From assembly GCA_963743475.1 (NCBI GenBank), contig CAVUPS010000001.1:857362-889361 (forward strand): 32,000 bases of DNA, in the 5' to 3' direction. Source of the stretch: an uncultured Solirubrobacterales bacterium (lineage in GTDB: Bacteria > Actinomycetota > Thermoleophilia > Solirubrobacterales > Solirubrobacteraceae). The position numbers were made by a program, and so were the translations under genes. The number at the start of each line of letters is the position of its first letter. Positions within the stretch are counted from its first letter, which is position 1. This document shows positions 1 through 32,000 of this stretch, piece after piece. Below the pieces are notes generated by a model. That model worked only from the letters and a program-made list of their open reading frames with translations. It was not told where the DNA came from and searched no databases.

Positions 1-1
1 C

Positions 2-823
2 GTCGACCACGCGGGGACAACTTTCGTATCTCGGTTGGCCGAGGAGACCGGCGCCGACACCGCCCACATCGCGCGCGCGTATGCCGTCGCCGCCGCGGTC
101 TTCGAGATGCGCGGATTCTGGCTGGAGGTCGAGGCGCTCGAAGACTTCGTCGATGAGGAGACGGAATTCAAGATGTTGCTGCAGGGACGCAGACTCCTCA
201 CCCGAGCGGCACGCTGGCTGGTCCGCAAGCGGCGCCCTCCGCTCGACATCGCCGCCGCGGTCGCGGACTATGCTTCGGGGGCCGCCACGCTCTGGCACGC
301 GCTGCCGGAACTGCTGAGCGGTCTTGACGGCCACGCATGGTATGCGCGGGTGGCGGAATTCGCCGATGCTGGGGTACCGAGCGCGCTCGCATCGCGCGTC
401 GCCGCCCTCGATGCCCTGTTCTTCGCCTTCGACGTCGTCGAAATCGTCGGTGGACGCGAACAGCCCGTCCGCCGCGCGGCCGGCATTCACCTCGGGCTTG
501 ACCGCCGCCTGGAGTTGGCATGGCTCCGCGATCGCATCCTCGAGTTACCTCGCGCCGACCTCTGGCAAACGCTCGCCCGTGCCGCCCTGCGCGACGAGTT
601 GTACAAGACCCACCGGGCGCTCACCGCGGCGGTCCTCGACGCGTCATCGCCCTCTACCGACGGGAGCGCGGCGATTGAGGCATGGGTCGAAGCCAGCGCC
701 ACAAGAGTCGAGCGATATCTCGGGATGCTCACACACATCCGCGCAAGGCATCGAAACGACCTGACGACCCTCTCGGTCGCAGTCCGCGAGCTCGCCAACC
801 TGATTCCCTCCAGCGACAATTAG
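2..823 (+). CDS. NAD-specific glutamate dehydrogenase (large ~1600-aa bacterial type), C-terminal fragment; 5' end lies outside the window
   Basis: The reading frame of ORF 35..823 is open back to the window edge. The helical C-terminal sequence (RRLLTRAARWLVRKRRPPLDIAAAV, DLWQTLARAALRDELY) resembles the C-terminal region of the Bac_GDH family as I remember it. The third codon position is G/C rich. Confidence 0.75.
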   Translation, partial: VDHAGTTFVSRLAEETGADTAHIARAYAVAAAVFEMRGFWLEVEALEDFVDEETEFKMLLQGRRLLTRAARWLVRKRRPPLDIAAAVADYASGAATLWHALPELLSGLDGHAWYARVAEFADAGVPSALASRVAALDALFFAFDVVEIVGGREQPVRRAAGIHLGLDRRLELAWLRDRILELPRADLWQTLARAALRDELYKTHRALTAAVLDASSPSTDGSAAIEAWVEASATRVERYLGMLTHIRARHRNDLTTLSVAVRELANLIPSSDN

Positions 824-1860
824 GAACGGCGCACGCAGCGCGCCTCGGCCAATCATGAGACCAGCGGTGCGCGCTCAGAGCCGGCAAACAGGCTCCACGC
901 CGCGGAACTCCGCAAACTGATTCGGCCCTGAGACTCGGTTCGGACACCTGACCCGATCGCACGTGTCCGTAATCGATCGCTCTATGAGACGCCGCCTTTG
1001 ACAGAAAGGGGCTGGGGCGTCCTTACTGCCTGCTACCAGAATGAGGGGCCACACGTCGGCGCTACGTCTGCGCAGGCGTGTCGAGATCAGGGCACAGACG
1101 CAAGTCTCTGTCCGCATGAGTGTCGGCTGCGAACGCTCGCGCCATCAGCCGGGCGTCGCGGCGTTGGACTTCTGGGTCGCGAAGCGACCAGGCAAGAAGC
1201 CACAGGGCCGCCTTGTGAAGCTGCGACAACCGAGCGGCGTCGATCGCATCCTCCACGCGCGCGAACGCCTCGCCCCGGTGGAGCATGCCCTCGACTTGCT
1301 GGTGGCTCGGTCGAAGGAGAGTGGCGCGGTGCTGATCACGACCGCGCTCCTTTCTGGTCCAGCGGCTGTTCCGATCTGAGTGCAGCACAGCCGACAGTCC
1401 CGATAGCGAACAACCCGGTTAGCACAGATCGACCCGCCCGGCGAGCCGCCATCTCGCTGTTTGCAAAGGAATCGGCGACCGGGGCAGGCGTCCGCCGATT
1501 ATTGGCGAGCCGGTGTCGGTTTGGGGGCGCAGGTGCCATGGCGGCGAACGTCAGGTATCCGGTGCCGGCGACGACAACGTGGCTCCGTCCCATGATGGCG
1601 CGCACACAATAGGGCGCACGCGGCAGTGACCGGCAAGACATGTCAACATCAGCATCATGAGCAGTTAGCGTGAGGTTTGGTTAACGAGAGAATCCCGCGT
1701 GTCCGCCAGAGGCGCTCGCACCGAATTACGGCGAGCCGGCGTTACGGACACTCCCGGTGGCTGTCGAAACGGAAAGCTGAATTTCTCGTTTGCAATAGTG
1801 CCGGTAACGCGGGACACTTCGAGCGTGGCCGAGGTGGTGGAGCAGAGTGGCCTCGTTTCG

Positions 1861-2130
1861 ATGCGCATGTACGTGGCGAGCGATAGCAGCGCCTCGGCGC
1901 AGGCGCGTCGGCAGCTTGCGGCTCTGCGTGAGCGCTTCGGCGGGGGGGATTGGGAGGTCGAGGTCGTCGATGTGTTCGAGCAGCCCGCGCTCGCGGAGGC
2001 CGATCGTGTCCTCGCGACCCCGATTCTGATCCGGCTGCTTCCATCGCGGCGTCTGAGCGTGATCGGGGACTTTGCCGACTTGCAAGCGGTCGCGAACGCG
2101 CTCGATCTTCAACCGGAGGTGGCACGATGA
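1861..2130 (+). CDS. kaiB: KaiB-like circadian clock protein (thioredoxin-like fold), 89 aa
   Basis: The ATG at 1861 lies inside ORF 1699..2130. MRMYVASDSS...VDVFEQPALAEADRVLATPILIRLLPSRRLSVIGDF aligns by eye with S. elongatus KaiB (LKLYVAGNT...[36 protein letters not shown]). The stop TGA 2128-2130 overlaps the kaiC ATG 2127-2129 (ATGA). Confidence 0.85.
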   Translation: MRMYVASDSSASAQARRQLAALRERFGGGDWEVEVVDVFEQPALAEADRVLATPILIRLLPSRRLSVIGDFADLQAVANALDLQPEVAR

Positions 2131-3617
2131 CCCCTTCACCGGTGCAGCGGATCCACGTCGGTATCCCAGGGTTTGATGAGATTGTGCACGGCGGACTGCC
2201 GCGCGGTCGCAGTACCTTGATCGCGGGAGCGACGGGGACCGGCAAGACCGTGTTCGGCCTGCAGTTCCTGTGGGGCGGCGCGCAGCTGGGGGAGCCCGGG
2301 GTGATGGTGACGTTCGCCGAGCGCCCCGAGGATCTGATCGCGAACGTCGAGAGTTTCGGCTGGGATCTGGGCGGTCTTGTCAGTGACGGGCGTCTGGCGT
2401 TCGTGGACGCGACGCCGGAGATGGAGCTGCTCGTCAGCGGCCGGTTCGATCTCGGCGGGCTCACGGCGCGGATCGCTCACGCGCTCAGCGAGGTCGACGC
2501 CACGCGATTGTTTTTGGATCCGATCGACGCGCTGTTCGAGGAGTTCTCCAACGTGGTCGAGGTCCGGCGTTCGTTCGCGGCGATGTTACGCGCGCTGCGG
2601 CCGCTGGGCGCGACGGCGTTGATCGCGGCTGAGCGGCCGAACGAGAACGGCAGCGTCACGCGTTACGGCGCGGAGGAGTTCGCGGTCGACAACGTCATTG
2701 TGCTGCGCAACTCCCGCGAGGAGGAGCGTCGGCGCCGAACGGTCGAGGTCCTCAAGCTGCGAGGCGCCGATCATCACCGCGGCGAGTTCCCGTTCGTCAT
2801 CAACGCGAGCACTGGGGTCGAGATCGTGCCGTTTTCTCCGATCGAGGGTGATGACAGCGGGTCACCCGAGCGGATCTCGCTCGGAAACGCAGAACTCGAC
2901 GCGATGTGCGGCGGCGGGATGTACCGCGACGCCTTGATGATGATCACTGGCGCGACCGGTACGGGCAAGACGCTGATCGGCTTGCAGTTCATGGTCGCCG
3001 GGATCAAGGCCGGCGAGCGGGTGCTGTACCTGTCCTTCGAGGAGAGCCGCTGGCAGCTGGAGCGCAACGCCAACGCGTGGGGGATGGACCTCACGGGCTC
3101 CGGGCACGAGGGCAGCCTCGAGATCGTGTCGCGCTACCCCGCTCGCGTGGGGCTCGAGGACCTGCTCGTGGAGCTCAAGCACACGGTCGAGGAATTCGAC
3201 CCGACGCGACTGGTACTCGACAGCATCACCGCGGTCGAGCACAACGCGCCGCAGAACGCGTTTCGTGAGTTCAGTGTCGGGCTCAGCGGATTCCTCAAAG
3301 GGCGGGGTGTGGCGACGATGATGACGACGACGCTGCCGGACCTGCTCGGAGGCACGCACGCCACCGACCTGTATCTGTCGACGATCGCGGATGCGATCAT
3401 CGCGCTGCGCTACTTCGATCTCGACAGCCGCGTCAGGCGCGCGATCTTGGTGCTAAAGGTCCGCGGATCCAGGCACGCGAATGAGATGCACGAGTACGAG
3501 ATCCTCAGCACCGGCATGTCGGTGAAGGGACCGATCCAGGGGATCGGCGGAATCCTGGCCGGCCTGGCGCAGCCGTCGATCCTCTCCAACGGCGGCGCCA
3601 GCGCCTTGCAACGGTAA
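2127..3617 (+). CDS. kaiC: KaiC homologue, double RecA-like ATPase / autokinase, 496 aa
   Basis: The true start is the internal ATG at 2127 (MTPSPVQRIHVGIPGFDEIVHGGLP), with GGAGGTGG at 2115-2122 as RBS. There are two Walker A motifs, GATGTGKT (CI and CII). Other matching segments are SFGWDL / AWGMDL, RRRRTVEVLKLRG and ILVLKVRGSRH. The CII segment THATDLYLSTIADAII matches the S. elongatus phosphosite region SITDSHISTITDTII. Confidence 0.95.
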   Translation: MTPSPVQRIHVGIPGFDEIVHGGLPRGRSTLIAGATGTGKTVFGLQFLWGGAQLGEPGVMVTFAERPEDLIANVESFGWDLGGLVSDGRLAFVDATPEMELLVSGRFDLGGLTARIAHALSEVDATRLFLDPIDALFEEFSNVVEVRRSFAAMLRALRPLGATALIAAERPNENGSVTRYGAEEFAVDNVIVLRNSREEERRRRTVEVLKLRGADHHRGEFPFVINASTGVEIVPFSPIEGDDSGSPERISLGNAELDAMCGGGMYRDALMMITGATGTGKTLIGLQFMVAGIKAGERVLYLSFEESRWQLERNANAWGMDLTGSGHEGSLEIVSRYPARVGLEDLLVELKHTVEEFDPTRLVLDSITAVEHNAPQNAFREFSVGLSGFLKGRGVATMMTTTLPDLLGGTHATDLYLSTIADAIIALRYFDLDSRVRRAILVLKVRGSRHANEMHEYEILSTGMSVKGPIQGIGGILAGLAQPSILSNGGASALQR

Positions 3618-3620
3618 GGC

Positions 3621-3878
3621 GTGGGCGCAACACACGCGAGCGAGCCAGCCAGAACCGGCGACGGCTCGGCGATCCCCCGCGACAGTCTGCTCGCGGTGAT
3701 CGAGAGCAACGTCGACGGCCTGACCGCGGACTTCGCCGCGGTGCTCGCGCTCCCCCCGGAAGGCAGCAACCTCCGGCTCGTCGTCTCACAGTGGTCCACG
3801 GCCACGGGGAGCCACGTCACCGGCCCAACGCGGAGCGCTGCCCCGCTCTCGAAGGAGATCGTTCGCAGCCGCGCGTAG
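3621..3878 (+). CDS. Small ORF (85 aa) abutting kaiC; resembles the N-terminal part of a GAF-type sensor domain and may be a truncated remnant
   Basis: The GTG start is 3 nt after the kaiC TAA. Third-position G/C is very high, as expected for a coding frame here. LLAVIESNVDGLTADFAAVLALPPEGSNLRLVVSQW looks like the start of a GAF domain, but the ORF is only about half the length of one. After the TAG a second coding-like frame (VARELLLRGPLRLSVAKIDA) runs for about 20 codons. Confidence 0.4.
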   Translation: MGATHASEPARTGDGSAIPRDSLLAVIESNVDGLTADFAAVLALPPEGSNLRLVVSQWSTATGSHVTGPTRSAAPLSKEIVRSRA

Positions 3879-4321
3879 CGCGCGAACTGCTGCTTCGGGG
3901 TCCGCTGAGGCTGTCGGTCGCGAAGATCGACGCGTAGCCGTCGGGGTGGTGCGCTCCCCCCTTTGAGCCTAAGCCTGATTTCGAGACACACAATTTCGGG
4001 GAGCATGCGCGCCCCCGGCTTCTGCTATTGGGCGAGGAGGCCGTTGGCCGTCGAAGCCATTACCACCGCGCTAAGTCGTGCAAATTGTCGTCCGGCCTGG
4101 GAAGAGTCGCTTGAGCGGTCAAAGTTCGGTGGGCAGCGGCCGCGTGCGGCCCTTTTGGTTGCGGCGACGCAGACAGTTAGGACCATGTGATGGAGCTTTA
4201 TGACGCGAGTCGTTTCGGGCTTGAGGAAGTGTGCGCTGGGTAGCTCCGCGGCTGCGCGACGGACGCGGGACCGGTCGGAGGTCAGTCGGCCCGTTGGACG
4301 ATCGCCTGCGGTGCTTGGCTG

Positions 4322-6442
4322 ATGGCAAGCCAGGCGACATTCGGAGCTCTGAGCGCGGCTCCGCCGCCCGCGATCCTGATCGTCGACGACGACGCGGGCA
4401 AGCGCCTGGCGATCCGGACGATCCTCGCGCCGCTGGGCCATGTGATCGTCGAGGCCGACTCCGGACGCGCCGCGCTGCGCGCGGTCCTGCGCGAGAGGTT
4501 TGCCTTGATCTTGATGGATGTCCGGATGCCGATCCTGGATGGGTATGAGACGGCGAGGCTGATCCGGGGGCGCAGCCAGACGCGGCTGACGCCGATCATT
4601 TTCGTTACGGGCTCGGTCGAGGAGCACCGGGGGGCGACGGAGACCGCTTATGCCAGCGGCGCGGTGGACTTCATCTTCACGCCGGTGGACCCGGATGTGC
4701 TGCGGATCAAGGTCTCGACCTATGTCGCTCTGTTCGTGCAGTCCCAGGAGCTGCAGATCCTCAACGCGGCGTTGCGCGACAGCGAGGTGCGCGCGCACGC
4801 GGTGCTTGAGAACGTGGTCGACGGGATCGTGACGGTCGACGAGAGGGGTCTGATCGAATCGTTTACCCGATCGGCGCGACGGCTGTTTGGCTACAGCGAG
4901 GAGGAGGTGATCGGGCAGCCGCTGGGGCTGATCATCGCGCCGGGCGAACACGACGCCCTGTCTGATCCCGTGCTGACGGGGAAGCGGCCGATCGAGGCGT
5001 TGGGTTGCCGCAAGGACGGCTCGTGGTTCCCGATCGAGGTGCAAACGAGCCAGATGCAGATCGGCGGGCGGACGGTGGAAATCGACAGCATCCGTGACAT
5101 CTCCGAGCGCAAGGCCTACACCGAGGCGCTTGGTCACCAGGCGCTCCACGACGCTCTGACCGGGCTGCCGAACCGGATCCTGTTCGCTGATCGCATGGAC
5201 CAGGCGATCGTGTCTGCCGAGCGTGCGGGCGAGCCGCGCGGTGTGCTGGTGATGGATCTGAACGGCTTCAAGCATGTCAATGACACGCTCGGACGCGATC
5301 GCGGTGACACGCTGCTCAGGGAGATCGGCAAGCGTCTGACGGACGGGTTGCGTGAGACCGACACAGTGGCGCGACTCGGTGGAGACGAGTTCGCGATCCT
5401 GCTCGACGGCGCCAGCGACCTGCCGGCCGCGGCGACGGCGGCCTGGAAGATCCAACAGGTGTGCGAGGCGCCATTCGTGATCGATGACGAGGTCGTGCGC
5501 GTGTCGACGAGCATCGGCATCGCCCTGTTTCCCGAGCACGGCAGAACCACGGCCGATCTGCTGCACCGCGCCGACCTGGCGATGTATGACGCCAAGCGAT
5601 CCGGCACCAGCTACGCCGTCTTTGACGCGGCGCACGCAAAGCAGATGGCACATTCGCTCGCGCTGCTGGCCGATCTGCGCGAGTGCGTCGCCCGCGAGGA
5701 ACTCGTCGTCTACTACCAGCCCCTGATCGACCTCGCGACCCGCAGGACCACCGGCGTCGAGGCGCTCGTCCGCTGGCGCCACCCCAAGCACGGACTCCTG
5801 CAACCCGGAAGCTTTTTGCCCCAGGCCGAGCGCACCCCACTGATCGCACCGCTGACGAGGTGGGTGCTCAACGACGCGCTGCGCCAACAGCAGCGCTGGC
5901 GCGGCGACGGTATCGACGTCACGATGGCCGTCAATATCTCCGCTCGCACGTTGAAACCCAACGGTGACTTGCCCGACACCGTCGCCGAGCTGTCCGACTT
6001 CTGGGGCATCGCACCCGACCGGCTGACCCTCGAGCTCACCGAGAGGACGCTGATCGAACCCGCCGCCCCCAACGTCCTGGCCCGTCTGCACAAGATGGGA
6101 GGCAAGGTGTCAATCGACGACTTCGGCACCGGATACTCCTCACTGGCCTACCTGAAGAACCTGCCGGTCGACCAGCTCAAGATCGATCAATCCTTCGTCC
6201 GAAACCTCGCTAGGGTCCCCGGCGACGCGGTCATCGTGCGCTCGACGATCGACCTCGCGCACAACCTCGGCATGACGGTCGTCGCCGAGGGCGTCGAGGA
6301 CGAGACCACGCTCGACTTCCTCGCCCAGTACGGATGCGACAGCGCCCAAGGCCACCTCTTCAGCCGCGCACTCACCGCCCAGGAGCTCACCCCCTGGCTC
6401 ACCGAGTCAGCCTACGCAGCACACCCCCCACCTCGCAACTAG
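4322..6442 (+). CDS. Response-regulator receiver - PAS - GGDEF - EAL protein (c-di-GMP synthesis/hydrolysis)
   Basis: REC: ILIVDDDAG...ALILMDVRMPILDGYE...IIFVTG. PAS: LENVVDGIVTVDERGLIESFTRSARRLFGYSEEEVIGQPL. GGDEF domain with an intact I-site and active site: RETD-TVARL-GGDEF. EAL domain: YYQPLIDL, GVEALVRW, SIDDFGTGYSSLAYL, VVAEGVE, AQGHLFS. Confidence 0.95.
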   Translation: MASQATFGALSAAPPPAILIVDDDAGKRLAIRTILAPLGHVIVEADSGRAALRAVLRERFALILMDVRMPILDGYETARLIRGRSQTRLTPIIFVTGSVEEHRGATETAYASGAVDFIFTPVDPDVLRIKVSTYVALFVQSQELQILNAALRDSEVRAHAVLENVVDGIVTVDERGLIESFTRSARRLFGYSEEEVIGQPLGLIIAPGEHDALSDPVLTGKRPIEALGCRKDGSWFPIEVQTSQMQIGGRTVEIDSIRDISERKAYTEALGHQALHDALTGLPNRILFADRMDQAIVSAERAGEPRGVLVMDLNGFKHVNDTLGRDRGDTLLREIGKRLTDGLRETDTVARLGGDEFAILLDGASDLPAAATAAWKIQQVCEAPFVIDDEVVRVSTSIGIALFPEHGRTTADLLHRADLAMYDAKRSGTSYAVFDAAHAKQMAHSLALLADLRECVAREELVVYYQPLIDLATRRTTGVEALVRWRHPKHGLLQPGSFLPQAERTPLIAPLTRWVLNDALRQQQRWRGDGIDVTMAVNISARTLKPNGDLPDTVAELSDFWGIAPDRLTLELTERTLIEPAAPNVLARLHKMGGKVSIDDFGTGYSSLAYLKNLPVDQLKIDQSFVRNLARVPGDAVIVRSTIDLAHNLGMTVVAEGVEDETTLDFLAQYGCDSAQGHLFSRALTAQELTPWLTESAYAAHPPPRN

Positions 6443-6601
6443 GTTGGTGGAAGCGGATTCTGCTCGTTGCGAGGCCGCCAGGAGCGGATTAGTAGGGGGG
6501 TTCAAGGGTCTAGGGTTTCTGTACCAACAATCCCCTGACCCCGGCGTCCCGATCGAACAGAACGACCCGCTCGCTGTACACGCGGCCGAGGCCGCCGCCG
6601 G

Positions 6602-7900
6602 TCATACGGTCGCGAGCGTCCGAGTCACAGCGAGCGCCTGATCGAGGTCCGCGACGATGTCGTCGATGTGCTCGATGCCGACCGACAACCGCACCGTCTC
6701 CTCGGTGACACCAGCCGCCGCCAACTCATCCGCGTTGAGCTGCGAGTGGGTGGTCGAGGCGTTGTGGATCGCCAACGACTTCGCGTCGCCGATGTTGGCG
6801 AGATGGCTGAACAGCTCGAGGTGCTCGATGAACGCGCGCCCCGCGGCAGCACCACCGTTGACGCCGAAGGTCACCAGCGCTCCGTACCCGCCCCGCAGAA
6901 CTCGCTGCGCCACCTCGTGGTAGGGGCTCGACTCGAGCCCGGGGTAGTAGACCCACTCGACGTCCGGGTGACTCTCGAGGTGACGGGCGACGGCCAGCCC
7001 GTTCTGGTTGTGACGCTCGAGCCGCAGCGGCAGCGTCTCGACGCCCTGCAGAAACAGGAAGGCATTGAACGGCGACAGCGCCGCGCCGGTGTTGCGCAGC
7101 AGGACCGTACGCGCGCGCCCAATGAAGGCCGCCGGTCCGAGTGCGTCGGACCACACCACCCCGTGATAGGACGGATCGGGTGCGGTAAATGGGTAATAGC
7201 GATCGCCGTGGGCGGGCCAGTCGAACTTGCCGCTATCGACCAGCGCACCGCCGATCGAGGTCCCGTGCCCACCGATGAACTTGGTCAACGAGTGCACGGC
7301 GATGTCGGCCCCCTGCTCGAACACGCGCGCGCCGATCGGCGTCGGCACCGTATTGTCGAGGATCAGCGGCAGCCCCTGTGCGTGCGCCGCCGCCGCCCAT
7401 GCCTCGACATCGAGCACGTTCAGCCGCGGGTTACCGACCGTCTCCGCGAACACCAGCCGCGTACGATCGTCGGCGAGCCGCGCGACCGCCCCCGGATCGT
7501 CCGCGTCCGCCCACCTGACCTCGACCCCGTACTGCGGCAGCGTATGCGCGAACAGGTTGTACGTCCCGCCGTAAAGCTGCGACACCGAGATGATGTTCTC
7601 GCCCGCCCTGGTCACGTTCAACACCGAGTAGGTGACAGCCGCCTGACCTGAGGCGGTGACCAGCGCACCGATTCCGCCCTCCAGCCCCGCCAGACGCTCC
7701 TCGAGCACCGCCCACGTCGGATTCATGATCCGCGAGTAGATGTTCCCGGGAACCTTGAGCGCGAACAGGTCGGCCGCGTGCTGAGTGTCGTTGAACACAT
7801 ACGACGACGTCTGATAAATCGGCACGGCCCGCGCATTCGTGGCGCTGTCGGCCGTCTGCCCGCCGTGCAGGGCGATCGTCTCGGGTCTCAGCGATGACAT
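6602..7900 (-). CDS. metY: O-acetylhomoserine sulfhydrylase (PLP-dependent, Cys/Met metabolism family)
   Basis: N-terminus ETIALHGGQ...AVPIYQTSSYVF. PLP-lysine motif HSLTKFIGGHGTSIGG. A GAAGGAG RBS lies upstream of the ATG on the minus strand. Confidence 0.9.
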   Translation of the reverse strand: MSSLRPETIALHGGQTADSATNARAVPIYQTSSYVFNDTQHAADLFALKVPGNIYSRIMNPTWAVLEERLAGLEGGIGALVTASGQAAVTYSVLNVTRAGENIISVSQLYGGTYNLFAHTLPQYGVEVRWADADDPGAVARLADDRTRLVFAETVGNPRLNVLDVEAWAAAAHAQGLPLILDNTVPTPIGARVFEQGADIAVHSLTKFIGGHGTSIGGALVDSGKFDWPAHGDRYYPFTAPDPSYHGVVWSDALGPAAFIGRARTVLLRNTGAALSPFNAFLFLQGVETLPLRLERHNQNGLAVARHLESHPDVEWVYYPGLESSPYHEVAQRVLRGGYGALVTFGVNGGAAAGRAFIEHLELFSHLANIGDAKSLAIHNASTTHSQLNADELAAAGVTEETVRLSVGIEHIDDIVADLDQALAVTRTLATV

Positions 7901-8243
7901 CGTGGTGGCGGCTCCTTCTCAGCAATGAACACGCGCATTGTAGATCAAAATACAAGTTAGCTCATAGGTTTAGTGGGGATCTCGCGTCTTGCGGGCAGGA
8001 CCTCCTGTTCGAGTAGTCCGAACAGGGCGGCGGCGTCGCGCGCGTCCTGGCCGCAGGACCAGGACCGAGCCGGAGCAGCACGCCGCGCTTCTATGACCGC
8101 GATCAGGACGGGCGGCCGCTTGCCTGGCTTGAGCGCATCCGCGCCTCGATCCGCACCCTCGCGCCCGCGTTTTGCGCCAGCGAATGCTCGCAGACTACGT
8201 CGAGCAGATCTACGCGCCGACCCTGGCCGGCCGAGACAGGCTG

Positions 8244-9422
8244 TCAGTCGCGCTCGAGCAGCATTGCAATTCCCTGGCCGCCGCCGATGCAGAGGCTCAC
8301 GAGCCCCAGCTTCAGGTCGTTGCGTTCCATCTCCCCCAGGATCTTGGTCGTGATGATCGCTCCGGTCGCGGCGATCGGGTGGCCGAGCGCGATTGCTCCG
8401 CCGTTTGGGTTGACCTTCGCAAGATCGAGCTCGAGGTCCTGGCAGACCGCCAGGGACTGGGCTGCGAACGCCTCGTTGAGCTCGATTACATCGACGTCGT
8501 CGAGCCTCTTGCCGGCCCGCTCGAGCGCCTTGCGCACGGCGGGCACGGGCCCGATCCCCATCGTCTTGGGCTCCACCCCGCAGACCGCGTACGAGATGAT
8601 CCGAGCTCGGACCGGTACGCCCAGCTCCTGCGCACGTTGTGCCGACATGACGAGGACCGCTGCGGCGGCGTCATTGACGCCGGAGGCGTTACCGGCCGTC
8701 ACCGTGCCGTCCTTCTTGAAGGCCGGCTTGAGCTTCGCGAAGTCCGCCAGCGTGGCATCGCGTCGGAGATGTTCATCGACCCTGAACTCGGTGGTCCCCT
8801 TACGCGTCTTGAGCTCGATCGGCACGACCTCCTCGTCGAACCGGCCCGCCTCGATTGCTGCCTGAGCGCGGCGATGGGACTCCAGCGCGAACTCGTCCTG
8901 GGCGTTGCGAGAGATCCCATGAGACTCGCTCACGTTCTCGGCAGTAACCCCCATATGAATCTCATTGAATGGATCGGTTAGGCAGCCGACAACCGAGTCG
9001 ACCATCGAAGCGTCACCCATGCGCGCGCCCCATCGGGCGTTCTGCATCCAGTAGACGCCCCTGCTCATCGACTCTGCACCACCGGCCAGTACGACATCCG
9101 CATCGCCGGTCTGAATTGTCTGTGCGGCCGAGACGATCGCCTGCACGCCGCTACCACACAGGCGGTTGACGGTGAAGGCCGGCGCCTCCTTTGGGATGCC
9201 GGCCTTGATCCCGACTACCCGTGCCATGTACATATCTTCGGCGGCGGTGTGGATGACGTTGCCAAACACGACCTGCTCGACTTGCTCGGGCTCCAGCCCG
9301 GCGCGGTCGATTGCCGCTCGGGCAGCCGTGGCTCCTAGCTGTGCTGGAGGGACGTCGCGCAGACTCTTCCCAAACGACCCGATGGCAGTTCGGGCCGCCG
9401 ATGCGATCACAACATCGATCAT
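8244..9422 (-). CDS. Acetyl-CoA acetyltransferase (thiolase), 392 aa
   Basis: The start is the internal ATG at 9422 (MIDVVIASAARTAIGSFGKSL), preceded by AAAGGA. The upstream 60 codons of ORF 8244..9602 look non-coding. Thiolase motifs present: VNRLCGSG, GNASGVNDAAAA, NPNGGAIALGHPIAATG, LCIGGGQG. Confidence 0.9.
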   Translation of the reverse strand: MIDVVIASAARTAIGSFGKSLRDVPPAQLGATAARAAIDRAGLEPEQVEQVVFGNVIHTAAEDMYMARVVGIKAGIPKEAPAFTVNRLCGSGVQAIVSAAQTIQTGDADVVLAGGAESMSRGVYWMQNARWGARMGDASMVDSVVGCLTDPFNEIHMGVTAENVSESHGISRNAQDEFALESHRRAQAAIEAGRFDEEVVPIELKTRKGTTEFRVDEHLRRDATLADFAKLKPAFKKDGTVTAGNASGVNDAAAAVLVMSAQRAQELGVPVRARIISYAVCGVEPKTMGIGPVPAVRKALERAGKRLDDVDVIELNEAFAAQSLAVCQDLELDLAKVNPNGGAIALGHPIAATGAIITTKILGEMERNDLKLGLVSLCIGGGQGIAMLLERD

Positions 9423-9517
9423 GGTCGTTGTTCCTTTCGCGTTGCGCACCCAACCCAGCGGGCCAGGCGGGACTGCGCGATGAAGGACGCATCCCACGTT
9501 ACGCCGATTGTGCACCT

Positions 9518-9529
9518 GACACAAGTGTC
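9518..9529. promoter_or_regulatory. Operator-like palindrome GACAC-AA-GTGTC upstream of the thiolase gene
   Basis: Perfect 5+5 inverted repeat about 100 nt upstream of the thiolase start. A related GACTTGTC follows about 15 nt away. No regulator gene is visible nearby, so any function is inferred. Confidence 0.2.
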
Positions 9530-9811
9530 GGGCAATAGGGACTTGTCGAGCACAGTCACGTCGAGCGCGGCCGCTTGTGCTCGCTTGCGCTCGCTCGGGC
9601 ATCTCGACGTCCAGACGTTCCCGGCGCGGCGTAGGCCGTGGGCGCGGCCGTTGAGTGGATGAGGCTACACGCGGTGGCGTAGGCTCCGATGTCCATGCTG
9701 TTCAATCGGCGCGCGGGCGCCGTCACGCAAGACGGCGTTCCCCCCTGCGGGGCTCGGGCTCTCCCCCACCCGCTACCGCGCGATGGTTTGTCAGCGGAGG
9801 TGCGCGACGAG

Positions 9812-10510
9812 CTACTTCTTGGCCTGCTCGAAGTACGGGTTGGTGCCGGAGGCGTGGTCGGTGACGTCGACGACGCGGTTGATTTCGGGCACCGCCTGGG
9901 TGATGGCGACTTCGATGCCCTGGCTGAGGGTGACTGTGGCCATGCCGCAGCCCTGGCACCCTCCCCCTAGGCGTAGGTAGACGGTGGCGCCTTCGACGGC
10001 AGCGAGTTCGGCGTGTCCGCCGTGGCTGGCGATGGCGGGGTTGACGTCGCGGTCGAGCACCGCCATCACGCGACGCGCGAGATCGGTGTCCAGCCCGCCT
10101 GAGGGCGAGGGCCGAGGTGGACCCGGCGGGGGGCCGGGGCGGGCAGTTCCCGGGCTCATTGGCAGGGTCGGAAGTGGGACGGGCGGTCGAGAGGGTTTGT
10201 TCGGGTTGATGACCACGAAGCCGCCGCCCAGCCGGTTCTCGCTCCAGTCCACCGTGGCGCCGAGCAGCTTTGCGACGCTTTCGTGGGGCACCACGATGGC
10301 TAGATCACCCTGGTGCTGCACGGTGTCGCTGACGCGGACCTGAGTCTGCGGCTCCAGCGAAAGCGCGCAGACGTATTCGCCGTCGGCCGCGCCGGTGACC
10401 CGCACCGACAGGACGCAATCGCTCGGGTCGGGAGCGGCGGCGCGGAAGCCGCGCACGCGCTCGAGGGCTGACGCCGTGATGGCGAGGAGCGGTAGAGCTG
10501 CGTCGGCCAC
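9812..10510 (-). CDS. NfuA-like Fe-S cluster biogenesis protein (HesB/IscA-like N-domain, Pro-rich linker, Nfu C-domain)
   Basis: GTG start at 10510 (VADAALPLLAITASALERV). There is no Met before residue ~150, and any start further upstream would overlap the divergent gene. N-domain: ITASALERVRGF...VLSVRVTGAADGEYVCALSLE. Linker: NKPSRPPVPLPTLPMSPGTARPGPPPGPPRPSPSGG. Nfu domain: VNPAIASHGGHAELAAVEG...GGGCQGCGMATVTL. Confidence 0.8.
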   Translation of the reverse strand: MADAALPLLAITASALERVRGFRAAAPDPSDCVLSVRVTGAADGEYVCALSLEPQTQVRVSDTVQHQGDLAIVVPHESVAKLLGATVDWSENRLGGGFVVINPNKPSRPPVPLPTLPMSPGTARPGPPPGPPRPSPSGGLDTDLARRVMAVLDRDVNPAIASHGGHAELAAVEGATVYLRLGGGCQGCGMATVTLSQGIEVAITQAVPEINRVVDVTDHASGTNPYFEQAKK

Positions 10511-10527
10511 CGATCTACGATAGCGCC
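10511..10527. promoter_or_regulatory. 17-nt divergent intergenic region with two overlapping TANNNT -10-like hexamers, each 6 nt from a GTG start (candidate back-to-back leaderless promoters)
   Basis: Plus strand: TACGAT (10516-10521), then agcgcc, then GTG 10528. Minus strand: TATCGT (10522-10517), then agatcg, then GTG 10510. There is no room for a Shine-Dalgarno sequence on either side. Confidence 0.4.
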
Positions 10528-11775
10528 GTGGACCGCCTGCTCCTGATCCTGCCGTCGGCCACCTACCGGGCGCCGGACTTCCTGGCGGCAGCACGGGAGC
10601 TCGGCGTCGCGGTCACGGTCGCGTCCGAGCGCCGGGCGGCGATGTCGGCGGCGATGGGCGAACGTGCGCTCACCCTGCGGCTGTCGGACCCGGCAGTGGC
10701 GGCCGAGCAGATCGCCCAGCGTGCCCGGGAGACCCCGTTCGCTGCGGTCGTGGGCGTCGATGACCAGGGCGTGATGGCCGCCGCGCTGGGTGCCGAGCGC
10801 CTCGGCCTGCCCCACAACCCGCCGGCCGCCGTCGCCCGCACGCGCGACAAGGCGGCGATGCGCCGGGCGCTCGCGGAGGCCGGCGTCCCGCAACCGCGCT
10901 TCGCGCTGCTGCCCTATGGAGCCGACGTCGCGACGGTGGCGCGCGAGGTGGGCCTTCCCTGCGTCGTCAAGCCGCTGGGGCTGTCAGGCAGCCGGGGGGT
11001 GATCCGGGCGGATGACGGCGAGCAGGCGCGCTCGGCCGCCGAGCGCGTCCGGGGCATTCTCGCCGCCGCTCAGGAGCCGCCCGGCGCTCCGCTGCTGCTG
11101 GAGAGCTACCTGCCCGGCGCGGAGATGGCGATCGAGGGGCTGCTGCGCGGGGGCTGTCTGGAGGTGCTGGCAGTGTTCGACAAGCCCGACCCGCTCGAGG
11201 GGCCGTACTTCGAGGAGACGCTGTACGTGACGCCGTCGCGGCTGGCGACCGGCGTCCTGGCCGAGGTCGAGGCGGTCACTGCGCGGGCGGCGCGCGCGCT
11301 AGGGCTGCGGGAGGGACCGGTCCACGCCGAGCTGCGCGTGGACGGCGAGCGGGTGAGCGTCCTGGAGCTAGCGGCCCGGTCGATCGGCGGGCTGTGCTCT
11401 CGCGCGCTGCGCTTCGGTGCCGGCGTCAGCCTGGAGCAGGTGATCCTCCGCCACGCCTTGGGCCTCGGGCTCGAGGACCTGGCGCGGGAGTCGACGGCGT
11501 CTGGCGTGATGATGATCCCGATCCCCGAGGCTGGCGTGCTGCGCGCGGTCGAGGGGCAGGGGGACGCGCGGGCGGTGGAGGGCATCGGCGGGCTGGAGAT
11601 CACGATTGCCCGCGGCCGCGCCGTCGTGCCGCTGCCCGACGGCGACCGCTACCTAGGCTTCATATTCGCGCGCGCGGCGAGCGCCGACGCGGTCGAGCGC
11701 TCCCTGCGCTCCGCGCACGGCCGCCTACGGATCCGGATCGAGCCGCACGCGCCCGAGCCGGTCGCCGCGCGCTAG
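10528..11775 (+). CDS. ATP-grasp domain protein (carboxylate-amine/thiol ligase superfamily), substrate unknown
   Basis: MDRLLLILPSATYRAPDFLAAARELG pre-ATP-grasp domain. DKAAMRRALAEAGVPQP, LPCVVKPLGLSGSRGVIRADD, LLLESYLPGAEMAIEGLL and PVHAELRV...VLELAARSIGG follow the ATP-grasp layout. Confidence 0.8.
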   Translation: MDRLLLILPSATYRAPDFLAAARELGVAVTVASERRAAMSAAMGERALTLRLSDPAVAAEQIAQRARETPFAAVVGVDDQGVMAAALGAERLGLPHNPPAAVARTRDKAAMRRALAEAGVPQPRFALLPYGADVATVAREVGLPCVVKPLGLSGSRGVIRADDGEQARSAAERVRGILAAAQEPPGAPLLLESYLPGAEMAIEGLLRGGCLEVLAVFDKPDPLEGPYFEETLYVTPSRLATGVLAEVEAVTARAARALGLREGPVHAELRVDGERVSVLELAARSIGGLCSRALRFGAGVSLEQVILRHALGLGLEDLARESTASGVMMIPIPEAGVLRAVEGQGDARAVEGIGGLEITIARGRAVVPLPDGDRYLGFIFARAASADAVERSLRSAHGRLRIRIEPHAPEPVAAR

Positions 11776-11787
11776 CGTGGGTCACCC

Positions 11788-13194
11788 GTGCGCGTCCTGT
11801 TGATCTCCACCTACGAGCTGGGCCACCAGCCGTTGCACGTCGCGTCGCCGGCGGCCGCGCTGCGCCGCGCCGGGCACGATGTCCGCTGCCTGGATCTCAG
11901 CGTGCAGCCGTGGGACCACGGTGCGCTGGAATGGGCGCAGGCGGTCGGCTTCTCGGTGCCGATGCACACCGCCATGCGGCTGGCGCTCAGCGCCGGCCGC
12001 CGAGTGCGCCGCGAGCACCCCGGGCTGCCGATCTGCTTCTACGGGCTCTACGCCACGGTCAGCCGCGAGCTGGTAGAGCGTGAGCTCGCCGCGCGCGCGA
12101 TCGCTGGCGAGTACGAGCCGGCGCTCACGGCCTGGGTGGACGAGCTGGCGGCCCCGTGCGCGACCGCCCAGGCCGCCGGACGGCCGATCATCCACCTGCA
12201 GCGCGGCACCTTCGACCCGCCGGCGCGCGAGCTGCTGCCCGGACTCGAGCGCTACGCCCGCCTGGCGGTGGGCGGGGAGGAGCGGCTGGTCGGGTACGTC
12301 GAGGCCAGCCATGGGTGCGTGCATCGCTGCCGGCATTGCCCTGTCCCCGCCGTCTACGACGGGCGCATCCGCATCGTGCAGGCCGAGACCGTCCTGCGCG
12401 ACATCGAGCACCTGGCGGACATGGGCGCGCGGCACATCACGTTCGGCGATCCCGACTTCCTCAACGGCTGGCGCCACTCTCTGGCGATCGTACGTGCGCT
12501 CCACGAGCGCCGACCGGAGCTGACCTTCGACTGCACGACGAAGGTCGAGCACGTGCTCGAGCACGCCGACGTGTGGGATCAGATGGCCGCCTCGGGCTGC
12601 CTATTCGTTGTCAGCGCGCTGGAGAGCGTCAACGACGAGATCCTCGCCCGCCTCGACAAGGGCCACACCACCGCGCAAGCGGTGCAAGCCCTCGACCTGC
12701 TGCGCGAGCACGGAATCGAGACCAGGCCCTCGTTTATGCCCTTCACGCCGTGGACGACCCCGGCTGACGTGCTAGACATCGTCGACTTCGTCGCCGCGCA
12801 CGATCTGGTCGCCAACGTCGACCCGGTGCAGTACACGATCCGGCTGCTCGTGCCCGAGGACTCGCTACTGCTGGCGAGCGAGGACCTGCGCGAGCACCTC
12901 GGCCCCTACCAAGCCCAACGACTCAGCTACCCGTGGCGCTCAGCGGACCCAACAGCCGACCGGCTGCAAGGCCGCCTCAGCGCGCTGGTCCAACAGAGCG
13001 CCGCCGCGGAGGAAGCAATTGGCCTGACGTTCGCGCGCATCCGCACGGCGGTGCGCGAGGCCACCGGCGAAGCGGACGGCCCCGAGCCCGAGGCCATCCC
13101 CATGGGATCGACCGAGGGGAGGCCACGGCTCACCGAGCCGTGGTTCTGTTGAGCGGAGCCCACCGAGGACCAGTTCGGTCCTCTCACAGCGTGA
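11788..13194 (+). CDS. B12-binding-domain-type radical SAM protein with a C-terminal C-U-A-E-P tail; predicted selenoprotein (in-frame TGA 13150-13152 read as Sec), 468 aa if recoded
   Basis: GTG start 12 nt after the ATP-grasp stop. N-terminus MRVLLISTYELGHQPLHVASPAAALRRAGHDV. Radical SAM cluster motif EASHGCVHRCRHCPV (CxxxCxxC). The ORF track ends at TGA 13150-13152, but the codons read TGG TTC TGT TGA GCG GAG CCC = W F C U A E P. Thirteen sense codons (AEPTEDQFGPLTA) follow before TGA 13192-13194. I recall a RefSeq/NCBIfam family named CUAEP/CCAEP-tail radical SAM (seleno)protein; that is from memory and unverified. Confidence 0.8.
13165..13183 (+). other. Candidate bacterial SECIS hairpin (could also be a shared terminator hairpin of the convergent gene pair)
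   Basis: GAGGACC (13165-13171), loop AGTTC, GGTCCTC (13177-13183): a perfect 7-bp stem. It begins 12 nt after the UGA, and the apical loop containing GU sits about 20 nt after the UGA. The hairpin ends exactly at the stop codon of the convergent DsrE-like gene (13184-13186). Confidence 0.5.
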
Positions 13195-13549
13195 TCACAT
13201 GATCCGGCGGGTCTCCCGCCAGCGCCGCGTAGAGGTCGGGGAAGCAACCGACCCGCACGCCGACGACCGTTCCCGCCGGCAGCGCCGCGCCGATCTCCCC
13301 CTCGGCCAAGCCGCGCTCCAACGCGCACTGGTCACAGAGCATCAGCAGCATTCCGCGCTGGGCGGCCACTCGCCCGAGGCGCTCGCCCACCGGATCGCCC
13401 GCTCGGAGCAGGTAGGTGTTGTCGTCAAAGAAAAACATTCCGACAACCTCAACGCCGTGCGTGCCCTGCTCCAGCTGCGGAAGGATCATCCTCCCGAGCT
13501 TGTAGCTGGCCGTGTGGCCAGAGGTGGAGAACACGTAGGCAACCTTCAT
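13184..13549 (-). CDS. DsrE/TusD-like sulfur(selenium?)-relay family protein, ~121 aa (alternative GTG start at 13582)
   Basis: MKVAYVFSTSGHTASYKLGRMILPQLEQGTHGVEVVGMFFFDDNTYLL is a typical DsrE-fold N-terminus. The conserved Cys segment LLMLCDQCALERGL is present. The 3' end overlaps the extended rSAM ORF by 11 nt, in convergent orientation. Confidence 0.7.
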   Translation of the reverse strand: MKVAYVFSTSGHTASYKLGRMILPQLEQGTHGVEVVGMFFFDDNTYLLRAGDPVGERLGRVAAQRGMLLMLCDQCALERGLAEGEIGAALPAGTVVGVRVGCFPDLYAALAGDPPDHVITL

Positions 13550-13930
13550 CCCGGCGGGAGAGTAGCCGGAAGCCGCGCGCACCCGTTGCCGGTGGTGGTC
13601 CCGGAGGTCACATGACCATCACTCCCCGGTCAGAAGAGCCGCACCCGCGTCGTCAACGGCCCTGCCGCAGTCGCGTGGTCCCGGCAGCCACGGCCGCCGT
13701 ATCGGGACGATCGGTTTCGACGGGACGCGATCGCGCGGACCCGGGCGCCGCGACGATTCCTTTTCTTCTCGCGCCGGCGGGCAGCGCGCTACCGCAATGG
13801 CGACGTTTCAGCCGTCCAACTCTACGCGCGGGACCCCGACGAGGTTCGTTGTCACGCTTCCGAGGGAGTCAAGCGGCGTGCTGCGCGGGAGCCACTTGCG
13901 CCGTTCGGTTGCCTTGGCCGCAACCCTTAG

Positions 13931-13967
13931 ACCGCCGGGGCGACCACTTCCGTGACGCCCCGGCGGT
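13931..13967 (-). other. Very stable hairpin: 12-bp G+C-rich stem plus a 3-bp inner stem, capped on the minus strand by a GGAA (GNRA) tetraloop
   Basis: ACCGCCGGGGCG (13931-13942) pairs with CGCCCCGGCGGT (13956-13967). Inner CAC/GTG stem; the loop reads TTCC on plus and GGAA on minus. Function unknown; strand assignment rests only on the GNRA reading. Confidence 0.3.
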
Positions 13968-14219
13968 GGTTGAGGGAGGAGAGGGTGCTGCATCCGCCGG
14001 CGAGATATGAGGCCGGCGAATCTTCCGGCTCCTAGGCGCTGTCCTGGATGGCCCCGCGCGCGAGAAGCTCCTGCACCGATGAACGCGGGGGAGCGTTCGT
14101 GAGCGCTGACAATCGGGGACCGCGAGAGAACCTCTGCGCCCTGAACGGACCGACGTCCCTTGACGGCAACCGAATGCATGCTCTGCGCGGGTCTATTGCT
14201 CAGCGTCGTCTGCGTTTGG

Positions 14220-14561
14220 TCAGGCGGCCTTGAGCTCGGCCGGCGGCGGCGGTCCACACTGTGAGATGTCACGAGCGATACGCGTTGCGCTTGTCTGCTT
14301 CAAGCGGCCGGTGTCTATAAGCGCGCGACACAGACGCTCGACATCCTGCAGCGCCTCGCGTGCTCCGTCGTCCTGTAGCAGGTCGTGGCTGAAGAGGACG
14401 CTGTCCGCAGCGTGGCGGATGGCGTCCTGCTCTCGGCTGCCCAGCGTGCTCGCGCCCAGCTCGTTGAGAGTCTGGATGACTCGTCGATAGGCGTGGGCAC
14501 GTTCACGGGTCATTGTGCACCGAGCGGTAGAAGCCCGGGGTTGCGATGCGGCCATGATCAT
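14220..14561 (-). CDS. Hypothetical small helical protein, ~113 aa
   Basis: ATG at 14561 is preceded by GAGGAAG with 8-nt spacing. The alternative ATG at 14513 has no RBS. The sequence ERAHAYRRVIQTLNELGAS...ALQDVERLCRALIDTGRL looks protein-like, but I do not recognise a family. Confidence 0.5.
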   Translation of the reverse strand: MIMAASQPRASTARCTMTRERAHAYRRVIQTLNELGASTLGSREQDAIRHAADSVLFSHDLLQDDGAREALQDVERLCRALIDTGRLKQTSATRIARDISQCGPPPPAELKAA

Positions 14562-14976
14562 CGCTGCTACTTCCTCTGTCTTTAGCCGATTGACTAAGGA
14601 TCGGGGCGCAGTTTCATACGTGTGGCCAGCGTGCGGTCGAGTTCGTGGCACGGTCCGATGGCGCGCCTCGCGACGAATGCGAGCGCCAACGTCGACGTTC
14701 CCGCACGTCTGCGCCGACCCACCCGCGGCCGTAGGCGACCGCGGCGTCGGACGCCTTCTAATCTAAGGTAAGCGCGGAAAGCGCGACCCTGGTACGTGCG
14801 CTTCAAGTCGCCGGGCCGCGGCGCCGGATGGTGTCTGCGGAGGGGCTGCGCGCTGCGAAGAACGTGCCTGGGGGAAGAGGATCGTGGGCCGAACGTTGGC
14901 CACTTGTCCATGTCGCAACCGCGCCCTATGGATCAGGCTTCCGCCTGGTGGCACAGTTACGAGGAAAGGAGCGGCG

Positions 14977-16023
14977 ATGGATACCGCGGTCGTGACTCAC
15001 CCGACGCCGCGGCAGTATGGGATGGCGATGCCTCCGGAGTGGGCTCCGCACGAGCTCACCCTGATGGCGTGGCCAACGCGGCTTGAACTTTGGGGCGATG
15101 CCCTCGATATGGCGAAGCGCGAGTACGCCGCCGCCGCGTGGGCGATCGCCGGATTTGAGCCGGTGTTGATGGTGGCGGCGCCTGGCGCCGGCCCTGAGGT
15201 GCGAGAGGCGTGCGGCGAAGGGGTCGAGGTGCTCGAGCTAGCGATCGACGACTCGTGGATGCGCGATAGCGGTCCGGTGATCGTGACCGGAGCGGATGGC
15301 TGTCGTGCCGGGGTCGACTTCAGGTTCAACGGCTGGGGGGAGAAGTTCGTTCCCTACGATCGTGACGACGCGATGAACTGCGCGCTGCTGGCGCACTTGC
15401 GGATCGACCGGGTCGAAGCCGACTTTGTGCTCGAAGGCGGGTCGATCGCGGTCGACGGCGAAGGGACGTTGATCGCCACCGAGCAGTGCCTGCTTCATCC
15501 GTCGCGCAATCCTGCTCTGACCCGCGCTGAGCTCGAGAGCCGGTTGGGCGACTACCTGGGCATCGACAAGGTCGTGTGGATCCGGAGCGGGCTAGTCGAG
15601 GACTACGACACAGACGGGCATGTCGACAATGTCGCGGTGTTTGTCCGTCCGGGCGTGGTGCTCGCCCAGACCGTCGACGACGCGCGCGATCCTAACCACG
15701 AGCCGCTGGCCGAGAACGTCGAGCGCCTACGCGCTGCGACCGACGCGCGCGGGCGCCGGCTCGAGGTGATCGAGCTTCCGGTGTTGCCGCGCACCCGGGT
15801 GCGCGGGCAGCCCGGCGTGGTGCCGTACACGAACCTCTATATCGTCAACGGGGCGGTGGTCGTGCCGGTGTGCGGCGATGATCTGAGTCGCGACGAGGAG
15901 GTGCTGCGGATGCTCGCGTCAGTGTTCGCGCCCCGTGAGATTGTGCCCGTGCCTGGCCGGGGGCTGGCTGAGGGCGGCGGGGGCGTGCACTGCATCACCC
16001 AGCAGGTGCCGGTAAGCTCATAG
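14977..16023 (+). CDS. aguA: Agmatine deiminase
   Basis: ATG at 14977 is preceded by GAGGAAAGGAG. Motifs: MPPEWAPHE, DDSWMRDSGP, FRFNGWGEKF, EGGSI..DGEGT, DTDGHVDN, and the catalytic Cys in GGGVHCITQQ. Confidence 0.9.
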   Translation: MDTAVVTHPTPRQYGMAMPPEWAPHELTLMAWPTRLELWGDALDMAKREYAAAAWAIAGFEPVLMVAAPGAGPEVREACGEGVEVLELAIDDSWMRDSGPVIVTGADGCRAGVDFRFNGWGEKFVPYDRDDAMNCALLAHLRIDRVEADFVLEGGSIAVDGEGTLIATEQCLLHPSRNPALTRAELESRLGDYLGIDKVVWIRSGLVEDYDTDGHVDNVAVFVRPGVVLAQTVDDARDPNHEPLAENVERLRAATDARGRRLEVIELPVLPRTRVRGQPGVVPYTNLYIVNGAVVVPVCGDDLSRDEEVLRMLASVFAPREIVPVPGRGLAEGGGGVHCITQQVPVSS

Positions 16024-16033
16024 ACTCGCGCGC

Positions 16034-16981
16034 GTGGAGCGGCCTGCGCTCATCACCGCACTGCATCCGCTGGAGTCCCCGGCGCGTGTGAATCTCCCCG
16101 AGCGCGAACCATTTCGGATCGGACTCGTCCAACAGCGGTGGCATCCCGATCCCGAGGAACACGAGTCGGCGCTCGCCGATGGCATTCGCGTAGCGGCGGA
16201 GCAGGGCGCCGGCTTGGTCTGTCTTCAGGAGCTGACGCTGTCGCCGTACTTCGCGGTCAATCCCGACGCTGGCGATTGGCCGGCAGCCCATGCCGAGTAC
16301 ATTCCAACCGGCCCGACCACCGCGTTCGCTGCCCGGCTCGCCGCCGAGACCGGAGCGCACGTGCACGCATCGCTCTTCGAGCGAGCCGGAGAGGCAGAAC
16401 TGGGATACAACACCGCGATCTGCGTGTCGCCGTCCGGCGAGGTCGTGGCCCGGACGCGCAAGCAGCACATCCCCGTGACCGCCGGCTACTACGAGGATCG
16501 CTACTTCCGTCCCGGCGACTCCGGCTACCCGGTAGTGGAAATCGCCGGCGCCGGGTTTGGGTTCCCGACGTGCTGGGACCAATGGTTTCCCGAGCTGGCC
16601 CGCGCCTATTCGCTCGCTGGCGCGGAAGTGATCGTCTACCCGACCGCGATCGGCTCCGAGCCCGACCACCCCGAGTTCGACACCGAGCCGCTGTGGGAGC
16701 GTGTAATCAGCGCGAACGGGATAACGAACGGCACGTTCATGGTCGCCGTCAACCGCATTGGGTACGAGCCCCCCCTCACGTTCTACGGGTCGTCGTTCAT
16801 CTCAGACCCGTACGGCAGGATGCTCGTCCAGGCCCCGCGCGACCGTCCGGCGATACTGATCGCCGACCTCGACCTCGACCAGCGGCGCGACTGGCTTGAC
16901 CTGTTCCCATTCCTCGACACCCGCCAGCCGAGCCAGTACGCACCGCTCGTGGCCGAGCGCTCCCCCACCCGGCGGGATTGA
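16034..16981 (+). CDS. aguB: N-carbamoylputrescine amidase (CN-hydrolase/nitrilase superfamily)
   Basis: Starts 10 nt after aguA. Glu in VCLQELT, Lys in RKQHIP, Cys in PTCWDQWFPE. The pairing with aguA fits the agmatine-to-putrescine route. Confidence 0.9.
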   Translation: MERPALITALHPLESPARVNLPEREPFRIGLVQQRWHPDPEEHESALADGIRVAAEQGAGLVCLQELTLSPYFAVNPDAGDWPAAHAEYIPTGPTTAFAARLAAETGAHVHASLFERAGEAELGYNTAICVSPSGEVVARTRKQHIPVTAGYYEDRYFRPGDSGYPVVEIAGAGFGFPTCWDQWFPELARAYSLAGAEVIVYPTAIGSEPDHPEFDTEPLWERVISANGITNGTFMVAVNRIGYEPPLTFYGSSFISDPYGRMLVQAPRDRPAILIADLDLDQRRDWLDLFPFLDTRQPSQYAPLVAERSPTRRD

Positions 16982-17428
16982 CGCGGCCCGGCCAGGCGCG
17001 GCCGCCGAGGACAACCGAACCGAGGCGGACCTCGCGCTGGCGCGGCGACAGGGCGCCCCCTAACCGCGGAGACACGCGTCCTGTTCCATCGTGCCTCGAC
17101 TGGCGACCGGCGAATGCAACACGAACGCGACCCGGTACCCGGGAGTGCTGATCGCAAGCGGGGGCTGGGTCGTCGGCCTCACGCTCACTGTCCTCGCCCT
17201 CGCGCTGATTACCTTCCGCATGAGCCGACAGCGTCGGCACCCCAAACGACTAAATTTCGCGGCTCGATCATCCCGCCTGCGTGTACCCCTCCCGACGCTT
17301 CGCCGCGACGCCGCCGCCCTCGCGGACGGCCGACGCACGGCTCGGGTCCTCGTGGCTGGCTAGACCTTCGACGTAGAGCGTTCTCATCTCTTTCTCCAGG
17401 CCGGTTTATCCCGGCGCTTGCCGGCTCC

Positions 17429-17938
17429 TTATCCCCGCCGGGTTATCCCGGTGACCTCCCATGCCCGACCAAGGCCGCTGCCATAAAAAGCCACAATGAC
17501 GAGGACCAAGGCACGTTGCAGCGCGGCACTCTGGGTGTTCGCTAGGAGCGCCACGGCGAGGCCGAGCTGCACTGAGTAGCCCCCAACCGAAAGCGCCGCG
17601 AAGGCGAGATTCAGCCTTCTGGTTCGAGAGCTGCGGGAAAAATTTCCAGCCCGCTTTGCCCTTGGTATCAGCCGTCTGGTGGCCAGCAGGCCGACGGTTG
17701 CCATGGCGATGCTTGATAGCCCGAAGACGACTGAGCCCCCGGTCAAGGCCACGATCGAGACGAAGAAGATGTCTACCAGGACAACAAACGCGCTCCCGGC
17801 CAACACAGTTCGCAACTCCCGAGTTGTGGGATTCGCGTCGTCCGCGTTGACGACCGATACGGCGACGACGAGCAACCCCAAGATGGCGGCGGACGCGCCC
17901 GCGCTTGCGACGAAGAAGCTCTGATAGTGGCCCACCAC
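17429..17938 (-). CDS. Hypothetical integral membrane protein (about 4 predicted TM helices)
   Basis: GTG start. Hydrophobic stretches: AGASAAILGLLVVAVSVV, AGSAFVVLVDIFFVSIVALTGG, VVFGLSSIAMATVGLLA, LAFAALSVGGYSVQLGLAVALLA. No family recognised. Confidence 0.55.
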   Translation of the reverse strand: MVGHYQSFFVASAGASAAILGLLVVAVSVVNADDANPTTRELRTVLAGSAFVVLVDIFFVSIVALTGGSVVFGLSSIAMATVGLLATRRLIPRAKRAGNFSRSSRTRRLNLAFAALSVGGYSVQLGLAVALLANTQSAALQRALVLVIVAFYGSGLGRAWEVTGITRRG

Positions 17939-18103
17939 AACGCCACCCTATCGGCGGCTATCGTGGCGAGGAGTGCCCGACCGCGTTCTCCACGACAAGG
18001 ATCCCCCGGTGCCCAGCGGAGCGCTACTACGCGACCGGACCCGAGATCCCTGTTGCCCCGATTCTGGGCTTATGTCGAAGAACAGGCCCGCTACCGTTCG
18101 GTT

Positions 18104-18783
18104 ATGGCCCGGTCTGAACATTGCCGCGCGGACCCGCCGGGCCCGGAGCACCTGGCGGCAACCGCATTCATCGACGCTGGGCACCCGACCGTCCGCGCGT
18201 TCGCGGAGCGCGCGGTCGCCGACGCGGTGACGGGCCGGGAGCGGATCTCGCGGCTGTTCACCGCGGTGCGCGATGAGATCCGCTACGACCCCTACCAGCT
18301 CTCCCATAACCCGCGCGATTACATTGCCAGCAATGTAATCAGCCGCGGCGTGGCCTTCTGCATCCCCAAGGCCGTCGTCCTCACCGCTGCCGCCCGCTCG
18401 CTCGGGATCCCGGCGCGTCTGGGCTTCTCGGACGTAAAGAACCACCTGCAGTCCCCCAAACTCGCCGAGCGAATGGGCACCGACGTCTTCGTATTCCACG
18501 GCTACAGCGAGCTGTATGTCCACGGCACCTGGAGAAAAGCGACCCCGGCGTTCAACGCCGAACTGTGCGAGCGCTTCAGCGTCCCGCCGCTGACCTTCGA
18601 CGGATCTGCCGATGCGCTCCTTCATCCTTCGCCGCCGACGGCAGCGCCTACATGCAGTACATCCGCGACCGCGGCGTCTACGCCGACCTCCCCCTGGGAC
18701 CGATTCTCGAGGTCTTCGCGACCGCGTACCCCGGGTTCGGCACCGGCGAGGCGACAGGCGACGATCCCGCATTCTCCGCCTGA
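18104..18783 (+). pseudogene. Transglutaminase-like cysteine protease family gene with a -1 frameshift near 18620-18630 (or an assembly indel)
   Basis: The frame of ORF 17927..18880 carries the core (GVAFCIPKAVVLTAAARSLGIPARL...HGYSELYVHGTWRKATPAF...TFDGSADALLH). It then degenerates into SPPTAAPTCSTSATAAST. The protein-like continuation FAADGSAYMQYIRDRGVYADLPLGPILEVFATAYPGF is in the frame of ORF 18565..18783. Confidence 0.7.
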
Positions 18784-19301
18784 CAAGCTGACGTCCGACC
18801 TCGCTCGTTCGAGCACAGACCGGTCGCTGCAACCACGTGCGCTCCACTCAACCGACCGCTCACCAACGCCTGACCGTTGACGGGCGACGTCTCGCGCGGT
18901 CTACCGCTGATCGGGCGAGCTGCGCGACCGTGCGCGGGTGAATCGAGGGAACAGCGTCCTCTGCCACGGCGATCCGCAGCGTCCGCGCGGTAGTTCCAGA
19001 GCTGCTGCCCAGCATGCGAAGGGGCACGCTGTCGCCGATCCCGGCAGACTGTTGTCCCGCGTTCGCGCCGCCGAGAGCGCCAGGGGCCGGCGGGGTGGGC
19101 GATTCGCCAGGGCCGGTGGACCGCGGCCGTCACCGGCGCGCTGGCACCCGCTCGCTGACATCCTGGGCGGCCGCGATCGACAGCGCGCCTCACGAGCCGG
19201 TGCCACCGACTCGACACCACCAGTCGGCACCGGTCCACCGCACCCGTTCCCGACCTAACACCCCGGCACCCGATACCCCCAGCCGCTATTCTCCCATAAT
19301 T

Positions 19302-19742
19302 GTGAGCATCGAGGAGCTACAGATCAGCATTGAGCGCCACCTTGAGGAACTTTCAGAACAGGTCGAGCGGTTGCGCGCCGCGCTTGAAGCGTTGGACCCG
19401 GGCGACCCGGCGCACGTGAGGTCGCCAACAGGCAGGACGCCACGAGCGACGGGCCCGCGCGAACGGCCGGCAGCCAGGCTCGGCGCAACGCCGCACGCGG
19501 TGCGGGCCAACGGGCAACCCCTCAGCGCGGTTGCGATCGCCGGGAGCGGCGCTGGGCCGGCGAGCTCACCCCCGCTCTCACCCGTCGCGTCCGAGGCGAG
19601 GACTCTGAGCGCCGAGGGTGAGGACTGTCTGTCGCGTGAGCGACAGCCCCGGCATCCGCGCGAACGGGGCGCCGACCTAACTCCCGCAGGTGTTCTTCGC
19701 GGTTCGTCTGGAGCGCGGCGGCCCCTGGGATTGGTCGCGTGA
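19302..19742 (+). CDS. Hypothetical ORF; only the N-terminal coiled-coil-like ~35 aa look protein-like
   Basis: GTG at 19302 gives VSIEELQISIERHLEELSEQVERLRAALEALDPGD. The remainder is low-complexity R/P/A/S and overlaps the YciI-like fragment in another frame. Confidence 0.3.
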   Translation: MSIEELQISIERHLEELSEQVERLRAALEALDPGDPAHVRSPTGRTPRATGPRERPAARLGATPHAVRANGQPLSAVAIAGSGAGPASSPPLSPVASEARTLSAEGEDCLSRERQPRHPRERGADLTPAGVLRGSSGARRPLGLVA

Positions 19743-19776
19743 CCCGCGTGAGCAGGACGATTGGGACGAGCACGCG
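19690..19776 (+). pseudogene. N-terminal ~29-aa fragment of a small YciI-like protein family (GPxWDxSRxxREQxxWDEHA)
   Basis: GTG at 19690 gives VFFAVRLERGGPWDWSRDPREQDDWDEHA. The expected continuation (AAFMD...) is missing; the frame instead reads RLPRRARNAPNWSRSTR and then a stop. The family assignment is from memory. Confidence 0.35.
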
Positions 19777-19781
19777 CGGCT

Positions 19782-19937
19782 CCCGCGGCGGGCGAGGAAC
19801 GCGCCGAACTGGAGCAGGTCGACGCGGTAGGCCTCACGCGTGTTGCGCGTCAACCCGCGTTCCTGCTCGAGATGGGTCAGGAAGTCGAGCATGAGCTGCT
19901 CGAAGGTCTGAGCAGCTTCTCGCGAAACGGTAGTCAT
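19782..19937 (-). pseudogene. N-terminal ~52-aa fragment of a XerC/XerD-type tyrosine recombinase (core-binding SAM-like domain only)
   Basis: ATG at 19937 gives MTTVSREAAQTFEQLMLDFLTHLEQERGLTRNTREAYRVDLLQFGAFLARRG, which is typical of a phage-integrase N-terminal domain. After RRG the frame becomes SRACSSQSSCSRGS. No catalytic domain appears in any frame. Confidence 0.6.
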
Positions 19938-20297
19938 AACGCTCTGTTCGCCGGCACCGTCGCGATCCCTGCCGATTCTCACGCCGGGTCGCGTTCCACG
20001 GCGTCGGGGTCTGGTGCTGCTGCGCCGCCCGCGGGCCTCAGTGGCCGGCGGCGGTGCACACCAAACCGTGCGCGTGGCAGTGGCCGCGCGGTGTGTGGCC
20101 TTGAGGCGGCGTGCGAGGGCTCAGAGCGAGCCCGAGCCAGCGCGCTCGCTCGCGGTCAAGCATCGCGACATCGCCCCCGAACTGCAACCTTGGGATCGAT
20201 CCGGTCGGGCTCGGCGCGCGTTCCAGCCTGAAACGTCGCGAGCGTGCCGCGCGGCACGTGGCACCATGTGCCACCGCATGACCAACCAGCGAGTCAG

Positions 20298-21293
20298 GTG
20301 GAGCACGTGGAGCTGCTGATCGCGAACAACCCCGACCGGGACTCGCGGCTGCCGTTCCTGCTGCGGCTGCCGATCGGCGGCGGGATGGTGTTCCGCACGT
20401 CGGGGACGTGGCCGCGTACCCGAGCGCTGTACTGCCACCCCATCCCGCTCGACGAGTGGCCGCAGGCGCCGGAGATCGTCGACCGGGCCGCGGTCCGGTC
20501 GTGCGTGCGGCGCGGCGCGGCCATCGACCTGGTCCTCGACCGCGCCCGGGAGAACCGCTCGCAGATCGTGTTCACCACCGCGCGTGGCCGCGATGTCGTG
20601 TTCTGGCAGTCGCCCCGAACGCGCAGGCAGGCGCGCCCGAACGTGCGCATCCCGACCGCCCAGGCCGGCGGGATCCCCGAGCTCGAGATCATCGTCGACT
20701 CCCACGAGCAATACCCGTTCCGCTTCGCGTCCCAACAGGTCCGGACGATGCGACGGGCGCTGCCATGCGGCGACTACGGGCTCACCCTCAACGGGAGGCT
20801 GATCGCGTCCGTCGAGCGAAAGTCCCTGCCCGACCTGGTCGCCAGCCTGACCAGCGGGAAGCTGCGCTATGCGGTCGCAGAGCTGGCGGCGCTACCCCGG
20901 GCGGCGGTCGTGGTCGAGGATCGCTACTCGGCCGTGTTCAAGCTGACCCGCGTGCGACCGGCCCAGGTAGCCGACGGGCTCGCGGAGATCCAGATCCGGT
21001 GGCCCGCCGTACCGATCCTGTTCGCGGAGACGCGTCAACTGGCCGAGGAGTGGACGTACCGGTTCCTCGCCGCGGCCCGCCTGTGGGCTGACACCGAACC
21101 GGCCGCGATCGACCGACTGCCTCCTCTAAACGGTCCGACCGCGACCGACCTCGACCGGGCGCCGTCCGCACCCAACCCCTCGACCGCCGAGGTACGCGCC
21201 TGGGCACGGGCCAACGGCCTGACCATCCCCGACCGGGGAAGACTCAGGCCCGACGTCTGGGCGGCGTGGCGACGCGCCAACGCCCGCACATAG
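20298..21293 (+). CDS. Three-part protein: unknown N-domain, ERCC4/XPF-Mus81-type nuclease domain, and an Lsr2-like C-terminal DNA-binding domain
   Basis: Start is uncertain (GTG 20298 or 20307, ATG 20244). ERCC4 motifs: LEIIVDSHEQYPF, LPCGDYGL, ASVERKSLPDLVASL, AAVVVEDRY. The C-terminus STAEVRAWARANGLTIPDRGRLRPDVWAAWRRAN matches the Lsr2 DNA-binding domain pattern (IRxWAxxNGxxVxxRGRIxxxVxxAY), including the RGR motif. Confidence 0.8.
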   Translation: MEHVELLIANNPDRDSRLPFLLRLPIGGGMVFRTSGTWPRTRALYCHPIPLDEWPQAPEIVDRAAVRSCVRRGAAIDLVLDRARENRSQIVFTTARGRDVVFWQSPRTRRQARPNVRIPTAQAGGIPELEIIVDSHEQYPFRFASQQVRTMRRALPCGDYGLTLNGRLIASVERKSLPDLVASLTSGKLRYAVAELAALPRAAVVVEDRYSAVFKLTRVRPAQVADGLAEIQIRWPAVPILFAETRQLAEEWTYRFLAAARLWADTEPAAIDRLPPLNGPTATDLDRAPSAPNPSTAEVRAWARANGLTIPDRGRLRPDVWAAWRRANART

Positions 21294-21898
21294 CGGCCAA
21301 GGCTCGTTCCGGCCTCGCGCTCCGCGCCCCACACCACGCCCGAAGACGCGTTGAGGCTCCACAGGCGACGAAAGCCTCCAGACCCCCGCAACCCAACCTC
21401 CGGCCAACGTGCCGCTCGCCATCGGTGGCCCGGTCGCTCGGGGTCGCCGATGCCGCCATCGATCACGGAGCCACTCGCCAGGACCGGATTGACCGGGCCG
21501 CGCCGGGGTTCGGCCGACAGCACGTCGCACTACTACACATACATCTTCGATCGGGAGTGGGGTCCTTAGACCAAACGCGTACACCCCTTTGGCGCCAGCT
21601 GCGATCGATCGGCGATGACATCAACGACCGGGTGCTTGACGCTCAACTTAGTCACCATTATCGAGCACAGGTTTGCGATCTCATGCATAGGCTCCAATTG
21701 CTGTCTGTGCATGTACATTCATGACGTTCACCGAGCAACACTTGTCGACTTCGTGATAGTCGAGCGCCGCGGGCGGTGGCTGGCGACGCTTGTCGCTGCC
21801 GTCGACCTCGAACCGCGGTGCTCCTGTTCCGTCCCGGGGTGACCGAAAGCCTCTGTCGCCTCGACTCCTGACCTGGTCGGCAACGCGCGCGCGACGCG

Positions 21899-22870
21899 TT
21901 AACCCCCCAAGCCCGACAGCGGGCGCGGTGGTCGCTGGTCGCGCGGCGGCGGGTCGTCGGCGAGTAGCTGGGAGATCGTGACGAGCCGAAAGCCGCGGCG
22001 GCGCAGGCTCGCGATGATCCGCGGCAGCGCTGCGACGGTTTCGGACCTGTCGCCGCCGCCGTCGTGCATCAGGATGATCGCGCCCGCTCTCGCGCCGCTC
22101 AGGGCCGTATACCAGATGCGATGGGGCCCCGGGCGCGCGTAGTCGCTCGTGTCGACCGTCCACAGCACCACCAGCATCCGCAGCGCGCGCAGGATTTGAA
22201 GCGTGGCGGCGTTGAAGGCGCCGTACGGCGGGCGCCACAGGTGGGGGAACGGCGCCCCGGCCTGCCGAATGGCGTCGCCGGCATCGACGATCTGCGCCCG
22301 CTGCAGCGACGCCGTAAGCAGCGACATGAACGGGTGGGTCTCGGTGTGATCGCCGACCTCAAACCCTTCCCGCGCCTCGGCGCGGACGAACTGCGGGTAG
22401 CGGCGCGCCCACTCGCCGATCACGAAGAACGTCGCCGGGGCATGCATCCTGCGCAGCACGGCAAGGATCTCGGGCGTGTACGGACCGGGCCCGTCGTCGA
22501 ACGTCAGCGCCACATCGCGCTTGCGCGTCGTACCGACCCTGACGTAAGACGTGTATAAGAGCACCCGCTCGATCGGAGCGACCACGCTCGCGCCCACAGA
22601 CAAAGCCGAACGCCGCGCACGATCGCGAACAGCCCGATCCGGGTCGACGACCGGGACCCGCGAAGCGACGGTGGTGCGGTCCGACGGTCGGCGTGACGAG
22701 CTCTCCGAAACGACGACAATGACCGCCGCGGCCGCGACGGCGAACAGCAGCGGCACAGACCAGGCCGCACGCCGACGAGCGCGACGGCGCCGCCACGCCG
22801 CCCGCCGCGCCTGCAGATCGTGCGTCGAAAGCACTCTCGGCGCTTCGCGCCGCTCTCCGCGTTCAGACAT
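21899..22870 (-). CDS. Polysaccharide deacetylase (NodB homology domain) with an N-terminal membrane anchor
   Basis: ATG at 22870 (MSERGERREAP...). The upstream part of ORF 21899..23158 looks non-coding. TM helix: VPLLFAVAAAAVIVVV. NodB motifs: ALTFDDGP, VGDHTETHP, LWRPPYG, IILMHD. Confidence 0.85.
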   Translation of the reverse strand: MSERGERREAPRVLSTHDLQARRAAWRRRRARRRAAWSVPLLFAVAAAAVIVVVSESSSRRPSDRTTVASRVPVVDPDRAVRDRARRSALSVGASVVAPIERVLLYTSYVRVGTTRKRDVALTFDDGPGPYTPEILAVLRRMHAPATFFVIGEWARRYPQFVRAEAREGFEVGDHTETHPFMSLLTASLQRAQIVDAGDAIRQAGAPFPHLWRPPYGAFNAATLQILRALRMLVVLWTVDTSDYARPGPHRIWYTALSGARAGAIILMHDGGGDRSETVAALPRIIASLRRRGFRLVTISQLLADDPPPRDQRPPRPLSGLGG

Positions 22871-23278
22871 CGCCGGCGAGTGTGCCACGAGCGGGGGCCG
22901 GCGCGAGGCATGCTGGGCTGGGCGACTGTCCGCGGATCCACGCCCAGCGTCATCACCGCGCCTCACAATCCCTTGAACCACCAGAGGACCACCGCGTCCA
23001 GCCGCCCGCTTTGTGCGATCCGCATAGACTTGGGTCACAGGCCGGGTAATCATCCGCGAAGTCGAGCTGCCCAACCAGATCCATACGAGCCTGTGCTCGG
23101 CGCGCGCGCCGAGCGGATCGCCGTCCAGACGATTTGCAGGCGCGGGTGGTCGTGTCACACGGGGCTGGTCGGACAGTCGGAGCCGGGGAGGTCAGGCGCC
23201 GCAAGCTCAAGGCGAAGCACAAGCCACGGGGCGCGGCACCCAGCGCCGGCGGCGGAATCGTCGCTGAGAGGATCGCGG

Positions 23279-24994
23279 TTACGCGCTCGCGTCGATCGTC
23301 GAGGTCCAGTCAGCGCCGGTCTCGCGGCGGAAAGCGTCGACGGCCGAATCGATCGTCGGGAAGAAGTGACCAGGGTCGAGCGGGCCGATCAGCTCGTAGC
23401 GCTCGAGCTTCGCGCGGACGGGATCCTTGAGCTCAGCGAATACGAGGAAAGTACCGGCCGCGTTGAGTTCGTCGTCGAGGTCGGCGAGCATGTCGGCCGC
23501 GGTGGTGTCGACGTCGGTGATGGGCTCGGCGGCGATCACGATCCAGTGCGGCCGCGGCTCAGCGGCGGCGAGCCGGCGGATCTGATCTCGGAACGTTCTC
23601 GCGTTGGCGAAGAACAGCGGCGCGTCGAAGCGGAAGGTCACCAGGCCGGGCAGCTGTTCGGCCTCTGGGTGCAGTTCGCGGTCGTGCTGTCCCGGCATCC
23701 CCGGAACGCGACCGAGCGTGGTCTGATAAGGCCACCATGCCCGCCGGAATACGTTGAGGATCGACAGCGCGACCGCGACCGCGATGCCCTGCAGGACCCC
23801 GAGCAACGCCACCCCGAGAAACGCCGTGATCGATAGCAGGCACTCGACGCGGCGCTGATGCCACAGCCGCAGTGTTCCCGGCAGGTCGGCCAGCGACAGC
23901 GAGGCGGCGATCACGACCGCGGCGAGGGTGGGGTTTGGGAGGTTCTTCAGCAGTCCGGGCACGAGCACCAGCATCAGGACGATCAGCGCGGCTCCGACGA
24001 CTCCGGTGAGCTGCGTCTTGGCGCCGGCCTGCTCGGCGACCGCCGTGCGCGAACCGCTTGTGCTGACCGGGAATCCCTGGAAGAACCCAGCGGCGACGTT
24101 CGCCGCGCCGATCCCGATCATCTCGCCATCGCCGTTGACCTCCTGCCCCGTGCGAGCGGCGAACGCCGATGCGGTCGAGATCGTGTCGGTCAGCGCGACC
24201 AGTGCGATCCCGAGCGCCCCCGCGACCAGCAGCGGGAGGTCGGATATCGGGCTCGGCACGGTCAGTGGCGGGAACCCCTTCGGCAGGGTCCCGACCAACG
24301 AGACGCCATGGTCGGCGAGGTTGAATGCCGATGACGCTCCGATCGCGACGACGACCGCTATCAGGACGCCCGGGACTTTCGGTAGCCAGCGGCCGAACGC
24401 CAGGATCACGACGAGACTGAACAGGCCGATCGCGACCGCAGCGCTGACGGCCTCCCCCGAGGTGATCCCATTCACGAACGCACGCGCCTCGTTGATCAGG
24501 CCGTTGGCGTCGGTCGAGAACCCGAAAAGCTTGGGTAGCTGTCCGATCAGGATCGTCAGCGCGAGGCCGTTCATGTAGCCGATCTGCGTCGGCTTGGAGA
24601 GCAGATCGGCGACGAACCCGAGCTTCAGCGCCCCCGCAGCGATCATGATCGCCCCGACGATCAGCGCCAGCATCGACGCCAACGCGATCGCGCGCTCGGG
24701 ACTCCCGCCCGACCCGAGGATCGGCAGGATCGTCGCCGCAATCATCGGCCCCAACGACGAGTCCGGACCGAGCACCAGGATGCGCGAGGGCCCGAACACG
24801 GCATAGCCGACCAGGCACAGGATCGACGTGTATAGCCCGGTGATCGCGGGCAGGCCGGCGAGCTCGGCGTACGCCATCCCCTGGGGCACCAGCAGCGTCG
24901 TAAGCACGACTCCGGCCACGACGTCGCGGCGCAACCACGAGATCTGATAGCTCGCGATCGCGCGGACCCCGGGAAGCGAACGCAGCACAGTCAC
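23279..24994 (-). CDS. SulP family anion (sulfate) permease with C-terminal STAS domain
   Basis: GTG start. SulP N-terminal signature LLVPQGMAYAELAGLPAITGLYTS and multiple TM segments. STAS: LVTFRFDAPLFFANARTFRDQI...ITDVDTTAADMLADLDDEL. Confidence 0.95.
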   Translation of the reverse strand: MTVLRSLPGVRAIASYQISWLRRDVVAGVVLTTLLVPQGMAYAELAGLPAITGLYTSILCLVGYAVFGPSRILVLGPDSSLGPMIAATILPILGSGGSPERAIALASMLALIVGAIMIAAGALKLGFVADLLSKPTQIGYMNGLALTILIGQLPKLFGFSTDANGLINEARAFVNGITSGEAVSAAVAIGLFSLVVILAFGRWLPKVPGVLIAVVVAIGASSAFNLADHGVSLVGTLPKGFPPLTVPSPISDLPLLVAGALGIALVALTDTISTASAFAARTGQEVNGDGEMIGIGAANVAAGFFQGFPVSTSGSRTAVAEQAGAKTQLTGVVGAALIVLMLVLVPGLLKNLPNPTLAAVVIAASLSLADLPGTLRLWHQRRVECLLSITAFLGVALLGVLQGIAVAVALSILNVFRRAWWPYQTTLGRVPGMPGQHDRELHPEAEQLPGLVTFRFDAPLFFANARTFRDQIRRLAAAEPRPHWIVIAAEPITDVDTTAADMLADLDDELNAAGTFLVFAELKDPVRAKLERYELIGPLDPGHFFPTIDSAVDAFRRETGADWTSTIDASA

Positions 24995-25009
24995 AGGCCC
25001 TCCGTCACG

Positions 25010-25564
25010 GCCGAGCGACGAGTCCTGGCGGAGCGCTCGGCGGGCGGCAGCTGTTGGACACGATCGGGTGAGGAAAGAAGATCTGAAAGTACTCGCTTGA
25101 CGTGACCGGCGCCGGGCGCTCTGGCAACCTTACGAGACGCCGCGGGCGACGGCGTCTCATGCGTGCCGAGCGATCAACGCTTCCGGATCCCTCCCTCCAC
25201 ACAGCTGCGGGCCCCACGAGACCGGCAGCTGCGCTTTGCATCGTTCTCTCTACGACTGTCGATGCCGTTCTCGCCCATGTGGCCGAACAGCGCTCCGAGT
25301 CCAGCGCCGAGTGCGAGGCCGGTGAACGGGATGAAGAACAGCATCCCGAACAGCAGTCCCCAGAACCCGCTCCACCACGCGCCGCCGCCGGCCTGCGCGC
25401 CACCGTGCCTGGTTGTGAACGTGGTACTTGCCCTCCGGGTCGCGGGAGATCGCGGCGACCTGGTCGGCTTGGATGATCAGCTCGGATTAGAGCTACTGGA
25501 CCGTCTCGCGGGCTTGTTCGGCGGTGCCCTCATCCGGATAGCCAACGGCAGCAAGCGTTGCCAT
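25010..25564 (-). pseudogene. DUF1269-type membrane protein gene, decayed (two in-frame stops, at least one frameshift, degraded C-terminus); 3' boundary is approximate
   Basis: ATG at 25564 gives MATLAAVGYPDEGTAEQARETVQ, then TAG (25493-25495), L, TAA (25487-25489), then SELIIQADQVAAISRDPEGKYHVH. After a frameshift near 25405-25420 the glycine-zipper TM part continues in another frame: GGAWWSGFWGLLFGMLFFIPFTGLALGAGLGALFGHMGENGID. Confidence 0.65.
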
Positions 25565-25787
25565 GCGCACCGCTGCTTTCTCGGCGGATGTGACGTCGAC
25601 CCGACGCGCATAGCGCGCTGCCGCCCGAGCCGTGCGTCGCCGCCGCAGCCGCGCAACGCACAGTCCAAGGTGCACCCGTTGGCGGTCATCATCCGAATTG
25701 GATGAGTCAGTCACGGACGGACTCCGAGCTCGCTTGAGCGCAATTCGCTCGTGATCTTCCGCGATGGCCATCTCGCGAACGGTGTGC

Positions 25788-27257
25788 CTACGCGTGCCCG
25801 GCGGCGTGGTCGAGCGCAGTGGGGGCGGCGGGTGTGCTTGGTTGCTGCTCGGGGTTGGCGGGGAGGAAGATCGCGGCTGCGAGTCCGATCAGGGCGAGGG
25901 CGGCGAGGCTGACCATCGCGAGGATGTAGGGCAGGTTCTTGTTGCTGTTGGCGAGGTCTGCGACGAGGATCGTGCCGGCGATCGCGGTGCCGAGCGATGA
26001 GCCGAGGTTGGAGACGCTGCGTGAGAGGCCTGAGATCTCGCCCTGTTTCTGTTCGGGGAAGCTGGATTGCACGATGTTGACAGAGGGGGTGAGCATGACG
26101 CCGAGGCCGAGGCCGATGACCAGTAGGCCGGGCGTGAACGCGACCACGTGCGACGAGACGCTGACGACGGCGAGCAGCGTCCCGACGCCGGCGATCGTGA
26201 CGATGAAACCCGCGCGGATCAGGGTCCTCTGGGAGTATTTCTTGGCGAGCCGCTCCGCGGAAAGGGAGGAGATGAGGATGCCGGCGGTTGCCGCGGTGAA
26301 GATGACGCCGGTCTTGATCGCGCTGAACCCGTGCTCGGTCTGCAGGAACACTGAGACGACGAACGTGATGCCCATGAGCAGTAGCCATTGGATGTTCTGG
26401 GTGACGAGCCCGAGGTTGGAGGTGCGGTTGCGAAATAGGCTCGTGGACAGCAGCGGTTCTTTGCCTGCTCGTTCGCTGGAGCGGATGTGGAGGAAGAACC
26501 AGAGCAGGAACGCGGCTCCGAGCGCGAGGAAGATGACCAGCAGCGTGTTGTTGTTACCGGCTTGCAGGATCCCGATGACGAGAAACGACATGCCAGCCGC
26601 GGACAGGGCTGCTCCGATGCCATCGAATGCGCGTGTGGGGTCAGCCGGTAGTGGGTCGGTGATCTTGAGACTGAGGTAGATGATCGTCGCGACGACGGCA
26701 GCCTGGAGTAGGAACGATGCTCGCCAGCTGATCGTCGTGGTGATCAGGCCGCCGATCAGCGGTCCTGCGGCGGCGCCGATCCCGCCCATTCCGCTGATCA
26801 CGCCGAACGCTTTGGCGCGTGACTGCAGATCGCTGAACGCCAGCGTCGCGAGGATGTAGATCGGGGGGATCATCAGCGCCGAGCCCACGCCCTCAAAGCC
26901 CGAGTAGCCGACGATCAGCACCCCCAAGCCTGGCGCGGCCGCCGCGATCACCGCTCCGATCCCGTACACGCTGAGCCCCCTGATCAGGCATCGCTTGCGG
27001 CCCCAGATGTCGGTGAGCTTGCTGCCGGGGATCATCAGCGCCGCCATGCACAGCAAGAACAGCGTGATCGCTGTCTGCACGCCGTGGACGGTCGTGTCGA
27101 GGTCTTTGCTGATGTTGGTGATCGCGACGTTCATGTTCGATCCGGCGAAACTGGCGATGAACTGGGTCAGGGCGAGCGGGATCAGCATCCTCCGCGGCGA
27201 AATGCCCGACCCCTCTTGGATCGGTCCGTGCAGCTCTGCTGCGGCGCCGTCAGTCAC
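25788..27257 (-). CDS. MFS transporter, DHA2 (EmrB/QacA-like, ~14 TMS) drug/H+ antiporter family
   Basis: LALTQFIASFAGSNMNVAI, motif-A-like GSKLTDIWGRKR, and many hydrophobic helices throughout the 489 aa. Confidence 0.9.
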   Translation of the reverse strand: MTDGAAAELHGPIQEGSGISPRRMLIPLALTQFIASFAGSNMNVAITNISKDLDTTVHGVQTAITLFLLCMAALMIPGSKLTDIWGRKRCLIRGLSVYGIGAVIAAAAPGLGVLIVGYSGFEGVGSALMIPPIYILATLAFSDLQSRAKAFGVISGMGGIGAAAGPLIGGLITTTISWRASFLLQAAVVATIIYLSLKITDPLPADPTRAFDGIGAALSAAGMSFLVIGILQAGNNNTLLVIFLALGAAFLLWFFLHIRSSERAGKEPLLSTSLFRNRTSNLGLVTQNIQWLLLMGITFVVSVFLQTEHGFSAIKTGVIFTAATAGILISSLSAERLAKKYSQRTLIRAGFIVTIAGVGTLLAVVSVSSHVVAFTPGLLVIGLGLGVMLTPSVNIVQSSFPEQKQGEISGLSRSVSNLGSSLGTAIAGTILVADLANSNKNLPYILAMVSLAALALIGLAAAIFLPANPEQQPSTPAAPTALDHAAGHA

Positions 27258-27528
27258 GTCGTGCAGCCTCTTCCGCCGCCGAGATCGCGGGTGCCGCGAC
27301 GATCAACGTCAGGTGGCTGAACGCCTGGGGGAAGTTGCCGACCTGCCGCTGACGTGTGACGTCGTACTCCTCTGCCGTGCCGTCTGGAGTCTCGAAATCG
27401 CTCTCCAGCGCAAGCGTCCCCGGCCGGTAACGACGAGAGCCCGAGCTCACCTCACCCGCCGGCCCGATTCGACCGACCCGAGCGGCAGCCTGCAGATCAC
27501 CGATCAAGCCATAGTCCTCGATACGCAT
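27250..27528 (-). pseudogene. Collapsed in-frame remnant (92 aa) of a ~600-aa GH15 glucoamylase/trehalase-family gene
   Basis: Three islands typical of GH15 are retained: the N-terminus MRIEDYGLIGDLQAAARVGR, then RYRPGTLALESDFETPDGTA, then the C-terminal EEYDVTRQRQVGNFPQAFSHLTLIVAA. Everything between them is missing. The ORF overlaps the MFS start by 8 nt. Confidence 0.6.
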
Positions 27529-28056
27529 AAGCCACTTATCTCCGGTTGATCGCCGCGCGCACCGTAGACCGTAGGAGTCGCCCGAAACGCGCGCATCACC
27601 CCAACCGGATGACTGGCGAGGGTCGGACCCGCCGTCCGTTCCGGTGCCCTAGGCATCGAACCGCCGCGCTGGCGGCCCTTGCTCGGGGCTTCAGTTGACA
27701 GGCCCGAGTGACGGCGGCCGTGGGAATCTCCCTGCTGGCGGCGATCGAAAGTCCCCAGTGATGGCCACGACATCTCCCCGCGGGTCGCCACGAATCTTTC
27801 CACCGCCCACCGCTTCTTTCAAGCGTGTGGCGGCGCCGATTGCCGTTCAGCGCGTGCCACGCCGCCTCGGCGTGGCGCGCGACGAGTGGGAATGCGGCCG
27901 TCGCGTGCGACCGTGGTTCGCGCGCACGGTTGGAAGGCGGGGCGCTCCCGCGCCGCGCTGGTTCGGGCAAGCCCTGGTCATCCTTTTTGGGTGATGCCGG
28001 CAGGCGTGTGGACGCTTAGGGTCGGCGAACCCGACCCCAGCGCCGTCGGCGCCCTG

Positions 28057-28072
28057 GTCACAAGAAAGTGAC
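28057..28072. promoter_or_regulatory. Operator-like inverted repeat GTCAC-aagaaa-GTGAC, 35 nt upstream of the GH63-like gene
   Basis: Perfect 5-bp arms with a 6-nt A-rich spacer, in the 580-bp divergent region. Function is inferred only. Confidence 0.2.
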
Positions 28073-28107
28073 AACTAGCCCTTCAGAGGTCGAGAGGCTG
28101 TGAAGCG

Positions 28108-30831
<2,724 letters not shown>

Positions 30832-30838
30832 GCGGGTT

Positions 30839-32000
30839 TTGCGCCTGCCTGCCCGCCCTACCGTCTATGAGATCAACACCGCGGTGTGGCTCGAGCGGCT
30901 GGGTCGTGGACGTGGCCGACCGCTGCTGCTCGGAGAGGTCCCAGCGGGCGAGTGGGACGCGCTGGAGGCGCTGCCGGTCGACGCGGTGTGGCTGATGGGA
31001 GTGTGGCAGCGCAGCCCGGCGGGGCTGCAGATCGCGCTCGCCGATCCGAAGCTCGACGCCGGGAACCGGGCCGCGCTGCCGGACCTGCGCCCCGAGGATG
31101 TGATCGGCTCGCCCTATTGCGTGCGCGACTATGTCGTCGACGAGCGATTCGGCGGTCCTGACGCGCTCGCGACAGCCCGCCAGCAGCTCGCTGACCGCGG
31201 CCTGGGGCTGATCCTCGACTACGTGCCAAACCACGTCGCTCCCGACCACCCCTGGCTGAGCGACCGCCCGGAATGCTTCCTCGCCGCCAGCGACGAGGAA
31301 CTCGCGTCGCACCCAGAGGCGTTCATGCGGACCGATGCCGGCGTGGTCGCGAAAGGGCGCGATCCCTACTTCCCGCCGTGGCCGGACGTTGTGCAACTGA
31401 ACGCGTTCTCGCCCGAGCTGCGCGACGCGGTCGCCGAGACACTGATCGATATCGGCCGCCAGTGCGACGGGCTGCGCTGCGACATGGCGATGCTGATGAC
31501 CAACGAGGTGTTCGCCCGTACGTGGGGCGCGCGCGCGGGGTCCGCTCCGGATCAGGACTACTGGCCGACACTGATCGCGCGCGTTAAGGATGCCCACCCG
31601 GACCTCCTGTTCATGGCCGAGGCGTACTGGGACATGGAGTGGGCGCTTCAGCAGCAGGGGTTTGACCTTTGTTACGACAAGCGTCTCTACGACCGCTTGG
31701 TTGGAGATCCCGCCGAATCGGTCCGCGCGCATCTGCTGGCCGACCGCTCCTATCAGGAGCGGCTGATTCGGTTTATCGAGAATCACGACGAGCCGCGTGC
31801 AGCCGCCACCTTCGGGCCTGCCCAAGGGCGTGCCGCCGCGGTCGTGATATCCACGCTGCAAGGCGCACGCCTGTACCACGACGGCCAGTTAGACGGGCAC
31901 CGCACGAGGATCCCGGTATTCCTCAGCCGCGGACCCGACGAGCCACCAGACAGCGATCTATGCTCGTTCTACGAGCGGCTGCTGCGCGCCCTCGCGGACG
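30839..32000 (+). CDS. GH13 alpha-amylase family glycoside hydrolase, 5' part (runs off the window end)
   Basis: Not in the ORF track because it has no stop within the window. The frame is open from the in-frame stop 30767-30769. The only start candidate before the conserved N-terminus (TVYEINTAVWLERL) is TTG 30839, 7 nt after the GH63-like stop. GH13 regions: LILDYVPNHVA, GLRCDMA, LFMAEAYW, FIENHDE. Confidence 0.85.
   Translation, partial: MRLPARPTVYEINTAVWLERLGRGRGRPLLLGEVPAGEWDALEALPVDAVWLMGVWQRSPAGLQIALADPKLDAGNRAALPDLRPEDVIGSPYCVRDYVVDERFGGPDALATARQQLADRGLGLILDYVPNHVAPDHPWLSDRPECFLAASDEELASHPEAFMRTDAGVVAKGRDPYFPPWPDVVQLNAFSPELRDAVAETLIDIGRQCDGLRCDMAMLMTNEVFARTWGARAGSAPDQDYWPTLIARVKDAHPDLLFMAEAYWDMEWALQQQGFDLCYDKRLYDRLVGDPAESVRAHLLADRSYQERLIRFIENHDEPRAAATFGPAQGRAAAVVISTLQGARLYHDGQLDGHRTRIPVFLSRGPDEPPDSDLCSFYERLLRALAD

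What the first reader, a model, noticed from the sequence alone, without database searches (positions are those of the whole stretch)
1861..6442. KaiA-less kaiB-kaiC pair next to a REC-PAS-GGDEF-EAL enzyme: possible timer-to-c-di-GMP output
kaiB and kaiC are translationally coupled (ATGA overlap). No kaiA, sasA or cikA homologue is present in the window. The only signalling gene on the same strand downstream is a receiver-PAS-GGDEF-EAL protein in which the I-site (RETD), GGDEF, EAL and DDFGTG motifs are all intact. KaiBC-only systems outside cyanobacteria are known to act as hourglass timers or stress modules, usually alongside a PAS histidine kinase. Here the kinase position is occupied by an 85-aa GAF-like stub. 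That would leave a c-di-GMP enzyme as the candidate output, which to my knowledge has not been described for this kind of high-G+C organism.
Basis: partly seen in the sequence, partly recalled or inferred. Interest (0 to 1): 0.7.

Follow-up and report, generated by a model that had tools for sequence, protein, structure and literature searches.

The report
kaiBC operon with deleted c-di-GMP partner
This soil actinobacterium has an intact kaiB-kaiC timer gene pair, but the c-di-GMP enzyme gene that follows kaiC in its relatives survives here only as an 85-codon remnant, and the intact c-di-GMP gene next door is an unrelated neighbour.

Summary
The sequence features are real. kaiB (1825/1861-2130) and kaiC (2127-3617) overlap by ATGA. 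An 85-codon ORF lies at 3621-3878. A REC-PAS-GGDEF-EAL gene with intact motifs lies at 4322-6442. No KaiA or histidine kinase was found in the ORFs scanned.

In relatives with 77-94% identical KaiC (Solirubrobacterales), kaiC is followed at -4 to +34 nt by a 710-734 aa PAS-GAF-GGDEF-EAL gene. The 85-codon ORF is what remains of that gene. A clean 375-nt in-frame deletion removed its PAS domain, and everything after the start of GAF is gone.

That N-terminal PAS belongs to a distinct subfamily found beside kaiBC across phyla. It is fused to a histidine kinase in 45 cases and to GGDEF/EAL in 15.

The REC-PAS-GGDEF-EAL gene belongs to a different family. It carries its own conserved 5' region. 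In five other genomic contexts it has no kaiBC within 10 kb. In three contexts it is coupled to a HAMP-GAF hybrid kinase.

So a KaiBC-to-c-di-GMP link is plausible for this clade, but through the gene that is destroyed here. This genomic pattern was already reported (De Luca 2011; KidA 2022).

The parts
1825..2130 (+). kaiB. The GTG start at 1825 gives 101 aa.
   Evidence: Pfam KaiB 1.8e-16. PDB KaiB hits at 1e-12 to 1e-13. Relatives' KaiB are 101-107 aa, and the N-terminal VAEVVEQSG is shared with L107.
2127..3617 (+). kaiC, 496 aa with two domains. Both Walker A motifs, the CII EE pair and the LST phosphosite motif are kept. The CI motif is TFAER.
   Evidence: Pfam KaiC with 2 stretches, 1.7e-110. 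PDB KaiC hits reach 7.6e-146, against 1e-79 for Rhodobacter KaiC. Only 1 residue is unique among 109 homologues, and none lies at a conserved position. The ATGA overlap with kaiB is visible.
3621..3878 (+). Relic of the clade's third operon gene (PAS-GAF-GGDEF-EAL). Residues 1-33 correspond to the N-terminus of the intact protein. The deletion junction is at 3719|3720. The segment 3720 to about 3826 corresponds to the start of the GAF domain, followed by unrelated sequence up to the stop codon.
   Evidence: tblastn: 82% identity to residues 3-24 and 44% to residues 114-182 of the 734-aa protein of L002. blastn breakpoints were found in five relatives. The DNA alignment shows a clean 375-nt gap. 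No Pfam hit.
3827..4072 (.). Spacer of unknown origin between the relic and the 5' region of the next gene.
   Evidence: No blastn match to any fetched locus. No Rfam match at E<=1.
4073..4321 (+). Own conserved 5' region of the REC-PAS-GGDEF-EAL gene. It contains a terminator-like hairpin with a T tract (4138-4151) and a 27-nt motif at 4205-4231.
   Evidence: 94.7% DNA identity to L103 begins at 4073, and 81% identity to L106 begins at 4130. Alignment. The motif occurs only next to this gene family or its hybrid kinase. The hairpin was found, but the number of such sites is not above the shuffle expectation. The RNA fold z-score is +0.85.
4322..6442 (+). REC-PAS-GGDEF-EAL protein of 706 aa, referred to here as w706.
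   Evidence: Pfam domains, motifs. More than 100 homologues at 60-94% identity share the same architecture. It is only about 39% identical to the kaiC-coupled GGDEF-EAL proteins.

Best explanation
The locus is a KaiA-less kaiB-kaiC operon of a Solirubrobacterales-type actinobacterium that has recently lost its own output gene.

In relatives the operon has three genes: kaiB, kaiC, and an effector of about 720 aa. The effector consists of a kaiBC-specific N-terminal PAS domain (PASn), then GAF, GGDEF and EAL.

Inferred mechanism in those relatives: KaiC autophosphorylates on its conserved Ser/Thr pair without KaiA. KaiB binds one phospho-state. PASn docks the effector onto KaiB or KaiC, as the PAS domains of cyanobacterial KidA dock onto fold-switched KaiB. 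[quoted passage not shown]

Shown for this window: a 375-nt in-frame deletion removed PASn, and a second break removed everything after the first ~35 codons of GAF. An 85-codon relic remains. It lies next to an independent cassette, made of a 5' region plus a REC-PAS-GGDEF-EAL gene.

That gene belongs to a separate family whose usual upstream partner is a HAMP-GAF hybrid histidine kinase. It is most likely transcribed from its own 5' region and controlled through its receiver domain, not by KaiBC.

KaiB and KaiC themselves look intact. They therefore either signal through a PASn protein encoded elsewhere in the genome or are an orphan module.
For: Third gene in relatives:
- kaiC is followed at -4 to +34 nt by PAS-GAF-GGDEF-EAL in L002-L006, L008, L094 and L108. 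In L107 the gene is interrupted by a frameshift.

Relic:
- Two-part homology to the intact protein.
- DNA homology runs from 1750-1790 to 3722, resumes at 3720-3727 and ends at about 3800-3826.
- The gap is exactly 375 nt.
- The closest relative, L107 (93.4% DNA identity), still has the deleted segment, so the loss is recent.

PASn as a kaiBC-specific subfamily:
- HMM scores are bimodal: 96-151 bits for about 75 domains, all beside kaiBC, against 45 bits or less for other complete PAS domains; two copies cut by contig ends score about 60.
- The fused outputs are HK in 45 cases, GGDEF/EAL in 15 and other or unknown in 12.
- Pfam counts for the gene downstream of kaiC in 64 distant loci: HATPase_c 26, GGDEF 7.

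w706 as an independent unit:
- Homology to L103 and L106 is confined to 4073/4130-6443.
- There is no kaiBC within 10 kb in L103, L104/105, L106, L110 or L111.
- A hybrid HK sits directly upstream and overlaps the gene in L104/105, L108 and L111.

KaiC intact.

KidA PAS domains bind KaiB: PMC9478674.
Against: - w706-like sequence lies within 6 kb of kaiBC in 3 of 6 distinct contexts among the closest relatives. These are the window, L108 (two genes downstream of kaiC) and L109 (a fragment upstream of kaiB). The adjacency may therefore not be pure chance.
- In L088 a different REC-PAS-GGDEF gene follows kaiC at +87 nt.
- No convincing terminator or promoter was found between kaiC and w706. The only hairpin belongs to the w706 5' region, and such sites are not enriched over shuffles. 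Read-through transcription therefore remains possible.
- All functional steps (KaiC phosphorylation, KaiB binding, PASn docking, enzyme regulation) are inferred, not shown.
- Several relatives come from assemblies that may carry indel errors, for example the frameshift in L107.
- The rest of the genome could not be searched for a second PASn gene.
Confidence: 0.78

Rival explanations
1. The REC-PAS-GGDEF-EAL protein is the output of KaiBC in this organism. It would be co-transcribed by read-through, and its REC or PAS domain would read the KaiC state. On this view it replaced the lost effector (non-orthologous replacement).
For: - The gene is on the same strand, and no strong terminator or sigma-70-like promoter was detected in 3617-4322.
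- All catalytic motifs are intact.
- w706-like genes or fragments recur near kaiBC in L108 and L109, and another REC-PAS-GGDEF gene follows kaiC in L088.
- De Luca 2011 notes that receiver proteins follow some kaiC genes.
Against: - There is no kaiBC within 10 kb of five other members of the w706 family.
- The gene carries its own conserved 5' region in unrelated contexts.
- Its family partner is a HAMP-GAF hybrid kinase.
- Its PAS lacks the kaiBC-linked signature, scoring 39 bits against at least 96.
- The gap is 704 nt, compared with -4 to +34 nt for true partners.
- The juxtaposition is recent, because L107 lacks it.
Confidence: 0.1
2. The 85-codon ORF is a functional small protein, for example a mini-GAF adaptor or a KaiC-binding peptide retained after domain loss, rather than a dead relic.
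For: - The PAS deletion is exactly in frame (375 nt), and the ORF starts 3 nt after the kaiC stop codon, so it would be translated.
- The same ORF is present in the 99.3% identical contig L001.
Against: - It keeps only about 35 of the roughly 135 GAF residues plus about 24 N-terminal residues. That is too little to fold as GAF, and Pfam finds nothing.
- The last ~17 codons have no homology to relatives.
- It is seen only in this lineage, and the closest relative has the full gene.
Confidence: 0.05
3. The whole kaiBC module is decaying in this lineage. On this view kaiB and kaiC no longer function and will be lost next.
For: - The cognate effector is destroyed.
- L109 also lacks the effector.
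- The kaiBC cassette has different flanks in every relative, which suggests an accessory, frequently rearranged module.
Against: - KaiC is full length and has no unusual residue at any conserved position.
- dN/dS against L002, L088 and L108 is 0.14-0.16.
- The ATGA coupling is retained.
- The deletion is recent, so decay may simply not be visible yet.
Confidence: 0.15

Closest known systems
[quoted passage not shown] 2011, PMC3164672; hourglass-type KaiBC of Rhodobacter and Rhodopseudomonas, cited from my own knowledge)
   Same: kaiB and kaiC are coupled, no kaiA is present, and the ST phosphosites are kept. In relatives a PAS-containing signalling gene directly follows kaiC.
   Different: In this window the PAS effector is a deletion relic. 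The KaiC is closer to cyanobacterial-type KaiC (E 1e-124 to 1e-146) than to Rhodobacter KaiC (E 1e-79). At 496 aa it lacks the long C-terminal extension of the 568-aa Rhodobacter protein.
KidA of Synechococcus elongatus (four PAS domains, GGDEF, EAL; binds fold-switched KaiB; PMC9478674)
   Same: It is a PAS-GGDEF-EAL protein physically linked to the Kai system through PAS domains. This is the best experimental analogue for the clade's PASn-GAF-GGDEF-EAL gene.
   Different: kidA is not in the kai operon. KidA has four PAS domains and no GAF, and it works with a KaiABC oscillator.
Two-component REC-PAS-GGDEF-EAL response regulators paired with hybrid histidine kinases
   Same: w706 has this architecture, and its family members are overlapped by a HAMP-GAF-HisKA-HATPase-REC kinase in L104/105, L108 and L111.
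   Different: No kinase is encoded next to w706 in the window. The receiver has Thr where receivers carry the conserved Lys, throughout the family.

Membership tests
KaiC (double-domain circadian-type KaiC) | Two tandem RecA-like KaiC domains, each with a Walker A motif | tested here: met
   Pfam PF06745 with 2 stretches, 1.7e-110. GATGTGKT is found at residues 34 and 275.
KaiC (double-domain circadian-type KaiC) | Ser/Thr phosphorylation pair in CII (S431/T432 in S. elongatus) and the CII catalytic Glu pair | tested here: met
   YLSTIADA aligns with HISTITDT. The motif LSFEES is present.
KaiC (double-domain circadian-type KaiC) | CI catalytic Glu pair (E77/E78 in S. elongatus) | tested here: not met
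   The window has TFAER where cyanobacteria have TFEE(T/S). Ala at the first position is shared by most of the clade: 60 of 109 homologues have FAER. The consequence for the CI ATPase is unknown.
KaiB | KaiB thioredoxin-like domain encoded directly upstream of kaiC | tested here: met
   PF07689 at 1.8e-16. PDB KaiB hits. ATGA overlap with kaiC.
KaiA-less kaiBC + PAS-effector operon | A gene with the kaiBC-linked N-terminal PAS (PASn) adjacent to kaiBC | tested here: not met
   No domain scoring 90 bits or more occurs in the window, and the best PAS scores 39 bits. The PASn-coding segment is deleted. Relatives meet this criterion.
KaiA-less kaiBC + PAS-effector operon | Absence of kaiA | tested here: inconclusive
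   No KaiA was found in the ORFs scanned in the 32-kb window. The rest of the genome was not available.
KidA-like Kai-interacting diguanylate cyclase | PAS domains that bind fold-switched KaiB | not testable with these tools
   This needs a binding assay. The only basis is the analogy with PMC9478674.
Bifunctional GGDEF-EAL c-di-GMP enzyme (w706) | GGDEF with an RxxD I-site. EAL, DDFGTG, the catalytic Lys and the EGxE motif. | tested here: met
   RETD-TVARL-GGDEF, VEALVR, DDFGTGYS, LKID and AEGVE were all found. Activity was not tested.
Phospho-accepting receiver domain (w706 REC) | Acidic pocket, phospho-acceptor Asp, conserved Thr/Ser and conserved Lys | tested here: inconclusive
   The DD pair, the Asp in LILMDVRMP and the Thr in FVTGS are present. 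The conserved Lys is replaced by Thr (DFIFTP) in the window and in P0121, P0132 and P0139.

The most novel reading that the evidence does not exclude
After the cognate PASn effector was lost, KaiBC in this lineage may have been rewired onto the neighbouring REC-PAS-GGDEF-EAL gene, for example by read-through transcription. More broadly, the KaiBC module and the HAMP-GAF kinase/REC-PAS-GGDEF-EAL pair may form one two-tier c-di-GMP circuit. That would explain why w706-like sequences recur near kaiBC in the window, L108 and L109.
Probability: 0.1. Interest if true: 0.6.

Novelty: new member of a known kind. Interest (0 to 1): 0.3.

Why it matters
For this window the result is mostly corrective. 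The attractive 'timer next to a c-di-GMP enzyme' picture comes from a recent deletion, not from an evolved operon.

The comparative data have some wider value. They show that a whole Solirubrobacterales KaiC clade, and scattered Chloroflexota, Gammaproteobacteria and Kineosporiaceae, couple kaiBC to a GGDEF-EAL effector instead of a histidine kinase. They also show that the coupling element is a recognisable PAS subfamily with no solved structure.

This gives a concrete candidate docking domain for testing how KaiA-less KaiBC systems transmit their state. The window's lineage is a natural effector knock-out that could be compared with close relatives that keep the gene.

Tried and rejected
- Pfam on the 85-aa ORF gave nothing. 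Its identity came only from relatives.
- Rfam at gathering threshold and at E<=1 found no RNA family in 3600-4400.
- Folding of 4100-4325 gave no unusual stability, z = +0.85. A riboswitch or attenuator in the w706 leader is therefore not supported.
- The promoter/terminator scan found no sigma-70-like site, and terminator-like sites occur at chance frequency. It cannot decide the co-transcription question.
- I considered whether w706 arose by recombination with the lost GGDEF-EAL gene. I rejected this because identity is only about 39% and w706 is complete with its own 5' region.
- I considered an L108-like ancestor (kaiBC, effector, hybrid HK, w706-like gene) collapsed by a single deletion. 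This is unlikely. The L108 copy is only 61% identical to w706, whereas a copy 94% identical at the protein level (94.7% DNA) sits in an unrelated context in L103. L108 also lacks the 27-nt leader motif.
- dN/dS of 0.36 against L107 first suggested relaxed selection on kaiC. The excess changes lie in L107, which has 26 unique residues and is probably affected by assembly errors, not in the window.
- No solved structure matches PASn.
- The metagenome scan returned few long contigs. Neighbourhood counts therefore rest on about a dozen distinct clade contexts.
Full report
**1. What is in the sequence**

The window has 65-75% G+C. On the + strand it carries four features.
- kaiB: Pfam KaiB at 1.8e-16.
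- kaiC: 2127-3617, 496 aa, two KaiC domains, E 1.7e-110.
- An 85-codon ORF at 3621-3878 with no Pfam hit.
- A 706-aa REC-PAS-GGDEF-EAL protein at 4322-6442.

The ATGA overlap of kaiB and kaiC at 2127-2130 is visible in the sequence. The kaiB start is more likely the GTG at 1825, giving 101 aa as in relatives, than the ATG at 1861. The GGDEF-EAL protein has RETD-x5-GGDEF, EAL, DDFGTG, LKID and EGVE.

Pfam scans of the other large ORFs found metabolic and transport genes but no KaiA and no histidine kinase. KaiC homologues are named Solirubrobacteraceae or Solirubrobacterales MAGs by their sources. An independent contig that is 99.3% identical (L001) has the same kaiC, 85-aa ORF and GGDEF-EAL start.

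**2. What the 85-codon ORF is**

In relatives with 77-89% identical KaiC, kaiC is followed by a 710-734 aa gene. It overlaps kaiC by 4 nt or starts after a gap of at most 34 nt. Its domains are PAS, GAF, GGDEF and EAL. This holds for L002-L005, L006, L008, L094 and L108. L007 carries a fused or frameshifted version.

tblastn of that protein against the window gives two hits inside the 85-codon ORF. Residues 3-24 match at 82% identity, and residues about 114-182 (the start of GAF) match at 44%. At the DNA level, homology with every relative runs from just upstream of kaiB to window position 3722. It resumes at 3720-3727 and fades at about 3800-3826.

The multiple alignment shows a clean 375-nt (125-codon) gap with the junction at 3719|3720. 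This gap removes the PAS domain exactly and in frame. After about 3826 there is no similarity, and a stop codon follows at 3876-3878.

The closest relative, L107 (93.4% DNA identity over kaiBC), still has the 378-nt PAS segment and the full GAF-GGDEF-EAL part. Both losses are therefore recent. The ORF is a relic of the operon's third gene, not a gene in place of a kinase.

**3. The kaiBC-linked PAS domain**

The N-terminal PAS of the lost gene (PASn) is not a generic PAS. An HMM built from the PAS domains of genes downstream of kaiC was searched against all six-frame ORFs of all fetched loci. The scores were bimodal.
- 96-151 bits for about 75 domains. All of them lie directly downstream of kaiC, divergently upstream of kaiB, or in the gene preceding kaiB.
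- 45 bits or less for every other complete PAS domain. Two copies truncated by contig ends score about 60 bits.

The proteins carrying PASn end in a histidine kinase in 45 cases, in GGDEF/EAL in 15, and in something unclassified or truncated in 12. An independent Pfam count over the gene downstream of kaiC in 64 distant loci (KaiC 43-48% identical, many phyla) gave HATPase_c in 26 and GGDEF in 7.

GGDEF/EAL outputs occur in Chloroflexus and other Chloroflexota, Methylococcaceae, Salinisphaeraceae, Kineosporiaceae and the Solirubrobacterales clade. In a Solirubrobacterales relative with 68% identical KaiC, the same PASn is fused to HisKA-HATPase_c (L009). The output domain has therefore been swapped on a constant input domain.

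The window has no PASn. Its best PAS, in the 706-aa protein, scores 39 bits.

**4. The REC-PAS-GGDEF-EAL gene (w706)**

w706 has more than 100 homologues at 60-94% identity with the same architecture. It is only about 39% identical to the kaiC-coupled enzymes, over GGDEF-EAL only.

Five other contexts of this family show no kaiBC within 10 kb: L103 (94%), L104/105 (80%), L106 (77%), L110 (79%) and L111 (73%). In L104/105, L111 and L108 the gene is overlapped by an upstream HAMP-GAF-HisKA-HATPase-REC hybrid kinase. That kinase is therefore its likely cognate partner.

DNA homology between the window and L103 (94.7%) covers 4073-6443 only. Homology with L106 (81%) covers 4130-6423. The gene thus travels with about 190-250 nt of its own upstream sequence. 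That region includes the only terminator-like hairpin between kaiC and w706 (4138-4151). It also includes a 27-nt motif found only 5' of this family or of its hybrid kinase. No Rfam family and no unusual fold stability were found there.

**5.

w706-like sequence occurs near kaiBC in two more of the six distinct close contexts.
- In L108 it lies two genes downstream of kaiC, after the true effector and the hybrid kinase. It is 61% identical to w706.
- In L109 a PAS fragment with 85% DNA identity to window 4758-4941 lies upstream of kaiB. L109 also lacks the effector.
- In L088 (KaiC 89% identical) a non-orthologous REC-PAS-GGDEF gene follows kaiC at +87 nt. A PASn multi-PAS GGDEF-EAL gene is divergent from kaiB in the same locus.

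These arrangements differ in order and orientation. They look like a rearranging cluster of signalling genes rather than a conserved operon, but a functional connection is not excluded. Computation also cannot exclude read-through from kaiC into w706.

**6. State of KaiBC**

The window's KaiC has only one residue not seen in 108 homologues, and that residue is at a variable position. dN/dS against L002, L088 and L108 is 0.14-0.16. A higher value against L107 is explained by anomalies in L107 (26 unique residues).

KaiC is much closer to cyanobacterial-type KaiC than to Rhodobacter KaiC, and it lacks the latter's long C-terminal extension. Both Walker A motifs, the CII EE pair and the LST phosphosites are kept. 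The CI motif is TFAER instead of TFEE, a trait of most of the clade.

**7. Mechanism, with its status**

Shown by sequence and comparison:
- The three-gene operon in relatives.
- The relic in the window.
- The independence of w706.

Inferred from the KidA work (PAS domains bind fold-switched KaiB, PMC9478674) and from general knowledge of KaiBC:
- In relatives, PASn docks the GAF-GGDEF-EAL enzyme to the KaiB-KaiC complex, so that the phospho-state of KaiC sets c-di-GMP turnover.
- In some relatives (L002, L108) the EAL metal-binding DDFGTG is replaced by QNFGTG, which suggests a net cyclase.

In this window that link is cut.

**8. Comparison with what is known, and novelty**

De Luca et al. 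[quoted passage not shown] The KidA paper notes PAS genes co-operonic with kaiBC and proposes PAS-mediated association as a general mechanism. No paper in the searched library deals with KaiBC and c-di-GMP in Actinobacteria.

The clade's operon is thus a new member of a known pattern. The window itself shows an ordinary gene-decay event that mimics a novel association.

**Verdict**

The specific output candidate is not supported. Interest is low to moderate (0.3).

Noticed in passing
window 17189-17384 (-): Rfam match to group II intron D1-D4-6 (76 bits, E 9e-20). Nearby ORFs have no Pfam hit and no reverse transcriptase was seen. It may be an ORF-less or fragmentary intron.
   Followed up: partly
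window 10528-14010: G+C rises to 0.74-0.75, against about 0.66 elsewhere. The rise covers an ATP-grasp/L-amino-acid-ligase-like gene and a B12-binding radical SAM gene, followed by two ORFs of 138 and 132 aa with no Pfam hit. This could be a peptide-modification cluster.
   Followed up: no
window 20244-21293 (+): A protein that combines an ERCC4 nuclease domain with a C-terminal Lsr2 DNA-binding domain, which struck me as an unusual fusion.
   Followed up: no
window 2127-3617, KaiC residues 61-69: The CI catalytic motif reads TFAER, with Ala where cyanobacterial KaiC has the first of two catalytic Glu residues. 60 of 109 homologues share FAER. CII keeps the EE pair. This may mean a very slow or altered CI ATPase in this clade.
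   Followed up: partly
window 4322-6442, REC domain (DFIFTP); also P0121, P0132, P0139: The receiver domain of the whole REC-PAS-GGDEF-EAL family has Thr where receivers carry the conserved Lys. The phospho-acceptor Asp is kept. It may be an atypical receiver or a pseudo-receiver.
   Followed up: partly
window 4205-4231; L103 9975; L104 6989; L106 9894; L109 3814: A conserved 27-nt motif, GCGAGTCGTTTCGGGCTTGAGGAAGYG, lies 5' of this gene family or 5' of the hybrid kinase that precedes it. In L103 it lies within a possible upstream ORF of about 43 codons. The window has a 1-nt insertion there. No Rfam match was found.
   Followed up: partly
window 1750-1825 and relatives L002, L006, L088, L107, L108, L109: The kaiBC cassette has different flanking genes in every relative, even at 85-93% DNA identity. 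Homology begins only 35-75 nt upstream of kaiB. The module seems to move or to sit in a fast-rearranging region.
   Followed up: partly
L009, L010-L087 (genes next to kaiBC): A distinct PAS subfamily (PASn) marks the gene next to kaiBC across many phyla. HMM scores are bimodal, and no solved structure matches it (best PDB E 0.033). It is a candidate Kai-docking domain.
   Followed up: yes
L002 and L108 third gene, EAL domain: The metal-binding DDFGTG motif is QNFGTG in two of the kaiC-coupled GGDEF-EAL proteins but intact in L006, L008 and L094. The phosphodiesterase half may be inactive in some lineages.
   Followed up: no
L110 7323-12190: Tandem duplication of the REC-PAS-GGDEF-EAL gene in one relative.
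   Followed up: no

Follow-up and report, generated by a model that had tools for sequence, protein, structure and literature searches.

The cassette that spans positions 9775 to 13595 of the window (the whole 32,000-nt stretch of uncultured Solirubrobacterales DNA analysed here) is a compact mobile module of soil bacteria. It consists of three core genes and an optional fourth and centres on a sister family of ArsL whose members contain selenocysteine; ArsL is the enzyme that makes the carbon-arsenic bond of the antibiotic arsinothricin. Judging from the sequences of its proteins, the module probably makes an amino acid or a dipeptide that carries a heavy element.

The gene content of the module, its spacings and its in-frame TGA were all found in the window sequence as earlier described. 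Four genes are tightly packed, encoding an NfuA-like Fe-S carrier (9812..10510, minus strand), an ATP-grasp ligase (10528..11775, plus strand), a B12-type radical SAM protein (11788..13194, plus strand) and a DsrE-like protein (13184..13549, minus strand). Direct sequence reading places a 17-nt spacer (10511..10527) between the divergent starts of the NfuA-like and ATP-grasp genes, and no sigma-70-like promoter was found in this spacer. The stop codon of the ATP-grasp gene lies 12 nt from the radical SAM start, and the DsrE-like gene overlaps the recoded 3' end of the radical SAM gene by 11 nt (13184-13194). Pfam and NCBIfam matches bear out the four protein assignments of the sequence-only reading. 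The cassette also stands as a real unit without an assigned pathway, and no paper describing the partnership of this radical SAM family with an NfuA-like protein and an L-amino-acid ligase (Lal) was found in the literature.

The limits of the module are the points at which nucleotide homology with related loci begins and ends. When the window was compared with 80 loci by blastn, identity was 88-93% inside the module and no homology was found outside it. Near-identical copies of the module with unrelated flanks are present within the same MAG. The GC content of the module's coding core (9812-13194) is 72.6%, compared with 67.1% for the remaining window. Being mobile and richer in GC than its flanks, the module fits an accessory role, for instance in detoxification or secondary metabolism. 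Conservation of the gene neighbourhood, which had been proposed as a check on the cassette, was observed for the NfuA-like/ATP-grasp/radical SAM trio: it is kept down to 59% identity of the radical SAM protein and spans Chloroflexota as well as several actinomycetotal orders. The 17-nt spacing between the NfuA-like and ATP-grasp starts is identical in related loci. The description of a four-gene cassette thus stands for the trio and has to be relaxed for the DsrE-like gene, which is not fixed. Across the related loci, no further ORF family is conserved within the module and no methyltransferase, exporter or resistance acetyltransferase is conserved beside it. The 32,000-nt window contains no tRNA gene.

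The radical SAM product has 468 residues including Sec455, and its gene ends at a second TGA (13192-13194). The protein consists of a B12-binding-like N-terminal domain, a core with a CxxxCxxC motif (C177, C181 and C184, invariant in 73 of 73 radical SAM sequences) and a tail that reads ...RPRLTEPWFC-U-AEPTEDQFGPLTA. It matches the Pfam family PF04055 (Radical_SAM) with 72.9 bits. In an NCBIfam scan in which Sec was entered as Cys, the protein matched NF040546, "CUAEP/CCAEP-tail radical SAM (seleno)protein", with 565.3 bits (E 9.6e-170, cutoff 500) over model positions 1-467 of 468. The window protein and the related loci share C-[U/C]-A-E-P near the C-terminus, and an NCBI protein 94% identical to the window protein carries the NF040546 name. 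The sequence-only reading had placed the enzyme in an uncharacterised cassette; it is a full-length member of this curated family, and nothing sets it apart from the other members. The family is already catalogued but uncharacterised, and it has been mentioned as such in a preprint (Haft, 2022). It was matched by about 8,000 proteins in the database and by 184 species genomes. Gene callers end the radical SAM gene at the UGA, and most database entries have 454 residues rather than 468.

The UGA selenocysteine codon (13150..13152, plus strand) directly follows a Cys codon and aligns with Cys codons in other loci. TGA occupies this position in 56 of 77 loci and TGC or TGT in the other 21, and the 13 codons that follow are conserved in frame in all 77 (tail AEPTE.QFGPL..). 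A homologue with 43% identity in Thermomicrobium roseum has the same TGA and tail layout. On these alignments, the terminal Cys-Sec of the sequence-only reading is genuine: the gene encodes a real selenoprotein and the recoding exceeds chance. The codon is followed by a SECIS-like hairpin (GAGGACC, loop AGUUC, GGUCCUC; 13165..13183, plus strand). The hairpin has a 7-bp stem and a loop with G as its second nucleotide, and the distance from the U of UGA to the loop start is 22 nt; these loop features and the loop distance were judged against the usual bacterial criteria for a SECIS element. Hairpin cells are paired at 97.9% in 34 distinct TGA sequences versus 60.5% in 21 Cys-codon sequences, and one pair varies among the TGA sequences (AU in 11, GU in 12, GC in 10). 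The hairpin is kept in the TGA forms and decays in the Cys forms. It persists in loci that lack the DsrE-like gene, and in T. roseum this position is occupied by a different hairpin. The fold z-score of the hairpin as a single sequence was not significant.

By NCBIfam model score, the closest characterised relative of the radical SAM protein is ArsL, whose model (NF040542) is the second best with 281 bits (E 2e-83, residues 3-393). The protein is not itself an ArsL: the score lies below the cutoff of 450, the RCCLKC motif is absent and there is no ars context. Identity to a Bacillus cereus protein with the RCCLKC tail is 34% along the entire core, to which the N-terminal domain belongs. ArsL and the window protein have in common the B12-binding-like N-terminal domain, the CxxxCxxC core and a C-terminal extension with vicinal Cys at its end, and both families are found on mobile DNA. 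The Cys-Sec of the tail aligns with the CC of the ArsL motif; the third Cys is absent from the window protein, whose tail is not RCCLKC but C-U-A-E-P, the motif being followed by nine residues. In arsinothricin biosynthesis, ArsL binds As(III) at its C-terminal Cys motif and joins to it the 3-amino-3-carboxypropyl group of SAM. With two chalcogen ligands, one of them Sec, against the three Cys of ArsL, As(III) is not an obvious substrate for the enzyme of the module. Two further cysteines, C83 and C271, are invariant in NF040546-type radical SAM proteins and absent from ArsL. The partners also differ, an NfuA-like protein and a Lal accompanying the window protein and ArsM and ArsQ accompanying ArsL. 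To our knowledge, ArsL is so far the sole canonical-fold radical SAM enzyme that uses the 3-amino-3-carboxypropyl half of SAM, and we know of no other route to a carbon-arsenic amino acid.

Truncation of the ArsL tail or mutation of its Cys to Ala is reported to abolish the product and to leave SAM cleavage intact. As the closest characterised enzyme, ArsL suggests that the 3-amino-3-carboxypropyl group is passed to a heteroatom bound at the tail. An identity of 34% to an ArsL-family protein is no guarantee of this unusual SAM cleavage mode, and several matches would suit a more conventional enzyme. The PF02310 (B12-binding) match lies above its cutoff (38.5 versus 32.1 bits), and the weaker NCBIfam matches are to class B methyltransferases or related proteins, namely PhpK (third best, 64 bits), HpnR, the Gln C-methyltransferase and AprD4. 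By sequence, the nearest solved structures are radical SAM proteins of the B12 type or akin to it, and published background on PF04055 is that nearly all members make 5'-deoxyadenosine. The radical SAM enzyme could accordingly use a conventional 5'-deoxyadenosyl radical or cobalamin-dependent class B chemistry, the ligase first making a dipeptide or amide that is then methylated or otherwise modified, with the Cys-Sec as a mobile redox arm. The tail would then resemble that of mammalian thioredoxin reductase (TrxR), whose GCUG motif places a vicinal Cys-Sec near a flexible C-terminus, and it would give electrons or a hydrogen atom and bind no substrate. The likeness is limited to a vicinal Cys-Sec near the C-terminus: the folds are unrelated, and the Sec of the window protein lies 14 residues from its end, whereas that of TrxR is penultimate. 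This chemistry and this role of the tail are both unlikely. The ArsL model scores about four times as high as any class B model, the tail aligns with the substrate-binding Cys motif of ArsL, and ArsL formed AST-OH from SAM, As(III) and reductant in a reconstitution for which the accessible text of the report makes no mention of cobalamin. A structure model of the radical SAM protein had a pLDDT of 45.6, too low to inspect a cobalamin site.

In a search with ArsR, ArsB, CobW, ArsN-like GNAT and MIP channel proteins, homologues of the first four were found neither in the window nor in the 80 loci, and only one MIP channel gene turned up, in a single locus. Ars-type families are likewise absent from the conserved neighbours of the module. 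An ArsL-family gene with a Lal nearby does occur on ars-island plasmids of Bacillaceae. There, ArsL-family genes lie 2.3-3.3 kb from a mini-operon that encodes a small carboxymuconolactone decarboxylase (CMD)-family protein, a Lal-type ATP-grasp protein and ArsR. The identity between that ATP-grasp protein and the one in the window is just 22%, and the Bacillaceae neighbourhood is an independent parallel to the module.

The first of the trio, the NfuA-like protein, starts at a GTG (10510) that agrees with orthologue alignments, in an ORF that is open to 10594. A Pro-rich linker joins its A-type (IscA-like) N-terminal domain, which has no Cys, to a C-terminal Nfu domain that carries the CxxC motif GGCQGCG. 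Pfam NifU matches residues 176-242 with 75 bits, and the IscA-like model TIGR00049 matches the N-terminal half (residues 38-133). NCBIfam NfuA models match the C-terminal half with 100.1 bits; identity as an NfuA orthologue was rejected, given a cutoff of 269. Of 70 sequences, 63 keep the CxxC, whereas no Cys is conserved in the N-terminal domain. E. coli NfuA is likewise composed of a Cys-less A-type domain and an Nfu domain with CxxC. The window protein differs from it by its long Pro-rich linker and by being dedicated, through gene linkage, to a single radical SAM client.

NfuA is known to restore the consumed cluster of LipA. A dedicated carrier that is a constant partner (69 loci) raises the prospect of a sacrificial insertion of sulfur or selenium. 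C83, C271, C454 and U455 would hold an auxiliary Fe-S(e) cluster or a persulfide or perselenide, and the chalcogen would pass to a carbon radical; for instance, the 3-amino-3-carboxypropyl group would become homocysteine or selenohomocysteine, the NfuA-like protein would rebuild the cluster and the DsrE-like protein would supply S or Se. The obligatory NfuA-like partner and the two extra invariant cysteines, lacking in ArsL, could indeed indicate an auxiliary or sacrificial cluster, against an ArsL-like reading. The Sec codon itself demonstrates selenium use, the DsrE fold works in sulfur transfer in other systems, and the modules of Chloroflexota are found immediately upstream of lipB-lipA and the genes for PDH E1/E2. 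This last adjacency is limited to one clade, however. The C-terminal Cys motif of ArsL is reported to bind no cluster. The selD gene is unlinked to the module (no SelD homologue was found in the window or related loci), as are cysteine desulfurase genes in the related loci. Together with the properties of the DsrE-like gene described below, these observations make such an insertion, in either its general or its homocysteine form, rather improbable. The sequence-only reading had inferred sulfur or selenium insertion; the relationship to ArsL points away from generic insertion and towards 3-amino-3-carboxypropyl transfer, in which S or Se is still a possible substrate.

The DsrE-like gene has a conserved start (ATG 13549) in an ORF open to 13582. 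Its product matches Pfam DsrE (PF02635) with 24.4 bits (cutoff 22.7) and the NF040913 SaoD/DsrE family with 191 bits (cutoff 152). SaoD proper (NF040732) was rejected at 120.4 bits, below the cutoff of 169. Residues C83, C86 and C113, a CxxC and a third Cys, are invariant in 39 orthologues. The earlier assignment to a classical DsrE/TusD persulfide relay was therefore replaced by one to the CxxC, SaoD-related branch NF040913, a family linked to metal or organometallic contexts, which also argues against a role in S/Se supply. An intact copy occurs in 38 loci and a fragment in 11, while 27 loci lack the gene, independently of whether the radical SAM protein has Sec or Cys; it is an optional, dispensable gene and not a fixed part of the system. 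The CU dipeptide is found elsewhere in proteins that handle Hg or organometallic compounds (the SAO system, HgcA and MerT). The module resembles the selenocysteine-assisted organometallic (SAO) system in its DsrE fold with an invariant CxxC and third Cys and in a partner protein with a CU motif. It differs in the dispensability of the DsrE-like gene, and no other sao-type genes were found among its neighbours.

The ATP-grasp protein is, by domain content and structural relatives, specifically of the L-amino-acid-ligase type. It matches ATP-grasp_4 (95.7 bits), LAL_C2 (51.4 bits) and ATPgrasp_N (44.5 bits), all above cutoffs, and no NCBIfam equivalog was reached. Its closest solved relative is the L-amino acid ligase BL00235 (3VOT; E 4e-33, residues 20-401), followed by BacD. 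The gene is present in 72 loci. The three-domain architecture including LAL_C2 is common to the Lals BL00235/3VOT, BacD-YwfE, RizA and TabS, and the window ligase is set apart from these characterised enzymes by its tight linkage (12-nt gap) to a radical SAM gene. Since the products of BL00235 are Met-Gly and Met-Met, this enzyme takes a gamma-substituted 2-aminobutyrate. Several characterised Lals join an amino acid to an antimetabolite warhead, as in bacilysin, rhizocticin and tabtoxin. In T. roseum, the neighbours of the radical SAM family member encode a PLP aminotransferase, an MFS transporter and a GNAT protein, as is typical for amino-acid metabolites.

Pairs of ATP-grasp and radical SAM proteins are also known from some RiPP clusters, and the weak NCBIfam matches include the RiPP radical SAM enzymes ApyD and rSAM_ocin_1 as well as RimK-type ligases. 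The two enzymes might in that case mature a ribosomal peptide, or the C-terminus of a protein, encoded elsewhere. This is very improbable: the ligase has the architecture for free amino acids (LAL_C2 and a full-length match to BL00235), and the module moves without any other gene. As the sequence-only reading had it, there is no precursor-peptide ORF, the gaps being 12 and 17 nt, and no small ORF is conserved within the module or next to it. Its conserved neighbours include neither a protease nor a transporter nor a RiPP recognition element.

The reading that we prefer, tentatively and as something short of probable, is that a carbon-heteroatom bond is formed, in the manner of ArsL, on a substrate bound at the Cys-Sec tail and that a dipeptide is then made. 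We infer that the radical SAM enzyme cleaves SAM reductively at the C-gamma-S bond, as ArsL does, only because of the sister-family relationship. The recipient of the 3-amino-3-carboxypropyl group would then be a soft inorganic substrate, either a metalloid or a chalcogen, bound by the Cys454-Sec455 pair of the flexible C-terminus; Cys83 and Cys271, which are invariant and specific to the family, may help to hold it. The product of this step would be a gamma-heteroatom-substituted 2-aminobutyrate, which the tightly linked L-amino-acid ligase would join to another amino acid, yielding a dipeptide. This order of steps is the one that we infer, and the ligase could instead act before the radical SAM enzyme. 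Of the presumed carriers, the divergently encoded NfuA-like protein would keep the radical SAM [4Fe-4S] cluster loaded, and the SaoD/DsrE-like CxxC protein, where present, would be a dispensable chaperone for the inorganic substrate. The lack of a conserved ars context, the lack of a conserved methyltransferase, exporter or resistance acetyltransferase, the unlinked selD and the lipB-lipA/PDH adjacency in Chloroflexota all count against an ArsL-like reading. A bolder form of it, possible but doubtful, is that the module contains the first Sec-dependent radical SAM enzyme to make a carbon-heteroatom bond. The 3-amino-3-carboxypropyl group would be placed on Se, Te, Sb, As or another soft element at the Cys-Sec tail, and the product would then be turned into a dipeptide.

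The module presents a large sister family of ArsL in which the ArsL Cys motif is replaced by Cys-Sec and the gene is tied to a ligase and a private Fe-S carrier. This family points to a second, unexplored branch of ArsL chemistry. If the bolder form of the ArsL-like reading is true, a new organo-element amino-acid metabolite (an antimetabolite, a detoxification product or a cofactor) would occur widely among soil Actinomycetota and Chloroflexota, with a mobile cassette as the means of its spread. The natural Cys variants could be expressed in E. coli. These variants and the cultured member Thermomicrobium roseum DSM 5159 make the element and the product directly testable. Should such a test succeed, organo-element natural products would gain a new class and selenocysteine a new catalytic role.

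The window has a GC content of 65-75%, and the four open reading frames described by the sequence-only reading were found at exactly the positions it had claimed. The gene for the NfuA-like protein is on the reverse strand (9812..10510), and its GTG at 10510 fits the start of the orthologue alignments. On the forward strand lie the ATP-grasp gene (10528..11775) and the radical SAM gene, which runs from 11788 to the TGA at 13192-13194 and contains an in-frame TGA (13150-13152) right after a Cys codon. Past this codon the frame reads AEPTEDQFGPLTA before it ends at the TGA at 13192-13194. The DsrE-like gene, on the reverse strand (13184..13582, conserved ATG at 13549), converges on the radical SAM gene. 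The close packing of the cassette was also borne out: 17 nt separate the divergent NfuA-like and ATP-grasp starts (10511-10527), 12 nt separate the ATP-grasp stop from the radical SAM start, and the DsrE-like gene overlaps the extended radical SAM frame by 11 nt. Both divergent starts flanking the 17 nt at 10511-10527 are GTG. No promoter-like site was found, nor any promoter consensus in this gap; two terminator-like matches were at chance level. The two mRNAs are leaderless, or else each is transcribed from a promoter within the opposite gene. No Rfam family covers the module, and the sole match in the window, a group II intron, lies outside it.

In the NCBIfam scan, for which Sec was replaced by Cys, the radical SAM protein scored 565 bits against NF040546, the model of the CUAEP/CCAEP-tail radical SAM (seleno)proteins (cutoff 500), and covered the whole model. 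At NCBI, a protein 94% identical to it is named CUAEP/CCAEP, and the matching database proteins number about 8,000. By sequence, the window protein belongs to a family that is catalogued but uncharacterised; nothing was found in the literature on CUAEP/CCAEP proteins past a one-sentence mention by Haft. The second-best model was ArsL (NF040542), the RCCLKC-tail enzyme of arsinothricin biosynthesis, at 281 bits (cutoff 450), and the third was PhpK at only 64 bits. The protein was also considered as ArsL itself, an assignment rejected because it failed on score, tail and context alike. In a 74-sequence alignment, Cys454-Sec455 aligned with the CC of RCCLKC, and two further cysteines, C83 and C271, were invariant in the CUAEP family and missing from ArsL. 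A structure model, built on a shallow alignment of 24 sequences that are 85-95% identical, had a mean pLDDT of 45.6, with the tail below 50, and was too poor to use.

The evidence for selenocysteine comes from related loci, which were sought in one genome per species; 184 genomes had a relative, and 80 loci were kept. Identity to Solirubrobacterales MAGs is 94%, which suggests that the window comes from this order. The codon after the tail Cys is TGA in 56 loci and TGC or TGT in 21. Both groups keep the residues that follow (AEPTE.QFGPL..) in frame. When the loci are ranked by identity, Sec and Cys forms are intermixed, so the two have been exchanged repeatedly. A SECIS-like hairpin of 7 bp (GAGGACC/AGUUC/GGUCCUC) is present on the forward strand at 13165-13183, and its loop starts 22 nt past the U of the TGA. 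Among 34 distinct TGA sequences, 97.9% of the hairpin pair cells are standard, and one pair occurs as A-U (11), G-U (12) or G-C (10). Among 21 Cys-codon sequences, only 60.5% of the cells are paired. The argument for the hairpin is comparative, since at this high GC content its single-sequence fold falls short of significance (z = -0.56). A role of the hairpin as terminator of the DsrE-like gene was rejected, as it is intact in loci without that gene and has no T-run.

The homologue of Thermomicrobium roseum DSM 5159 (TRD_RS12835), at 43% identity, likewise carries a TGA; AEPLEDPSGP follows it, and the hairpin in the corresponding position is a different one (GGACCC/GUC/GGGUCC). On the T. roseum megaplasmid (NC_011961.1, 8935-10437 of the compared locus), the frame runs 23 further codons (AEPLEDPSGPVASQVRMVDQPLR) over this SECIS-like hairpin, and the protein is thus truncated in the gene table distributed by PLSDB. 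No tRNA was found in the window, and no SelD homologue in the window or the compared loci. When E. coli SelD was searched against plasmids by tblastn, the T. roseum megaplasmid was not among the 40 matches listed.

The gene trio (3.4 kb) is widely conserved. By tblastn and clustering of open reading frames, 77 loci have the radical SAM gene, 72 the ligase gene and 69 the NfuA-like gene, and their arrangement never varies. The trio is kept down to 59% radical SAM identity and occurs in Solirubrobacterales, Gaiellales, Acidimicrobiales, Euzebyales, Egibacteraceae and Chloroflexota; the compared loci share no further gene family beside it. Nucleotide homology to the window extends from 9775 to 13595, at 88-93% inside these bounds and nil outside. 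Two MAGs each carry two copies (99.8% and 99.2% identical) whose flanks are unrelated; mis-binning of two strains could contribute to this. Module GC is above both flanks in 51 of 54 loci; it is about 5 points above Solirubrobacterales flanks and equals host GC in Acidimicrobiales and Chloroflexota. With its sharp bounds, duplicate copies and GC offset, the trio behaves like a mobile unit that was acquired horizontally. No recombinase was found inside the module, nor were terminal inverted or direct repeats found at its ends.

Other features of the window were also recorded. On the reverse strand at 17189-17384, 3.6 kb downstream of the cassette, is a group II intron RNA (Rfam RF02005, 76 bits), which adjoins several long reverse-strand reading frames (17429-19837) of 169-299 aa with no Pfam match. 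Sixty nucleotides beside the intron (17360-17419) are repeated at 87% identity at 7261-7320 of another MAG locus, directly 3' of a CUAEP radical SAM gene cut off at residue 392; that gene may be disrupted by a related intron. On the forward strand are a KaiC-like double ATPase gene (1950-3617), a response-regulator/PAS/GGDEF/EAL gene (4322-6442), an agmatine deiminase and N-carbamoylputrescine amidase pair for putrescine synthesis (14884-16981) and an unusual fusion of an ERCC4 nuclease domain to a C-terminal Lsr2 DNA-binding domain (20244-21293). Neither the putrescine pair nor the KaiC-like and GGDEF/EAL genes are conserved beside the module.

The ATP-grasp protein has the Pfam architecture of an L-amino-acid ligase (ATP-grasp_4, LAL_C2 and ATPgrasp_N). 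Among solved proteins it is closest to the ligase BL00235 (3VOT, a full-length match at E 4e-33), whose products are Met-Gly and Met-Met, and next closest to BacD. This architecture is of the free-amino-acid type and, together with the lack of a precursor ORF, makes modification of a RiPP or a protein very improbable. The NfuA-like protein begins with an IscA-like domain that lacks Cys and ends with an Nfu domain in which a CxxC is conserved, and the linker between the two is Pro-rich; it shares the domain layout of NfuA, but its score is well under the NfuA equivalog cutoff. The DsrE-like protein, in which a CxxC and one more Cys are invariant, passes the "SaoD/DsrE family protein" model NF040913 (191 bits, cutoff 152) and fails that of SaoD proper (120 bits, cutoff 169). 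It fits the SaoD-related branch described by Haft, whose non-SAO members adjoin metal-import genes.

The DsrE-like gene is confined to Solirubrobacterales-type loci, where it is intact in 38 and fragmentary in 11; it is absent from 27. Its presence is unrelated to Sec versus Cys. An obligatory role of its product as Se donor was rejected, as the gene is uncorrelated with Sec and often decayed. The sequence-only reading had proposed sulfur or selenium insertion, or cofactor maturation, with DsrE as the supplier. A related scheme, in which the insertion is sacrificial and an auxiliary cluster is restored by the NfuA-like protein, would accommodate the obligatory Nfu partner, C83 and C271, and the lipB-lipA-PDH neighbourhood in Chloroflexota, but the DsrE-like gene is dispensable and the scheme is considered improbable. 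In five loci of one Chloroflexota clade (about 7400-13300), the genes immediately downstream of the module are lipB, lipA and those for PDH E1 and E2, and a DUF1295/CFA-synthase-like/amine oxidase/DUF1365 cluster lies upstream of it. The adjacency to lipoate synthesis could be chance or reflect shared use of the NfuA-like carrier.

Pfam assigned a Radical_SAM and a B12-binding domain to the radical SAM protein. The latter, with weak class B matches, would suit conventional 5'-dA or cobalamin chemistry on the ligase product, in which the tail would serve as a redox arm; this is unlikely, though less so than sulfur or selenium insertion. A different chemistry is suggested by ArsL, which splits SAM into MTA and a 3-amino-3-carboxypropyl (ACP) species and joins ACP to As(III) bound by the C-terminal RCCLKC cysteines. 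When this motif is removed or mutated, product formation is lost and SAM cleavage is kept. Arsenic was detected on PaArsL by ICP-MS and intact-protein MS of the enzyme as isolated. CU dipeptides are otherwise known in proteins handling Hg or organometallic species. From the ArsL kinship, the Cys-Sec/CC alignment and these precedents, we infer an ArsL-like ACP transfer. Over the full core, the window protein shares 34% identity with an RCCLKC-tail protein of Bacillus, which is no proof of SAM cleavage mode. The module would be an ArsL-type system that has a Sec tail and other partners. Against this reading, its tail has two ligands and that of ArsL three, and no linked ars genes, methyltransferase, exporter or selD were found in the window or compared loci. 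No paper was found linking ArsL to selenocysteine or arsinothricin to an ATP-grasp ligase, nor any on a conserved mobile NfuA-like/ligase/radical SAM module or its tie to ArsL chemistry.

The reading tentatively put forward from these sequence comparisons is that the CUAEP enzyme would move the ACP of SAM onto a soft heteroatom bound at the Cys-Sec tail, the resulting gamma-substituted 2-aminobutyrate would be made into a dipeptide by the linked ligase, and the NfuA-like protein would maintain the cluster. Consistent with ArsL-like ACP transfer, the T. roseum family member adjoins a PLP aminotransferase, an MFS transporter and a GNAT protein. Further support comes from ars-island plasmids of Bacillaceae, in which 2.3-3.3 kb separate an ArsL-family gene from a mini-operon encoding a small CMD-family protein, a Lal-type ATP-grasp protein (LAL_C2 above cutoff) and ArsR. 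Between them, the two occupy the stretches 139-1967 and 5001-6275 in the Bacillus cereus pBc10987 locus (L082) and 3178-4999 and 7001-8275 in the Priestia megaterium pN447-3.1 locus (L084). This mini-operon hints that arsinothricin-type amino acids may become dipeptides there too.

Follow-up and report, generated by a model that had tools for sequence, protein, structure and literature searches.

[quoted passage not shown]

The stretch of DNA analyzed here, referred to as the window, comprises 32 kb of a Solirubrobacterales genome and contains a radical SAM gene on the forward strand, whose full extent we place at 11788-13194 (468 codons plus stop). The gene starts with a GTG codon at 11788, and its frame reads ...LTEPWFC up to a TGA at 13150-13152. 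Located 12 nt upstream on the same strand is the gene for an ATP-grasp ligase of the L-amino-acid-ligase type (10528-11775; Pfam ATP-grasp_4, LAL_C2, and ATPgrasp_N), and divergent from the latter is a gene on the reverse strand for an NfuA-like Fe-S carrier (9812-10594; PF01106). The NfuA-like protein combines a degenerate A-type N-terminal domain with an Nfu domain carrying CQGC and scores below the cutoff of the NfuA model TIGR03341; its true start probably lies near 10510, as judged among other things by the gene calls in two related loci, L001 and L002. Downstream of the radical SAM gene, a gene for a DsrE/SaoD-family protein is found on the reverse strand (13184-13582; NF040913, 191 bits with a cutoff of 152). 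It is convergent with the radical SAM gene and overlaps the extension proposed for the latter by 11 nt (13184-13194).

The codons surrounding the TGA are TGG TTC TGT TGA GCG GAG CCC (13141-13161), i.e., W F C * A E P. The earlier note had described this arrangement together with a frame that stays open for 13 more codons before it reaches another TGA at 13192, and a hairpin of seven perfect base pairs with the loop AGUUC at 13165-13183, beginning 12 nt past the UGA, and all of these features are borne out by the sequence. The Cys-Sec dipeptide would be encoded by TGT TGA (13147-13152), with the UGA at 13150-13152 as the candidate selenocysteine codon, and the motif C-[U/C]-A-E-P is present at 13147-13161 (TGT TGA GCG GAG CCC). 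The 13-codon extension AEPTEDQFGPLTA occupies 13153-13191 on the forward strand, so that the C-terminal tail of the read-through product is WFC-U-AEPTEDQFGPLTA; the same tail is found in Cys-type homologues such as P0083. The TGA at 13192-13194 is assigned as the true stop of the predicted selenoprotein gene, and close-clade homologues of the Cys type end at the same residue. Of the 16 remaining window genes with Pfam support, 6 also end in TGA, indicating that the genetic code is standard and that UGA is not reassigned genome-wide. Inspection of the in-frame extension past each stop of the 17 listed genes of the window gave no second selenoprotein candidate.

When the 468-residue product, with X at the UGA position, was searched against NCBIfam, it matched NF040546 with 559 bits (cutoff 500), residues 3-464 of the protein being aligned to positions 1-467 of the 468 in the profile. 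This model is named "CUAEP/CCAEP-tail radical SAM (seleno)protein"; the family name given in the earlier note is hence a real one. Judged by a score above the curated cutoff across the whole profile, the window protein is a member of this family. It consists of an N-terminal B12-binding-like domain (Pfam PF02310) and a radical SAM core (PF04055, 72.9 bits), in which the CX3CX2C motif is formed by C177, C181, and C184. These three cluster ligands and the first Cys of the tail are the invariant Cys residues in an alignment of 30 sequences (A1), and the position adjacent to the tail Cys is Cys or Sec. Since A1 contains no further invariant Cys, an auxiliary cluster is unlikely. The CUAEP/CCAEP family and its selenocysteine have been described (Haft 2022, bioRxiv 10.1101/2022.07.06.499078; also NCBIfam), and the selenocysteine tail is thus already known at the family level. 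A SECIS consensus, a rate of Sec/Cys switching, and a cassette of NfuA-like, ATP-grasp, and radical SAM genes were not found in the accessible part of that preprint. Our literature search retrieved neither a functional study of the CUAEP/CCAEP family nor experimental selenium incorporation in one of its members, and nothing relevant on selenocysteine use in Solirubrobacterales or Thermoleophilia.

Among the best 120 database matches, which are 84-100% identical to the window protein and the named ones of which come from Solirubrobacteraceae metagenome-assembled genomes, 107 end in ...EPWFC. This agrees with the claim of the earlier note that gene callers would truncate the protein. The remaining 13 are full length (12 of 468 amino acids and one of 464), with tails of the form ...EPWFCCAEPTE[DG]QFGP[LV]T[AK]. 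Homologues that are 84-90% identical and have Cys at the UGA position end in ...WFCCAEPTEDQFGPLTA, in agreement with the read-through of the window sequence; in five of them (P0083, P0085, P0093, P0103, and P0109) the tail is identical to that of the window. Although named after the family, the NCBI record MGO9497760.1 has only 454 amino acids and is therefore truncated at the UGA. At the 50%-identity level of the broad family, the tails either end in W[FY]C or go on as CCAEPTxxQ.

We compared the codon in 83 loci, comprising the window, two loci obtained by exact protein match (L001 and L002), and 80 found by scanning species-representative genomes. They come from at least seven phyla, including Actinomycetota, Chloroflexota, Acidobacteriota, Gemmatimonadota, KSB1, Nitrospirota, Methylomirabilota, and others. 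In this comparison, which the earlier note had suggested, homologues carry either Cys or TGA at this position, with TGA in 38 loci (window included; Sec loci hereafter) and TGC or TGT in 45 (Cys loci). A neighbor-joining tree of the loci requires at least 12 switches between Sec and Cys. The codon is followed in frame by [AST]EP in all 83 loci and usually then by TxxQ. The per-position entropies of the codons after the UGA are 0.47/0.18/1.38 for GCN, 0/0/0.30 for GAG, 0/0/1.61 for CCN, and 0.35/0.18/1.35 for ACN, so that the variation in the AEPT codons lies mostly at third codon positions. At the level of sequence comparison, this is the pattern of translated sequence, and the proposal that AEP and the residues after it are conserved as protein is upheld.

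The hairpin (13165-13183, forward strand) consists of the arms GAGGACC (13165-13171) and GGUCCUC (13177-13183; GGTCCTC in the DNA), which form seven perfect pairs, and the apical loop AGUUC (AGTTC in the DNA, 13172-13176). Counting the U of the UGA as base 1, the G and U of the loop are bases 24 and 25. In this G+C-rich region the fold of the single sequence has a z of -1.6, which is not significant alone, and the case is therefore carried by the comparison with other genomes. We used a fixed register, in which bases +15 to +21 from the U of the UGA are paired with +27 to +33. At least 6 of the 7 pairs are formed in 35 of the 38 Sec loci and in 2 of the 45 Cys loci. The minimum free energy of the segment is -12.9 kcal/mol in Sec loci compared to -7.9 kcal/mol in Cys loci (Mann-Whitney p = 2.6e-9, a value that ignores shared ancestry). 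The loop reads AGUU[CGU] in 36 of the Sec loci, with its G invariant in all 38, and the loop GU is present in 36/38 Sec loci versus 11/45 Cys loci (Fisher p = 1.9e-11, again ignoring shared ancestry); CAA occupies the loop position in eight Cys loci. The SECIS-like placement of the apical GU proposed in the earlier note is thus confirmed.

Additional support came from covariation. In the ungapped alignment A2, 92% of the cells are paired and changes on both sides occur in five of the seven pairs. Double-change cells number 36, compared to 12.2 +/- 2.9 in shuffled alignments, and none of 500 shuffles reached the observed value. When the 3' arm was slid as a control, pairing dropped to 27-61%, and RNAalifold independently found the inner six pairs of the stem. 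The Fisher and Mann-Whitney p-values treat Sec and Cys loci as more independent than their shared phylogeny allows; the high number of switches between Sec and Cys and the slid controls nevertheless argue that the hairpin signal is real. A covariance model (R1) scored Sec loci with 44-70 bits and Cys loci mostly with 9-31 bits, a separation that we count as supportive only, as R1 was built from Sec loci. A permissive Rfam search of 12900-13400 yielded chance matches only and no model for the hairpin. Overall, the comparative data support the assignment of 13165-13183 as a bacterial SECIS element, the consensus of which is a 7-bp stem with the loop AGUU[CGU], 12 nt past the UGA.

The hairpin is located inside the coding sequence, and a share of its conservation could be at the protein level. 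In Sec-type proteins the residues encoded over the hairpin are Q-[FL]-G-[PS]-[LV], whereas those of Cys-type proteins drift to QLAPL or QLASV, which we attribute to the RNA requirement of the hairpin. L002 is of the Cys type, 88% identical, and has the same synteny; its stem contains two mismatches. Together with L080 and L069, it looks like a recent Sec-to-Cys conversion with a decaying hairpin.

Based on these comparisons, the UGA at 13150-13152 is very probably a selenocysteine codon, with the hairpin as its SECIS element and a product of 468 residues. With the ribosome positioned at the UGA, SelB and its Sec-tRNA(Sec) would be brought in by the hairpin, and a further 13 codons would be translated before the real stop at 13192, giving a 468-residue protein with a Cys-Sec pair in its C-terminal tail. 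Profile searches, tblastn, and ARAGORN detected none of selA, selB, selD, and tRNA-Sec in the 32-kb window. In the window ARAGORN reported no tRNA of any kind, and the 82 related loci gave no tRNA-Sec. When the window and all loci were searched by tblastn with SelA, SelB, and SelD of E. coli, the sole match was a SelD in locus L078, which adjoins the cassette and is 37% identical to the E. coli protein (E = 5e-60).

Three other explanations of the UGA have to be weighed against selenocysteine. Read-through could insert Cys or Trp by means of a near-cognate tRNA, with the hairpin as a generic stimulator. Downstream hairpins can stimulate read-through, and the Sec machinery was not seen in the 32-kb window; however, the strict alternation of UGA with Cys codons seen here is the hallmark of selenoproteins, the G of the loop is invariant and the GU nearly so at the spacing of SelB-dependent elements, and the NCBIfam curators classify the family as a selenoprotein, so that we regard such non-Sec read-through as very unlikely. 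Even less credible is that the UGA is a real stop after ...WFC and that the hairpin serves as a bidirectional terminator or as an RNA-stabilizing stem between convergent genes. Its position is indeed exactly between the UGA on one side and the convergent gene's stop codon (13184-13186) on the other, and terminators of high-GC Actinomycetota often have poor U-tracts. Against this, Cys-type homologues continue into the same 13-residue tail and the variation past the UGA has a 3-nt periodicity. Moreover, Sec loci without the DsrE-like gene (e.g., L006-L012) have the hairpin, and in Cys loci that do contain this gene (e.g., L002, L018, L022, and L023) it is degraded or absent. It lacks a T-run, which is not terminator-like, and a terminator scan of 12800-13800 flagged 13165-13183 on neither strand. 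The hairpin is thus tied to the TGA and not to the convergent neighbor. Finally, the TGA could reflect a Cys codon altered by nonsense mutation or misread in sequencing, making the gene a pseudogene or an assembly artefact. This would require a single base change from TGT or TGC to TGA, and the window DNA apparently stems from a metagenome-assembled genome. Yet TGA is found in 38 of the 83 loci, that is, in 37 other genomes besides the window, the 120 closest database entries include 107 that stop at this codon, and a co-varying hairpin accompanies the TGA. This recurrence across independent assemblies effectively refutes an error.

The genes around the predicted selenoprotein gene were compared across the same loci. 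The ATP-grasp gene was detected in 70/83 and the NfuA-like gene in 68/83 loci by tblastn. The usual order of the cassette is the NfuA-like gene on the reverse strand, followed on the forward strand by the ATP-grasp and radical SAM genes, 12 nt apart. The nearest solved structure to the ATP-grasp protein is that of the L-amino acid ligase BL00235 (3VOT, 118 bits), with BacD also close; both are dipeptide ligases. The occurrence of the cassette in about 70 of the 83 loci and in at least seven phyla suggests a small-molecule pathway. A RiPP system was considered and rejected. The gaps in the cassette measure 12 and ~17 nt, which leaves no room for a precursor gene, and a conserved small ORF was not present. 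The DsrE-like gene occurs in only 14/83 loci and is a lineage-specific accessory; its product contains CDQC and one further Cys. DUF169 recurs in 18/83 loci. Among the families present in at least ten loci (NfuA-like, ATP-grasp, DUF169, and DsrE-like; assigned by Pfam/NCBIfam), we found no arsenic-related neighbor, and neighbor clusters in at most eight loci were read as sequences only.

With respect to enzyme function, the second-best NCBIfam match of the window protein is ArsL (NF040542; 281 bits, E = 1.9e-83, residues 3-393), and the third-best reaches 64 bits. The score of 281 bits lies below the ArsL cutoff of 450 bits, and the RCCLKC motif of ArsL is replaced in the window protein by the tail WFC-U-AEPT. 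A second-best match to ArsL, with the third-best far lower and the score below the ArsL cutoff, identifies the family as a sister of ArsL and not as ArsL itself. Among profile matches, ArsL is the only close characterized relative of the window protein. ArsL acts in arsinothricin biosynthesis, cleaving SAM to methylthioadenosine and a 3-amino-3-carboxypropyl (ACP) species, and joins ACP to As(III), for which the three Cys of RCCLKC in its C-terminal tail serve as ligands. Reasoning from ArsL, the Cys-Sec tail of the window protein probably either offers a soft heteroatom as substrate to the [4Fe-4S] site at which SAM is cleaved or works as a redox-active selenenylsulfide arm. The amino-acid product would then be ligated by the L-amino-acid-ligase-type ATP-grasp partner, and provision or repair of the cluster would fall to the NfuA-like partner. 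ArsL-like ACP transfer to a soft heteroatom on the Cys-Sec tail, followed by dipeptide ligation and with Nfu servicing the cluster, is our best functional guess, which we hold with low confidence. That the cassette represents an undescribed widespread pathway, in which ArsL-like ACP transfer to S, Se, As, or a similar atom on the Cys-Sec tail is followed by ligation of the product to a dipeptide, appears rather doubtful to us.

In an alternative account of the function, selenocysteine is likewise accepted, the enzyme forms a normal 5'-deoxyadenosyl radical as other class-B-like radical SAM enzymes do, and the tail is a redox arm that works like that of thioredoxin reductase, supplying electrons or resolving a disulfide, and not as a substrate site. 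Mammalian thioredoxin reductase carries GCUG in a flexible C-terminal tail, which the Cys-Sec pair of the window protein recalls. The two chalcogen ligands of the tail, compared to three in ArsL, fit such an arm, as does the fold, which is closest to AprD4, OxsB, MgmA, and TsrM. For the Cys-type homologue P0083, the AF2 model (pLDDT of 92, 77-79 in the tail) displays the class-B-like radical SAM architecture of these four enzymes; a sequence search of the PDB returned neither a close relative of the window protein nor a structure of ArsL. In contrast, ArsL scores 281 bits compared to at most 65 bits for any enzyme that forms 5'-deoxyadenosine, and CU motifs cluster in metal- and metalloid-handling proteins, according to Haft 2022 (10.1101/2022.07.06.499078). 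We consider a redox role of the tail a serious alternative to substrate presentation, albeit one that is less probable than not.

The above results have direct consequences for annotation. Gene callers cut the predicted 468-residue selenoprotein to 454 residues, and an annotation of 468 codons should replace the one of 454. As 107 of the 120 closest entries are truncated, records with the family name among them, most deposited sequences lack the proposed Cys-Sec pair. Selenocysteine in the family is itself not a discovery of this study, as Haft 2022 and NCBIfam precede it; what is added here is a comparatively supported SECIS consensus, a measure of how often entries are truncated, and the conserved cassette of three genes. 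This sister family of ArsL is widespread in soil phyla. Its natural Cys-type orthologues can be expressed without Sec machinery and offer a starting point for biochemistry, and the SECIS consensus and the conserved ligase and Nfu partners provide further ones.

Compared to known systems, the window protein has the CX3CX2C motif, the B12-binding-like N-terminal domain, and the WFC-U-AEP tail in common with the NF040546 family and does not differ from it at the family level. A more distant parallel is the selenocysteine-assisted organometallic (SAO) system (Haft 2022, 10.1101/2022.07.06.499078). CU motifs are common to SAO proteins and the window radical SAM protein, and the DsrE-like protein resembles SaoD in having CxxC and one further Cys, in line with the designation of NF040913 as "SaoD/DsrE family protein". 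However, it reaches only 120 bits with the SaoD model NF040732 (cutoff 169), and the window contains no other sao genes. With ArsL, the window protein shares the domain layout and a Cys-rich C-terminal tail. In contrast to the three Cys of RCCLKC, its tail C-[U/C]-AEPTxxQ offers two chalcogen ligands, and the locus contains neither arsM nor an ars operon, the partners being the L-amino-acid-ligase-type ATP-grasp protein and the NfuA-like protein. Considering the failed ArsL cutoff, the two ligands, and the absence of ars genes nearby, the analogy to ArsL is weak with regard to substrate.

The hairpin itself is best compared to the SECIS element of E. coli fdhF, in which the loop bases are G23/U24. 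Both are located directly 3' of an in-frame UGA within the coding region, and both display an apical-loop GU about 23-25 nt from the U of the UGA. Unlike the fdhF type, the window hairpin has a shorter stem of seven perfect pairs that lacks the conserved bulged U, and its loop is AGUUN. Moreover, it is located only 13 codons before the true stop, by which the residues E-x-Q-F-G-P-L are constrained.

We found that the radical SAM gene is part of a three-gene cassette (window 9812-13194), in which an NfuA-like Fe-S carrier (9812-10594, minus strand) and an ATP-grasp enzyme of the L-amino-acid-ligase type (10528-11775, plus strand) precede the radical SAM protein with the CUAEP tail (11788-13194, plus strand). 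Counting the window and the 82 related loci (L001-L082), the cassette is kept in about 70 of 83 loci, across at least seven phyla; we found no mention of it in the passages of literature consulted. The ATP-grasp and radical SAM genes share a reading frame, with nothing but TAG and four codons between them (10528-13194), a spacing that is identical in the relatives L001 and L002. Taken at their longest ORFs, the divergent NfuA-like and ATP-grasp genes share 67 nt in a head-to-head overlap (10528-10594), and in the gene calls of close relatives the gap between them is only about 17 nt. Such a gap implies either that the promoters lie inside coding sequence or that the starts are mis-set. Additionally, a DUF169 (PF02596) gene adjoins the cassette in 18 loci, mainly from Chloroflexota and Acidimicrobiia (L020:3254-3979 and 17 others).

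Convergent with the radical SAM gene lies a DsrE/SaoD-family gene (13184-13582, minus strand; NF040913), whose product contains a CDQC motif and one more cysteine. It shares 11 nt with the 13-codon extension after the UGA, and the stop codon of this DsrE-like gene begins one base past the SECIS stem. The gene was identified in only 14 of the 83 loci, alongside Sec-type (TGA) as well as Cys-type (TGC or TGT) radical SAM genes. In L001 (7509-9775), a 93%-identical relative, only about 71-89 amino acids of the DsrE-like protein remain, and the truncated gene is located a few hundred bases away from a Transposase_mut (PF00872) gene. Downstream of this gene, a stretch of about 1 kb (13612-14651) contains only ORFs that lack a Pfam or NCBIfam match in the window, and a tblastn comparison with the 82 related loci revealed no counterpart. 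Elsewhere, the window encodes a KaiC-like double ATPase (1950-3617), a receiver-PAS-GGDEF-EAL protein (4322-6442), and an unusual ERCC4 nuclease that carries an Lsr2 DNA-binding domain at its C-terminus (20244-21293).

One close database homologue of the radical SAM protein, P0108 (541 amino acids, 92% identical), ends neither at WFC nor at the CCAEP tail and instead runs on for about 90 residues of low complexity; a frameshift in its assembly, close to the 3' end, is the probable cause.

The hairpin is largely intact in three Cys-type loci, L002 (7357-7401), L080 (3498-3542), and L069 (3951-3995), which score 55, 45, and 41 bits, respectively, with the covariance model built from Sec loci, compared to 9-31 bits for the other Cys loci. 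In these three, Sec appears to have been replaced by Cys recently, leaving fossil SECIS elements behind. In L078, from a Blastocatellia MAG, the radical SAM gene is Cys-type and its closest relatives are Sec-type; its ATP-grasp gene is directly adjoined by a true selD homologue (3299-4216, minus strand), the product of which shares 37% identity with SelD of E. coli (E = 5e-60).

Follow-up and report, generated by a model that had tools for sequence, protein, structure and literature searches.

A mobile-element remnant patch holds an intact nuclease gene

The window, by which we mean the whole stretch of 32,000 nucleotides that was analysed, contains an intact nuclease gene within a patch of ~4.9 kb of decayed mobile-element remnants, and ordinary metabolic genes lie on either side of this patch. 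The remnants are a group II intron fragment, a frameshifted transglutaminase gene and an integrase stub. The features of the locus, in window positions, are:

19767-21389, no strand assigned: stretch common to the closest relatives (blastn; 93% DNA identity with locus L004 and 90% with locus L005)
19782-19938, minus strand: 5'-end remnant of a XerC/D-like tyrosine recombinase gene, divergent from the nuclease gene (tblastn and sequence read)
20296-20303, plus strand: putative SD-like AGGTGGAG, ending 3 nt ahead of the GTG at 20307 (sequence read)
20307-21293, plus strand: corrected CDS of the three-module nuclease (328 aa plus stop)
21550-21750, no strand assigned: relatively AT-rich intergenic patch downstream of the gene (composition profile; 48-59% GC versus ~70%)

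The integrase debris mentioned in the first-pass annotation is the XerC/D-like stub, of which only the first ~37-52 codons survive; tblastn with the intact 281-aa integrase of L004 matched residues 1-37 of that protein only (window 19892-19782). The recombinase gene is intact in L004 (Pfam Phage_int_SAM_1 and Phage_integrase) and in L005, and these two loci have a full 2.31-kb module of recombinase plus nuclease in common within otherwise different surroundings. The sole part of the window found in both is 19767-21389, which comprises what is left of the recombinase gene's start, 368 bp between the two genes, the nuclease gene itself and ~100 bp on its 3' side.

The AT-rich patch that had been noted beside the gene exists, and it recurs only weakly at other loci, 27% of which fall below the 10th percentile of random windows. 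With so mild an enrichment, we rejected the idea that such a patch regularly accompanies the gene. Within the patch, ATGTACATT resembles actinobacterial dif cores, and the Xer-like integrase stub is close by; no dif-like site recurred near the gene in a fuzzy scan of 85 loci (1.37 Mb), and the dif/Xer idea was dropped.

The gene starts at position 20307 and is under purifying selection

An open reading frame of 349 aa with a GTG start spans exactly 20244-21293 on the plus strand. This frame, first proposed as the gene, is real, but its start moves to the GTG at 20307: homologues are ~328 aa long with the N-terminus M/V-ELLIA, and a start codon (mostly GTG) lies at the position aligned to window 20307 in all 85 loci examined. 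Hence, the real CDS is 20307-21293. Among the homologues at these 85 loci there is no conservation upstream of 20307, and the start at 20244 gives an in-frame extension without conservation. The SD-like AGGTGGAG is kept in L004 and L005.

Intact copies of the gene are present in 83 of the 85 loci, and the median dN/dS is ~0.24 (0.07-0.36 for the closest pairs). Since a value of about 0.24 reflects purifying selection, it shows that the gene is functional. Mean pairwise identity across classes is 78% in both core domains compared to 35% in the linker, a level that suits a DNA-repair enzyme better than a rapidly evolving immune gene. We dropped the seemingly low dS of ~0.7-0.9 between classes as a sign of recent horizontal transfer, since GC3 is near 90%, so that synonymous sites toggle between G and C only and saturation lies near 0.8.

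The protein carries an ERCC4 nuclease domain

The modules and motifs of the protein (all on the plus strand, residues in 328-aa numbering) are:

20307-20672: N-terminal domain, aa 1-122 (AF2 model of this domain by itself: eight strands, pLDDT 79)
20694-21065: ERCC4 (XPF/Mus81/Hef-type) nuclease domain, aa 130-253 (Pfam)
20697-20708: catalytic acidic pair D131...E134 within VDSHE (residue-by-residue alignment to Hef 1j22; conservation)
20769-20834: ERCC4 signature G155-D156-Y157 ... E170-R171-K172-x3-D176 (54-sequence alignment; GDY...ERK...D in Hef)
21117-21173: linker, aa 271-289, flexible and low in conservation (pLDDT <50 at residues 277-288)
21174-21278: Lsr2-type C-terminal DNA-binding domain, aa 290-324 (Pfam and alignment to 6qkq and 2kng)

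We found that hmmscan against Pfam assigns the central domain to ERCC4 (PF02732) with E 3.8e-17 and 63 bits relative to a gathering score of 24; the match covers the whole profile (1-140) and residues 151-274 in 349-aa numbering, and the modelled fold extends to about aa 269. All of the motifs first quoted for the protein (VDSHE, CGDYG, VERKSLPDLVASL, VVVED and PDRGRL) are found in it. The VDSHE motif pairs with VDSRE of Hef in the alignment to 1j22, and the XPF/Hef catalytic set (D131, E134, G155-D156-Y157, E170-R171-K172 and D176) is invariant or nearly so in the 54-sequence family alignment.

Structure prediction of the protein gave a mean pLDDT of 80. With this model, Foldseek retrieved the Hef nuclease 1j24 (E 4e-7, TM 0.76 on the target) and then XPF and Mus81 among the top 16 matches, and a PDB sequence search also reaches Hef, at E 5e-4 with the single sequence and E 4e-7 with a profile. 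Hence, the ERCC4 assignment of the first-pass annotation holds by Pfam score, by catalytic residues and by fold.

The nuclease fold and catalytic residues are the same as those of archaeal XPF/Hef (Aeropyrum pernix XPF, 2bgw; Pyrococcus furiosus Hef, 1j24), and the layout of archaeal XPF, i.e. nuclease, flexible linker and small minor-groove duplex binder, is also the same. The two differ in that archaeal XPF has (HhH)2 where the nuclease described here has an Lsr2-type domain, or another binder in its relatives, and in that the place of the helicase domain is taken by an extra, LigD-PE-like N-terminal barrel. In contrast to its archaeal counterparts, this nuclease is bacterial, encoded by a single gene and carried on mobile elements. 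No HhH family was found in the Pfam scan at E<=1. By analogy, the Lsr2-type tail probably takes the role that (HhH)2, which binds duplex DNA, has in XPF.

The Lsr2-type tail is one of several C-terminal modules

The C-terminus matches the Pfam family Lsr2_DNA-bd (PF23359; E 1.8e-08, 34.1 bits relative to a threshold of 26.9) at residues 311-345 in 349-aa numbering, in agreement with the original Lsr2 assignment. A PDB sequence search retrieves the Lsr2 DNA-binding structures 2kng and 6qkq at E 0.03 (single sequence) and 0.003 (profile). In the model, the R310-G311-R312 loop (nt 21234-21242) is flanked by two helices (293-302 and 315-324), and this arrangement of ~35 aa is alike in Lsr2 of M. 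tuberculosis (2kng) and Streptomyces (6qkq).

Lsr2 is an actinobacterial xenogeneic silencer, and the tail differs from it in two respects. First, R310 and G311 are kept in at least 90% of the sequences of the 54-sequence alignment, whereas the third position of the RGR loop varies across the nuclease family (R/K/N/T). Since this residue varies, the strength of AT-rich binding may differ among members. Second, Lsr2 has an N-terminal oligomerisation domain, and no Lsr2 dimerisation/oligomerisation family was detected in the Pfam scan of the nuclease, whose N-terminus is a beta-barrel followed by the nuclease domain. Hence, the enzyme cannot bridge or coat DNA in the manner of Lsr2.

Relatives differ in place of the tail: P0246 has a winged helix, and P0240 and P0158 have either nothing there or a basic tail. 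The N-domain and the ERCC4 domain are the constant core, and the C-terminal module can be exchanged, the Lsr2-type tail being one of several. Therefore, AT-rich targeting, which had been suggested for the enzyme, is a trait of the present clade rather than the defining principle of the enzyme. A putative GIY-YIG motif was noticed by eye in the long C-terminal extension of P0227; Pfam gives no support for it at E<=0.01.

The N-terminal domain resembles the LigD phosphoesterase barrel

The most conserved module of the protein is its N-terminal domain, an arginine-rich, eight-stranded beta-barrel with 732 representatives at 50% clustering. Its sequence has no relatives in Pfam or the PDB even at E<=10 and none in NCBIfam. 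By structure, Foldseek against the PDB matched the domain to the LigD 3'-phosphoesterase (PE) structures 3p43 (probability 1.0, TM 0.57/0.57, 121 columns) and 5dmp (TM 0.55), and all further matches had a TM of 0.28 or lower. The LigD-PE matches have Foldseek probabilities of 0.96-1.0 and span nearly the full length of the domain, and the best match in BFVD is a domain of an 827-aa (LigD-sized) viral protein (TM 0.54). Hence, the first-pass statement that this domain matches nothing recognisable stands for its sequence and falls for its fold.

LigD-PE, a domain of non-homologous end joining, has an eight-stranded beta-barrel of like size and topology, and its Mn/phosphate site consists of three His, Asp, Arg and Tyr. 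In the N-domain there is no detectable sequence similarity to this enzyme and no invariant His or Tyr, either across 54 close sequences or in divergent members; instead, the domain is rich in invariant Arg, along with D74, D78 and E82. Homology to LigD-PE is conjectural. The modelled fold is therefore best described as LigD-3'-phosphoesterase-like with the histidine metal site of that enzyme absent. Since TM is 0.55-0.57, there is no sequence signal and the catalytic histidines are missing, the likeness holds at the level of the fold only, and its functional meaning is uncertain.

The nuclease belongs to a large family that is carried on plasmids

At least 6,989 database proteins match the nuclease, and the best 120 are ~75% identical to it (range 71-94%). 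A pattern scan found carriers in at least 322 of 185,579 species genomes, in several Actinomycetota classes; two copies are present in some MAGs, and several genomes have two or three. The nuclease is a member of a very large, highly conserved, uncharacterised actinobacterial family and not, as it had first seemed, a special fusion of the present genome. We found 22 full-length copies on plasmids, and the plasmid carriers include M. intracellulare/chimaera, M. avium and the pMUM-type plasmids of the M. ulcerans group. There was no tblastn match in 50,697 phage records, and we rejected a phage origin on this basis.

High conservation, purifying selection and the metabolic genes at the outer flanks of the window would suit a vertically inherited, chromosomal housekeeping repair nuclease of Actinomycetota. 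We consider such an origin highly improbable, given the patchy distribution among species genomes (322/185,579), the lack of synteny, the several copies in some genomes and the carriage on plasmids and transposons, and the survey of genomic contexts already contradicts it. The first-pass annotation had named conserved housekeeping repair contexts as the finding that would speak against a link to foreign DNA; instead, no neighbour is conserved, and homologues are located on plasmids and beside recombinases and transposons.

The gene is a self-contained unit beside many unrelated recombinases

DNA homology between loci reaches no farther than ~30 bp before the gene and ~100 bp after it, and no neighbouring gene is conserved among the loci compared, so the unit is a self-contained single gene. 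These borders, together with the lack of a conserved partner, also led us to reject a type II toxin-antitoxin module. The ~100 bp of downstream homology splits into subgroup-specific clusters without a common motif, which indicates relatedness within subgroups rather than a common site, and a conserved 3' element was discarded.

The gene adjoins at least three unrelated types of tyrosine integrase, serine resolvases, Tn3, Tn554-like (DUF6262), Tn7-like and IS21 elements. Recombinases account for 15 of 300 proteins within 2.5 kb of the gene, compared to at most one per recombinase family among 150 controls 6-9.5 kb away, a modest enrichment among loci that are not phylogenetically independent. 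On a 21-kb plasmid of M. intracellulare, the gene lies in an apparent operon (resolvase, two hypothetical genes, ERCC4), and on pFRP1-1 a recombinase and the Tn3 tnpA flank it. At many loci, no gene of a mobile element lies within 2.5 kb.

We considered whether the gene is an autonomous selfish element, homing-endonuclease-like or insertion-sequence-like, that moves itself, since homology between loci stops sharply at the gene borders and several genomes carry two or three copies. However, the unit is bordered neither by terminal repeats, inverted or direct, nor by a tRNA or a terminator, and on these grounds we rejected an autonomous element of this kind; there is also no recurrent dif-like or att-like site. 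The flanks are non-homologous between loci, contrary to homing, and near-identical copies (L030/L041 and L004/L005) include a neighbouring recombinase able to explain their movement. Among the loci compared, we saw no pairs of empty and filled sites with precise single-gene insertion and target duplication. Self-movement is thus very hard to credit.

Adjacency to recombinases also bears on a role as a DNA-processing or repair factor that serves the carrier plasmid or transposon, by trimming 3' flaps or resolving branched intermediates in replication, transfer, integration or end-joining, with the LigD-PE-like barrel recognising a 3' end. XPF-ERCC1 (yeast Rad1-Rad10) acts so in single-strand annealing and microhomology-mediated joining. 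The repeated, tight adjacency to unrelated site-specific recombinases and transposases, sometimes in one apparent operon, argues for this role, as do the fold that the N-domain has in common with a domain of an end-joining enzyme, the high conservation typical of repair enzymes and a LigA gene near the nuclease gene on a Streptomyces plasmid. Yet the partner recombinases are unrelated and vary in orientation and distance, which fits placement as cargo better than a functional pair; moreover, the many copies distant from any mobile-element gene and the missing PE catalytic site count against it. We regard service to the carrier element as a tenable but doubtful explanation.

A minority of copies lie near defence genes

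Nine of the 85 loci have a Wadjet operon beside or around the gene; at least three arrangements occur, and some copies are inside a Wadjet operon, between jetA and jetB. This association was seen in mycobacteria only, a group in which both Wadjet and VapBC are common. Other defence-like neighbours are patatin, VapC, HipA and SNF2, and a recognised defence gene is nearby in about 10-15% of the examined loci (a small survey of 85 loci in which kinship was ignored). Hence, on the question raised in the first-pass annotation of whether homologues cluster in defence islands or prophages, some copies lie near Wadjet, most have no recognised defence neighbour and none were found in the phage records. 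The link of the family to foreign DNA is real, since homologues are on plasmids, near recombinases and transposons, and in some mycobacteria they are in Wadjet or toxin-antitoxin islands.

No model of PADLOC v2.0.0, whose library dates from 2023, matches the enzymatic part of the nuclease. The matches are confined to the tail, which hits the MTase_II model PDLC03328, and to a faint match to DrmC (E 0.0025). PDLC03328 describes a type II methyltransferase rather than a nuclease, and it has the same Lsr2-type tail (E 5e-15, model positions 529-570 of 587), with the similarity limited to that tail.

These results bear on a single-gene immune nuclease that protects the host or the resident mobile element, in which the Lsr2-type domain would find AT-rich phage or plasmid DNA and ERCC4 would cut its intermediates. 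Several observations favour such an enzyme: it travels on plasmids and transposons, it lies in variable regions where Wadjet, patatin, VapC, HipA and SNF2 genes are found, it is absent from phages, it is self-contained with its own conserved 5' region, and its tail is also on the restriction-modification methyltransferase model of PADLOC, so the module is reused in defence enzymes. However, no PADLOC model matches the nuclease itself, a recognised defence gene is near only about 10-15% of the loci examined, and the sequence is more conserved than is usual for an immune gene. In addition, ERCC4 nucleases cut structures rather than sequences, which leaves the distinction between self and non-self unexplained, and relatives without the Lsr2 tail could not use AT-richness as a signal. 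We therefore treat an immune nuclease as possible, though short of probable. A defence role is plausible, and processing of mobile-element DNA is about as likely.

We also weighed counter-defence or counter-silencing, in which the tail competes with host Lsr2 or the enzyme interferes with plasmid restriction by Wadjet. The plasmids that carry the gene occur in genera whose hosts encode both Lsr2 and Wadjet, and the copies between jetA and jetB could reflect disruptive insertion. But the Wadjet genes around these insertions look intact, a competitor of Lsr2 would need neither an intact, strongly conserved nuclease nor the N-domain, and some relatives have no Lsr2 tail. This explanation is improbable.

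A predicted structure-specific endonuclease of mobile DNA

On balance, we lean toward describing the protein as a predicted-active, three-module endonuclease of the XPF/Mus81/Hef (ERCC4) type that belongs to a large, horizontally mobile Actinomycetota family. Judging by its family, the ERCC4 domain would cut one strand at a junction of single-stranded and duplex DNA, such as a flap, fork, D-loop or nicked junction, and the enzyme is probably a homodimer, as are other ERCC4 family members. The Lsr2-type tail, whose domain identity is clear, would anchor the enzyme on duplex DNA through its flexible linker and may bias it to AT-rich tracts, which mark foreign or regulatory DNA in hosts of ~70% GC. 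The LigD 3'-phosphoesterase domain grips a recessed 3' end; in the nuclease, the arginine-rich N-barrel may hold a DNA end or flap and set substrate specificity.

The gene itself is a self-contained accessory cassette on plasmids, transposons and integrative modules that accumulates in variable defence and toxin-antitoxin regions, and its benefit would therefore lie in conflict over mobile DNA or the maintenance of that DNA rather than in core chromosome repair. Since it is a passenger of plasmids and transposons, the nuclease probably acts on foreign or branched DNA. Between defence or inter-element competition and the processing of mobile-element DNA, we give the former slightly more weight. 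If the former is correct, the recognition of AT-rich foreign DNA by xenogeneic silencers would be tied to DNA cleavage; if the latter is, the enzyme would take the vacant place of a 3'-flap endonuclease in the end-joining or annealing pathways of actinobacteria.

More speculatively, and with considerable doubt, the endonuclease may be a single-gene xenogeneic cutter on mobile elements, i.e. the destructive counterpart of xenogeneic silencing. An Lsr2-type sensor of AT-rich DNA, replaced by another binder in sister clades, would together with an end-binding barrel derived from LigD-PE aim such a cutter at replication or recombination intermediates of incoming foreign DNA. If so, plasmids, transposons and their hosts would be immune to rival elements or phages, and no functional bacterial lineage of XPF/Mus81-family nucleases would have been described before. 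Eukaryotic and archaeal XPF/Mus81-type nucleases have been studied, and no bacterial lineage is known to have been characterised, as far as the literature searched shows.

This lineage matters since it comprises thousands of strongly conserved sequences on many unrelated plasmids and transposons of Actinomycetota, including clinically relevant mycobacteria. A full-text literature search found no paper that joins 'ERCC4' with 'Lsr2' or that describes the nuclease family. The combination of a LigD-phosphoesterase-like barrel, an ERCC4 nuclease and an Lsr2-type binder is previously undescribed, and the barrel is not represented in Pfam. Databases already label members as 'ERCC4 domain-containing protein', and the RefSeq name of some members, 'histone-like nucleoid-structuring protein Lsr2', is misleading.

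An ERCC4 nuclease with an Lsr2-type tail

The open reading frame that the first-pass annotation placed at 20244..21293 (+) is present in our ORF listing (349 aa, GTG start), but its start needed correction: homologues are shorter, at ~328 aa, the start codon (mostly GTG) aligned with window position 20307 in all 85 homologous loci examined, and no conservation was found upstream of that position in these loci. Hence, the coding sequence is 20307..21293, and residues are numbered from this start. The 5' region is short, conserved and differs by subgroup. In most loci, we found one of two subgroup-specific motifs, GGTGGAAGGCTGAGAGC-GTG and GGCAGACTCGGGCT(C/T)-GTG, 20-30 nt upstream of the start; both hold an nAnnnT hexamer spaced 6-7 nt from the start codon, which would be the geometry expected of leaderless actinobacterial transcripts. 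In the window's subgroup, an SD-like AGGTGGAG precedes the 20307 start in place of these motifs.

The ERCC4 domain proposed for the center of the protein was borne out by Pfam, where the entire profile matched at 63 bits (threshold 24), and by the XPF/Hef catalytic set D131, E134, G155-D156-Y157, E170-R171-K172 and D176, which shows little or no variation across 54 aligned sequences. In structure, the AlphaFold2 model (mean pLDDT 80) matches Hef 1j24 (TM 0.76 on target), XPF and Mus81; active site and fold are both intact. The C-terminal tail is a bona fide Lsr2-type DNA-binding domain, as also proposed: Pfam Lsr2_DNA-bd spans the final 35 residues at 34.1 bits (threshold 26.9), and the model forms two helices flanking an R310-G311-R312 loop. 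By sequence, the PDB entries matched were the nuclease domain of Pyrococcus Hef and, for the DNA-binding domain of Lsr2, structures 2kng and 6qkq. In NCBIfam, Hef and Rad1 matched in part only, via the nuclease domain; hence, no curated model covers this nuclease family.

With its ERCC4 domain, motif and fold, the enzyme can be likened in mode of action to short archaeal XPF; however, it lacks the (HhH)2 domain, carrying the Lsr2-type domain where archaeal XPF has this minor-groove binder, and its two extra modules are absent from characterized members. Nor is it Lsr2, since it has no oligomerization domain. The RefSeq name 'histone-like nucleoid-structuring protein Lsr2' on NZ_CP109056.1, NZ_CP118327.1 and other plasmid records draws on the 35-aa tail alone and is probably a misannotation, since the members so named are ERCC4 nucleases without the Lsr2 oligomerization domain. 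The literature searched contains neither ERCC4 together with Lsr2 nor a description of this family. The family, known here from sequence and models, is a real, widespread lineage with an undescribed domain.

The N-terminal domain is a PE-like barrel

Conservation along the protein is highest in the N-domain, whose mean pairwise identity (78%) equals that of the nuclease domain; the Lsr2 tail reaches 68% and the linker 35%. The first-pass annotation recognized no match for it, and this stands for sequence (no match in Pfam or PDB even at E<=10) but not for fold. Structure searches with the modeled domains gave a Hef-like fold for ERCC4 and, for the N-domain modeled alone (pLDDT 79), an eight-stranded beta-barrel like the LigD 3'-phosphoesterase (PE). 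In the PDB, the sole good matches were the archaeal LigD PE structures 3p43 (probability 1.0, TM 0.57 in both normalizations, 121 of 122 columns) and 5dmp (TM 0.55), all others having TM 0.28 or lower. A viral structure library gave a single good match (TM 0.54), a domain within an 827-aa protein, a size that fits LigD-type enzymes and makes it a candidate LigD-type protein only.

Three histidines contribute to the PE metal/phosphate site, along with one aspartate, one arginine and one tyrosine. We found no invariant histidine or tyrosine in the N-domain, either in the 54-sequence alignment or in divergent members; its invariant residues are instead a dozen arginines plus D74, D78 and E82. Hence, we call the domain a PE-like fold and do not count it among the PE enzymes, with which it has only the fold in common. 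As a module, it probably binds nucleic acid (an end or flap).

A constant core with an exchangeable tail

Using the N-domain alone as HMMER query in an exhaustive search of 1.84 billion representatives (E<=0.001), we found 732 matches. Ten divergent members were examined, eight of which look complete enough to judge; six of these eight have N-domain plus ERCC4 by Pfam, with differing C-termini.

Divergent members
P0246: MarR/DeoR-type winged helix at the C-terminus
P0227 (450 aa): long C-terminal extension of ~180 aa (residues ~270-450) replacing the Lsr2 tail
P0240, P0158: short basic tail or nothing at the C-terminus
P0212: no Pfam match, ERCC4-like sequence visible by eye
P0263: no Pfam match, sequence degenerating past the N-domain
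P0201, P0204: appear truncated

Hence, the Lsr2-type domain, which is attached via a disordered linker, is one of several interchangeable DNA binders. The P0227 cluster includes an Acidimicrobiia MAG protein, and the extension of P0227 shows GIY...YVGKA-like motifs by eye, with no Pfam match at E<=0.01. An Lsr2-type DNA-binding domain also lies at the C-terminal end of a type II methyltransferase model in the PADLOC defense library, PDLC03328 (MTase_II; positions 529-570 of 587), which points to a reusable module on DNA enzymes of Actinomycetota.

Judging from what is known of these families, the enzyme would cut as a dimer, structure-specifically, at single-strand/duplex junctions, the tail would anchor it to duplex with an AT-rich bias, and the N-barrel would hold a DNA end or flap.

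A widespread, self-contained gene under selection

Searching 5.8 billion proteins gave at least 6989 matches, the best 120 of which are 71-94% identical, ~328 aa long and nearly all with both Pfam domains. Scanning one genome per species gave 322 loci, the closest copy (92%) being from Solirubrobacterales; the best 80 fall in Mycobacterium, Mycolicibacterium, Rhodococcus, Nocardia, Streptosporangiaceae, Frankiaceae, Nakamurella, Pseudonocardiales, Acidimicrobiia and Solirubrobacterales. A second copy occurs in several MAGs. The gene is under purifying selection (83 of 85 copies intact, dN/dS ~0.24). Recent transfer, read from apparently low between-class dS, was set aside because dS is probably saturated at a GC3 near 90%.

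In all-against-all blastn, the nuclease gene of each locus aligned with that of every other at >=70% DNA identity, and for most pairs homology reaches no further than ~30 bp before the start and ~100 bp past the stop. Hence, the gene is a self-contained unit; that it is an autonomous selfish element is very improbable. Neighbor clustering found no conserved partner gene, the biggest cluster covering 8 of 85 loci. Some copies sit among ordinary metabolic genes (e.g. Nocardioides L001). A housekeeping repair role is likewise highly unlikely.

Carriage on plasmids and mobile elements

The nuclease gene is carried on plasmids and mobile elements. Using tblastn, we found 22 full-length plasmid copies, and neighbors include recombinases and transposases.

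Carrier plasmids
Recurrent 21-kb plasmid of M. intracellulare/chimaera
M. avium plasmids
pMUM-type plasmids of M. liflandii, M. ulcerans and M. pseudoshottsii
Megaplasmids of Rhodococcus, Pseudonocardia and Streptomyces

Neighbors
281-aa XerC/D-like recombinase, divergently transcribed (L004, L005, window)
345-aa integrase
730-aa tyrosine recombinase plus DUF6262, Tn554-like in appearance
Serine resolvase immediately upstream, part of a 1.7-kb unit (L030/L041)
Tn3 transposase (L006)
Tn3 transposase and recombinase, with the nuclease gene between (Pseudonocardia pFRP1-1)
TnsA of a Tn7-like tnsABC-tniQ element (Rhodococcus pDK3)
IS21 and tyrosine recombinase (pMUM002)
DDE transposases and ParE/Phd (L003)

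For the 300 proteins lying up to 2.5 kb from the gene, Pfam counted 11 Phage_integrase and 4 Resolvase, along with PIN, Phd, Mut7-C, Arr and Wadjet proteins, whereas 150 control proteins from these loci, 6-9.5 kb distant, included each recombinase family at most once. The data favor an accessory function tied to mobile DNA. Processing or repair of the mobile element's DNA is tentatively possible, only slightly less so than a role in defense or inter-element conflict; against its being a dedicated partner of recombinases, these are unrelated to each other and variably placed relative to the gene.

The resolvase unit (~200-aa serine resolvase, then the nuclease gene) occurs twice in one MAG, the two copies being 99% identical, extends about -689 to +84 around the gene, is common also to L028, L055 and L062, and is possibly a small mobile module.

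The window copy

In the window, metabolic genes border a ~4.9-kb stretch.

Features of the stretch and its borders
to 16981: agmatine deiminase and CN-hydrolase genes
17189-17384 (-): group II intron RNA fragment, domains D1-D4 (Rfam RF02005, 76 bits vs 49, E 9e-20, full model)
17927-18880 (+): transglutaminase-like gene (Pfam Transglut_core), appears frameshifted
within the stretch: unassigned ORF
19782-19938 (-): 5' stub of Xer-like recombinase
20307..21293 (+): nuclease gene, intact
within the stretch: relatively AT-rich patch, 200 bp
from 21899 (-): polysaccharide deacetylase and SulP genes

What was first described as integrase debris is thus the Xer-like stub, and the AT-rich patch reported with it lies in the same stretch. 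Only 19767-21389 is common to the window and its nearest relatives, L004 and L005, which have a complete 2.31-kb recombinase plus nuclease module in common and differ in their surroundings. Hence, the window copy looks like a passenger that has outlived the decay of its integrative module and is still under selection.

Between stub and nuclease start lies a GC-rich region of 368 bp (19939-20306); it is 90-93% conserved with L004 and L005 and may hold divergent promoters or the Xer-like enzyme's recombination site. The RF02005 match, ~3 kb away from the nuclease gene, appears to be a truncated group II intron, with no reverse-transcriptase ORF evident since the CN-hydrolase gene ends at 16981. 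The transglutaminase-like gene, either a frameshifted pseudogene or a long-read assembly indel error, runs into low-complexity sequence and has a plausible continuation at 18565-18783 (+) in another frame. Elsewhere, window 10000-12500 has a GC of 71-76% (~66% around it) and overlapping long ORFs on both strands.

Wadjet and other defense neighbors

The first-pass annotation raised clustering in defense islands or prophages. In the survey, a Wadjet (JetABCD) operon adjoins or contains the gene in 9 of 85 loci; tblastn found no copy in 50 697 phage records, and recognized defense genes are near a minority of copies only. A role in defense or inter-element conflict is tentatively possible; against a classical immune gene stand this minority, the lack of any PADLOC model matching the enzyme, and its unusually conserved sequence. 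Counter-defense or counter-silencing is unlikely. Other neighbors include VapC, HipA, JetD and an SNF2/DUF3670 helicase.

The nine Wadjet-linked loci are all from Mycobacterium or Mycolicibacterium; they show at least three arrangements and two types of Wadjet sequence. The order jetA-nuclease-jetB occurs in L027 (8481-16216), L045 (7392-15749) and L063 (7393-15759); a gene for a patatin-like phospholipase shares the jetA-jetB interval in two of these, to one side of the nuclease gene in L027 and to the other in L063. Placement within Wadjet could reflect an insertion hotspot or an accessory cassette.
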